From an uncultured Heliomicrobium sp. (GTDB taxonomy: Bacteria; Acidobacteriota; Blastocatellia; RBC074): a stretch of DNA of 48,033 bases. How positions within the stretch are numbered: the first letter of the stretch is position 1; every line of letters starts with the position of its first letter. The stretch spans positions 1 to 48,033 of the forward strand of contig CAYRQB010000004.1 in NCBI GenBank assembly GCA_964426025.1, read 5' to 3'. The notes below the pieces were generated by a model. The model searched no databases and was not told where the DNA came from. It worked only from the letters and a program-made list of their open reading frames with translations. The position numbers and the translations under genes are program-made. This document shows, in pieces, positions 1 to 48,033 of the stretch.

Positions 1-157
1 CTTTGTGGGAGAAAATTTTCAGATTGCCAGCAACACAACTTTAGGACACTACCGGAATTCTGCTTGCTTGGCTCATCGGACTGACCTGAGCTAAGCTTGA
101 GCGCGGCTGAGCATAAGTAAGCCAAATTCGTTTTTCAAGAGGCCTCTCATCACACAA

Positions 158-1069
158 ATGTTTTCTCTGTCACCTGCCGTAGCCCATGCTTTGCAAAATC
201 AACGCGCATCCGTCGCGCTGGAATCAACCGTTATCGCTCACGGATTGCCCGCTCCGCACAATCTGGAAACCGCGCGAGCCTGCGAACTGGCCGTGCGCGA
301 ATCGGGCGCCGAACCGGCAACCATCGGCATCATCGCCGGACGACCGATCATCGGTTTGAGCGAAGACGAAGTTGTTTCCATCAGCCGGCGCGGCGATGTC
401 GCCAAAGTCAATCTGTCAAACCTGGGCGCTGTCATGGCTCAAAATCGCTGGGGAGCGACGACCGTCGCTTCCAGTTTGCATTTCGCCGCGATGGCCGGAA
501 TCAAGGTCTTTGCCACAGGCGGCATCGGCGGCGTGCATCGCGGAGCAGGCGATAGTTTCGACATGTCGGCTGATCTGAATGCGCTGGCCGGATATCCGGT
601 CGTCGCGGTTTGCGCCGGAGCCAAAGCGATTCTGGATTTGCCGAAGACGATGGAAGTTCTGGAAACATTGGGCGTGCCGGTCATTGGTTATCAAACCGAC
701 GAGCTTCCGGCCTTTTATTCGCGGTCGAGCGGTTTGCAATTGGATTTGCGCGCCGATTCTACGGCAGAAGTCGCAGCGATTGCGACGAAGCATTGGCAAC
801 TAGGATTCACAACTTCTGTTCTGGTCGTCGCTCCGGTTCCGGCCACGGATGAAGTTCCGGCAAGCGAAATAAACAAACACATTGACGAAGCTTTGACCGC
901 CGCTGCCGAACAGGGAATTTCGGGCAAAGCCGTCACGCCGTTTCTGTTGTCGCGCATCGCCGCCCGCACCGAAGGTCGAGCCTTGCGCGCGAACATCGCC
1001 TTGCTGGAAAACAACGCTCGCATTGCCGGGCAAATCGCCAACGCATTCGTCAATCAGGAGTCACAATGA
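158..1069 (+). CDS. psuG: pseudouridine-5'-phosphate glycosidase
   Basis: 303-aa ORF with an ATG start. The motifs [20 protein letters not shown] and the overall layout are typical of the PsuG/IndA family. The stop overlaps the next start (ATGA at 1066-1069). Confidence 0.88.
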
Positions 1070-1560
1070 ACCTCAAAGACATTCGCCAACTTTTCGATTA
1101 CACGGAATACGCCAACAATCTGGCGCTGGACGCGGCTGAAAAACTGACCGACGAACAGTTGCGCCACGATTTCAAAATCAGCCACGGTTCGATACTTGGC
1201 ACTCTGGCGCATATGGCCGGAGCCGAATGGGTTTGGTTGTCGCGATGGCAGGGAACTTCGCCGTCGGAAATCTGGAACGACAAAACTTTCGCGGACCTTG
1301 CCGCTTTGCGCGGGCGCTGGCAACAGATCGAATCCGAACGAAGCGCGTTGCTCGACGGCCTGACGATGGACGCGTTGCACGCCGAATTGAGTTACAAAAA
1401 CATCAAAGGCGAGGCGTTCAGCTTGCCGCTGGTCGCTCAGATGCAGCACGTCGTCAATCACGCGACGCTTCATCGAGGCCAGGTCGTCGGAATGATTCGA
1501 CAGCTTGGAATTGCTCCGCCCGCAGTTGATCTGCTGTTTTACCTGCTTGCAAATAGTTAG
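1066..1560 (+). CDS. DinB-family (four-helix-bundle, metal-dependent) protein
   Basis: 164-aa ORF. The SD-like CAGGAG lies 5 nt upstream of the ATG. The His-containing helices ([11 protein letters not shown] ... [13 protein letters not shown]) are typical of the DinB/YfiT-like family. Confidence 0.78.
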
Positions 1561-1669
1561 TCGAAACAATTGAGGTTGAGAGAGGTGGTGACGGGCTTTT
1601 AGCCTGTCGCCTGGTGGAACAGACTAAAGTCCATTCCACCGTCAGCCGCACTGATTCATTCCCTACTTC

Positions 1670-2443
1670 ATGAAGATCATCGCCATCGCCCTCAACACAT
1701 TTCGCGAATCGGTTCGCGACCGCGTGCTGTACAACCTGGTGTTGTTCGTCGCGTTGATCGTCGTTGCGGCTGTTGTCATGGGGCGAATCGCGGTCGGTCA
1801 GGAGGCGAAAATCATCATTGATGTCGGATTATCAGCGACGTCAATTTTCGGTTTGCTGATTGCCATCTTCATCGGCATCGGGCTGGTTTCAAAAGAAATC
1901 GAACGGCGAACCATCGTCGTCATTTTGTCGAAACCTGTTCGCCGATTTCAGTTCATACTGGGCAAATATTTGGGACTGTGTCTGACCTTGCTGGTCAACA
2001 CGGCGGCAATGGCTTTGACGGTTTCGCTGGCGCTGATGTTTGTCAAAGGCGGATTCGATTCCGCGCAATTGAATTTGTGGCCGGCGGCTTATCTGATCTT
2101 TCTGGAACTGGCGGTGATGACCGCCGTCGCGCTGCTCTTTTCCTGCTTTTCATCTCCGGCATTGTCGGCGCTGTTCACGCTGCTGGTTTTTCTGATTGGC
2201 CGTTGGAGTCCAGACCTGAAACTGTTTGCCGAAACTGCGAACTCGGCTGCGACTCGCGCCGTCAGCCGCGCGCTTTATCATCTGCTGCCGAATCTGGCCA
2301 ATTTCAATTTCATCAACGAAGCGGCCTACGGGCAATCGGTTCCGGCTCGATTGCTGATTGGAAATTCCGTCTACGCAGGTTTTTACGTTGCGGCTTTGCT
2401 GGCATTGGCAGTGCTGATCTTCGAGCGGAGAAACTTCAAATGA
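1670..2443 (+). CDS. ABC-2 type transporter permease
   Basis: 257-aa ORF with about 6 hydrophobic segments. The N-terminal IAxNTFRExVRDR motif is typical of ABC-2/NosY-like permeases. It lies in an operon with the ATPase gene at 3128. Confidence 0.8.
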
Positions 2444-3141
2444 AGCGCGGAAGTAAATTCGTCTGGCCGTTGATATTGATTGCCTCTCTGGGTTTGAGCG
2501 CGGTGACGCAACGCTGGCTTGACGATCAGCAACGCCCGTTGTTTGCCGCCGAAGACACGCTTTACCTGCGTTCGGGCGAAGCGCTCAGACGAGCCAGTCT
2601 TGGTTTCAACGGATTGCTGGCGGATATGTACTGGATCAGCGCCAGCATTTATTTCGGCGAAAAGTTCGAACAGCAACGGCAACTGGGCGAAACTTTCGAC
2701 GCGGGCAAACTGACTTTGCTCAGACCAATGCTGGACATCATCGTTGATCTCGATCCGCGTCACATTACAGCGTTTCGCTTCGGAGGATTCTTTCTGCAAT
2801 ACAATGATCCTGCCGAAGCCGTCGGCTTCATCGAACTCGGCATTCGCAACAATCCGAACGAATGGCGTTTGTATCAAGACCTGGGCTTCGCGCTGTGGCG
2901 GCAGGGAAAATTCCGACAGGCTGCTGAAGCTTACAATCGCGGCAGCCAATTGCCTGGCGCTCCGGCGTGGATGCAACCGATGGCCGCGACAATGATCGCC
3001 AAAGGCGGCGACCGCGAAACCGCAAGGCAGATGTTTTTGCGCCTGTACGAAGAAAGCACTGACGATTTCGTCAAACAGGTTTGCGAAGAACAGCTTCGCC
3101 AGCTTCAAACAAATCCGCAATCACAAGATGCCAGTCATTGA
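2440..3141 (+). CDS. membrane-anchored TPR-like repeat protein
   Basis: This is the in-frame ATG within ORF 1978-3141, and it overlaps the permease stop (ATGA 2440-2443). From this start the protein has an N-terminal hydrophobic anchor ([15 protein letters not shown]) followed by helical repeat sequence with TPR-like AxxAY/G spacing. The upstream part of the long ORF overlaps the permease in another frame and is rejected. Confidence 0.6.
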
Positions 3142-4051
3142 GATAGAAAATTTGACTCAGGATTATTCGACGGGCTTCTGGCGCAAACAACAGATTCGCG
3201 CGCTGGATGGTTTGGGTTTGCAAGTCGAAGCCGGAGAAGTTTTCGGACTGTTGGGGCCGAACGGCGCGGGCAAAACGACGACGTTCAAAATTCTGATGGG
3301 GTTGATCGAACCGACCGCTGGCGCAGCGCGAATTTTCGGCGAGACAATCGGCGAAGTGAAAATGCGTCAACGCGTCGGTTATCTGCCGGAACAACCGTAC
3401 TTTTACGATTACCTGACGGCGCGCGAATTTCTGCTTTATTGCGGCGCGCTGTGCGATTTGCCGAAATCCGAATCCAAACAGCGCACCGATCAATTGCTGG
3501 CTCAGGTTGGGTTGACCGATTCGGCGGACAAACAGCTTCGCAAATTTTCCAAAGGTATGTTGCAGCGCGTGGGGTTGGCTCAAGCGTTGATCAACGATCC
3601 TGACTTGCTGTTTCTGGATGAACCGATGTCGGGACTTGATCCGTTGGGGCGGCGAGAAGTTCGCGATTTGATTGTCGGTCTTCGCGCGCGCGGCAAGACC
3701 ATCTTTTTTGCCTCGCACATCCTGACCGACGTCGAAGCAATGTGTGATCGCGTGGCGATTCTGAACAAAGGCAGGTTGATCGAAAGCGGCAAACTGTCGG
3801 AAATTCTGAAAAGCCGCATCAACGAAATCGAAGCTGTCGTCAGCGAAGTCAGCGAATCTGCTCTCGCCGCGTTGAAAATTCTGGCTCTGGAAGTTTCGCC
3901 GACTCCCGGAGGCGCTCGCGTCCGGTTGAGCGGCGATCACGACATCGCGCGATTACTGGAAATCACGCATCAATCCGGCGGTCGAATCGTTTCGATCAAT
4001 CCTGTTCGCGAATCGCTGGAAGATTTGTTTGTCCGCGAAGTGACGAAATGA
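3128..4051 (+). CDS. ABC transporter ATP-binding protein
   Basis: 307-aa ORF with Walker [10 protein letters not shown], signature FSKGMLQR and Walker B LLFLDEP. It overlaps the preceding gene by 14 nt. Confidence 0.92.
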
Positions 4052-4056
4052 CGCGT

Positions 4057-4085
4057 TCGCCAAGCCATAAGTCAGACGTTATAAT
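4057..4085 (+). promoter_or_regulatory. sigma-70-type promoter candidate for lolA
   Basis: There is a perfect TATAAT at 4080-4085. TCGCCA (4/6 to TTGACA) lies at 4057-4062, giving a 17-nt spacer. The element is about 40 nt upstream of the ATG at 4128. Confidence 0.3.
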
Positions 4086-4127
4086 CCCGCCTTATTTTTG
4101 AACTCCGAATCATTACCGTAACAATCA

Positions 4128-4781
4128 ATGCTGAGAAACTTACTAACTATTGTCTTACTGATTTTTGCTTATCCGGCAATCGCTTCGGCGCAAACCGCCG
4201 AACTGGATCAACTGATCAACGGATTGCAGTCGAAATACAACAAGCTGTCTTCGCTGGGGGCGGACTTCACGCAGATTTACAACTCACCGAGCGGGCAATC
4301 GCGCCGCGAAAGCGGACGCGTACTTCTGAAAAAGCCCGGCAAGATGCGTTGGGATTACACCTCGCCTGAAACGAAGCTGTTCATTTCCGACGGCAAATGG
4401 CTTTACGAATACGTTCCGGCGGAAAGGTACGCTTCGCGAACTACGATCAAAAACTCCGGCGATATGCGCGCGCCGTTTGCGTTTCTGCTCGGTCGCGGAA
4501 ATTTGCGACGCGATTTCAAACGCATCGAATTCGCCAAAGAATCTCCGGCCCGGGCTGGGAACAAAGTGCTGAGAATGATTCCGAAACGCGCGGCGGATTT
4601 TCGCGAATTGCTGGTGGAAGTCGAACCCTCAAGTTTTCAGATCGCGCGATTGACGTTGATCGAAAGCGGCGGAGCGCGGTCGGACTTCCTGTTTTCCAAC
4701 GTCAGGGAAAACGTCGGAGTCGGCAACGATCAATTCACGTTCAAAGCTCCGGCGGGCGTCGAACTCAGAACTGACAACTAA
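4128..4781 (+). CDS. lolA: outer-membrane lipoprotein carrier protein LolA family
   Basis: 217-aa ORF with a signal peptide (AYPAIASA-Q). The motifs F.Q......S.G.V...PGKMRWDY and F.F..P.G are typical of LolA. Confidence 0.75.
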   Translation: MLRNLLTIVLLIFAYPAIASAQTAELDQLINGLQSKYNKLSSLGADFTQIYNSPSGQSRRESGRVLLKKPGKMRWDYTSPETKLFISDGKWLYEYVPAERYASRTTIKNSGDMRAPFAFLLGRGNLRRDFKRIEFAKESPARAGNKVLRMIPKRAADFRELLVEVEPSSFQIARLTLIESGGARSDFLFSNVRENVGVGNDQFTFKAPAGVELRTDN

Positions 4782-4837
4782 CATTGGCAGTACCGGGAGC
4801 GGTAGCGACCGGGTGGCTGTCCAGAAGCAATTAACGA

Positions 4838-5479
4838 ATGACCAAAGTTCACATCTTCTCTGATTTCGACGGGACGATTTCCGAAAAAGACACGCTGATT
4901 TTTCTGGCGACCAATCTGGGCGGAGGCGCTCAACTGGTCGAGACAATCGGACGGCTGATTCGCGAAGACAAGCTGACGCTGGCTGAAGGCATCGCCGCTG
5001 AAATGCGCAGCATTCGCCGCCCTTTTGCCGAAGCTGAAAAGTTGTTGCGGCAACAGGTGCGGATTGATCCGGGCTTTGTGCCGTTCGCGCGTTGGTGCGA
5101 ATCGAAGCAGATTCCGTTGACGATTCTGAGCGCGGGGTTTCACCAGATCATTGATCTTTACGTTTGTCGCGAAGAATTTCCGCACCTTGATATTCTGGCC
5201 AACACGTTGAAGCCGAACGAGCAAAACGGCTGGCAATGCGTTTTTCGCGACAAAACACCAGACGGACACGACAAATCGCAGGCTTTGCGCGCCGCACACA
5301 AGCGAGGCGAATACACCATCTTCATCGGCGACGGATTATCTGATCGCGCCGCAGCCGAAGCCGCCGATGAAGTCTTCGCCAAACATTCGCTGGCTGAACA
5401 TTGCCGACAGCGCGGAATCAACTGCCACGAATATCAAACTTTCAATGAAGTTCTGGAGCAATTGCAGGGAAGGTTTTAG
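4838..5479 (+). CDS. HAD-IB family phosphatase (MtnX/phosphoserine-phosphatase-like)
   Basis: 213-aa ORF. It has the HAD motif I DFDGTI at the N-terminus, SAG as motif II, and GDGLSD as motif IV. Confidence 0.75.
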   Translation: MTKVHIFSDFDGTISEKDTLIFLATNLGGGAQLVETIGRLIREDKLTLAEGIAAEMRSIRRPFAEAEKLLRQQVRIDPGFVPFARWCESKQIPLTILSAGFHQIIDLYVCREEFPHLDILANTLKPNEQNGWQCVFRDKTPDGHDKSQALRAAHKRGEYTIFIGDGLSDRAAAEAADEVFAKHSLAEHCRQRGINCHEYQTFNEVLEQLQGRF

Positions 5480-5482
5480 ACG

Positions 5483-6229
5483 ATGAGCACGAACGAACTG
5501 ATACTCGGTCAACAAAGCGAAGAAAGTGAAATCTTCAAACGCCGCGAATACATGGCGCAATTGGAAACGGAACTGGCCGAGCGCGAATCGCAACTCGCCA
5601 ATTTGAAATCCGGCCAGACAGCCTTTGAAAGCCGTTATTTGAGCACGGTCGGCGACCGTTACGACGAACTGGCGAAGATCGAAAAAGAAATCGCGCGGTT
5701 GCAGGGTTTGGAATTCGACGAAGATTATGACGGCGAATCGCTGGCTGAAGACGAAGTCGGTTGCGGCCAGAATCGTTTTCATTCCGACAAACTGAAAAAG
5801 CTGTATCGCGAAGTCGCTCGCAAATTTCATCCGGACCTGACTTCCTGTCCGCAGGAACGTCAGCATCGTCACCAGTTGATGGTCGAAGTCAATCGCGCTT
5901 ACGAAACCGGCGCCGAAGAGCGATTGCAGGAATTGCTGGAAGCGGGAGCAAGTCTGGAAACAATCCAAACAAACGGCGCGATGTCCGCCGAATTGATTTT
6001 GCTGCTCAGGAAAATCGCCGAGGCCAAACAACGACTGGTCGAAATCGAAGCCGACATCGCCGAAATCACTTCGTCGGAAATTTACAAACTCAGGCTCAGA
6101 GTCGAACAATCCGAAGCCATAGGGATTGATCTTTTCGCCGATCTGATTTCGCAGGTAGATCGGCAGATCAAAAAAGCTCAGAACCGACTTTTCCATTTGC
6201 AACTGATTTATCAAGGCGAAGCTGTCTGA
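5483..6229 (+). CDS. J-domain-containing protein with flanking coiled coils
   Basis: 248-aa ORF. The central LKKLYREVARKFHPD ... VNRAYE stretch carries the HPD tripeptide. The flanks are heptad-like and rich in E/K/Q/L. Confidence 0.72.
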   Translation: MSTNELILGQQSEESEIFKRREYMAQLETELAERESQLANLKSGQTAFESRYLSTVGDRYDELAKIEKEIARLQGLEFDEDYDGESLAEDEVGCGQNRFHSDKLKKLYREVARKFHPDLTSCPQERQHRHQLMVEVNRAYETGAEERLQELLEAGASLETIQTNGAMSAELILLLRKIAEAKQRLVEIEADIAEITSSEIYKLRLRVEQSEAIGIDLFADLISQVDRQIKKAQNRLFHLQLIYQGEAV

Positions 6230-6339
6230 TGGCGTAGCCGATTGCTACAGCTTTGTTGCAAGTCGCTACAATTTTAACCCTGTGCTGCGAGACTGTGGCA
6301 CTCTGAGCAATTCAATAAAATCGCAATCAGCCATTACCC

Positions 6340-6410
6340 ATCGGCCATTAACCATTAACAGACAGGGAGAGCATTTTCTGAGTTCTGCCCGATAATGGTT
6401 GATGGCTAAT
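6340..6410. repeat. 20-bp imperfect inverted repeat built from CCATTA-like units
   Basis: 6340-6359 pairs with 6391-6410: 16 Watson-Crick pairs, 2 G:T pairs and 2 mismatches, with a 31-nt spacer. The repeat lies upstream of the mscS-glgC operon. Confidence 0.45.
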
Positions 6411-6490
6411 ACTTAATTCCTTCCTTGCCAACGGAACTCGGCGAAGCGCTCTAAAACAATCAAGCGCCATACATCTGAGAAAGCGGCACA

Positions 6491-7555
6491 GTGTTTGAAG
6501 GTGTATTGGCAATGATGAGATCTCCAATACAGTTTGTAGAACTGGCTATTCCTCTCAGTTTTATAGCCGGTGGTTTGCTTATCGGATTGTTGTTCAACAA
6601 ATTTGTTCTTCCAGGATTGCAGAAAATGGCGACTCGCACGCGTTGGACGGTGGACGAAGTGATTGTCAATTCGCTTCGACGCATGCCAATGCTTTGGTTC
6701 GTTCTGCTGGGGGCGTATGCTGCGATATTGGGACTTCCGATCGAGCCGGATTTGTCACTTGCCTTGAAAAAGTTTCTGCTCGTCGTGACGATATTGTCTG
6801 TTACCGTTGTGTGCGGGCGAATAGCCGTCGGAATCGTCGGGGTTTACTCGAAAAGCGTCCAGGGGGTGTTGCCGGGAACGTCGCTCTTTGCCAATCTCGC
6901 TCGGCTGTTCGTTTTTCTGATTGGGATTCTGGTTTTACTTCAATCGCTGAACATTTCCATCACTCCGATTTTGACGGCTTTGGGCGTGGGCGGATTGGCC
7001 GTGGCTCTGGCTTTGCAGGATACGCTGTCGAATCTTTTCGCCGGTTTGCAAATCGTCGCGTCCGGACAGGTCAAAGTTGGCGATTACGTCAAACTGGATT
7101 CGGGCGAAGAAGGTTATGTGTCGGACATCACCTGGCGCAACACTTCAATTCGCGCGTTGCCGAACAACATGATCATCGTTCCAAATTCCAAAGTCGCATC
7201 CGCGCTGGTCACAAACTATTACCAACCGGAGAAGGAGATGTCTGTTCCCGTTCAGATTGGCGTCGGTTATCAAAGCGATCTGAAAAAAGTCGAGAGCGTC
7301 ACGATTGAACAGGCCAGAGAAACGCTGCGAAATGTGGACGGAGGCGTTGACGAATTCGAACCGTTCATTCGTTACCACACCTTCGATGAATCCAGCATCA
7401 ATTTCAGCGTCATTCTGCGAGCTAAGGAATTCACCGATCAATTTTTGCTCAAACACGAATTCGTCAAAGCTCTGCACAAACGTTATCAAAAAGAAAAAAT
7501 AGAAATTCCGTTTCCGCAACGGACATTGCACCTCAGGAGGGAAGAAAATGGATAA
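6491..7555 (+). CDS. mechanosensitive ion channel, MscS family
   Basis: 354-aa ORF starting at GTG 6491, with alternative ATGs at 6512/6515. It has three or four TM segments followed by [11 protein letters not shown]...VKVGDYV, the MscS pore-helix/beta-domain signature. The stop overlaps the glgC start by 8 nt. Confidence 0.85.
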
Positions 7556-8828
7556 CAACGTACTGGCAATCATACTTGGCGGCGGACAGGGTTCGCGGCT
7601 GTTTCCGTTGACGTTGCCTCGCTCGAAACCCGCAGTTCCATTCGGCGGGAAGTACCGCGTCATAGACATCACGGTTTCAAATTGCCTGAATTCCGACATC
7701 AACAAGATTTTCGTGCTGACCCAGTTCAATTCCGCGTCGCTCAACCGGCACATCGCCCGCGCTTATCGCTTCAGCAATTTCTCGGACGGTTTTGTGGAGA
7801 TTCTGGCCGCAGAACAAACGCCCGAAAACAAAAACTGGTTTCAGGGGACGGCGGATGCTGTGCGCCAGGTGCTGGTTCATATTGATGATTTGCGGCCAAA
7901 GGAAATTGTGATTCTGGCCGGTGATCATCTTTATCAGATGAATTACCGGAGCTTTCTGGAACATCATCGCAAAACCGGCGCCGATGTCACGGTGTCGGTG
8001 ATTCCAACCGACGAAGAGCGCGCGTCCAGCTTCGGCCTGCTCAAAATTGACGACGACGGACGCATCATCGAATTCAGCGAAAAACCTCCAGCCGACAAAT
8101 TGCCGCCGATGCGCGTGGACACGACTCGTCTGGGACTGAATCCGGAAGCTGCGGCGCGGCGTCCTTACATCGCTTCGATGGGAGTTTATATTTTCAATTA
8201 CGACGTGTTGCGACAGATGCTGAAAGACCCGAACCAGACGGATTTCGGCAAACAGGTCATCCCCAACGCCATCGGCAGCCACAACGTGCAGGCTTATCTG
8301 TTCGATGGTTATTGGGAAGACATCGGCACGATCAGCGCTTATTACCAGGCCAATCTGGATATGACGGGACTGGTTCCGAAATTCAATTTGTTCAACGCTG
8401 GCGCGCCGATTTACACGCATTCGCGTTTTCTGCCCGGATCGAAACTGATTGATTGTCAGGTTCGGCATTCGATCATCAGCGACGGTTGCATAGTCAATCG
8501 AGCGACGATTGAAAATTCGATCATCGGCATACGGTCGCGAATCGGAAGCGACGCACGGATAGAAAAGTCTCTGTTGATGGGGGCTGAGCGTCATCAGACG
8601 ATTGATGAAATGGAGCAGGACCGGCGAGAAGGGATTCCACGAATAGGCATTGGCGAAGGCAGCCACATTCGCAAAGCGATCATTGACAAAAACGTTCGCA
8701 TCGGAGCCAACGTCCGAATCCTGAATGAAGCGGGCAGAGAAGATTACGACGGCGATAATTACTACATCCGCGAAGGCATTGTGGTCGTGCCGAAAAACGC
8801 CGTCATCCCGGATGGCACGGTTATTTGA
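7548..8828 (+). CDS. glgC: glucose-1-phosphate adenylyltransferase
   Basis: 426-aa ORF. The SD AGGAGG lies 6 nt upstream. The motifs [26 protein letters not shown] and WFQGTADAV are typical of GlgC. Confidence 0.92.
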
Positions 8829-8846
8829 CGGGCGCGACAGGAGATT

Positions 8847-11801
8847 ATGTCTGAAGCTTCAACAATCACCGAGGCGCGCATACCCTGTGCGACTTATCGT
8901 TTGCAGTTCAACAGCCAATTCACTTTCGGGCAGGCTGAAACGCTGGCTGATTATCTGCACGATCTGGGCGTCAGCGATTGTTACGCTTCGCCTTTGTTTG
9001 CGGCGCGACCGGGCAGTCCGCACGGTTATGACGTGACGGATCATTCCAGGTTCAATCCGGAACTTGGCAATGAGGAAAGCTTTGTCGCATTCGCGCGACA
9101 GCTTAAAGAGCGCGGGATGGGTTTGATGATGGACGTCGTCCCAAACCATATGTGCATTGCGGGCGGAGGCAATCGTTGGTGGAACGACGTTCTGGAAAAC
9201 GGGCCAAGCTCGCCCTTCGCCAATTTTTTCGACATTGACTGGCAACCGCCGAAATCCGACCTGAGCAACAAAGTTCTGCTGCCGGTGTTGGGCGACCAAT
9301 ACGGACGCGTGCTGGAAAATCAGGAGATCACGATTTCATATCATCGCGGAGCGCTTTTCGCCCACTATTATGAAATGCGCCTGCCAATTGCTCCGCGCAC
9401 TTACACTGAAATACTGAAACGGCTGTTGCCGCAGATAAAGGCGAAGCTCGGCGAATATCACACATCCGTTCTGGAGTTGGAAAGCATCATCACTGCGCTC
9501 GGCCATTTGCCTCCCCGAACTGAAACCGATCCGGTCAAAATCAAAGAAAGAAGGCGCGAGAAGGAAATTATCAAACGACGCCTGGCTGCGCTGGCTTCGT
9601 CAAACGCAGCGGTGCGCCGCGCGATCAAAGATACGCTCAGCGAAATCAACGGCAACAATCAGGACCCGCGCAGCTTTGACCGCCTGGAAACTTTGCTGGC
9701 AAAACAGGCCTATCGGCTTTGTTATTGGCGAGTCGCGGCGGATGAAATCAATTACCGTCGGTTTTTCGACATCAACGAACTGGCGGCCATACGCGTGGAA
9801 TCGCCGGAAGTTTTCGCGGCGGTTCACGATCTGGTCTTTCGTCTGATCAAACAGGGATGGGTGACGGGTCTGCGAATTGATCACGTGGACGGATTGTTCG
9901 ATCCGGCGCAATACCTGCTGGACGTGCAATTGGTCAGTCACATCGCCCTGTTGCAGGCGCGGACAAAGGCCGCGACCGGCAGAATCCCGCGTTTGTCGCG
10001 CAGACGGCAACCCGGCGACAACAGCAAATCCTGTTATCTGGTTGTTGAAAAGATTCTCGGCCACGATGAACAACTGCGTGGCGATTGGGCTGTTCACGGC
10101 ACGACCGGTTACGAATTCCTCAATCTGCTCAATGGCGTTTTTGTTGACGCGAGCAAGGCTGAAGCGTTTTACAAGCTTTACGAACGGTTCACGGACGAAG
10201 AGGTGAAATTCGACGACCTGATCTACGACTGCAAAAAGCTCATTCTGCGCGTGGCGATGTCCAGCGAATTGCATGTGCTGGCGCGCAAACTCGACCGTAT
10301 TTCCGAACAGCATCGTTACTCGCGCGATTTCACGCTCAACGGCCTGCAATACGCTCTGGGCGAAGTCATCGCCTGCTTTCCGGTCTATCGCAGCTACACG
10401 CGCGCCGAACAGGTGACGGTTGACGCCGAAGACCGCAACTACATTCTGACGGCGATTCGTTCAGCCAAACGGCGTAATGCCGCGCTCAGCCCGTCGCTTT
10501 TCGATTTCATCAGTTCGATTCTGTTGCTCGAAGACCCTGAAGAATTGAACGAAGCGCAACGCACCGACCGCAGAGATTTCGTCAACCGTTTCCAGCAATT
10601 GACCGGCCCGGTAATGGCCAAGGGATTGGAAGACACGGCCTTTTATCGTTGCTATCCGCTGGCGTCGCTGAATGAAGTCGGCGGTCATCCCGGCCAGTTC
10701 GGAGTTTCGCTGGAATCCTTTCACCGGCAGAACCAGCGCCGCGCAGAGCAATGGCCGCACAGTCTGTCGGCAAGTTCCACGCACGACACCAAACGCAGCG
10801 AAGACGTGCGCGCGCGCATCAACGTTCTGTCTGAAATGCCCGCTCGCTGGTATCGCGCCGCTCGGCGTTGGCAAAACCTGAACCGCGAAAAAAAAGTGCA
10901 GCTTGACGAATTCATTGTGCCGGACGCCAACGAAGAATATCTGCTTTACCAAACGCTGATCGGCGTTTGGCCGTTTGCCGCGATGGATGCCGATGCCCAT
11001 TCGTCGTTCGTGCAACGGATTGAAGAGTATCTGATCAAAGCCGTCAGGGAAGCGAAAATTCATTCAAGCTGGATCAACACGAACGATGCTTATGAGCAGG
11101 CTGCGCGGCAATTCGTTCGCGAAGTTCTGGCGCTGAACGGCGACAATGAATTTCTGAAATCCTTCGCCGAATTCCAATCCATGGTGGCGCGAGTCGGAAT
11201 GTTCAACTCGTTGTCGCAAACATTGCTCAAGCTGGCTGCGCCGGGTGTGCCGGATTTGTATCAGGGCGCTGAAATCTGGGACTTCAGTTTGGTTGACCCA
11301 GACAACAGGCGACAGGTTGATTACAGGCTTCGCCGCGAACTGCTGGCTTCGCTTAAAACCGACGAGCACGGAAAAGCCGCGCTGGTCGAAGAGCTTCTCG
11401 CGCGCCCTGAAGACGGGCGCATCAAGCTTTACCTGATCAGGGAAGCGCTGAGATTTCGCCGCGCCAATCAAGAGCTTTTCGCGGAGGGAAGTTACCAGCC
11501 GCTCGTCGCTGTTGGAGAAAATTCGGAACACGTCATCGCATTTGCTCGAACGATGAAAGAGAAAACAGTCGTTGTGGCTTCGGCGCGATTCTTCACGCGT
11601 TTGAGCGACACTGACAAACCGCCCGTCGGTAAAGAAGTATGGGGCGAGGATGCAATTCGATTGGCTGATGAAATGCGCAGCGGATTGTATCGCGACGTTC
11701 TGACCGGTCGGCAAGTTGATTTACGCCGGGATGACAGCGCGTTGCCGCTGGCTGAAGTGTTCGCGCATCTTCCCTTTGCGTTGCTGGAACGGATCAATTG
11801 A
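8847..11801 (+). CDS. treY: malto-oligosyltrehalose synthase
   Basis: 984-aa ORF. The TYRLQF...F.....L.DYL..LG.S..Y.SP start and the LRIDHVDGL catalytic region are typical of TreY (GH13). Confidence 0.9.
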
Positions 11802-11848
11802 ATTGCCAACAGAAAACTTTTGAAAAGGAGATTACGAAAATCAAGGAG

Positions 11849-13510
11849 ATGAAACCACACCGACAACTAAGCGACGATCCGCTCTGGTTTAAGGACGCGG
11901 TGTTTTATGAAATTTACGTTCGCGGTTTTTTTGATTCCAACGCGGACGGCATAGGTGATTTTCGCGGCTTGATCGAGAAGCTGGATTATCTGGAATGGCT
12001 GGGCGTGGATTGCATCTGGCTGCTGCCGATGTACGCCTCGCCGTTGCGCGACGGCGGTTACGACATTTCGGATTATTACGCCATGTTGCCTGAATACGGC
12101 AAAACCGAAGACTTCGGGCGTTTTCTCAACGCGGCGCACGAACGCGGAATGCGCGTGATCGCGGATTTGGTTTTGAATCACACTTCGGATCAACACGCCT
12201 GGTTTCAGGAATCGCGCAGTTCGCCCGATTCGCCGAAACGCGATTGGTACGTCTGGAGCGATACGGATCAGAAATACACCGACGCGCGAATCATCTTCGT
12301 TGATACCGAAAGGTCGAACTGGACGTGGGACGAACAGGCGGGAGCTTTTTACTGGCACAGGTTCTTCAGCCATCAGCCCGATCTGAACTATGCCAACGAA
12401 GAAGTGCAGCAGGCCATGCTGGAAGTGCTTTCATTCTGGATGGAGATGGGAATTGACGGTTTCCGTTTGGATGCCGTGCCGTATTTGTTCGAGCGCGACG
12501 GAACGAATTGCGAAAACCTGCAGGAAACTCATGCCTTCATCAAACGTTTGCGCGAACACGTTGATCGGAATTATCCGGGCCGGGTGTTGCTGGCTGAAGC
12601 GAATCAATGGCCCGAAGACGTGGTGGCTTATTTCGGCAAAGGAGATGAATGTCACATGGCTTATCACTTCCCGATCATGCCGCGTTTGTTTATGGCGCTC
12701 AGCCAGGAAAATCGCCGTCCGATTGTTGAAGTTCTGGAAAAAACTCCTGCGATTCCTGACAACTGCCAATGGGGAATGTTTCTGCGCAATCACGACGAAA
12801 TGACTTTGGAGATGGTGACGGACGAAGAACGCGATTATCTTTATTCGGAATACGCCAAAGATTCGCGCATGCGCTGCAACATAGGCATCCGCCGTCGTCT
12901 GGCGCCACTGATGGATAACGGACGCCGAAGAATCGAATTGCTGCACGGGTTGTTATTCAGTTTGCCGGGCAGTCCGTTTCTTTATTACGGCGACGAAATC
13001 GGCATGGGCGACAATATTTATCTTGGCGACCGCGACGGAGTGCGAACGCCAATGCAATGGTCGCCGGATCGCAACGCCGGGTTTTCCAGAGCGGATTTCG
13101 CGCAGTTGTATTTCCCTGTGATCATGGACCCGGTTTACGGTTACGAATCAGTCAACGTCGAAGCGCAGATGCGCACATCAACTTCGCTTTTGCATTGGGT
13201 GCGCCGGGCGATTGAATTGCGCCGTCGTTATCCGGTTTTCAGCCGAGGCACGCTGGAATTCATCAAGCCGGAGAACCGCAAAATTTTTGCTTTCACCAGA
13301 AGCCATCAGGATGTGACCGTTCTGTGCGCTTACAACCTGTCGCGTTCGGCGCAACCGGTCGAACTCGATCTGAGCAAATACGAAGGCTGCATTCCGGTTG
13401 AAATTTCCGACAACGTCGAATTTCCGCGCATCGGCAAACAGCCTTACCAGCTTTCATTCAACGAGTACGGCTTCTTCTGGTTCTGGCTGAAGAAAGATGA
13501 TGCAAGGTAA
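11849..13510 (+). CDS. treS: trehalose synthase / maltose alpha-D-glucosyltransferase
   Basis: The ORF 11798-13510 begins with a TTG that overlaps the treY stop. I prefer the ATG at 11849 (MKPHRQL...). The motifs WFKDAVFYE.YVR.F.DSN.DGIGDF.G, GFRLDAVPYL and EANQWPED are typical of TreS without a maltokinase domain. Confidence 0.88.
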   Translation: MKPHRQLSDDPLWFKDAVFYEIYVRGFFDSNADGIGDFRGLIEKLDYLEWLGVDCIWLLPMYASPLRDGGYDISDYYAMLPEYGKTEDFGRFLNAAHERGMRVIADLVLNHTSDQHAWFQESRSSPDSPKRDWYVWSDTDQKYTDARIIFVDTERSNWTWDEQAGAFYWHRFFSHQPDLNYANEEVQQAMLEVLSFWMEMGIDGFRLDAVPYLFERDGTNCENLQETHAFIKRLREHVDRNYPGRVLLAEANQWPEDVVAYFGKGDECHMAYHFPIMPRLFMALSQENRRPIVEVLEKTPAIPDNCQWGMFLRNHDEMTLEMVTDEERDYLYSEYAKDSRMRCNIGIRRRLAPLMDNGRRRIELLHGLLFSLPGSPFLYYGDEIGMGDNIYLGDRDGVRTPMQWSPDRNAGFSRADFAQLYFPVIMDPVYGYESVNVEAQMRTSTSLLHWVRRAIELRRRYPVFSRGTLEFIKPENRKIFAFTRSHQDVTVLCAYNLSRSAQPVELDLSKYEGCIPVEISDNVEFPRIGKQPYQLSFNEYGFFWFWLKKDDAR

Positions 13511-15931
13511 TCACACGATGCGGATGCGCAAAGCATCGGCCAGCGCGTCGTATTCCCCGGCCAGTTCCCCAGGCTTCTTGTCATCGTCGTTTTGCCCTGG
13601 TTGAATTGCCGGAAGTTGTTGACGCACGATTTTGAAAAACAATTGTTGAGCGTTGATCAGATCGAATTCGATTGCGGCCATTTGCAGAATTTCCAACAGT
13701 TCTACGATGCGTTCGATCAGTGCCGGATCGCGCGGAGAGAGTGAAAGTTCTTCCATCATCGCGGTCAGCTTGTGGCTGGCTGCAAAGGCGATGGATTTCT
13801 TTTCGGCGTCGAATCCCCACTTTTTGACTTCGTCCAGAAGGTTGCGCAATTGATCGAAATCCGTTTCGCCGTTTTCCATCAACCTGCGTAAATTGGCGTT
13901 GAGAATGTATTCGACAGGCGTCGCCAGGGCTTTCGGCAATGGAACATCCAGTTCGCGCATGGCCTGCATGATCGGGTAATTGTGATCGTAAATCTGTCGG
14001 AAGGACGATTCGATCTCTTCCAGGGTGGAGGTCATGATGCGCCGGAAGATTCTGCGCTGTTCGTCGCGGAACAAATGCCAGAGCGAATAATTGTGACTTT
14101 CAAAATGCCTGTCCATCAGCCGAATGATTTCCGGCAGATCGCTGCGCGAAAAAGCGTCGCTGATTTCCTTTCGCATGATTTCAAATTCTTCTTCGCCCTG
14201 AAATTCACGCACGCCGCCCATCAAAGAGTGATTGCCGAGATGCAAAACCGCGAAGCTGATGGCCTTTTCAGACCAGGTGATTCTGGAATGCATGTTTGCG
14301 CGGCCAATCGCCAGTTTCTGTCTGCCTGCTTCGCGGCGCTCGTAAAAATCGCGCCGAGCCGTGTAACAATTGATGTCGGCGATTTCCTGATAATCTTCAA
14401 ACAGCGATGACACTGCGTAATGCGCTCCGACGCGCATCAGGTCAATCATCGCCGGTTTGACCAGCTTTTCGTAAACCTGCGCGCCGTTGCCGTGTTCGGG
14501 CAAATTGCTAGGCGCGTTTTCAAGCAAGGCGATGAATTCAGGTTCGAGATTCAGGCCGCATGTTTTTTCGGCCAACTGCATGGCGCGCGCCGCATACTGC
14601 ATGACCTGAGTCGTTTCCAGTCCGGAAATTTCGTCGAAAAACCAACCGCAGCTTGTGTACATCAGCATTTCGTGGCGCTGCATTTCCAGCAGGCGCAGAG
14701 CCTTGACCTTGTCCGCCGGATCAAGCTGGCGACCGGCATGCCGCAACAAAAATGCTTCGACGTTTTCCGGCGACCTGTCCAGTATGACTGAGATGTAATC
14801 GTCGCGTGCGTCCCAGGGTTCTGGAATCAGCGGCGTCATTTCCTTCTGATATAACTCGGCCAGTTTGTCGCGCAGCATATCCAATGCCTCGCGTAACGGA
14901 GCGCGCCATTGCTGACGCCATTCGGGACGCCCAGAATTGCAGCCGCAATCGCCGCGCCATCTTTCGACGCCGTGCAGACAACTCCACGACGTGTTTTCGA
15001 TGATCTCGACTTCACACATCGGCGGATGATGCTCTATGAACTCGCCGTAGTTTGTGATTCGCGCCATCTGGCTGGCTTCGATCTGTTGCAGCGCGAATGC
15101 CAACGCCATCTCTCCGAATCTGTGGTGATGGCCGTATGTTTCTCCGTCCGTCGCCAGGTGAACAAGCTGTGTTTCGTCCGATTCGGTGAAGACGCTCATC
15201 CAACGTCGCGCCAATTCCTCGCCGTTATTGAGCAATCCGTTGAAGGCGATTTCCTGCGAAACCGGCCCGTCGTAAAAAAAGAGCGTGATGGTTCTGCCTG
15301 AAGGCAGAAGGCATAAATATCTTTGCTTCGGGTCAATTCTTGATTCGCTGACGTCAACCCATCCTTTCTCGCCAATGCGGCGGACTCGCTTTGCCTGACG
15401 CGGAGCCAGAATGGTGAACGCGATGCCGTGATCAACCAGCGTTTCCAGCGTTTCCAGATCAACAGCCGTTTCCGGCAACCACATGCCTTCGGGTTGGCGG
15501 CCAAAACGGTGTCGGAAATCTCTGATCCCCCAGACGACCTGTGTGCGTTTATCCGCGGCGTTGGCCAGCGGCATGATCAAATGATTGTAAGCCTGAGCCA
15601 GCGCCGACCCATGACCGGAAAAACGCGCGAGGCTTTCACGGTCGGCTTCGATAATCGCCTGATACACATCAGGCGTATGCAACTGCATCCAGGCCAGCAA
15701 AGTCGGTCCGAAGTTGAAGCTGATGCGCGAATAATTGTTGACGATGTCGCGGATGTAATGTTCGTTGTCGAGTATGCGCGCGGCGGCGTTCGGCGCGTAA
15801 CATTCCGCTGTGATTCTTTCGTTCCAATCGTGGAACGGATAAGCCGAATCCTGAAGCTCGATTTCTTCCAGCCAGGGGTTTTCGCGGGGCGGTTGATAAA
15901 AATGTCCGTGAACGCAGAGGAAGCGGTTCAT
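13511..15931 (-). CDS. glycoside hydrolase family 57 protein with long C-terminal (DUF3536-type) extension
   Basis: 806-aa ORF. The N-terminal HGHFYQPPRENPW and WLPE.A motifs are typical of GH57. The C-terminal ~350 aa are helical. The start shares one base with the treZ stop (TAATG at 15929-15933, minus strand). Confidence 0.85.
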   Translation of the reverse strand: MNRFLCVHGHFYQPPRENPWLEEIELQDSAYPFHDWNERITAECYAPNAAARILDNEHYIRDIVNNYSRISFNFGPTLLAWMQLHTPDVYQAIIEADRESLARFSGHGSALAQAYNHLIMPLANAADKRTQVVWGIRDFRHRFGRQPEGMWLPETAVDLETLETLVDHGIAFTILAPRQAKRVRRIGEKGWVDVSESRIDPKQRYLCLLPSGRTITLFFYDGPVSQEIAFNGLLNNGEELARRWMSVFTESDETQLVHLATDGETYGHHHRFGEMALAFALQQIEASQMARITNYGEFIEHHPPMCEVEIIENTSWSCLHGVERWRGDCGCNSGRPEWRQQWRAPLREALDMLRDKLAELYQKEMTPLIPEPWDARDDYISVILDRSPENVEAFLLRHAGRQLDPADKVKALRLLEMQRHEMLMYTSCGWFFDEISGLETTQVMQYAARAMQLAEKTCGLNLEPEFIALLENAPSNLPEHGNGAQVYEKLVKPAMIDLMRVGAHYAVSSLFEDYQEIADINCYTARRDFYERREAGRQKLAIGRANMHSRITWSEKAISFAVLHLGNHSLMGGVREFQGEEEFEIMRKEISDAFSRSDLPEIIRLMDRHFESHNYSLWHLFRDEQRRIFRRIMTSTLEEIESSFRQIYDHNYPIMQAMRELDVPLPKALATPVEYILNANLRRLMENGETDFDQLRNLLDEVKKWGFDAEKKSIAFAASHKLTAMMEELSLSPRDPALIERIVELLEILQMAAIEFDLINAQQLFFKIVRQQLPAIQPGQNDDDKKPGELAGEYDALADALRIRIV

Positions 15932-17760
15932 TAAGTATTCTCCTTCTGGTACAGGACAACGCTCAGCGGTTGAATTGTCAACTCCTCGCCTTTCGAAATT
16001 GTTTCAGGAAGCGTCGCGCCCGGTCCGTTCCAGACGCTGTCGGCGGAATCCAGAAGCTTTTTCCACCTTCCCGCAGACCATTCGTCCGGATAACCGACCG
16101 CCTGCTGATTGAAGTTCATGACGCAAAGAGTTTCGTCGTTCAGATAAGCGCGGCGATGAAAGATCAGCCGATTGGATTCATGCAGAAGGACGCCGGATTG
16201 TTTTTTGTCGTGATGCGCCAACGAAGCGACGCTTCGCCGCAGTTGGATCAGCCTTCGATAAAATTCCAAAAGCATCTTGTGATCGCCCTGATTTCTCAGT
16301 TCCCAGCGCAGTTTCGATTTCAGAAAAGTATCTGGCGATTGCGGGTCGGGCGGTTCTCCCTGCCAGGCGAAAGCGGCGAATTCGTTCTTGCGTCCTTCGC
16401 GAACGGCGGCGATCAAACCTTCGTCGCCGTGATTGACGAAATAAAGAAAAGGCGCTTGTTCGCCGTACTCTTCGCCCATAAAAAGCATCGGCACATTTGG
16501 CGCGAGCAACACCGCGCCAGCCGCCAGCTTCTGCGCCTCAAAGGAAACCAGTTGCGACAGCCGTTCGCCCATCATTCGATTGCCGACCTGATCATGGTTT
16601 TGGTCGAAGACGACGAATTGATGCGCCGGGCGATCAATCGCCGAAGCTCCGACGCGCGTTTTGGCGTGAACCGAATACTGACCCGAGTAAACGAATCCTT
16701 CGCTCAATGCCTTCGCCAGATCGGAGACGTTGCCGTAATCGGCGTAATATCCGGCTCGTTCGCCGGTCAGCAGCACGCGCAGCGAATGATGAAAGTCGTC
16801 GTTCCATTGCGCATCCATGCCGAATCCGCCCAGTTCTTTCGGACGGATAATTTTAGGATCGTTCAGATTGGTTTCGGCTATCAGATGGATGCGGCGATTC
16901 CGTTGTTCGGCGAAATCGCGAACCGCGTCCGCCAGTTCCTGCAAAAACGGATAGGCGCTTTGATCGTAAATTTCATGAATCGCGTCCAGGCGGAATCCGT
17001 CAAAATGAAATTCCCTGAGCCAGTAAAGCGCGTTCTGCAAAAAATAGTTTCTTACCTTGTCGCTGTGTTCGCCGTCGAAGTTCAGCGCGCTTCCCCACGG
17101 AGTTCGATATTTGTCGGTGAAGTAAGGAGCGAACTGGCTCAGGTAATTTCCTTCAGGCCCCAGATGGTTGTAAACGACATCCAGCAGAACGGCGATTCCG
17201 CGCTGGTGACAGGCGTCAACCAGACGTTTCAAATCTTCCGTCGTTCCGTATGAATTTTGCGCAGCGAAGGGATGAACTCCGTCATAACCCCAATTGCGCT
17301 GGCCGGGAAATTGCGAGATCGGCATCATCTCAATGGCGTTGACGCCGAGGTCTTTCAAATCATCAAGTCGCGGAATGATTGCCGCAAAAGTTCCTTCGGG
17401 CGTGAACGTTCCGACGTGCAATTCGTAAATGATCAATTCTTCCGGCAACAATCCTCGCCATGATTCGTCCGACCATTGGAAGTCGCGATGATTGATCACC
17501 TGCGAAACCTGATGCACGCCTTCGGGCTGAAACTGCGAAGCCGGATCGGGACGGTCAACGTCGCCGTTCAATCTGTAAAAGTAGGTCGTTCCGGGCAAAA
17601 CGTTTTCGATCTCCACTCGCCAATAACCGTCATCGTCGCGCGACATCGGAACGATTCGCTCGCGCGGCGAAACCAGTCTGACGGCTACGGATTCGGCGAA
17701 TGGCGACCAGACGGCAAAACGGCATCTGCCTTCGCCCAGATAATGAGCGCCAATGTTCAT
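15931..17760 (-). CDS. treZ: malto-oligosyltrehalose trehalohydrolase
   Basis: 609-aa ORF. The motifs F.VWAP.A..V.L, GFRLDA and the GH13 regions VVYNHLGPEGNY and FDQNHDQVGNR are typical of TreZ. Confidence 0.9.
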   Translation of the reverse strand: MNIGAHYLGEGRCRFAVWSPFAESVAVRLVSPRERIVPMSRDDDGYWRVEIENVLPGTTYFYRLNGDVDRPDPASQFQPEGVHQVSQVINHRDFQWSDESWRGLLPEELIIYELHVGTFTPEGTFAAIIPRLDDLKDLGVNAIEMMPISQFPGQRNWGYDGVHPFAAQNSYGTTEDLKRLVDACHQRGIAVLLDVVYNHLGPEGNYLSQFAPYFTDKYRTPWGSALNFDGEHSDKVRNYFLQNALYWLREFHFDGFRLDAIHEIYDQSAYPFLQELADAVRDFAEQRNRRIHLIAETNLNDPKIIRPKELGGFGMDAQWNDDFHHSLRVLLTGERAGYYADYGNVSDLAKALSEGFVYSGQYSVHAKTRVGASAIDRPAHQFVVFDQNHDQVGNRMMGERLSQLVSFEAQKLAAGAVLLAPNVPMLFMGEEYGEQAPFLYFVNHGDEGLIAAVREGRKNEFAAFAWQGEPPDPQSPDTFLKSKLRWELRNQGDHKMLLEFYRRLIQLRRSVASLAHHDKKQSGVLLHESNRLIFHRRAYLNDETLCVMNFNQQAVGYPDEWSAGRWKKLLDSADSVWNGPGATLPETISKGEELTIQPLSVVLYQKENT

Positions 17761-17809
17761 GGGTAATCAGAAATTCCTTTCGAAGCGGAGAGAGTAATCC
17801 TGAACGGGT

Positions 17810-17818
17810 ATTTTACCA
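17810..17818 (-). promoter_or_regulatory. extended -10 promoter candidate (TGGTAAAAT) for treZ-GH57
   Basis: The minus strand reads TGGTAAAAT about 50 nt upstream of the treZ ATG (17760). No good -35 element is seen. Confidence 0.3.
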
Positions 17819-17892
17819 ATCGCGCCAAATATACGTGGCTCGAAGTCAAACGATCTGGCTGAATGTCTGAAGGTCGGGTTTGGATTGATGAG

Positions 17893-19782
17893 TTATGGCA
17901 GCGGCGCCAAATCATCCTCAATGCCGCGTGTGCGCCGGTAATAGCTTTCGTAAATCGCTCCGGCTTTGGGGGCGGCGTGAATTCCGCCGAAGCCGCTGTT
18001 TTCGGCCAACACTACTGCGGAAATCTCCGGCTCATCGCGCGGCGCAAAGCTGACGAACCAGGCGTGATCTTTGTACTTTTCACCGGCTCGGGATTTCGAC
18101 GCCACCTGTGCGGTTCCGGTTTTGCCTGAAACATCGAAGCCTTCGACGCGCGCCCGGGTTCCGGTTCCGCTTTCGTTGACGACTCCCCACATCGCTTTCG
18201 TCACCATGCGATGAACTTCGGAACTCATCGGAACGAAGAATTTCTGTTCGTCCACATATTCGATCTCAGCGCGGTGTTCGCCCATTCGGTCAATTCCAGA
18301 CCTGGCCGTCAGCAACAAATGCGGCGTAGCCATTTCGCCGCCCGCCGCAACGCCGGCAGTCAATCGAAGCATTTGCAAAGGTGTGATGGCTATGCCCTGA
18401 CCGATTGCAGCGGCGGCGGTGTCGTAATCGCGCCACTTCGGGTCTTTCGGATTGACTCTGGCTTTCCAGGCGCGACTGGGCGGAATTCCCGCGCGTTCGT
18501 TGGGCAGATCAATGCCCGTGCGTTGTCCCAATCGAAAGACGCCTGTCCATTTCTCAATGCTTTCGATTCCCATCTTCAAACCCAGCCGGTAAAAATAACC
18601 GTCAGCCGATCTGACAATCGCCAGATGAATGTCCGGGTAACCGAGATTTGAAAGCGAACTCATCCGGTAATTGCCGATTTGCAGACCGCCGTCTTTGATC
18701 TTTGAACTTTCTGGAGTGATTGTGCCTTCGTTGAGAGCCGCGACCGCCATGAAGATTTTCCACGTCGAACCGGTCGGATACGTGCCCTGAATGACGCGGT
18801 TGAACAATGGACGATCTTCGTCTTCGTAAAGAGTGCGTATGTCATCCTTGTCGCCGGGCAATTTCGCGCGCAATGAAAACAGATTGGGATCGAAAGCCGG
18901 TCGGCTGACCATCGCCAGAATTTCGCCGCTGGCCGGGTCCATCACGGCGATTGCGCCGCGACCTGATGGAATATCATCCGCCTGTTCTTCGGCGACTTTC
19001 TGAACTTCAAAATCCAGCGTGGAGTAAAGATCGCGGCCTTGTATGGGAGCGATTCGCTCAACCTCTTCGCGGATGCGACCGCGACTGTCAACGACGACGA
19101 TTCGTTCTCCGTCCCTGCCGGTCAGGATTTCGTTGTAAGCTCGCTCCAGACCGTTCTTGCCGACGACGTCTCCCATTCGATAACCTTTTTCACGGCTGTA
19201 ATCGCCTTTCTCCAATTCGCGCTTGCTGACTTCGCCGACGTAACCCAACGCGTGAGCGGCCAGTTTGCCGTACACATAACGACGCTGTGGCATCTCCTCG
19301 ATTCGCAATTCGGGATGCTCATACTGATGCGCGACAACCCAGGCCACATCTTCCGAATCGGCGTTTTCCTTGACGACTATGGGCAGATATTTTGCTTCGT
19401 ACTTCGCCTCCTCGAATCGCCGGGCCAACCATTCGCGATCAATGCCGAGTTGACTGACCAGCAATTCAATTTCGGCTTCGACGCTTTTCAAATCTTCGCG
19501 GCTGACAATGATGTTGTAAGAAGGGCGACTGTCGGCCAGGACGATTCCGTTGCGGTCGAAGATTCTGCCGCGCGGAGCTTTGATCGGCAGACGGCGCAAA
19601 CGATTTTGCTGAGACATCTCCGCGTAAGTTTGGTGATTGACGACTTGCATCAGATAAAGCCGCCCGGCAAAAAGCAGAAAGATGACCAGCGCGATCAGAC
19701 GCAAAACGTTCAACCGCGACCTGAACTGTCTGCGCTCTTCGTATCCATCGAAGTTTTGCGAGGGTAAATTGCGTCTATGCAT
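17893..19782 (-). CDS. mrdA: penicillin-binding protein 2 (elongasome transpeptidase)
   Basis: 629-aa ORF with an N-terminal TM anchor, then LY.MQV..H..Y. It has the SxxK motif (GSTWK) and KTG (SGKTGTAQ). Confidence 0.9.
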   Translation of the reverse strand: MHRRNLPSQNFDGYEERRQFRSRLNVLRLIALVIFLLFAGRLYLMQVVNHQTYAEMSQQNRLRRLPIKAPRGRIFDRNGIVLADSRPSYNIIVSREDLKSVEAEIELLVSQLGIDREWLARRFEEAKYEAKYLPIVVKENADSEDVAWVVAHQYEHPELRIEEMPQRRYVYGKLAAHALGYVGEVSKRELEKGDYSREKGYRMGDVVGKNGLERAYNEILTGRDGERIVVVDSRGRIREEVERIAPIQGRDLYSTLDFEVQKVAEEQADDIPSGRGAIAVMDPASGEILAMVSRPAFDPNLFSLRAKLPGDKDDIRTLYEDEDRPLFNRVIQGTYPTGSTWKIFMAVAALNEGTITPESSKIKDGGLQIGNYRMSSLSNLGYPDIHLAIVRSADGYFYRLGLKMGIESIEKWTGVFRLGQRTGIDLPNERAGIPPSRAWKARVNPKDPKWRDYDTAAAAIGQGIAITPLQMLRLTAGVAAGGEMATPHLLLTARSGIDRMGEHRAEIEYVDEQKFFVPMSSEVHRMVTKAMWGVVNESGTGTRARVEGFDVSGKTGTAQVASKSRAGEKYKDHAWFVSFAPRDEPEISAVVLAENSGFGGIHAAPKAGAIYESYYRRTRGIEDDLAPLP

Positions 19783-19864
19783 GATTCGTCGTCTTTGCCT
19801 GATAAATTTCGATAGCGCGCTAAGCCAACCAGAACACGGATTAATCGAAGATCAAAAATCATTC

Positions 19865-19910
19865 GATTCATCTGTGTTCATCCGTGTGAATCAGTGTGCA
19901 TCTGTGGTTT
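19865..19910. repeat. tandem degenerate ~10-nt units (TTCATCTGTG / TTCATCCGTGTG / AATCAGTGTG / CATCTGTGG), REP-like
   Basis: The units are read directly in the mreB-like/mrdA intergenic spacer. Confidence 0.5.
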
Positions 19911-19943
19911 ATGGTTTGTCTCAATGTCTGATGTAAATTGCTT

Positions 19944-21065
19944 TCACACCTCAGCCAGCGAAGTTTCGCTTTCAGCCGGGTCTGCGGGTTTATGGGTTTT
20001 GATCAGGTCAATTGAAATATCTGATTCCTGTTCCAGCAGATGACCTGCGCCCATCACTGCCGCAAGCATCGGATCGCTGGCTACTTGCACCCGCAAGCCA
20101 AGTTCCTGGCTGAGCGAATCGGCCAAACCGGGAAGCTGCGACAGGCCGCCGCTCAAAGTGATTCCCGAATCCAGCAGATCAACCGAAGCTTCGGTCGGAA
20201 TGTCTTCCAGAGCGGTCAACACTTGTTGTTGTATGACGCGCAGAACAGGCTGAATCAAAGGCCGAATTTCTTCGTTCGTGACGGAAATTTCTTCGGGCAG
20301 GGCCGTCGTCAGATTTCGACCGCGTACGGCCAGCGCGCGCGAATCGAATTGATCCGCCACGGATCCAAGTTTGATCTTGATCTCTTCGGCGGTTTCAAGG
20401 CTGATTTCCAGTATTCGTTCGTTGTGCAGGTAACGAGCGATTGCCCGATCAATTTCCAGACCGCCTACGCGTCTGGTGGATGCGTGCAGGACGCTGCCGC
20501 TGCTGACCACTGCGATGTCCGTCGTTCCCGCGCCGATGTCAATTACCATGCAGGCCTTCGCTTCGTGCATGTTGATGTTGGCTCCGGCAGCCGCTGCGTA
20601 TGGCTCTTCAATCAGCATTGCACTGCTCGCCCCCGCTTTCATCACCGTTTCTTCGTATGTTTTCTGTTCCAAAGGCGTGATGTCCGCAGGCACGCAAATC
20701 AGCAGGCTTGGATTGGCCGTTCCCTGATGCGTGCCGGCACGGCTGATGAATTGAGAGATCATCTGAACGGCGGCTTCGCAATCGGCGATGACGCCGTTTT
20801 TGATCGGATGCACTACGTTGATTGATCGCGGCTCGCGTCCTGCCAGTTCTCTGGCATTCTGTCCCAATGCCACGACCTGATCTGTGCCGGATTTCAACGC
20901 GATCATGGACGGTTCGTTAAGGACAACTCCGGCTCCGGGCAGGTAAATGCGCGTATTGGCAGTGCCGAAATCAACCGCCATTTTTTCGCTCGGGTTCAGG
21001 TTCAAACCCTGAAACGACGATTTCCACATCTGCTCTAGCTTTTCTTTCCAACCCCACTTACTCAT
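19944..21065 (-). CDS. mreB: MreB/Mbl-family actin-like protein (divergent paralogue with terminal extensions)
   Basis: 373-aa ORF. The SD AGGAGGG lies upstream. The motifs DFGTANT, NEPS, PIKNGVIAD, IEEP.AAA.GA, DIGAGTTD and LSGG are collinear with MreB. Confidence 0.83.
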   Translation of the reverse strand: MSKWGWKEKLEQMWKSSFQGLNLNPSEKMAVDFGTANTRIYLPGAGVVLNEPSMIALKSGTDQVVALGQNARELAGREPRSINVVHPIKNGVIADCEAAVQMISQFISRAGTHQGTANPSLLICVPADITPLEQKTYEETVMKAGASSAMLIEEPYAAAAGANINMHEAKACMVIDIGAGTTDIAVVSSGSVLHASTRRVGGLEIDRAIARYLHNERILEISLETAEEIKIKLGSVADQFDSRALAVRGRNLTTALPEEISVTNEEIRPLIQPVLRVIQQQVLTALEDIPTEASVDLLDSGITLSGGLSQLPGLADSLSQELGLRVQVASDPMLAAVMGAGHLLEQESDISIDLIKTHKPADPAESETSLAEV

Positions 21066-21528
21066 AAGTTGTCCCTCCTGTTCCGGTCTTTAATCCGGTC
21101 ACTATTTCCATTAGCCAATGAATCCATCTCCTTACTTAACGGCAATCCATATGCCGTGACGGGGAATCTACCGGCTTCGATAAAAGGGCGGTGGACAGCG
21201 GTCGAAAACAGCATTGCCATTCCACTGACACAATCAAAAAAATTGATTCGTGGCTTTACCGGACAATGGTGTAGCAGCTTGGGACAATCGCGTTCTGTCG
21301 TTCAGACCAGCAGCGAATAAACGTTGGTTATCGGTGACCAATAACATTGATGGAATCTTCAACAGGCCGTGCGAATTCCTTTGTCGGAACGCGGATTGCA
21401 CTACAGCATGAACTGAAGCATTAAAGGATTGACTGTAATGAAAAGCATCGGCTCTAGACCCCTGACAAAATGATTTTGCCGGATTGCAGTTTCGATGCAG
21501 TCTTACGCAATAAAGAAAGGAGGAGTTA

Positions 21529-22104
21529 GTGCGGCGTTATCAAGACCGAACTGAAGCGGGATGGCGCTTGGCTGTGCATTTTGCAGATTACTTCAAGCGA
21601 CCAGAGGTTATCGTGGTTGCCATATCGCCCGGAGGCGTGCAGGTGGGATATGAAATCGCGCAGGCGCTGGGCGCTGAGCTGGATGTTTTTCTACTCACGG
21701 AAGAAGACGAAACGCTTTCGGCGAATGCGCGCCGGGAGTTGGAACGTCAGGAACGTTATTACAGAGGCGGACGCACTGCGTTGATGCTGCGAGATCGAAT
21801 TGTAATTTTGGTGGACGACGGTTTATCCGCTGTTTCATTGATCAAGACGGCAATCAAGGCGGCGCGCAAACAGGAACCGGCGCGACTGATCATCGCCATA
21901 CCGGTCGTATCGGCGGCATATTTGGACGACATCAGTTCAGAAGCGGATCAGGCGGTTTGCTCCGTTTCACCGAAACTTTTTCAGGCGGCGGGATTTCTTT
22001 ACGAGAATCCGGCTTTGCCGACGGATATGGAAGTCCGCAATTTGATTGAACGAGCGGCGCGCCAACAAGCATCCGCTTCCGTGCCGCGTGCGCCTGGAGG
22101 GTGA
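21529..22104 (+). CDS. phosphoribosyltransferase-family protein (likely degenerate)
   Basis: 191-aa ORF with a GTG start 5 nt after the SD AAAGGAGGAG. The motifs RTEAG..LA......RPEV.V.AI.PGGV.VGYE.A.ALGA.LDV and IVILVDDG are typical of the stress-associated PRTase family. The PRPP-loop TG.T is replaced (DDGLSAVS). Confidence 0.72.
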   Translation: MRRYQDRTEAGWRLAVHFADYFKRPEVIVVAISPGGVQVGYEIAQALGAELDVFLLTEEDETLSANARRELERQERYYRGGRTALMLRDRIVILVDDGLSAVSLIKTAIKAARKQEPARLIIAIPVVSAAYLDDISSEADQAVCSVSPKLFQAAGFLYENPALPTDMEVRNLIERAARQQASASVPRAPGG

Positions 22105-22191
22105 TCAAGAGAAGTCGTTCAGATTGCTTAGCGTAGAACGGGGCTTCAATCTGTTCAGGCTAAAGCCTGTTCCACTTTTTGGAGGAAGAAT

Positions 22192-22662
22192 ATGAGAGTT
22201 TTGCTGGCAATAGACGATTCGCAACATTCGTGGGAAGCGGTTGAATCCGTGGCCATGCGTCCCTGGCCGTCAGGCACAATCGTCAGAGTTATGTCTTCGG
22301 TCGAATATCTGACTCCGGTCGGACCGGAATTCTGGTACGACGCCAACGGTCTTTTCGAACGCACGCGAAAAGGACTGGTTAAACGCGCCGAGCAAATCAC
22401 CAGCCGAGCCGTCAACACGCTGGCCGCCTGCGGGCTTTGGGCGAACAAGGTTGTGCGAGACGGAAATGCCAGAGCCGCGATCATAGAAGAAGCCAAAGAC
22501 TGGAATGCCGATTTGATTGTGGTTGGTTCGCACGCTCACACGGGCATCAAACGATGGATATTGGGCAGCGTCGCGCAATACGTCGTCAGCCACGCGCCAT
22601 GCTCGGTTGAAGTTATTCAGCAAAGGCAGATCGAAGATCAGGAAATGCACGCGGCGGCATAA
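22192..22662 (+). CDS. universal stress protein (UspA family)
   Basis: 156-aa ORF with the SD GGAGGA upstream. The motifs LLAIDDS and DLIVVGSH..TGI.R..LGSVA..V..HA.CSV are typical of USP. Confidence 0.85.
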   Translation: MRVLLAIDDSQHSWEAVESVAMRPWPSGTIVRVMSSVEYLTPVGPEFWYDANGLFERTRKGLVKRAEQITSRAVNTLAACGLWANKVVRDGNARAAIIEEAKDWNADLIVVGSHAHTGIKRWILGSVAQYVVSHAPCSVEVIQQRQIEDQEMHAAA

Positions 22663-23005
22663 CAGCGCGCACGACCGACTCTTCCATTTGTTGCGAAGCG
22701 AGCTTCCGAATCCTCCTTCCGTAACCGTTCAGTCCTTTTTGCCGCCAACGGCGAAGAAGCGAATGAGCGAATACCTTCTCCCTACCTATCCGTCAATTCT
22801 CCGTGACCGGCTGTTACTTTTGTCTTTGTAAAAGAATGTAGAACCTTGTGAAGAGGAAAAATTCGATTGCTCCTGAGCTTGGCCGAATCAATGCTGAGAG
22901 GCATCCGTTGGCGCGTTATGTGGCGCGGCTATATGATTGTCGCCGACGGATTCTGAAGTTGATCCGAGACATTGGGATCATCTGCATGCGATTGATACTC
23001 AAACC

Positions 23006-23020
23006 TGGCAAGTGATTTGC
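23006..23020 (+). promoter_or_regulatory. sigma-54-like promoter candidate upstream of/within the kinase gene start region
   Basis: The sequence is TGGCAAG-TGAT-TTGC, with the correct GG-N10-GC spacing (GG 23007-23008, GC 23019-23020). Confidence 0.35.
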
Positions 23021-23029
23021 CTGCACATT

Positions 23030-24616
23030 ATGGCTGAGCGAAAAGACCCGCAATCAGAAATCATTGAAGAGAGGGGCCGTAGTTTGAGTACGAGTACGCG
23101 ATTGATCGTGTCGTTGATCGTAATGATCGGATTGGTGATGAGCATCGCCGGGTATTACGGAATCAGACAGAGGCAGGAAATTCTGGCCAACGCATTGCAA
23201 AACGAATCGCGCGCTCAGGCCATGACCCTGCAACTGGTTCTGGAAAACGAATACCGAGCGGGAAGAATCGGCGAAGCGCAACGGTCCATCAATCAATTGA
23301 GCGCAAATCCGAAAATTTACAGCGTGACCCTTTATGATGATGAGGGGCGCGTTGTGATGGTGTCTCAGCCGCTGACCGAAAGCGATGTCGGCCATCCACC
23401 ACAAATCGCGCAGGTTATCTCAACCGGAAAAACGATTGAATCAATACGGCGCATTGGCAACGAGGAAGTTTTCTCGATCATTTCGCCGATTGGCACGGCG
23501 GCAGGTCGCCGCGGGGCTTTTGAAATCACGCAGCCGCGCTCTTTCATCAAGGCGGATTTTGCCCGCGCGCGATTGGACATAGGGTTGATCACACTGGCGC
23601 TGTTTCTGACGGTCGCGTTGGTTGTGTTGGTCGTCACGCGCCGCAATCTTTCCAGACCGATCAAGGAACTGCTGAACGGCGCGGAAGCGCTTGGCAAGGG
23701 CAATTTGGAATATCGAGTGATCGTTCCCAAAGGAGGAAACGAATTCAACCGGCTGGCGCTCGCCTTCAATCGCATGGCCGAACGGCTGGAAGAACAGTTG
23801 AGAGAAACCAAGCGCGAAGCCGAAGAGCGCGTGGCCTTGGAACGCGAACTTCGTCACAGCGAACGGCTGGCCTCGGTTGGACGATTGGCTGCCGGCGTCG
23901 CGCACGAAATGGGCGCTCCGTTGAACGTCATAAAAGGCCGCGCCGAACAATTGCTGGAACGGCTGGACGGATCGCTCGATGATTCGCGCGAAAAGTTCAG
24001 ACGCAATCTGACGATTGTCACCGAACAGGCCGACGGCATTGCGCGCATCGTGCGCGAGTTGCTCAACATGGCTCGTCCGTTCAATTTGAAACGAGCGCCG
24101 GTCGAATTATCCGCTTCGATTGCCAGAGTCGCCGAACTGATCGAAGCCGAAGCGGCAAAAAATAATGTGAGAGTGGAAGCCGCAAACTGCAACGGTTTAT
24201 TTATTGAAGCTGACGCCGAATTGTTGCATCAGGTGTTGATGAACGTTTGCCTGAATGGGATTCAGGCGATGCCCGAAGGCGGGCGGTTGCGCGTGGAAGC
24301 CGATGATCAACCAGTCGTCAAAGAGAACAAATCGTTTGTCCCGGTCAGAATTTCGGATACGGGCACGGGCATCGCGGCTGAACATTTGCCGCATATTTTC
24401 GACCCTTTCTTCACGACCAAAGAAGTCGGCAAAGGAACGGGACTTGGCCTGGCCGTTTCGTACCGCATCATCGAAGAGCACGGAGGATGGATTGAAGCCG
24501 CGAATCTTTCCACGGGCGGCGCTGCCTTCACAATCTATCTGCCGACATTAGCTAATCAGGAAAAAGCGGACAGAGTTGATCATTTGGTTGAAGCGGGAAT
24601 TGATCGTGGATTTTAA
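23030..24616 (+). CDS. sensor histidine kinase (two TM segments, periplasmic domain, HAMP, HisKA, HATPase_c)
   Basis: The start is ambiguous: TTG 22937 (longest ORF), ATG 23030, or TTG 23084 preceded by GAGGGG. The H-box is [13 protein letters not shown]. The N-box and the G1/G2 boxes (DTGTGI, GTGLGL) are present. Confidence 0.85.
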
Positions 24617-24719
24617 CTACTCTGACCGAGTCTGTGCCGCCAGCGGCAACAAGCGAGTTTTCCGCAATTCAGCGAGGTCGAGTGATTATCGGGAGTTTTC
24701 AAATCAAGGAGCGAAGCGA

Positions 24720-26087
24720 ATGAAAGCGCGAGTATTGATTGCCGAAGACAATGGGGACATGAGCGATCTGTTGCAGGAAGTGATGGAAGACGCCGGTTAT
24801 GACACGATCGTTGCCGTCAACGGGCGTCAGGCGTTGTCGCACATTGAAAAAGAGAGCAAGGTAATTGATCTGGTAATTTCCGACGTGCAGATGCCCGAAA
24901 TGACCGGCGATCAGTTGCTGGCCAAAGTCCGCGAATGCAGACCCGAAACGCCTGTCATCGTCATCACCGCCTTCGGATCAGTCGAACAAGCCGTGGAGAT
25001 GGTCAAGGCCGGAGCTTATCAGTACCTGACCAAGCCGTTTGAGAATCGAGAGATTCTGCGTCTGGTTGAAGAAGCTCTGGAAGGGTCGGAAGCCCAACGC
25101 GAACAAGCGCGATTGCGACGCGAACAGCCCGCCACGCCTCCACGAATCATCGGGGCTTCGCGTCCGATGCGGGAATTGTTCGACCACATTGCTTTGGCGG
25201 CTCGCAGCGCCAGCACGGTTTTGGTCATAGGCGAATCGGGAACCGGCAAGGAACTTGTCGCGCGCGCAATCCACGAATTGTCGGAACGCAAAGGCGCATT
25301 CGTCCCGGTCAATTGCGCGGCGATCCCCGCCGACCTGATCGAAGCCGAATTGTTCGGCCACACGGGCGGGGCTTTCACCGGAGCGAAACAGCCACGCGCA
25401 GGTTTGATCGAGGCTTCAGACGGCGGCACGCTCTTTCTGGACGAAGTGGGCGAATTGCCGATGCCGGTTCAGCCGAAGCTGCTGAGGTCGCTTCAGGAAG
25501 GCGCGGTTCGCCGTGTCGGATCGAATGCCGAAAAACCTGTTGATCTGCGCGTCGTTGCCGCAACCAATCGCAATCTTGAACAGGACATGCACGAAGGCCG
25601 ATTTCGCGAAGACCTCTTCTGGCGATTGAACGTCATTCGATTGAAAGTTCCGCCGCTTTGCGAACGCCCGTTCGACATTCCTTTGCTGGTCGAACATTTC
25701 ATCAACAAAGCCACCGAAACGGCGAAACGTCCGCCATTGGATGTCGCGCCGGACACGCTGGCCATTCTGACGGCCTATGCCTGGCCCGGTAACGTGCGCG
25801 AATTGGAAAACGCCATCGAACGCGCAGTCGCCTTTGCTCGCGGCGCTACTTTGTTGCCGGAAGATTTGCCGGAACGCGTTCGCACCAGCGGACGAACAAC
25901 CGCGCTCATCGCGCGTTCGCTCGAACAAAACATGACTCTGCGCGAACTTGAGCGCGAATACATTCTGGAAATGTTGCGCCGAACCGAAGGCAACAAATCG
26001 CGCGCGGCTGAACTGCTCGGTCTGGATCGCAAAACGCTTTATCGAAAACTGGATGAGTATCGAAATGACGGCATTCCAGGTGTGTAG
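24720..26087 (+). CDS. sigma-54-dependent response regulator (NtrC family: REC + AAA+ + Fis-type HTH)
   Basis: The ATG at 24720 follows the SD AAGGAG; the longer ORF from 24576 overlaps the kinase gene. It has the REC motif (DLVISD.QMPEM), Walker A GESGTGKE, the GAFTGA loop (GGAFTGA) and a C-terminal HTH (GNKSRAAELLGLDRKTLYRKL). Confidence 0.9.
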   Translation: MKARVLIAEDNGDMSDLLQEVMEDAGYDTIVAVNGRQALSHIEKESKVIDLVISDVQMPEMTGDQLLAKVRECRPETPVIVITAFGSVEQAVEMVKAGAYQYLTKPFENREILRLVEEALEGSEAQREQARLRREQPATPPRIIGASRPMRELFDHIALAARSASTVLVIGESGTGKELVARAIHELSERKGAFVPVNCAAIPADLIEAELFGHTGGAFTGAKQPRAGLIEASDGGTLFLDEVGELPMPVQPKLLRSLQEGAVRRVGSNAEKPVDLRVVAATNRNLEQDMHEGRFREDLFWRLNVIRLKVPPLCERPFDIPLLVEHFINKATETAKRPPLDVAPDTLAILTAYAWPGNVRELENAIERAVAFARGATLLPEDLPERVRTSGRTTALIARSLEQNMTLRELEREYILEMLRRTEGNKSRAAELLGLDRKTLYRKLDEYRNDGIPGV

Positions 26088-26103
26088 CGCGTTGCGGCGC
26101 ATG

Positions 26104-26120
26104 TGTGGCGTCTCGCCACA
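26104..26120. promoter_or_regulatory. perfect palindrome TGTGGCG-tct-CGCCACA (candidate enhancer/UAS site)
   Basis: It has 7-bp perfect arms and lies about 135-150 nt upstream of the -24 element. Confidence 0.4.
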
Positions 26121-26146
26121 TCAATTCGATTTATAACTTTGCCATC

Positions 26147-26176
26147 TGTTGTCGCCATTTGACGATGGCGACAACA
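26147..26176. promoter_or_regulatory. perfect palindrome TGTTGTCGCCAT-ttgacg-ATGGCGACAACA (candidate enhancer/UAS site or U-tract-less hairpin)
   Basis: It has 12-bp perfect arms and a 6-nt spacer, and lies about 80-105 nt upstream of the -24 element. No T-run follows on either strand. Confidence 0.45.
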
Positions 26177-26252
26177 ACAAAACGCGATTGCGCCAATGCC
26201 GACAACATTGCTGAAGCAACGCGCCAATTGTCCCCGCTTCGCTTCCGACCTC

Positions 26253-26268
26253 TGGCACATTCCTTGCA
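26253..26268 (+). promoter_or_regulatory. sigma-54 (-24/-12) promoter candidate
   Basis: The sequence is TGGCACA-TTCC-TTGCA, with GG at 26254-26255 and GC at 26266-26267. It matches TGGCACG-N4-TTGCW at all defined positions but one. It lies directly downstream of a sigma-54 activator gene and faces the SOD-like gene. Confidence 0.6.
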
Positions 26269-26529
26269 CAATATAAAAACGTAAGGTTCGCAAATGCGAT
26301 TATCCCTCCTCTTCGCAGGCGGCCAACGATAGACCTTGTTACCCAAACAAATTTACGACTTATGAATAATCGTCGTGGTTGATCGTGATGTTACTGAAGC
26401 CGTCTGCGAGGACAATATCTGACTTACTGTTTGGTAATCATAACCCCGCGAGAGGATCGCTCGAACGAGTATCGGATAAGTATCCAAGAGAAGAATACAA
26501 ATTTAATTACAACTATAAGGAGAGTATCT

Positions 26530-27156
26530 ATGATGACGAAATATGAAGCTAAAACTTTTGACCATTTGATGGGAACCACAGGATTCAGTGATCAGTTATT
26601 GACCAATCACTTCACGCTTTACAAAGGCTACGTCGCCAACACCAACAAATTGATTGAATGCCTGGACAAGTTAATCAAAGACGGCAAAACAGACACGCCT
26701 GAATTCGCCGAACTCAATCGTCGTTTTGGCTGGGAATTCAACGGCATGAGATTGCACGAACTATATTTCAGCAATATGGCCAAGGGCGGTTCGCGATTGG
26801 CGCAGGGAACTCAGATGTTCAACAAACTGACGGAGAATTTCGGAAACTATGAAAGCTGGGAAAAAGATTTCAAGGCGGCAGGTTCGATGCGCGGAATCGG
26901 CTGGGTGATTCTGTATTACGACACGATTGGAGACCGGCTCTTCAATTCATGGATCAACGAACACGACAGCGGCCATCTGGCCGGAGCGATTCCGCTGTTG
27001 GTCATGGATGTGTTTGAACATGCCTTCATCACTGATTACGGATTGAAGCGCGCTGATTACATTGACGCCTTTTTCAAAGCCATTGACTGGAAGGCCGTCA
27101 GCACCAGATTCGATCAGTTTGCGGCGAAGAAAATGACCGCCAAAGCCACAACGTAA
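26530..27156 (+). CDS. Fe/Mn superoxide-dismutase-family protein (divergent)
   Basis: The ATG at 26530 follows the SD AAGGAGAG; the longer TTG-initiated ORF from 26431 is rejected. Candidate metal ligands lie in NHFTLYKGYV, FNGMRLHELYF and MDVFEHAF (compare D.WEHAYY in canonical SODs). The canonical N-terminal LPY..L.P motif is absent. Confidence 0.72.
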   Translation: MMTKYEAKTFDHLMGTTGFSDQLLTNHFTLYKGYVANTNKLIECLDKLIKDGKTDTPEFAELNRRFGWEFNGMRLHELYFSNMAKGGSRLAQGTQMFNKLTENFGNYESWEKDFKAAGSMRGIGWVILYYDTIGDRLFNSWINEHDSGHLAGAIPLLVMDVFEHAFITDYGLKRADYIDAFFKAIDWKAVSTRFDQFAAKKMTAKATT

Positions 27157-27351
27157 CTTAGGTAAGCAGAGTCAGTCGCCCGTTCGTCTTGAATGAGGCT
27201 CTGCGGGTGACCAACGCACGCCGTAGAATTGCGCGGGTAATTGCTGAACAGATTTTTTCGGCATTGCCCGCGCGCATCTGCGTTGGAGTTAATCGGACAA
27301 AAGATTCCGTTCTTTCAGTATGAGGACAAAGGAAGAACGGACAACTGAGAT

Positions 27352-27591
27352 GTGATGAGTAAGAGATTGATCGGCAGGAAAAACGCGAAAGTCGCCAAAT
27401 GCGCGCGCGCGACGTGTGAATGTCCGTCGCGACGCGGAAGCAAGTATTGCAGCCCGTTTTGTCGGCGATCCAGCCGCAAGACAGGATGTCCCTGCGGACA
27501 TCGAAGCTGTCAAAAAGGCGGCGTTCTGAAGATCAACTCGACAGCGAGCAGGAGGAAGCATTGGACACTGACTCAGTCAGTCAAGTATTGA
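27352..27591 (+). CDS. small Cys-rich, prokaryotic-metallothionein-like protein
   Basis: 79-aa ORF (GTG 27352 / ATG 27355). Its pattern is KC-x4-C-x-C-x8-C-x3-C-x8-C-x-C-x-H-x2-C. It shares KCA, YCSxxC and CGHxxC with SmtA/BmtA-type metallothioneins. It overlaps the upstream part of ORF 27420-28079 in another frame, so only one of the two readings can be right in 27420-27591. Confidence 0.45.
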   Translation: MMSKRLIGRKNAKVAKCARATCECPSRRGSKYCSPFCRRSSRKTGCPCGHRSCQKGGVLKINSTASRRKHWTLTQSVKY

Positions 27592-27605
27592 ATCAGCCTG
27601 AATTT

Positions 27606-28079
27606 ATGACAAATAAACATGAGGATTTTGAAGCAGAACCAGCTAAACAACTTCTTGGCCAAATCCCTTCAGCCGACTTCTCAGTCACGGGGATCAAAGA
27701 CACGTTGTCGGCTCTGGCCAACGGGCGAGTGGATGAGCTATTGATCAGCAAATCATTTCATATTTCGAATTTTGAACTCTCGGACATCCCTGAATCATTG
27801 CTGCCTGATTCAATGATGCCGAATGATTCCGACAACACTCAGTTGCACCGTCTGCTGATTGCCGATGTGCTGGTGAAATACGCTTTGCGATCCGGAGCCA
27901 GAGTTACTTTTATTGAAAACAGTTGGCTGCTGAGAGAGTTCGACGGCATTGGAGCCTTTCTTCGTCGTCGAACAAATCGCGACAAGCACATCGCCCGAAG
28001 GCCGAAACGTTTTCGGTTCGCGTTCATGAGATTGCTGTCTTTTCTGATCGCTTTTTGCCGCCGTGAGCGCAAAAAGTAA
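27606..28079 (+). CDS. eRF1-domain-3/Pelota-C-like protein with basic-hydrophobic tail
   Basis: This is the ATG at 27606 within ORF 27420-28079. The extended ORF overlaps the Cys-rich ORF. The motifs VTGIKDTLSALANGRVDELLIS ... YALRSGARVTFIE....LREFDGIGAFLRR resemble the C-terminal domain of eRF1/Pelota/bacterial aeRF1-like proteins. The assignment is by eye only. Confidence 0.5.
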   Translation: MTNKHEDFEAEPAKQLLGQIPSADFSVTGIKDTLSALANGRVDELLISKSFHISNFELSDIPESLLPDSMMPNDSDNTQLHRLLIADVLVKYALRSGARVTFIENSWLLREFDGIGAFLRRRTNRDKHIARRPKRFRFAFMRLLSFLIAFCRRERKK

Positions 28080-28172
28080 GGCTGGCAGTTGCAGATAATC
28101 AGAAAAGGGATAAATTGTCCGACAGTAAGGTCTGATTCATTAAGGTTCCACCAGACAAGAGGGGAATGCAGA

Positions 28173-28745
28173 ATGCCAGTTAACGATTCCGACAAATGCG
28201 GGAATGAATCGGCAGAAGTAATCTTTCGCGAGAAAGAAGATGCGCTGCTGTTGAAGCTGGGCAAGCTGAAAGCTGAGGCAAAAGACAATTTGTCCGAAGA
28301 GACGGGAATCTCGGACGAAGACATTCTCAATGATCTGTACGAACTGGGATATGCGCGCTCGACGATTGAAAACCTTTTGCCTCTTCTGCCGTTGGTTGAA
28401 GTGGCCTGGGCTGAAGGAGGAGTGACGGAGAAAGAGCGGAAACGCGTTCTTGATCTTGCCGCTCGTCGCGGTATTTGGCCGGACACGCCTGAATATCAGC
28501 AGTTGACGGGATGGTTGCGCGAAAAACCAACAGACGAATTCTTTCGGCGTTCGATGCGTATCATCAGAGCTTTTCTGGAAACGCTTGATCCCGCCCAACG
28601 CAGTCTCCACCGCACAAAAGTGATCTCCGATTGTCTCAGCGTAGCCAAAGCCTCAGGCGGTTTGTTTGGTTTCGGCAACAAAATTTCGGATGAGGAAATG
28701 AGAATGATGGAACAGATCATTGAAGACATATGGCCGAGTTCATAA
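28173..28745 (+). CDS. TerB-like (tellurite-resistance TerB family) protein
   Basis: The ATG at 28173 lies 8 nt after GAGGGG; the longer ORF from 28089 is rejected. The motifs LPLVEVAWAEGGVTEKERK.VL..A...G, PEYQQL..WL...P..EFF and AKASGG.FG.G.KIS.EE are typical of this TerB-like family. Confidence 0.7.
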   Translation: MPVNDSDKCGNESAEVIFREKEDALLLKLGKLKAEAKDNLSEETGISDEDILNDLYELGYARSTIENLLPLLPLVEVAWAEGGVTEKERKRVLDLAARRGIWPDTPEYQQLTGWLREKPTDEFFRRSMRIIRAFLETLDPAQRSLHRTKVISDCLSVAKASGGLFGFGNKISDEEMRMMEQIIEDIWPSS

Positions 28746-28760
28746 TTTTGCCAATTCAAA

Positions 28761-28793
28761 ACCGTCAGACAGTGATAGGAAGAGTCTGACGGT
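28761..28793 (+). terminator. hairpin downstream of the TerB-like gene (weak terminator candidate)
   Basis: It has a 10-bp perfect stem (ACCGTCAGAC / GTCTGACGGT) and a 13-nt loop, followed by TAATCGGTTTCCC, which is only a weak U-tract. Confidence 0.25.
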
Positions 28794-28886
28794 AATCGGT
28801 TTCCCAAACCGCAGGCGGCGCATTCACCGGCTCAAAGGTAAGCGCCGCCGTGACCTCAGTAGTTCAAAGATCCGTGGAGATCAAAT

Positions 28887-30674
28887 ATGCAGGATAAACA
28901 AACCTTGAGTTCTGCGACCGACTCATTGCTGACCATCATCAGGGTATTCGGCAGACGATTCGCGAACAGTTTGGGGCTGAGGTTGGAGCGAAAAGAAGAG
29001 ATTTATCTCGACCTTTCCAAAGCCGCCACATTGCGCGACGCCAGTTACTGGTTGCAACTGATATTCGCATCCGGCGTGGCCACACTGGGATTGGCGCTCA
29101 ACAGTCCTGCTGTCATCATCGGAGCGATGCTGATTTCGCCATTGATGGGGCCGATTCTGGCCGGAGGTTTGTCGCTGGCCACGGGCGATCTGATTCTGGG
29201 AATTCGCTCCACTGCCAATCTGGCGCTGAGTTGTCTGGTGGCGGTCATTTTTGCAGTGCTGCTGGTCAGCCTGCTTCCATTCAGAGAAATGACTTCGGAA
29301 ATAGCGGCTCGCACTCAACCAAATACGCTCGATCTGGTCGTCGCACTTTTTTCGGGAGCGATTGGTTCCATCGCCACCTGCAAAGAAGTCAAAGGTATTG
29401 TGACTTCGATTCCCGGAGTTGCGATTGCCGTCGCCCTGATGCCGCCGCTGTGCGTTGTCGGTTACGGCGTCGGATTGGCAGTGACCAACAACGGCAACGA
29501 CGGCATGAAGGTTGCGGTTGGCGGCGGTTTGCTCTTTCTGACCAACCTGGTGGCGATATCGCTGATGGCCATGGTCGTGTTTTTGATCGTCAACATCGGC
29601 GTCAAATCCGTGACTGAAAAAGTTCGCGAATGGCGTCGCACGGACCCGGAAAGCGAATTCGTCCGTCAATTGCTGGAACGTTTTCGCGTGACTGAAAAGC
29701 TCAGGGAAATCGGCGGAGCGCGTGCGCGGTTTTTACTGATACTGGTTCCGCTGTTGTTGATACTGATTCCGCTCAGCAGTTCTCTGGGACAGCTTCGGGA
29801 AGAATACAACCAACAAAGGCGTGACAATCGGCTTCGTCGCACGATCACGGAATTGTGGCAACAGAACTTCGGACGATTGCCCAATGGCCAGGCGCGCTCG
29901 GACATTGATCAGCTCACATTCAACGAACGCAACGGCAAATTCGCCGTGTACCTGCGCGTCTTCACCAATCAACCTTACACGGCGAATGAGCGGAACGAAT
30001 GGACGCGTTTGCTGGCGGCGCGATTGAACCGTCCGGCGGATACGATCAGTCTTCAGCTTATTGATATTCCGACCACCGCAGCCGAATTGGCCAGTCGCGC
30101 GCGCGAAGAAAAACTCCCGCCCGCGCCGCCAACCGTCACACAGTTGCAGGCGAATTACTGGCAAGGTGTGGAATCAGCTTTGCGCGGAGTGCGTTTGCCC
30201 CCCGCGACCCAATTGATTGATTACAGCGTTTCGCTCAGCGCCAATGCTCCGGCACGCATCGTGCTGAGTTATCTGAGCGATACGGAAATTGGCGCGGATG
30301 CACGGGCATTGATCGCCGAAGACATCGGGGCAAGGATGACCGCGCCGGGAACTTCAGTGTCATTTGAAAGGTTTCCGGTTTCGATTGGCCAATTGACGTT
30401 CAGGCGCAACCAGTCCGCATTTCCGCCTGACGCTGAACGCGCGATGGATGCGGCGGCTGAGGCCTTAACGGCTCATCCCGAACTGCGTCTGGAAATTCTT
30501 GTTCACGCCGAAAAATCCGAGCGCGAGAAGATCGCGGATGAACGCGCGCAGGCGATGGTTGATTTTCTGGCGACAAAGCATTCGATTGACAAAAAACGAA
30601 TCGAGGCGAAAACCGGCGCGGATTCGCAGCGCATGGCTCAATTGCGATTGCGGCTTTCTGAAACGGCGAAGTAA
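28887..30674 (+). CDS. DUF389 (TIGR00341-type) membrane protein fused to a C-terminal OmpA-like domain
   Basis: 595-aa ORF with the SD GGAGA upstream. It has the DUF389 core (SPLMGPI, ALMPPL). An extra TM segment follows, then two ~70-aa repeat-like modules. The C-terminus reads F....S..P.DAE.A.D.AAE.L..HPELRLEI.VHAE.....K.ADERAQAMVDFL, which follows the OmpA_C pattern. Confidence 0.75.
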   Translation: MQDKQTLSSATDSLLTIIRVFGRRFANSLGLRLERKEEIYLDLSKAATLRDASYWLQLIFASGVATLGLALNSPAVIIGAMLISPLMGPILAGGLSLATGDLILGIRSTANLALSCLVAVIFAVLLVSLLPFREMTSEIAARTQPNTLDLVVALFSGAIGSIATCKEVKGIVTSIPGVAIAVALMPPLCVVGYGVGLAVTNNGNDGMKVAVGGGLLFLTNLVAISLMAMVVFLIVNIGVKSVTEKVREWRRTDPESEFVRQLLERFRVTEKLREIGGARARFLLILVPLLLILIPLSSSLGQLREEYNQQRRDNRLRRTITELWQQNFGRLPNGQARSDIDQLTFNERNGKFAVYLRVFTNQPYTANERNEWTRLLAARLNRPADTISLQLIDIPTTAAELASRAREEKLPPAPPTVTQLQANYWQGVESALRGVRLPPATQLIDYSVSLSANAPARIVLSYLSDTEIGADARALIAEDIGARMTAPGTSVSFERFPVSIGQLTFRRNQSAFPPDAERAMDAAAEALTAHPELRLEILVHAEKSEREKIADERAQAMVDFLATKHSIDKKRIEAKTGADSQRMAQLRLRLSETAK

Positions 30675-30747
30675 TGGTTGGTGACTGTTCTCTCAGGAGT
30701 TCGGGTTATCGCCGGCTTCGGAAGCTATAGAATTCAAGAAAATGTTT

Positions 30748-30883
30748 TTCCCGCGGATGACGCGAATGAGCGCAGATACTTTGGAAAAAGCTATTCAATA
30801 GCTTCAACCTGACCAACAAGATAGCGGGTTCTCAAACCGGTAAAAAATCCTTTTCATTCGCGTAATCGGCGTGATTCGCGGGA
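30748..30883. repeat. inverted pair of REP-like units (CCCGCGGATGAC..GCGAATGA vs reverse complement CCCGCGAATCAC..GCGAATGA)
   Basis: The left unit is 30748-30779 and the right unit is 30850-30883. The cores match 10/12 and 8/8 in inverted orientation. Confidence 0.5.
30788..30804. promoter_or_regulatory. perfect 17-bp palindrome AAGCTATT-c-AATAGCTT (operator-like)
   Basis: It has 8-bp perfect arms around one central base, which is too tight for a hairpin loop. It lies about 180 nt upstream of the MFS gene, between two inverted REP-like units. Confidence 0.3.
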
Positions 30884-30985
30884 AGTTATTTTCTTAAAAG
30901 CTAAATACGTTTTATCTCAAGGCGGGCAGGATGCCCACGACACTGTGCGAGCAAAGATGTTCGCGCTCCCACATACTCAGAAACA

Positions 30986-32209
30986 GTGAATCTGCTTCAA
31001 CATCAGACTGGCCGCGTGGCTCTGTTCACGCTGCTTTATGCCAGCGAAGGCGGTCCCATAGGTTTTATCTGGTGGGCGTTGCCGACGCTGCTTCGCACTG
31101 AAGGCGTCGCCATTGATCGAATCACCGGTTTGACTGCGTTGCTGGTGTTGCCGTGGTCTTTCAAATTTTTGTGGGCGCCGCTGGTTGATTCGTTGGGTTC
31201 GCGGCGATGGGGTTTTCGCATCTGGATAATAGGATCGCAGTTGATGATGGGGCTGACGCTGATCCCGCTCATCCGGCTCGATCCGGCTGAACATTTCGGA
31301 TGGTGGCAGGCGCTGTTGCTGGCTCATGCTTTTTCAGCCGCGACTCAGGATGTGGCCGTGGACGGTCTGGCGGTGAATGTCGTGCCCGCGTCACAACGCG
31401 GAACCATCAACGGCAGCATGCAAGCCGGTATGTTGATCGGGCGAAGCCTGTTTGGCGGAGTCGCCTTGCTGGCGATCAGCAAGCTGGGGCACGCAACCGT
31501 GATGATCGCTTTGATCGTCTGCGTCTGGTCGTCGCTGGTTTTATTGCTGTTTGCCAGAGAGCCTGAACTACCTGAAGAATCGCGAACACGCCTGACGGAC
31601 TTCGCCGCGAATTTGCTGCGCGCGTTCAATCATCGAACGGCCTGGCTGGGATTAGGATTTGCGCTGGTTTCCGCCGCCGCTTTTGAAGCGACGGGTGTTC
31701 TGGCTGGTCCTTACCTGATTGACCACAACGTGTCGAGCGATACCGTCGGATGGTTCTTTGCTCTGCCGGTGGTCGTGGCAACGATTGGCGGCGGATTGAT
31801 CGGCGGCAAACTTTCCGATCGTTGGGGGCGCACACGCTCAGTCGCTATTTTCCTGGCCGGTTTTGTGGCGATGATCCTGGCTCTGGCTGCGACGGATTAT
31901 TTTTTCAATGCAGGGCAGATTACGCTGATGGCGGTTCTGACCGGCATGTATTTCTTCATCGGTTTGTTCACGGCGTCTTCTTACGCGCTGTTTATGGATT
32001 TGACGGATTCAAAAGTTGGCGCAACGCAGTTCAGCGCTTTTATGGCCGCGACCAACGGTTGCGAATCGTGGGCGGGTTGGACGGGCGGTCGAATCGCAGC
32101 CACGTCGGGATATGCCGCAAGCTTCGCTTTGATGAGCATGTTTTCGCTGTTCAGCCTTCTGTTTTTGCGGAAGATAAAAACCACTCAGGTAAAGGTGATC
32201 GAAGAATGA
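30986..32209 (+). CDS. MFS transporter, AmpG-like
   Basis: 407-aa ORF with a GTG start and about 12 TM segments. LPWSFKFLWAPLVD is typical of the AmpG/acetyl-CoA-transporter-like MFS subfamily. Confidence 0.78.
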   Translation: MNLLQHQTGRVALFTLLYASEGGPIGFIWWALPTLLRTEGVAIDRITGLTALLVLPWSFKFLWAPLVDSLGSRRWGFRIWIIGSQLMMGLTLIPLIRLDPAEHFGWWQALLLAHAFSAATQDVAVDGLAVNVVPASQRGTINGSMQAGMLIGRSLFGGVALLAISKLGHATVMIALIVCVWSSLVLLLFAREPELPEESRTRLTDFAANLLRAFNHRTAWLGLGFALVSAAAFEATGVLAGPYLIDHNVSSDTVGWFFALPVVVATIGGGLIGGKLSDRWGRTRSVAIFLAGFVAMILALAATDYFFNAGQITLMAVLTGMYFFIGLFTASSYALFMDLTDSKVGATQFSAFMAATNGCESWAGWTGGRIAATSGYAASFALMSMFSLFSLLFLRKIKTTQVKVIEE

Positions 32210-33198
32210 TCTGGATTCAATTTGCTTTATGTTCTTTGGCAATTGTAATTGCCGGAAGCAAGCTTTCGAAATACGGCGACATCATTGCCGAAAAAACGGG
32301 ATTGGGTAAAACCTGGATAGGAGTTCTGTTGCTGGCGACGGTGACTTCGTTGCCGGAATTGATCACCGGCGCCAGTTCTGTGATCGTTTTCGATCTGCCG
32401 GATATTGCGGCGGGCGGAGTTTTGGGGAGTTGTACATTCAATTTGTTGATCATTGCACTGCTGGACGGTTTGGCCGGGCCTGAACCGGTCGTCACAAAGG
32501 TCAAGCCCGGACAAGTGCTGACGGCGGCTTTCGGAACTTTGCTGCTTGGCCTTGTCGGTATGAGTCTGGCGCTGGGAACGAAAGTCCCGCGAATCGGCTG
32601 GATTGGTGTAGACAGCATTGTCTTCCTGCTGGTTTATGTGATTGCGATGAGGTTGATTTTCCTTTACGAAAAGAAGCGCGCGGCGGAATTCTTCGAAGAG
32701 GTTTTCGAGACTCGCCCCGAAGAGATGACCATGAAGCAGGCGTATTTGCGATACTCTCTGTTTGCTCTGGTCATCATCGGCGCGGCGACATGGTTGCCGT
32801 ATCTGGGAGAAGAGATTGCAAAGATCACCGGTTTGGAACGCAGCTTCGTCGGCAGCATCTTCATTGCCGTTACGACTTCCTTGCCGGAAGTTGTCGTTTC
32901 AATCGCTGCGCTCAGAATCGGAGCGGTTGATCTGGCCTTCGGCAATGTGCTGGGCAGTAATCTTTTCAATATCGCGATCCTGGCATTAAGCGATCTGATG
33001 TACACATCAGGGCCGTTGCTCAATGTGGTTTCGGATTCGCACTTGATTACTTCAATCGCCGCGATTGTCATGACGGCGATAACCGTCATCGGATTAACTT
33101 ACAAAACCAACAGGAAATATATGTATCTGTCGGCTGATGCCTGGGGCATTCTGCTGACCTGGATGACAGCAACCTTTTACTTATACAAATTAGGGTGA
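32206..33198 (+). CDS. sodium/calcium exchanger (CaCA/YrbG-like) family membrane protein
   Basis: The in-frame ATG at 32206 overlaps the MFS stop (ATGA). It has two alpha-repeat motifs (TSLPELITGASS and TSLPEVVVSIAA). The upstream part of ORF 31750-33198 is rejected. Confidence 0.8.
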   Translation: MIWIQFALCSLAIVIAGSKLSKYGDIIAEKTGLGKTWIGVLLLATVTSLPELITGASSVIVFDLPDIAAGGVLGSCTFNLLIIALLDGLAGPEPVVTKVKPGQVLTAAFGTLLLGLVGMSLALGTKVPRIGWIGVDSIVFLLVYVIAMRLIFLYEKKRAAEFFEEVFETRPEEMTMKQAYLRYSLFALVIIGAATWLPYLGEEIAKITGLERSFVGSIFIAVTTSLPEVVVSIAALRIGAVDLAFGNVLGSNLFNIAILALSDLMYTSGPLLNVVSDSHLITSIAAIVMTAITVIGLTYKTNRKYMYLSADAWGILLTWMTATFYLYKLG

Positions 33199-33289
33199 AA
33201 CAGAGGCCTGTCAGGCCAATGGCAAAAGCTAAGGAATGGCAGGGCGATCCGCCGGATTGCCCCGGACGTTTACAAAGGAGGGACAATAA

Positions 33290-34177
33290 TTGGAACGCAT
33301 TCGAGTAGGAACGCTGCAATATTTCATTCGTCCGGTGCAAACCTTCGAACAATTTCGCGATCAGGTGGAATCGCTGGTGGACACGGCTGCTGATTACAAA
33401 TGCCATCTGCTGGTTTTTCCTGAATACTTCACCATTCAGTTGCTGACGCTGGGCAATGTCAAAAGACCGATTCGCGAACAGATTCGCGATCTGGCCAAAC
33501 AGGTTCCGCGCTTCATTGAAATGATGAGCGACATGGCGCGAAGAACTAAACTGTATATTGCCGCCGGAACGATTCCGACGATGGAAAACGGATCCAGCGT
33601 CGTCAACAATCAATGCTTCTTTTTCGGACCGACCGGCGAATACGGTGTGCAGGGCAAAATGCACATGACTCGATTTGAATCCGAAGAGTGGATAATCACG
33701 CCGCATGAAAAGTTGAAAGTGTTCGAGACAAATTTTGGCCGTCTGGCGATTGCCATCTGTTACGACGTGGAATTTCCTGAAATCGCTCGCGCCGCCGCTC
33801 GATGCGGAGCGAACATTCTGATCGTGCCCAGTTGCACCGACGACCGTCAGGGATTTTTCCGCGTGCGTTATTGCGCTCACGCCCGAGCGATTGAAAACCA
33901 GATGTATGTCATTCACTCGCCGACGGTCGGTTCGTTGCCGATGGTTCCGGCGGTTTCGTTGAATTACGGACAGGCGGCGATTCTGACGCCCAGCGATTTC
34001 GCCTTTTCGCGCGACGGAATTCTGGCCGAAGGAAATTTCAATCAGGAGATGATGGTCATCGGCGAACTGAACCTGAAAACGATTGCGGACACGCGAGCAT
34101 CGGGGACGGTTTTGCCGCTGCTGGACAGCAATCGCACGGCGGCGCTGGTGGCACAGCCCGAAGTGGTGAAGGTATGA
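33290..34177 (+). CDS. carbon-nitrogen hydrolase (nitrilase superfamily) protein
   Basis: 295-aa ORF with a TTG start 7 nt after the SD AAAGGAGGG. The catalytic E/K/C context (LLVFPEY ... ICYDVEFPE) is typical of the family. Confidence 0.86.
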   Translation: MERIRVGTLQYFIRPVQTFEQFRDQVESLVDTAADYKCHLLVFPEYFTIQLLTLGNVKRPIREQIRDLAKQVPRFIEMMSDMARRTKLYIAAGTIPTMENGSSVVNNQCFFFGPTGEYGVQGKMHMTRFESEEWIITPHEKLKVFETNFGRLAIAICYDVEFPEIARAAARCGANILIVPSCTDDRQGFFRVRYCAHARAIENQMYVIHSPTVGSLPMVPAVSLNYGQAAILTPSDFAFSRDGILAEGNFNQEMMVIGELNLKTIADTRASGTVLPLLDSNRTAALVAQPEVVKV

Positions 34178-34890
34178 GCGAGCAGAAGACAAATGTAATC
34201 ATCCGCAACACGCGTCCGGAAGATTTTGCGGGAATCATTGAAATGACCGGAACAGTTTATAGGGAATCCGCGCCCTGGTCTGAAGCGCAACTCACCTCTC
34301 ATTTGAAAGTTTTCCCGGAAGGGCAGTTCGTGGCGGTTGATGAAGACGCCAATCGAATTGTCGGAATGGCGGCCAGCTTGATCATCCTCTGGGACGATTA
34401 CCAAATGAATGCAAGCTGGCGCGATTTCACCGACTCTGGAATGTTCACCAATCACGATCCTCAGCGCGGGCGCACGCTTTATGGCGCTGAGGTCATGACG
34501 CATCCGAAATTTCGCGGAGGAGGCATCGGCCAAAAACTTTATCGCGCGCGTCGCGAACTGGTCAGGCGGCTGGGGCTGCTGCGAATTCGCGCCGGAGCGC
34601 GTCTGCGGAATTATCATCGCCACGCCGATCATCTGACCGCCGAAGAATATGTCATTAAGGTGATACGCGGCGAAATTCGCGATCCGACGTTGACCTTCCA
34701 GCTTCGACAGGGGTTTCACGTGCTTGCGGTTGTGCCGAATTACCTTCGCCACGATCCTGAAAGTCTGGGGTACGCGGCGGTGATTGAATGGATCAATGAT
34801 CGCGTCGCCAAACAGCAAGATTACTCCGGACGCAATCCGCGTTTTGCCAAACCGAAAACCGAAGCGACTAAAAGCGGGACTTTGGGATGA
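34174..34890 (+). CDS. GNAT-family N-acetyltransferase
   Basis: 238-aa ORF with an ATGA overlap with the hydrolase gene. It has the acetyl-CoA motif HPKFRGGGIGQKLYRAR. This pairing also occurs as a fused GNAT/C-N hydrolase protein in other bacteria. Confidence 0.84.
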   Translation: MSEQKTNVIIRNTRPEDFAGIIEMTGTVYRESAPWSEAQLTSHLKVFPEGQFVAVDEDANRIVGMAASLIILWDDYQMNASWRDFTDSGMFTNHDPQRGRTLYGAEVMTHPKFRGGGIGQKLYRARRELVRRLGLLRIRAGARLRNYHRHADHLTAEEYVIKVIRGEIRDPTLTFQLRQGFHVLAVVPNYLRHDPESLGYAAVIEWINDRVAKQQDYSGRNPRFAKPKTEATKSGTLG

Positions 34891-36494
34891 ACGAAACTCT
34901 GTTTACGATTACGGTATTTATCACTCTGTTGTTGATTGCCTCCGGCGTGGCGATGGCGACGAAATGGATTCGCGTGCCGTACACGCTGGCGCTGGTGATC
35001 ATCGGACTGGTCATCAGCCCGATGCATTTTCTGCCGGTGGTTCATATTTCGCCGGAACTGATTCTGCTGATCTTCCTGCCGGCGTTGCTGTTTGAAGCGG
35101 CCTGGAATTTGAAGTTCGATCATCTGCGGGAAAACCTTCTGCCGATTCTGACGCTGGCAATCGTCGGCGTTTCCATCGCCGTTGGCGTGATTGGCGCGGT
35201 GCTGCATTACGGCATCGGTATGGCCTGGCCGCCCGCATTGTTGTTCGGCGCGATGATTTCGGCGACCGATCCGGTGTCGGTGCTGGCGCTGTTCAAAAAA
35301 CTCGGAGCGCCGAAGCGGCTGACGACGATCATCGAAGGCGAAAGCCTGTTCAACGACGGCACTGCGGTTGTGGTCTTCCGCATCATTCTGGGCATTGTCA
35401 TCGGGACGACTGCCGGAACGACGGGCGAACTGGCTTTGCATTCATTGCGCGAATTTTCTCTGGTCGTCTTCGGAGGTCTGGCCGTCGGCGCGATCATCGG
35501 CATCATCGCTTCGGTGTTGACTTCTTATTTCGACGATCACCTGTTGGAAATCACGCTGACGACGATTGTCGCTTACGGATCGTTTCTGCTGGCCGAAAGC
35601 ATGCACGTTTCTCCTGTCATCGCCGTCCTGACCGCTGGTTTGATACTTGGCAATTACGGACGACAGCGTGGAATGTCACCGACCACTCAGGTCGCAGTCA
35701 ATTCGTTCTGGGAATACGCGGCCTTTGTCGTCAACTCGCTGGTCTTTCTGCTGATCGGTCTGGAAGTGCAATTGCCAACCCTGCTGGAAAACAAATGGAC
35801 AATCGCCTGGGCGGTCGCAGCAATGCTGGCGGGCAGAATGGTTTCGGTTTACGGTTTGATTCCAATAGCCAATCGGTTTGGCGAACGCATTCCTTTCCGA
35901 TGGCTACACGTTATGTTGTGGGGCGGATTGCGCGGATCGCTTTCGATTGCGCTGGTGCTGAGTCTGCCGAAAGATTTGCCCGGACGCACCGAACTCGTCG
36001 TTCTGATTTTCGGCACTGTGATTTTCAGCTTGCTGGCTCAGGGACTGACGATCTCTCCGCTGATCAAATGGCTGAAATTGACTGCGCTCGATCCGCGAAT
36101 GAAAGAGTATGAATTGCTCCACGGACAAACGCTGGCCGAAGCCGCGGCTGAGGCCGAACTGGACAACATGCGCAATCGAGGCATGGTCACCGAACGCGTT
36201 TACCGGAAACTGCGTGATTCGCTGGAACAAAGCCGCCAGCAGTTGCGAGAGCAGATAGAAAAAATGGATGTCGGAATAGAGGAAATCGAACAACAGCAAA
36301 TTCGCCGCGTCGAGCGCCATTTGATCAACGAGAAAAAAGCGCGGCTGACTTTGCTGTTGCGCGAAGGATTGATTTCGGAATCCGTCAATTTGGAATTGAA
36401 CGAAAAGCTGGATCAACAATTGGCGCAAACGGACGAAGAGATTTCACCGGCGGAGGCCGAATCCGCAACTTCCAGGGGTTCAGCACAGTCTTGA
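34887..36494 (+). CDS. Na+/H+ antiporter, CPA1 (NhaP/YjcE-type) with C-terminal coiled coil
   Basis: 535-aa ORF with an ATGA overlap with the GNAT gene. It has ISATDPVSV and the ESLFNDG (ND) motif. The last ~130 aa are heptad-rich. Confidence 0.88.
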   Translation: MNETLFTITVFITLLLIASGVAMATKWIRVPYTLALVIIGLVISPMHFLPVVHISPELILLIFLPALLFEAAWNLKFDHLRENLLPILTLAIVGVSIAVGVIGAVLHYGIGMAWPPALLFGAMISATDPVSVLALFKKLGAPKRLTTIIEGESLFNDGTAVVVFRIILGIVIGTTAGTTGELALHSLREFSLVVFGGLAVGAIIGIIASVLTSYFDDHLLEITLTTIVAYGSFLLAESMHVSPVIAVLTAGLILGNYGRQRGMSPTTQVAVNSFWEYAAFVVNSLVFLLIGLEVQLPTLLENKWTIAWAVAAMLAGRMVSVYGLIPIANRFGERIPFRWLHVMLWGGLRGSLSIALVLSLPKDLPGRTELVVLIFGTVIFSLLAQGLTISPLIKWLKLTALDPRMKEYELLHGQTLAEAAAEAELDNMRNRGMVTERVYRKLRDSLEQSRQQLREQIEKMDVGIEEIEQQQIRRVERHLINEKKARLTLLLREGLISESVNLELNEKLDQQLAQTDEEISPAEAESATSRGSAQS

Positions 36495-36503
36495 AAAAAA
36501 TCT

Positions 36504-37733
36504 ATGATCACGATTCTGGAACTGTTGGCAATTCTGGTGGTCGGTTATCTGAGCGCGCATTACCTGATAGGGAAGTTGCAGACCCGTTACTTTTTCACGT
36601 CAGGCGTGGAATACATCATTCTGGGCGTGCTGGTCGGGCCGCAGGTGACGAACCTAATGACGCGCGAAGTAGTCGAACAACTGTTGCCGGTGATGAGCCT
36701 GGCGTTGGGTTCCATCGGCTTGATCGCGGGTTTGCAACTGCGCTTTCGCGGCTTATTCGAAGCGCCGCCGGAACATTACCGCGTCGCTTCGATGGAAATG
36801 TTGATCACTTTTCTGTTGGTCGGAGGCGTGTTCGCCGCGCTGTTCTGGTATCTGATGTCGGGCGGTCTGATCGGATCGGACAAATTGATGGCGGTGGCTC
36901 CGGCGGCTTTGGCGTTGGCGACGACCGCCGCCGTTTCGGCTCAACCGGCGATTCGCGGGCTGGAAGAACATTATGGCGCTCAAGGCAAGGTTTCGGATTT
37001 ATTGCAATTCGCCGGTTGGTTCGATTCTCTGCTCGGCATTGTTTTGTTCGGGTTGATGTTTTGTCTTTTTCACACGGGGCAGACCAGCGGCATTCGCCCG
37101 CTGACGCGAACGGAATGGGTGGCCGTCAGTCTGGGTTTTGGCATAGCGCTTGGCATTCTGTTTTATCTCTTCCTTGGACGCGAACAGAGCGCGGAAAAAT
37201 TGCGGTTGGCGTTGATCGGCATTGTCATTTTTTCCAGCGGAACCGCTTATTACCTGCGGTTGTCTCCGTTGTTCATCAATCTGGTTCTGGGCGTGATGCT
37301 GGCCAACACTTCGCGGATCAGGCGGCGATTGCTGGAAGTTCTGCAACCTTTCGAACATCCGCTTTACGTCGTGCTTCTGGTTTTTGCCGGAGCCGCCTGG
37401 GAAATGAAATACCATCACCGATGGTTTTGGATTGCGGCTCTGGTGGCGGGTTATCTGCTGCTGCGTTCGGCGGGAAAATATCTTGGCGGTTATCTTTCCT
37501 GGAAAACTTCCGAAAAGCCAGTTGCGGTTTTGCGAAATGTCGGCGGCGGATTGTTGTCGCAGGGAGTGGTGGCCGTCGCCATGCTTGTCAATTATCAGCA
37601 GGTTTATCAAAACCAGTTCACGCAGATTGTCGCCGCTTGCGTGTTGGTGTCGGTTGTCATCAATGAATTCGTCAGCCCCAAATTGCTGAAAGACCTGCTG
37701 ACCGGAGCGCGCGAAATCGAGGTGACCGGATGA
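36504..37733 (+). CDS. cation:proton antiporter family protein (CPA2-like, no soluble domain)
   Basis: 409-aa polytopic ORF starting 9 nt after the previous stop. It has a Na_H-exchanger-like layout (SGVEYIILGVLVGPQ ...). The alternative-frame ORF 36491-37666 is rejected. Confidence 0.8.
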   Translation: MITILELLAILVVGYLSAHYLIGKLQTRYFFTSGVEYIILGVLVGPQVTNLMTREVVEQLLPVMSLALGSIGLIAGLQLRFRGLFEAPPEHYRVASMEMLITFLLVGGVFAALFWYLMSGGLIGSDKLMAVAPAALALATTAAVSAQPAIRGLEEHYGAQGKVSDLLQFAGWFDSLLGIVLFGLMFCLFHTGQTSGIRPLTRTEWVAVSLGFGIALGILFYLFLGREQSAEKLRLALIGIVIFSSGTAYYLRLSPLFINLVLGVMLANTSRIRRRLLEVLQPFEHPLYVVLLVFAGAAWEMKYHHRWFWIAALVAGYLLLRSAGKYLGGYLSWKTSEKPVAVLRNVGGGLLSQGVVAVAMLVNYQQVYQNQFTQIVAACVLVSVVINEFVSPKLLKDLLTGAREIEVTG

Positions 37734-37749
37734 AGGATGGAGAAAATGC

Positions 37750-40041
37750 ATGCGCAGATTAGTCATCGTTGCCCTGCTGTTTTTGCTGATGTCCGCCCTG
37801 CCATATTTGCAACTGGCGGAAGATTCGGCTTTTCATCCGAAATCGCTGGCCGCGCTCGGATTCGTTTTGCTGGCGGCGTACACGCTGGGCGAAATCGCCG
37901 GTAAATTCAAACTGCCGAAAATCACCGGTTACATCGTCACCGGATTGTTGTTTGGTCCGTATGTCATCAACCTTTTTTCCGTCGGAGTGGTCGAAGACAT
38001 CAAACTGATCAACAGCCTGGCAGTGGCGCTGATTGCGCTGACTGCCGGAGCCGAAATGAAGCTGGACAGTTTGAAGGCTGTCGCTCGCAGTCTGGGTTGG
38101 ATTACTCTGGTCAAAGGCTCGCTGATTCTGATTGCCGTCACGGCCACAGTATTTGCCGCTCGTCCGCTGATTCCTTTTCTGGCTGGCGCGTCCGCTCCGT
38201 TGGTGTTGTCGGTGGGAATGATTTTCGGAGTTTTGGCCGTCGGCACTTCGCCTGCGGCCACGATTGCGGTCATCAACGAAACGCAATCGCGCGGCAGGCT
38301 CAGCGACATCACGCTGGGCGTGGCTGTGGCGAAAGACGTGGTGATGGTTGTGCTGCTGGCGTTGGCGATTTCACTGGCCAAACTTTTTTCGACCGCCGGA
38401 GCCAGCTTCGATTCGTCGGTTCTGCTGACGGTCGGCGAAGAGCTTTTGTTGTCGGTCACGGTTGGCGCGCTGCTCGGCGTCATTATCATCGCCTACATTC
38501 GATTCGTTCACGCCGAAATGTGGCTGTTCATCATCGCGATGATCTTTCTCAACACCTTCATCGCCGAACGTTTTCATCTGGAAGCTCTGCTTACTTTCAT
38601 CGTCGCCGGATTCGTCGTCCAGAATTTTTCAAAGTACGGTGACGAATTCATTCATCCGGTCGAAGAGGTTTCGCTGCCGGTTTATGTCGTTTTCTTTTCG
38701 ATTGCAGGGGCGGGCCTGGATTTGAACGCTCTGCGTCAGGTATGGCTGGTTGCGTTGATTCTGGTGGCGGTGCGCATCGTCGCCATCTTTGCCGGAACGC
38801 GAATCGCGGTGACGCTGGCAAAAGAAAGCTCCGCCATCAAAAGCAACGCCTGGCTCAGTTTTATTTCTCAGGCTGGCGTGGTGTTGGGGCTTTCCACCAT
38901 AGTTGAAAACAACCTGCCCCAGCTTGGCGGCGAAATCAAAACCGTCGTGCTGGGAACCATCGGTCTGAATCTGATTCTTGGGCCGATCACGTTCAAGGCC
39001 GCTCTGACGCGAGCCGGAGAAACAATTGAAAAACGCGAAGCCGCATCAGCAATGCAACAGGTTGAATCCGCTGATCAGGATGAAAGCGACGTCGGGTTGG
39101 CAAGGCTTGCGGAATCCGGATGGCCCGAACCGCACTTTGAATCCGCCGAACTGAACGAAGCTGCGCTGACTGTTCGTTCGCGGTTGGTGGCTTTGCAAGA
39201 GCAGGGCGAACGAAACCTGGTCTCGCCCCAGGCGGATCAATGGCGTGATTTCATCGTTCGCATGCGCGAACAGACACTGCAATCTTTCAATCATCTGAGC
39301 CAGGAATCAGAAAGCTTCGCCATCGAAAAGGCGCAGAAACTGATTCACTGCGTCAGGAAAAATCGCATTGCCTTTTCCGAATGGACGCGAAAGGAAACAG
39401 AAGCAATGGCGAAATCCGACGAGCAGGCGAAAATTGAGGACTCATTCAGAAAGTTGTTCGACGGTCTGGCGGCGATTCACAAAAAATTGCCCGATAGCAT
39501 AGTTGTAGTTCAGGAAGATGAAAGATTCGAAGCTTCGATTGACGACAGACTTTACATTCGCTTCGTCAAAATGCTGAAACGAAACCGCAGATCGTTGCGC
39601 CGATTGTTCAACGTGAAATCGGAATTGACGCGCGATGTGCTGTTCACACAATTGGCGAAATATTACTGCGCCGGATTGTTGCCGCAGCGATTGAATCGGA
39701 TGGCGAATCTGGTTTACGCGCAACCGCTGGCCGCGCTGCGAAGCAGTCGCCGCAGTTTTGATTTCATTGACCGGCAATATGAAACGATCATCTCCATGTT
39801 GGAAGAAAATAGCGGCGAAGGAATAACTGCTGAAAAATTGGGCGGCGTGATTCGGGAATCAATCGAGTCATTGCAGAAAAAGTTTGAATCCGCGCTGGCC
39901 GAACAGGAACAGTTTCGCGAAGCAGTCAAAAAGGAAATGACCACTACGTTCTCAGGAGTTTATGGCGAAATGCTCAAAGCATTGTCGTTGGCGGGAACTT
40001 TCGAATTGCCGCGTCGCCGTTTTCGCCTGCCGAAAGTTTGA
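37750..40041 (+). CDS. cation:proton antiporter (CPA2-like) with ~350-aa uncharacterised helical cytoplasmic tail
   Basis: 763-aa ORF with the SD GGAGAA 6 nt upstream. It has a hydrophobic N-half (PKITGYIVTGLLFGPYV ...). From about nt 38995 it becomes a hydrophilic, helix-prone region with no GxGxxG. Confidence 0.8.
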   Translation: MRRLVIVALLFLLMSALPYLQLAEDSAFHPKSLAALGFVLLAAYTLGEIAGKFKLPKITGYIVTGLLFGPYVINLFSVGVVEDIKLINSLAVALIALTAGAEMKLDSLKAVARSLGWITLVKGSLILIAVTATVFAARPLIPFLAGASAPLVLSVGMIFGVLAVGTSPAATIAVINETQSRGRLSDITLGVAVAKDVVMVVLLALAISLAKLFSTAGASFDSSVLLTVGEELLLSVTVGALLGVIIIAYIRFVHAEMWLFIIAMIFLNTFIAERFHLEALLTFIVAGFVVQNFSKYGDEFIHPVEEVSLPVYVVFFSIAGAGLDLNALRQVWLVALILVAVRIVAIFAGTRIAVTLAKESSAIKSNAWLSFISQAGVVLGLSTIVENNLPQLGGEIKTVVLGTIGLNLILGPITFKAALTRAGETIEKREAASAMQQVESADQDESDVGLARLAESGWPEPHFESAELNEAALTVRSRLVALQEQGERNLVSPQADQWRDFIVRMREQTLQSFNHLSQESESFAIEKAQKLIHCVRKNRIAFSEWTRKETEAMAKSDEQAKIEDSFRKLFDGLAAIHKKLPDSIVVVQEDERFEASIDDRLYIRFVKMLKRNRRSLRRLFNVKSELTRDVLFTQLAKYYCAGLLPQRLNRMANLVYAQPLAALRSSRRSFDFIDRQYETIISMLEENSGEGITAEKLGGVIRESIESLQKKFESALAEQEQFREAVKKEMTTTFSGVYGEMLKALSLAGTFELPRRRFRLPKV

Positions 40042-40064
40042 TTCAAACGATATTCAAACCATGA

Positions 40065-42299
40065 TTGGCAGTCGAGGCAATCGCACATGGTTTTCCGATG
40101 CATGAAAAAACTCAACAATTGATCGCGGAATCCGGCGAAGTCTGGAAGAGTTACGCCACAGGTCTGGCCGACGGATACAAGCAGCATCTGGACGCGATAA
40201 GGTTGATGGATCAGGTCAGCCTGTCTGCGGACGAAACGGTTTTCAACGTCCTGAAGAGCATTGACGCGAGTCTGACTTCCGGCCTGGTTGCCGCCAAAGA
40301 GCAATGCGAAAAAAGCCGCGCGGCGCTGGTTTCCGCATTTGAATCTCAGGCCGGTTCGGACGCCGTCAAAGAAATAATCGTCAAAGAGCGCGACGAGACT
40401 TGCGATTTCATTCGCCAACAGACTTTGCCGCAATTGTCGCGAATGCGCGAAAGTCGCCCGCTCAACGCCTTGATTGAAGTCATGCTGGAGCGGTTTTCGG
40501 CATTGGCCAACGAACTTCCTGAAAGGTATCGGATACTTGACGAAAAGGGACTGGAACAGATTTCGGATTACGGTCAAATGCCGTCGGAACCCAAGTTGAA
40601 AAGCGTGCCGATGCGCTCGATTGCGCGTTCGTGGCTGGAAACGAAAATCGCGCGCGATCTGGGCGAAGTCAATCGAATGATGTTTGAACAGGTTGACGGT
40701 TCGATCCGCACGGTCAACGAAGCCAGCCAGATCATCAGTTTCAATTTGCGAGTCGCGGCCAGCGAATGTGAACGCTCGGCGCAACAGCCGCAGGCTTCGC
40801 CCGATCTTTCGCATGCCAGAGAACTGGCACTCAACGGATTGCAGATGGCCGTCAACCGCCTGGATTCGGCGCTGGAAAAACTGGCGCGTCTGAAGGAACA
40901 GGTTTACGAACAGATACTATCGCGCGTGGACGTGCGCATGCGCGAGGTTGAGGCTGTGGCCTTTCAACAGGCCGGAGCTGAAGAACAGGCCGCGCTCAGG
41001 CAGAAATTGCTGATCGCCCGCGCCGGGCATTTATTCGATCATTCGCGTAAACAGATTGCTGAAGGATGGCGTCATCTGCACGAACGTTTCGCGCCGCTCA
41101 GCCGCGAAGTGGTCAGGGATTTGAAATCCACGCTGGGATTGCAGCGGTTTTCGCCCGCTGAAGTTCTGTCAATTTACGATCAAGCCAAACTGGATCAGGA
41201 AGCGCTTGGCCGTTTGCCGTTCATTTACCGAAAACTTTACGACATCAGCCCGCTGGAATCGGCTGATTTGCTGGTCGCTCGCGAAGAAGAAATGAGTTTG
41301 ATTGAAACCGCCAGAGACCGCTGGCAACAGGGAATGCCCTGCGCAGTGGCTGTGATCGGCGAACTGGGCAGCGGCAAAACCAGCCTGATCAATGCGGCGA
41401 TTGAACAAACTCTGAAAGGTTTTCGAATCTACAGCAAACGATTTACTCAGACGGCAACTGATGAATCATTGCTGGCGCGCGAACTGGCGCGAATGCTCAG
41501 ATTGCCGCGAGTGAAAACTTTGGACGAATTGCAACCGCGCCTGCTTGAATTGGGACAGCGCGCGGTGATCGTTCTGGAAGACGCGCATCAACTTTACCAG
41601 CGCGAAGTCGGCGGATTTGCGACGCTGAAAAAGCTGCTCCTGCTGATTGCGCGCACCAGCCATCAGGTTTTATGGATCATCTCCATGCGCAAATACGCCT
41701 GGAGTTATCTGAACATGATTTTGCGCATTGCCGACAGCTTTACTTTCGTCGTCAACACCGAAAATCTTGACGGCAACGAACTGGAACAGGTGATTCTGGC
41801 TCGCCATCGCGTCAGCGGTTTCGGTCTGCGTTTCATGCCGGATGAAATCATGCAACAAAGACGAAAATTCCGGCAGAGCGATGACGACGAACAACAGGAA
41901 ATGTTAAGCGAGGCGTACTTCGAATCGCTGGCCAGAGCTTCGGAAGGCAACATTCTTTCCGCCATCTTTTATTGGCTGAAATCGCTGGCCGAATTGAGTG
42001 GCAACGATTTGATCGTCAACCCGCTTAAACCTCTGCGATTCGATTTTCTGCGCGAAATGCCTGTGACTCATTTGCTGACTCTGAGCCTGATCATCCAGCA
42101 CGGCAATCTGACGGCGGTCGAACACGCGCGGATTCTTCGCACAGAAGTTGACACCAGTTTGTCCGTGCTGTCGCATTTGATGAACATCAATCTGTTGACC
42201 AGCGAAACGAATGAAAAAGGCGAGGAAAGGTTTGCCATCAGTCGAGTGGTTTACCTGCCGCTGACCAAAGAACTGAAGGCCGCGAACATTCTGCCGTGA
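40065..42299 (+). CDS. soluble AAA+ (AAA_16/ORC-Cdc6/STAND-like) ATPase with long helical N-region and wHTH-like C-terminus
   Basis: 744-aa ORF starting at TTG 40065 or ATG 40098. It has Walker A GELGSGKTS (41358-41384) and Walker B VIVLEDAH (41565-41588). It has no TM segments. Confidence 0.8.
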   Translation: MAVEAIAHGFPMHEKTQQLIAESGEVWKSYATGLADGYKQHLDAIRLMDQVSLSADETVFNVLKSIDASLTSGLVAAKEQCEKSRAALVSAFESQAGSDAVKEIIVKERDETCDFIRQQTLPQLSRMRESRPLNALIEVMLERFSALANELPERYRILDEKGLEQISDYGQMPSEPKLKSVPMRSIARSWLETKIARDLGEVNRMMFEQVDGSIRTVNEASQIISFNLRVAASECERSAQQPQASPDLSHARELALNGLQMAVNRLDSALEKLARLKEQVYEQILSRVDVRMREVEAVAFQQAGAEEQAALRQKLLIARAGHLFDHSRKQIAEGWRHLHERFAPLSREVVRDLKSTLGLQRFSPAEVLSIYDQAKLDQEALGRLPFIYRKLYDISPLESADLLVAREEEMSLIETARDRWQQGMPCAVAVIGELGSGKTSLINAAIEQTLKGFRIYSKRFTQTATDESLLARELARMLRLPRVKTLDELQPRLLELGQRAVIVLEDAHQLYQREVGGFATLKKLLLLIARTSHQVLWIISMRKYAWSYLNMILRIADSFTFVVNTENLDGNELEQVILARHRVSGFGLRFMPDEIMQQRRKFRQSDDDEQQEMLSEAYFESLARASEGNILSAIFYWLKSLAELSGNDLIVNPLKPLRFDFLREMPVTHLLTLSLIIQHGNLTAVEHARILRTEVDTSLSVLSHLMNINLLTSETNEKGEERFAISRVVYLPLTKELKAANILP

Positions 42300-43630
42300 A
42301 TCAGGTGAATTCAATGTCGAACGGGTCGAAGAAAAATTTGATTCTGATCTGCGTTATGGCGGTTATCGCGCTGGCGTTGACGCCCTGTGTTGTCTTGGCT
42401 CAATCGAATCCTCCTGAGCGTGAACAGGAAGAATCAGAACAGTCGCCGCAATCGAAGGAACAATCGAAGGAGAAAGCAGAGCCGCAGGAGAAGGGAAAAC
42501 CCACTCCGACGCCACAAGCGAAGAAGCCGGTTCAGGGCGAACCTGTTCCCACGCCCAGGAAACCCGCGCAGGCGCAATCCGAACCAAAGCAGGGCGAGAA
42601 ACCGCCGCAAGCGACGCCGACGCCATCGCCGACGCCCACTGCGACTCCGGCGGCGGAGAAGACAGATGAAGCATCCGTTCCGCAGACTTCGCCAACGCCT
42701 GCGCCAACCGCCACCGAACAACCGACGCCGGTTAAGAGTCCTGAGCAAGCGGCGTCTCCGCAACCGACTCCATCGCTTGCAATCGCGCCTGTGCAGGAAT
42801 CGCAACCCGCGGGCGACGAACCCGGACAAACGTCTGCGAGCCTGCGGCACGAACTGGACAAGCTGGCGCAATCGTTCACCTTCTGGAAAATAGTTCTATC
42901 GTTGCTGGTCTTAACGCTCGGTTATCTGATCAATCGAGTCATCGTTTTGTTTGCGGCGCGCATCGGCAAACAGAAATCGGTTCAGGCCGAACGCCTGCGC
43001 CGAATGACGCCTTTCATCAGTTTCGGATTGTGGTTTTTAGTGGTTGGCCTGGTGACGGGAATTTTCGTGCAATCAATGCTGGCCACTGTCGCGTTGATGG
43101 CAATAGTCATCATCGCCGCAGGAGTCGCTTCGCAGCCGTTGTTGCGGGATTTGATCGGCGGCATAGTGATTCTGTTCGAGCGTCCGTTTCAAATCGGCGA
43201 CCGCGTCACGATCGGTCCTCATCAGGGCGAAGTGAAAGTCATAGGCTTGCGTTCTTTTCACGTTTCGAACGGCGATGGATCGCTGGTTGCGGTTCCCAAT
43301 TCGGAGGTGTTACGTCAAGCCGTCGTCAATGCCAGCCTGGGGCGAATGGAAGGTTTGGTGACGACCGAACTGCCGTTGCCAGCCGGATGCAATCTGGCCG
43401 AGGCCAAACAGATCGCCTTCGAAGCCGCCGCCGTTTCGCCCTATATCTCCATCCATCAGCCTGTCGAGGTTCTGGTTGATGTTTTGAAGTCGGGCGATTC
43501 AAACGCCCGGCTGATCGTTCGGTCTCATGTTTTCGATGTGCAATACGAGCGTGAATTGCGCAGCGATACGATTGAACGCGCACAGGAGGGATTCAATAAA
43601 TTGCGCTCAGCGAATGAAGAGAAACGATAA
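42296..43630 (+). CDS. MscS-family mechanosensitive channel with signal peptide and ~150-aa Pro/Thr/Glu/Lys-rich N-terminal tract
   Basis: 444-aa ORF. GTG 42296 overlaps the upstream stop; the alternative ATG 42314 follows AGGTG. The MscS core is RDLIGGIVILFERPFQIGDRV. Confidence 0.85.
   Translation: MNQVNSMSNGSKKNLILICVMAVIALALTPCVVLAQSNPPEREQEESEQSPQSKEQSKEKAEPQEKGKPTPTPQAKKPVQGEPVPTPRKPAQAQSEPKQGEKPPQATPTPSPTPTATPAAEKTDEASVPQTSPTPAPTATEQPTPVKSPEQAASPQPTPSLAIAPVQESQPAGDEPGQTSASLRHELDKLAQSFTFWKIVLSLLVLTLGYLINRVIVLFAARIGKQKSVQAERLRRMTPFISFGLWFLVVGLVTGIFVQSMLATVALMAIVIIAAGVASQPLLRDLIGGIVILFERPFQIGDRVTIGPHQGEVKVIGLRSFHVSNGDGSLVAVPNSEVLRQAVVNASLGRMEGLVTTELPLPAGCNLAEAKQIAFEAAAVSPYISIHQPVEVLVDVLKSGDSNARLIVRSHVFDVQYERELRSDTIERAQEGFNKLRSANEEKR
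42401..42844 (+). repeat. low-complexity Pro/Thr/Glu/Lys/Gln-rich coding tract
   Basis: About 148 codons follow the predicted signal-peptide cleavage site (VLA-QS). Five of the six reading frames carry a listed ORF here, as expected for compositionally biased DNA. Confidence 0.7.
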
Positions 43631-43660
43631 CAGTAATGACAGACCATAGGAGAAGACAAA

Positions 43661-44548
43661 ATGGATTTATCGCAGTTGATTGACAGGGTAGTAACGATTC
43701 TGCGTTACCCGATGATGAAACTTGGGGACACGGAAATCACTTTGATGGTTTTGATTCAATTTCTGATTCTCCTGCTGCTGTTGGTGTATTTCACCGGCAG
43801 ATTGAAAAAGCTTCTGGTTGAACGATTGCTTGTTCGCACGAAACTGGATGTCAGCGCGCGACAGGCCATCGGTTCGATCACGCGTTACCTGGCCTTGCTG
43901 GTCGGATTGCTGATCATTCTGCAATCGGTTGGAATCAATCTGACGACCTTGAATGTGATTGCCGGCGCGGTCGGCATCGGCGTCGGTTTCGGTTTGCAGA
44001 ATATCGCCAGCAATTTCATCAGCGGGCTGATCATACTTTTTGAACGGCCAATCAAGATCGGCGACCGCATCGTGGTCGGCGATGTTGACGGCGATGTGGT
44101 TGAAATCGGCGCTCGCAGCACAATCGTCGTGACAAACAACAACATTGCGGTGATTGTCCCCAATTCAAATTTCATTTCCGAAACCGTCATCAACTGGAAA
44201 TACACTGATTCCAAAGTCAGATTTGAAATCCCTGTCGGCGTTTCTTACGGCAGCGACGTCCGTCTGGTTGAAAAACTGCTGCTGGAAGCGGCCAGGGAAA
44301 ATCCTGACGTGCTTGATGATCCGAAACCGGATGTCTGTTTTCGCGAATTCGGCGACAGCAGTTTGAATTTCAGCCTGCGCGTTTGGAATAAAAATCATGT
44401 TCATAGGAAACTGGTTTTGTACAGTTCATTGAATTTCGCCATCTTCGACAAATTCAAACAGCATGGCATCGAAATACCATTCCCGCAGCGTGATCTGCAC
44501 ATTCGCAGCGGGGAACTGAAAATCAAAAGAGCGACAACTTCGGCTTGA
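43661..44548 (+). CDS. mechanosensitive ion channel, MscS family
   Basis: 295-aa ORF with the SD AGGAGA 7 nt upstream. It has [20 protein letters not shown] and the conserved C-terminal [11 protein letters not shown]. Confidence 0.88.
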
Positions 44549-46362
44549 ATATGCCTGATTTCACTTTGACTGCTCTCACATTCAAGGCTGTCATGACGGT
44601 GATCATTTTGATTGCCGCCGTCTACAGTTTTATCGCCGAAAAACTGCCGCCGGACGTGACGGCTTTGCTGGCAATGCTGGCGTTGTTGTTGACAGGCATT
44701 CTGCAACCTTCGGAAGCATTCGCCGGTTTCAGTCATCCGGCCACCATCTCCGTCGCCGCGGTGCTGGTTCTGTCGGCGGGCATCGAACGCACTGGCGCGC
44801 TTTCATTTCTGGCGCGCCGCATACTTGCTCCCATCGGACATTCCGAACTTCTGTTGACGGTCGTCATTATGGTGGCGATTGGCGGAATGTCTGCTTTCAT
44901 CAACAACACAGCAGCCGTCGCGATTTTCATTCCCGTCGTGTTGGATGTCTGTCGCCGGACAGGAGCAAGTCCCGGACGCGTGTTGATGCCGATGTCGCAC
45001 GCCGCGACGATTGGCGGCATGTGCACACTGATCGGAACTTCAACCAATCTGGTTGCTCACGAATACGCGCGAAGCCAGGGCTTGCCGGGCTTTTCAATGT
45101 TTGAACTCGGCCAGGTCGGTTTTCCCATGCTGTTGGCCGGTTTCGCTTACATGCTGCTGGTCGGGCGATGGTTTCTGCCGCGCAGCGACGGGACGCAGCC
45201 GGAAGCTTTTGAATCAAGCGAACCGTATCTGGCTGAGTTGATCGTCAAACCAGGTTCGTCCTGGATCGGACGTGAAGTCAGCGCCGAAAGTTTTGAGCGT
45301 GATTTCGATCTGGAGCTTCTGGATTTGAGCCGCGTCGGTCGCAGCCTCAGTCTGAGCGGGCCTCATCCATTGCTTATTTCCGGCGATTCTTTACGCGTGC
45401 GCGGGCCGCTCAACAAGGTGATGGCGCTGGCAAATCTGGGAGAGCTTGAGCTTCACCGCCCTGAAGACGATAAGAAAGACGGTCAAAAGACTGAAGGGGA
45501 GAATAAGTTGTTGGCGGAAGTCGTGGTGCTGAGTTCTTCAAACCTGATTGGGCAAACGCTCAAGCAAATGCGCTTTGCCGAACGGTTCAACACAGTTGTG
45601 CTGGCATTGCGCCGCCGTGGAACCGCCACCGGACGGCCTTCAACAACTCCGCTCAGAGCCGGTGACGTTCTGGCTGTGGAAACCAGCATGCAATCGCTGA
45701 AGGCATTGGATGACGCGCTGGGATTTTTGGTCATCGGCACGCCGGAAGTTTCCGTGCCGCGAACCGGAAAACTGGTGATCACGATTTTGACGCTGGTGGG
45801 CGTCATCGCGCTTGTGTCGTTCGGCGTTATGCCCATCATCACCGCCGCCACTGCCGGTTGTGCAGTGCTGATGCTGACGGGTTGTTTGCGTCCGCGCGAA
45901 GCTTATCAGGCGATTGATCTGAGCATAGTTTTTCTGCTGGCCGGTTCGTTGGCGCTTGGCGCGGCGCTGGAACGATCAGGTTTGACGACTGTGCTGGCAG
46001 ATTCGCTGCTGAAGCTGCAGGACATCGCCAGCCCCTTCGTTATTCTGGCGGGCTTTTTCCTGGCGGCGGTCATCATCTCCGAATTTATGTCCAACAGCGG
46101 AACCGTGCCGCTGCTGGCGCCGATTGCGATTACGATTGCGACAAAATTGAATTTGAATCCAACGGCGCTGATTGCGGCGATCACCTTCGGTTCCACCGCA
46201 GCCTTCGCCATGCCAATCGGATATCAAACCAGCCTGATGATTTACGGACCAGGCGGTTATCGCTTCAAGGACTTTGTGCGAATGGGTTTAGTCCTTGATC
46301 TGTTGTTGGCCATTCTGGCTCTCTGGTTGATTCCTAAATTCTGGCCACTGACGCTTTCATAA
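44545..46362 (+). CDS. SLC13/DASS-family permease with two central TrkA-C (RCK_C) domains
   Basis: 605-aa ORF. TTG 44545 overlaps the upstream stop; the alternative start is ATG 44551. Polytopic halves flank two soluble modules of the type L.E..V...S...G.TL....F......V.L...R. Confidence 0.87.
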
Positions 46363-46400
46363 TCGGTTCGGAACTAAATCAAAGCAAAAAACTTTGAAAC

Positions 46401-46505
46401 AGGATTTACATGATTTTTTTTCAGGATGAACAAGACTCAAACCTGCTGGGAACCTTGCTGGATTTGACGAGCCTGTAAATCCCGCTGCAAATCTTGTTCA
46501 TCCTG
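46401..46505. repeat. interleaved inverted repeats in the convergent intergenic spacer (REP-like)
   Basis: GGATTTACA (46402-46410) pairs with TGTAAATCC (46474-46482). CAGGATGAACAAGA (46422-46435) pairs with TCTTGTTCATCCTG (46492-46505). The arms run in the order A-B-A'-B'. Confidence 0.55.
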
Positions 46506-46539
46506 TCAAAAAAAGTGTCTCAATGTTGCTTGTCCCGAT

Positions 46540-47853
46540 TTAGGCTGCGGCTTTGGCCGAAGCGATTTCGCGAGTCTGTTTGATTGCCGATTCCGCCGCC
46601 AGTTTTGCGCTTGCCGCGCTGGCATCGGCCAGCCAACCTTCAGCGCCAATCCAATCTCCGGCCAGAAACAAACCTTTTATGTCAGGGACTTCGACGCCAG
46701 CTCTGCCGCTTAATCCGCCGTGTTCAGCCGCAGCCAGATCGTGGTTGACCGTCAACGAAGGCATAAAGCGTCGTTCGATGACCAACGCCTGCCAGCCGGG
46801 TTGAACCAGATCGAGCAATTCTTCCAGTTCATGTTCGATTGCTTTCGGGTCGGCGGGATTTTCCGAACCCAGATATTTGGCTACGTGAATGACTGCATTG
46901 CCTGTCGGCGCAAGTTTCGCCGTCGCCGAATGCACTGACAGATAAAGCGGCTGATCAATTCCAAGCGCAAAGTTATTTTCAGGCTTTGGCAAAGACTTCA
47001 GCGCAATGTCCAGACAGGCGGCTTTGACCGGAATGGTTTTTCGCGTCCATTCGCCGAGCAAAGTCTTTTCAACGCCTTCGATCAATCCGCTGACTTCGTT
47101 TGGGCTGGCGGCGATGATGACGGATGAAGCCGGTAGGAAATTTCCGTCCGCCAATCTGACGCCGGTAACCCCGCCGCTTTGATCGCGCTCGACCTTTGCT
47201 GCTCGAACTTCGGTGATGATTTTCACGCCTGCTTGTTCGGCGTTCGACCGCAAACCGTCAATCAAGGTTTGCCATCCGCCGTCCAGGTAAACGACGCTTG
47301 ATTTGAGCGCCATTTGAAACTGAGCCAGCGCCGCGCCTGCGCTTTGCCGCTCAGGATCGTGGGCGTAAGTCCCCACGCGAAAGAACGCCTGCACCAATTG
47401 TCGAGCGTCAGGATTGCGAATTTCTTTTTCCAGAAATTCGCGGACGGTCGCATGATCAAACATCGCCGGATCAATTTTCGGCAAGGTCGCCAGCATACGA
47501 GCGGCTTCGAACTTCGCTCGAAAATCCAGCAGGCTGGTTTTCAGCAATGTCTGAAATCCGGCGGGCAGGATGTGCTTCTTCCCATCCTTGATTGCCAGAC
47601 TGCCGTTTACTTTTGGAACCGCTCCGCTGAATTCGATTCCGAGTTCGCTCAGTATTTGGTAAGCCTGACCGCTGCGATAAAGCGCGTGCGGCCCCAGATT
47701 GAAAAGAACGCCGTTCTTGTTTGTTGTCGTCGCTCGTCCGCCAACCAAATGCGATTTTTCCAACAGCGTAACTTCGCAATCCGCGTTTGCCGCAAAGTTT
47801 GCAGCGGTCAAACCGGCCAGCCCTCCGCCGATGATGATTACTTTATTGCTCAC
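46540..47853 (-). CDS. FAD-dependent oxidoreductase, phytoene-desaturase (CrtI)-like family
   Basis: I place the start at GTG 47853, 5 nt after the SD AAGGAGG on the minus strand; the longest ORF extends to TTG 47910. It has the dinucleotide-binding motif VIIIGGGLAGL ... LLEK....GGR and the C-terminal FLAGDW. Confidence 0.8.
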   Translation of the reverse strand: MSNKVIIIGGGLAGLTAANFAANADCEVTLLEKSHLVGGRATTTNKNGVLFNLGPHALYRSGQAYQILSELGIEFSGAVPKVNGSLAIKDGKKHILPAGFQTLLKTSLLDFRAKFEAARMLATLPKIDPAMFDHATVREFLEKEIRNPDARQLVQAFFRVGTYAHDPERQSAGAALAQFQMALKSSVVYLDGGWQTLIDGLRSNAEQAGVKIITEVRAAKVERDQSGGVTGVRLADGNFLPASSVIIAASPNEVSGLIEGVEKTLLGEWTRKTIPVKAACLDIALKSLPKPENNFALGIDQPLYLSVHSATAKLAPTGNAVIHVAKYLGSENPADPKAIEHELEELLDLVQPGWQALVIERRFMPSLTVNHDLAAAEHGGLSGRAGVEVPDIKGLFLAGDWIGAEGWLADASAASAKLAAESAIKQTREIASAKAAA

Positions 47854-48033
47854 GTTTTCCTCCTTTGGCGCAATTTCGTTTTCCGACTTCATCACGAACC
47901 AACAGGGCAAAAGGTTACAGCCCCGAAAAAGATTTTCCGGTCAGCTTGCTCAGTTCGTGTGGATCAAAGAAGATTACAGGCAATGGTGAATCAGACGGTC
48001 GAATACATCGGAAATCACAAAACGCTGGCGGAG

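Follow-up and report, generated by a model that had tools for sequence, protein, structure and literature searches.

A split exchanger-ATPase gene beside an MscS-like channel gene, from a large uncharacterised AAA+ family that may act on bacterial ion valves

Background

In the window (the whole stretch of DNA analysed, 48,033 nt), an open reading frame for a CPA-type exchanger (ORF1) is followed directly by one for a soluble ATPase (ORF2), which raises the question of whether the ATPase controls the exchanger or belongs with another partner. The initial annotation, made from the sequence alone, proposed that the two proteins dock through the exchanger's hydrophilic tail and the N-region of the ATPase, forming an NTP-dependent regulator of ion exchange. 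Comparison with homologous loci and predicted structures partly supported that interpretation.

Results

ORF1 (763 aa) occupies 37750-40041, where it had been placed, and was confirmed as a CPA-type exchanger that ends in a helical tail of 340 aa and lacks a KTN/RCK domain; its features are listed in Table 1. Pfam Na_H_Exchanger (PF00999) matched aa 44-419 at 94.3 bits against a cut-off of 26.2 (E 9e-27), and the NCBIfam CPA2 model TIGR00932 scored 44.6 bits, under its cut-off of 238.3. Across aa 420-763 there was no Pfam match of any kind, TrkA_N/KTN included, in agreement with the annotated lack of a KTN/RCK domain. Relative to its orthologue in L057, a split locus from an independent assembly at 80% identity, the exchanger domain is 90% identical (dN/dS 0.07), and K195-D196 is conserved in its subfamily. 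The adjoining linker is 24% identical (dN/dS 0.5) and corresponds to a segment of low pLDDT in the AlphaFold model of the homologue P0013. The tail itself, here called helical repeat 1 (HR1), had no match in Pfam or PDB sequences; its P0013 counterpart is predicted to be a long helical bundle with a two-strand hairpin (pLDDT about 85-94). HR1 has a dN/dS of 0.27 and ends in a conserved ...AGTFELPRRRFR motif, followed by the stop codon.

The frame annotated for ORF2, 40065-42299, is present when read from a TTG; its start is most likely an internal ATG at 40098 (MHEKTQQ..., 733 aa). This ATG is the database gene call (P0001) and is kept in the 80% relative, while the sequence 5' of it is not. 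ORF2 was confirmed to encode a soluble protein whose C-terminal part is an ORC/Cdc6-like AAA+ module that includes a winged helix. Its N-region, helical repeat 2 (HR2), is under purifying selection (dN/dS 0.12 against L057), and a model of aa 1-391 (pLDDT 80) predicts long helices and a hairpin at E144-147/E167-170. A Foldseek search of HR2 against the PDB returned nothing at E<=1e-3, the top sub-threshold match being a bacterial dynamin pair (5owv_C, 1.1e-3, TM 0.36), followed by ClyA-type bundles. Neither the tail nor the N-region matched a characterised domain. All four domains of the two proteins evolve under purifying selection, with dN/dS values of 0.07 to 0.27 against the 80% relative, so ORF1 and ORF2 are real genes and not chance reading frames.

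Within the linear motif preceding the AAA+ domain, P374, Y377 and L380 are invariant to ~20% identity (alignments A1 and A2). The AAA+ base carries a [GA]-R-E motif (R395), Walker A (GELGSGKTS, 41358-41384) and Walker B (VIVLEDAH, 41565-41588), with both Walker motifs exactly where they had been read. Over aa 403-535, AAA_22 matched at 28.8 bits (cut-off 27), and AAA_16 fell below its cut-off of 32.6 with 31.4 bits. These motifs are largely conserved among 183 members: the arginine of [GA]-R-E in 97%, the three Walker A glycines in 97-100%, the Walker B glutamate in 97% and an arginine at Walker B + 8 in 96%. The Walker A lysine is retained in 74% (R in 14%), and in ~26% its place is taken by R, L, H or some other residue, so hydrolysis cannot be essential to function family-wide. 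In the lid, R569 is present in 183/183 members and H570 in 179/183, and its counterpart is predicted to be helical at residues 915-1000 of the P0013 model.

The annotated C-terminal winged helix was recovered in the AlphaFold prediction for a homologue at 64% identity. In P0013 (pTM only 0.51), residues 1005-1089 are predicted to have a helix-helix-helix-hairpin topology. The fold assignment came from a predicted model with a pLDDT of 82, for which the top Foldseek matches were Cdc6/Orc1 (E 1.5e-8), PAB2304 and Apaf-1, while Clp and NSF ranked far lower. The Cdc6/Orc1 alignments covered 386-420 columns, as long as whole Cdc6/Orc1 chains with the winged helix included, which supports the assignment of the C-terminal domain. 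Weak TIGR02928 and nSTAND matches in some members agree with the ORC/Cdc6/STAND-like class that had been proposed.

Table 1. Features of the exchanger-ATPase-MscS region, in window coordinates
Feature	Position	Strand	Basis
Short CPA-type exchanger paralogue, 409 aa, without tail	36504-37733	+	Pfam Na_H_Exchanger, 44 bits
CPA-type (Na_H_Exchanger) membrane domain, ORF1 aa 1-425	37750-39024	+	Pfam PF00999
Variable hydrophilic linker, ORF1 aa 426-455	39025-39114	+	L057 comparison
Helical repeat 1 (HR1, tail), ORF1 aa 456-763	39115-40041	+	hhalign, P0013 model
Fission point, 56-nt non-coding gap	40042-40097	+	Sequence read directly
Helical repeat 2 (HR2), ORF2 aa 1-346 (733-aa numbering)	40098-41135	+	AlphaFold model
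Linear motif L-P-x-I-Y-R-[RK]-L-[FY] preceding AAA+ domain	41214-41240	+	Alignments A1, A2
AAA+ alpha/beta base	41262-41765	+	AAA_22/AAA_16 matches, conservation, Foldseek
AAA+ lid domain with invariant R569-H570 (733-aa numbering; 41802-41807)	41772-42029	+	Conservation, P0013 model
C-terminal winged-helix domain, then stop codon	42042-42299	+	P0013 model, Foldseek
MscS-like channel MscS-A, 444 aa	42296-43630	+	Pfam, PDB sequence matches, synteny
Canonical MscS (295 aa), then CitMHS/SLC13-type permease with two TrkA_C (605 aa)	43661-46362	+	Pfam

The two genes had been taken for an exchanger and a separate regulator. Comparison with relatives instead showed that, at the level of sequence, they derive from one ancestral gene that was split in two and that encoded exchanger, HR1, HR2 and an AAA+ module with lid and winged helix. 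Other Acidobacteriota encode exchanger, tail and ATPase in one polypeptide of 1480-1690 aa, the single polypeptides with CPA2, HR1, HR2 and AAA+ span 1475-1817 aa, and L059, which encodes the fused P0031 (1509 aa), has the gene order of the window (CN_hydrolase, short CPA, fused gene, MscS, MscS, CitMHS); the window therefore carries a gene fission. The non-coding gap stands where the fused homologues have an HR1-HR2 linker of 5-10 residues; these homologues run ...FELPRRRFRHSRSLMREKTQQ... through this point. L057 is split in the same way with a gap of 101 nt that is not conserved with that of the window, and the ATG-CAT/CAC-GAA-AAA start is conserved. Gene callers likewise gave ATPase products of 733-739 aa in four relatives at 79-88% identity.

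HR1 and HR2 were found to be homologous tandem repeats. They align in hhalign with a probability of 97.3% (E 2.3e-11, 281 columns; reversed-profile controls gave E about 0.01), and their helix-hairpin-helix patterns match each other in the AlphaFold model. The repeats are joined directly in P0013, P0019, P0022, P0024, P0025 and P0031-P0038; the first five of these are HR1-ATPase fusions that lack a membrane domain, the break falling at the same linker as in the window. Since the window's break lies exactly within the HR1-HR2 linker, HR1 stays on the exchanger as the tail, and HR2 on the soluble ATPase. The proposal that tail and N-region belong together was thus upheld, the two being contiguous in many homologues. 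At L058, a separate 331-aa ORF without a Pfam match lies directly 5' of the ATPase gene, at the position (judged by position only) that HR1 holds in the syntenic L001.

The view of the ATPase as primarily a CPA2 regulator did not survive the comparison across phyla. CPA2 is attached in just 26/185 retrieved proteins, and the near-universal, constant partner of the family is a downstream MscS-like gene. An MscS-A-subtype gene adjoins the ATPase gene in 42/43 assessable genome loci (41 directly downstream, 1 directly upstream), drawn from Acidobacteriota, Gemmatimonadota, Desulfuromonadales, Gammaproteobacteria, MAGs labelled Clostridia, and Acidimicrobiia, and an MscS-like gene does so in 13/13 other contexts, window included. 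Most of these loci are MAGs, with gene calls for part of them from a simple ORF caller. The adjacency persists to about 20% sequence identity (55/56 contexts), with called-gene spacing mostly of -4 to +31 nt, and relatives of 58-88% identity keep the synteny. Among the genes flanking 50 loci, none recurred besides ATPase and MscS. In the window, the ORF2 stop does overlap an MscS-A start as annotated (GTGA, 42296-42299), and ATG 42314 is an alternative start. MscS-A has a signal-peptide-like start, a Pro/Glu/Lys/Gln-rich region (~170 aa), membrane helices and a beta-domain; aa 282-347 match Pfam MS_channel_2nd (74 bits), and PDB sequence matches include MscM, MscK and MscS (E 6e-13 to 1e-9).

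The annotated link to ion transport held more broadly. Besides the CPA2 fusions, P0042 is an ATPase relative fused to an AA_permease-type transporter (Pfam match on the product), P0043 carries the same label in precomputed Pfam data, and P0030 is fused to another membrane domain; an MscS gene lies 3' of both P0042 and P0030, the two fusions looked up. TrkA and TrkH lie immediately upstream of the module in L008 and L060. The short CPA paralogue is an accessory gene outside the universal core, lying immediately 5' of the tailed or fused gene in the window, L057, L059 and L010, and nearby in L008. The canonical MscS and CitMHS/SLC13-type permease are clade-specific companions, following the module in L001, L057, L058 and L059 and absent from distant loci. 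The window as a whole is rich in ion-transport and trehalose/glycogen genes. At L003, a Phage_integrase-family gene lies ~4.5 kb from the module.

The HR-HR-AAA+ protein is a member of a large uncharacterised family (2083 clusters at E<=1e-30), with no dedicated model in Pfam or NCBIfam and no published description found in the literature. PADLOC matched neither the ATPase nor the exchanger, and no relatives were found in 2.9 million viral contigs or 72,556 plasmids; the module's distribution is chromosomal and non-mobile.

Discussion

The reading we prefer, to which we would give about an even chance, is that the ATPase serves a dedicated MscS-like channel as its nucleotide-dependent switch subunit and is tethered here, via HR1/HR2, to a CPA2 exchanger, with a role in ion and osmotic homeostasis. 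The AAA+ module would bind and probably hydrolyse ATP, changing its conformation or oligomeric state, and the HR1-HR2 stalk would pass the nucleotide state to the membrane partners. The main target would be the cytoplasmic face of the co-encoded channel. In the window's clade the switch would additionally be anchored to the exchanger, covalently in the fused relatives and, in the window, by HR1 and HR2 re-associating non-covalently. The exchange of cations for protons and the release of solutes through the valve could thereby be coordinated with nucleotide or ionic state, serving K+, pH and osmotic homeostasis. We infer the HR1-HR2 (tail-ATPase) contact, the channel and exchanger contacts, which way the control runs and what the module does in physiology. 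Against this reading stand the Walker A lysine replacements, a winged helix that could bind DNA as in Orc1/Cdc6, and a tight synteny that would also be expected of an assembly factor, or of a sensor and effector forming a conflict pair.

We consider it unlikely that the module acts in conflict or abortive infection, with the STAND/ORC-like NTPase sensing an invader and opening the channel (and exchanger), so that ion gradients collapse and the cell is killed or arrested. Two-gene cassettes that pair a STAND-like NTPase with an effector perturbing the membrane, in variable neighbourhoods, typify defence systems, and the recurrence of just ATPase and MscS among the flanks, the weak nSTAND1/3/5, NACHT and BrxC_BrxD matches in some members and the integrase-family gene near the L003 module would all fit. 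However, the PADLOC, viral and plasmid searches were negative, those neighbours that have an annotation belong to housekeeping or ion transport (TrkA/TrkH, other MscS, CitMHS, CPA exchangers), the fusion partners are secondary transporters (CPA2, AA_permease) and not known effectors, synteny is maintained among relatives, and a C-terminal sensor repeat array is absent.

Quite unlikely, in our judgement, is a transcription regulator, membrane-tethered when fused, that binds DNA and controls the adjacent channel and transporter genes on an ionic signal. The winged helix resembles the Orc1/Cdc6 DNA-binding domain, MarR_2 matched weakly in P0030 and one other member, and NTPases of AAA_16 type that carry HTH domains (the MalT/LAL family, for example) act as transcription activators. 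Yet the ATPase stop and MscS start overlap or nearly so, which implies co-translation in step and would be unusual for a regulator and its target. The fused forms would also anchor the winged-helix domain about 1000 residues from a 12-helix transporter, and in STAND/AAA+ proteins the winged helix is often an intramolecular latch.

An assembly or quality-control factor, aiding folding, oligomerisation, insertion or turnover of the heptameric MscS-like channel (and exchanger) and not its gating, appears improbable. AAA+ proteins commonly remodel protein complexes, and strict co-encoding with translational coupling would suit such a role. The Foldseek matches indicate an initiator/STAND switch fold, however, and not that of an unfoldase of the Clp/FtsH type, with its pore loops; one member in four has no Walker A lysine; and being permanently fused to a transporter is more in keeping with a stable subunit than with a chaperone that acts transiently. 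Chance adjacency of functionally unrelated exchanger, ATPase and MscS genes is effectively refuted by the comparative data, given the fusions in many lineages and the depth of the synteny.

A switch subunit of a dedicated channel thus remains the reading we favour. That this ATPase family is almost always encoded beside an MscS-type pressure-release channel of its own points to a form of ATP-dependent control, so far undescribed, over the ion and osmotic valves of bacteria.

Results

We identified a conserved chromosomal two-gene module, in which a protein with two helical repeats (HR), an AAA+ domain and a winged helix is paired with a dedicated MscS-like channel. N-terminal fusions of the module to secondary transporters, chiefly a CPA exchanger of K-D type, recur, and the window carries a version split between the repeats, with HR1 on the exchanger (ORF1) and HR2 on the ATPase (ORF2). 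These genes belong to a plus-strand run with very short gaps between genes, listed in the table. The first description of the two ORFs was confirmed, with both Walker motifs at the positions assigned to them and a tail that lacks a TrkA_N/KTN domain. ATG 40098 was taken as the start of ORF2, and TTG 40065 was dropped, because the database gene call (733 aa) begins there and because this ATG, but not the sequence 5' of it, is kept in the 80% relative (locus L057). The GTG of MscS-A, the channel gene adjoining ORF2, overlaps the ORF2 stop; the other possible start is ATG 42314. Compared with the 80% relative, all parts of ORF1 and ORF2 are under purifying selection (dN/dS 0.07 for the CPA domain, 0.27 for HR1, 0.12 for HR2 and 0.12 for the AAA+ domain with the winged helix). 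A promoter and terminator consensus scan of 30.5-47 kb gave the counts of shuffled sequence and is therefore uninformative on operon limits.

Positions of the module, its neighbours and related features in the window and in compared loci
Feature	Locus	Position	Strand	Remark
Carbohydrate gene region	window	6491-17760
Third MscS	window	6491-7555
GlgC	window	7548-8828
Na_Ca_ex	window	32203-33198	+
ORF	window	33290-34177	+	L057 counterpart is CN_hydrolase
ORF	window	34174-34890	+	L057 counterpart is acetyltransferase
CPA1-like exchanger	window	34887-36494	+
Short (tail-less) CPA exchanger	window	36504-37733	+
Tail-less CPA paralogue	L057	6365-7594
Tail-less CPA paralogue	L059	6724-7953
Tail-less CPA paralogue	L010	6710-7942
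ORF1	window	37750-40041	+	763 aa
K195-D196 of ORF1	window	38332-38337
HR1 hairpin-tip region	window	39625-39735		ORF1 aa ~626-662
ORF2	window	40065/40098-42299	+
MscS-like gene (MscS-A)	window	42296-43630	+
Low-complexity N-terminus of MscS-A	window	42296-42870		MscS-A aa 1-190
Canonical MscS	window	43661-44548	+
CitMHS/TrkA_C permease	window	44545-46362	+
Second, paralogous module	L057	16453-20067
AA_permease-type fusion (P0042, P0043)	L009	8001-13094		1697-1707 aa
P0030	L007	8001-11552		1183 aa

The gene directly after the ATPase gene carries MS_channel_2nd in every context with called genes (L001/2, L003, L004, L007, L008, L009, L010, both modules of L057, L058, L059 and L060), and an MscS-like gene was found in the same place in L005/6 by phmmer (E 3e-38). 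The distance from ATPase stop to MscS gene is -4 to +31 nt in most contexts, with a longer called gap in L001/L002, L004 and L058. A genome scan with one genome per species returned at least 46 loci, mostly MAGs, which were re-analysed with a simple ORF caller and phmmer. Among the 46 loci listed, 45 were confirmed as members, two were cut by a contig end and 43 were assessable; an MscS-like gene lies directly downstream in 41 of these 43 and directly upstream in one (L017), and one (L016) has none. The archaeal locus L056 (E 6e-5) was excluded, as phmmer gave no confirmation. On the Acidobacteriota side, the loci listed are labelled Terriglobia, Bryobacterales, Vicinamibacteria and Blastocatellales, and the others come from Gemmatimonadales, Longimicrobiales, Desulfuromonadales/Geoalkalibacter, a gammaproteobacterium, two MAGs labelled Clostridia and an Acidimicrobiia MAG. 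When the flanking ORFs of 50 loci were clustered, the ATPase and its partner MscS were the only recurrent families. The constant partner of the ATPase is the MscS-like gene, not CPA2. Where the initial annotation had looked to a linkage with CPA2 and/or MscS genes, adjacency to MscS is conserved among the loci listed, while an exchanger domain (phmmer) is attached in only 26 of the best 185 proteins, a set that is the top of a ranking and not a random sample.

MscS-A is a true MscS relative, with an MS_channel_2nd score of 74 bits (Pfam cut-off 20.2) and matches to MscM, MscK and MscS chains among PDB sequences (E 6e-13 to 1e-9). All partner MscS genes match it far more closely than they match the canonical second MscS of the window. 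Neither MS_channel_1st nor MS_channel_3rd matched this type in any Pfam-annotated context, and since Pfam detects the beta-domain alone, the partner genes form a distinct subtype. MscS-A begins with a signal-peptide-like start followed by ~170 aa of low complexity rich in Pro, Glu, Lys, Gln and Thr; this stretch is limited to the CPA2-linked clade, where the MscS proteins have 414-452 aa, versus 270-300 aa elsewhere. Three genes downstream of its first module, L057 carries a second, paralogous one, made up of an AAA_16 protein of 917 aa, an MscS of 280 aa and a further MscS; the CPA2-linked split form and the standard soluble form can therefore coexist in one genome. The window stops short of the corresponding plus-strand position, and a FAD-oxidoreductase-like ORF follows on the minus strand.

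Residues 44-419 of ORF1 match Na_H_Exchanger PF00999 at 94.3 bits (Pfam cut-off 26.2), which places the protein in the CPA superfamily, and the score of 44.6 bits against the Kef-type CPA2 model NCBIfam TIGR00932 lies under the curated cut-off of 238.3. The exchanger is CPA2-related but belongs to a divergent subfamily. Its last 340 residues have no Pfam match and no TrkA_N (KTN/RCK) match at E<=0.01; this tail is HR1, in the place where Kef-type CPA2 members would have KTN/RCK. In the ion-binding helix, CPA2 exchangers carry an Asp-Asp (DD) and CPA1 exchangers an Asn-Asp (ND) motif. At K195-D196 of ORF1, which from the sequence pattern we take to be the canonical ion-binding site, the DD or ND pair is absent and K-D is found instead (K in 24 and D in 22 of 27 aligned subfamily sequences), which hints at altered ion coupling or stoichiometry. 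In every close context, a tail-less CPA paralogue of 409-410 aa lies directly upstream of the tailed or fused exchanger, and may be its heterodimer partner.

Homologues of ORF2 occur in several length forms. One is window-like (731-739 aa), and forms of 1051-1125 aa have 320-390 extra N-terminal residues that correspond to the exchanger's tail; in these, the conserved ...AGTFELPRRRFR of the ORF1 end continues directly into the ...EKTQQEI... of the ORF2 beginning. The longest forms, of 1475-1817 aa, contain exchanger, tail and ATPase in a single chain. Locus L059 encodes such a fused protein (1509 aa, 58% identical to ORF2) in the window's gene order of CN_hydrolase, short CPA, fused gene, MscS, MscS and CitMHS, and the window arrangement is therefore a gene fission. 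A sequencing frameshift as the cause of the split was ruled out by the same fission in the independent assembly of L057, by gene calls of 733-739 aa in four relatives at 79-88% identity, and by differing intergenic lengths (101 nt in L057 versus 56 nt in the window). In L058, a separate 331-aa ORF with no Pfam match directly precedes a 731-aa ATPase, at the position of HR1 in the syntenic L001, and in the homologue P0013 the tail and ATPase are fused and the exchanger is reduced to a vestige of its last helix. These split and fused forms thus mark the linker between tail and N-region as a recurrent breakpoint. A crude NJ tree gave no clean monophyly for the CPA2-fused proteins and so does not establish a single CPA2 fusion event. 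Other N-terminal partners include an AA_permease-type transporter (P0042, and P0043 by its precomputed Pfam label), a CPA domain into which a CarboxypepD_reg-like segment is inserted (P0145, 1817 aa), and an MscK-like coiled coil with a membrane region joined to a degenerate, dead P-loop (P0030). An MscS gene lies downstream in the two of these contexts looked up, P0042 and P0030.

A profile-profile comparison of tails (n=34) with ATPase N-regions (n=84) gave a probability of 97.3% (E 2.3e-11, 281 columns). Reversing either profile gave only E ~0.01, so the signal is not compositional. HR1 and HR2 are homologous repeats. The common form of ~920 aa also has two HR-type halves. An AlphaFold model of P0013 (30 sequences; pLDDT 82, pTM 0.51) has two consecutive bundles of long helices with a small two-strand hairpin in each; C-terminal to these come the alpha/beta P-loop domain, the helical lid and the winged helix. 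HR2 modelled by itself (pLDDT 80) had no Foldseek match in the PDB at E<=1e-3; the best hits were a bacterial dynamin pair (E 1.1e-3, TM 0.36) and then ClyA-type bundles. The weak likeness (TM <=0.36) to the stalks of bacterial dynamins, to ClyA-type toxins and to BAR domains was taken as generic long-helix similarity and not homology. Neither HR1 nor HR2 is covered by a Pfam or NCBIfam model, and when PDB sequences were searched with ORF1, with ORF2 and with the family profile, there were only marginal P-loop matches and none for either repeat. The HR1 hairpin tip (DDRLYIRFVKMLKRNRRSLRRLFNVKSELTRDVLF) is strongly basic and KRxxR-rich, also in fused homologues, unlike the corresponding tip of HR2, and may contact the membrane or the channel.

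Pfam gives ORF2 generic P-loop matches only (AAA_22 at 28.8 bits, above its cut-off of 27; AAA_16 at 31.4 bits, slightly under its cut-off of 32.6), and the protein has the Walker A motif GELGSGKTS and the Walker B motif VIVLED. The P0013 model (64% identical to the window protein) contains the three-part fold of alpha/beta base, helical lid and C-terminal winged helix. Its Foldseek matches are the Cdc6/Orc1 chains 7jgr_G, 7tji_I, 2qby_A, 2v1u_A and 1fnn_A (E 1.5e-8 to 6e-7; target TM 0.39-0.51), the archaeal Walker-type ATPase PAB2304 (2qen, E 1.6e-6) and Apaf-1 (E about 4e-6), with Clp and NSF-type AAA+ proteins ranking far lower. Across 183 aligned members from the top-ranked set (744-aa numbering), conservation is high at R406 (97%), G432, G435 and G437 (97-100%), T439 (91%), the Walker B E505 (97%), R513 (96%), R580 (100%) and H581 (98%). 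The Walker A Lys, K438, is found in 74%, with Arg in 14% and Leu, His and others in the remaining 12%. The variants cluster in soluble subclades with proteins of 1000-1120 aa, and the loss spans whole subclades, often together with a Walker B E-N or E-H instead of E-D; these subclades probably bind nucleotide without hydrolysis or are inert paralogues. With this partial loss, hydrolysis is therefore not universally required. Just before the AAA+ domain, the motif L-P-x-I-Y-R-[RK]-L-[FY] is invariant down to ~20% identity. An exhaustive representative search found 2083 clusters (50% identity) at E<=1e-30.

The annotated neighbours of the module are ion and osmotic genes, with TrkA and TrkH directly upstream in L008 and L060; further MscS paralogues, CitMHS/TrkA_C, other exchangers and CNNM also occur. 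Upstream in the window, a GH57/DUF3536 gene and three genes of the alpha-amylase family, of which one has CBM48 and DUF3459 and resembles a trehalose-pathway enzyme, accompany the third MscS and GlgC. They may form an osmolyte or glycogen-trehalose cluster close to the ion-transport genes, and the carbohydrate genes would fit compatible-solute metabolism. At least one cultured organism, Tunturiibacter psychrotolerans X4BP1 (L040), carries the module.

Discussion

In the usual view, membrane tension gates the MscS valves, and RCK/KTN domains and small ligands regulate CPA2 exchangers. We give an even chance to a reading in which the AAA+ module acts as a nucleotide-dependent switch subunit of the MscS-like channel, with the HR stalk linking it to its partners in the membrane. 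In the window, HR1 on the exchanger would recruit HR2 and the ATPase non-covalently, so that antiport and valve opening would be coordinated for K+, pH and osmotic homeostasis. The initial annotation had proposed that exchanger tail and ATPase N-region dock and make ion transport NTP-dependent; its spirit survives, with the centre shifted from the exchanger to the MscS-like channel. A more specific version, in which the HR-HR-AAA+ protein is a stoichiometric nucleotide-driven gate of its MscS-like channel, docking as an ATP-dependent AAA+ oligomer beneath the heptameric MscS cage and physically coupling valve to antiporter in the window's clade, is tentative and less likely than not.

The Kef-type CPA2 systems (KefC/KefF, KefB/KefG) and the CPA2 exchangers under RCK/KTN or c-di-AMP control (KhtTU, CpaA) are similar in having a CPA exchanger with a long cytoplasmic C-terminal extension and a co-encoded soluble protein expected to control transport, and in a K+ homeostasis context, to which TrkA/TrkH near the module in relatives corresponds. 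However, the window exchanger has no KTN/RCK domain, K-D stands in place of the DD or ND motif, the TIGR00932 cut-off is not reached, and the partner is an ORC/Cdc6-like AAA+ protein rather than a flavodoxin-like KefF/G or RCK protein, and is the other half of the same ancestral polypeptide. MscK, bCNG (with a cyclic-nucleotide domain) and MscM/YbdG-type channels likewise combine an MscS-type pore with control beyond membrane tension, but in the module the additional component is an AAA+ protein of its own, co-translated with the channel. In TrkH-TrkA, KtrAB and KATP (Kir6/SUR), a cytoplasmic nucleotide-binding subunit relays ATP/ADP state to an ion pathway; the likeness is one of concept, as the folds (RCK rings or ABC modules versus AAA+) and the channel families are unrelated.

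Among the alternatives, a role in conflict is the strongest, though unlikely. Like STAND proteins (Apaf-1, NLRs, MalT, bacterial Avs, nSTAND), the family combines a P-loop NTPase of switch type with a helical lid and a winged helix; the P0013 model matched Apaf-1 and Sr35 in Foldseek, and some members have weak nSTAND1/3/5 and NACHT Pfam matches. Unlike them, it has no C-terminal repeat sensor (TPR, WD40, LRR), the ORF2 protein ending at the winged helix with no repeat-family Pfam matches, and no known effector domain. The R-H pair of the lid region, which is invariant, points to AAA+-like features, unlike STAND. PADLOC-DB v2 had no match for ORF1, ORF2 or P0013, and no relative occurs among IMG/VR viral contigs or PLSDB plasmids. 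A PADLOC PD-T4-6 match of MscS-A sits in its low-complexity N-terminus and was discarded as noise.

The fold of AAA+ base, lid and C-terminal winged helix is the one seen in Orc1/Cdc6 initiators and the archaeal PAB2304/ATPase_2 family (Foldseek E 1.5e-8 to 1e-6). A G/A-R-E motif likewise stands before Walker A, and 8 of 30 members have weak TIGR02928 matches. Yet sequence identity is only 12-15%, ~700 residues of helical repeats precede the AAA+ module, and its context is unrelated to replication; the fusions to membrane transporters and the pairing with an MscS gene argue against origin binding or replication initiation. Slightly less likely again than a role in conflict is that the protein regulates transcription at the membrane by means of its winged helix. 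That it is an assembly factor we consider improbable. Loss of the Walker Lys suits a switch or scaffold better than a motor; the Lys is kept in 22 of the 26 CPA2-fused forms. Chance adjacency is hardly credible for a pairing this regular.

In the literature we searched, no AAA+ or STAND ATPase is connected with MscS or with a CPA2 fusion, and we know of no MscS channel with an ATPase partner and no AAA+ or STAND ATPase fused to a CPA exchanger. The function proposed for the module is drawn from comparative genomics only. What emerges is a large, phylogenetically broad ORC/Cdc6-like ATPase family joined to transporters and nearly always co-encoded with its own MscS paralogue, and the fission in the window offers a natural two-piece version (exchanger-HR1 and HR2-ATPase) handy for interaction tests. 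If the switch reading is true, an initiator-type AAA+ module would have been recruited to membrane transport instead of DNA, adding an unrecognised energy- or nucleotide-dependent layer of control on both MscS channels and CPA2 exchangers. The ATPase family has its main distribution in Acidobacteriota and in further phyla of soil and sediment, organisms that are exposed to wet-dry and ionic shocks and whose physiology is poorly known. If the stoichiometric gate is true, the mechanosensitive-channel superfamily would gain its first member under ATP control, and in the window's clade valve and cation/proton antiporter would be one regulated ion-homeostasis machine, widespread in soil Acidobacteriota.
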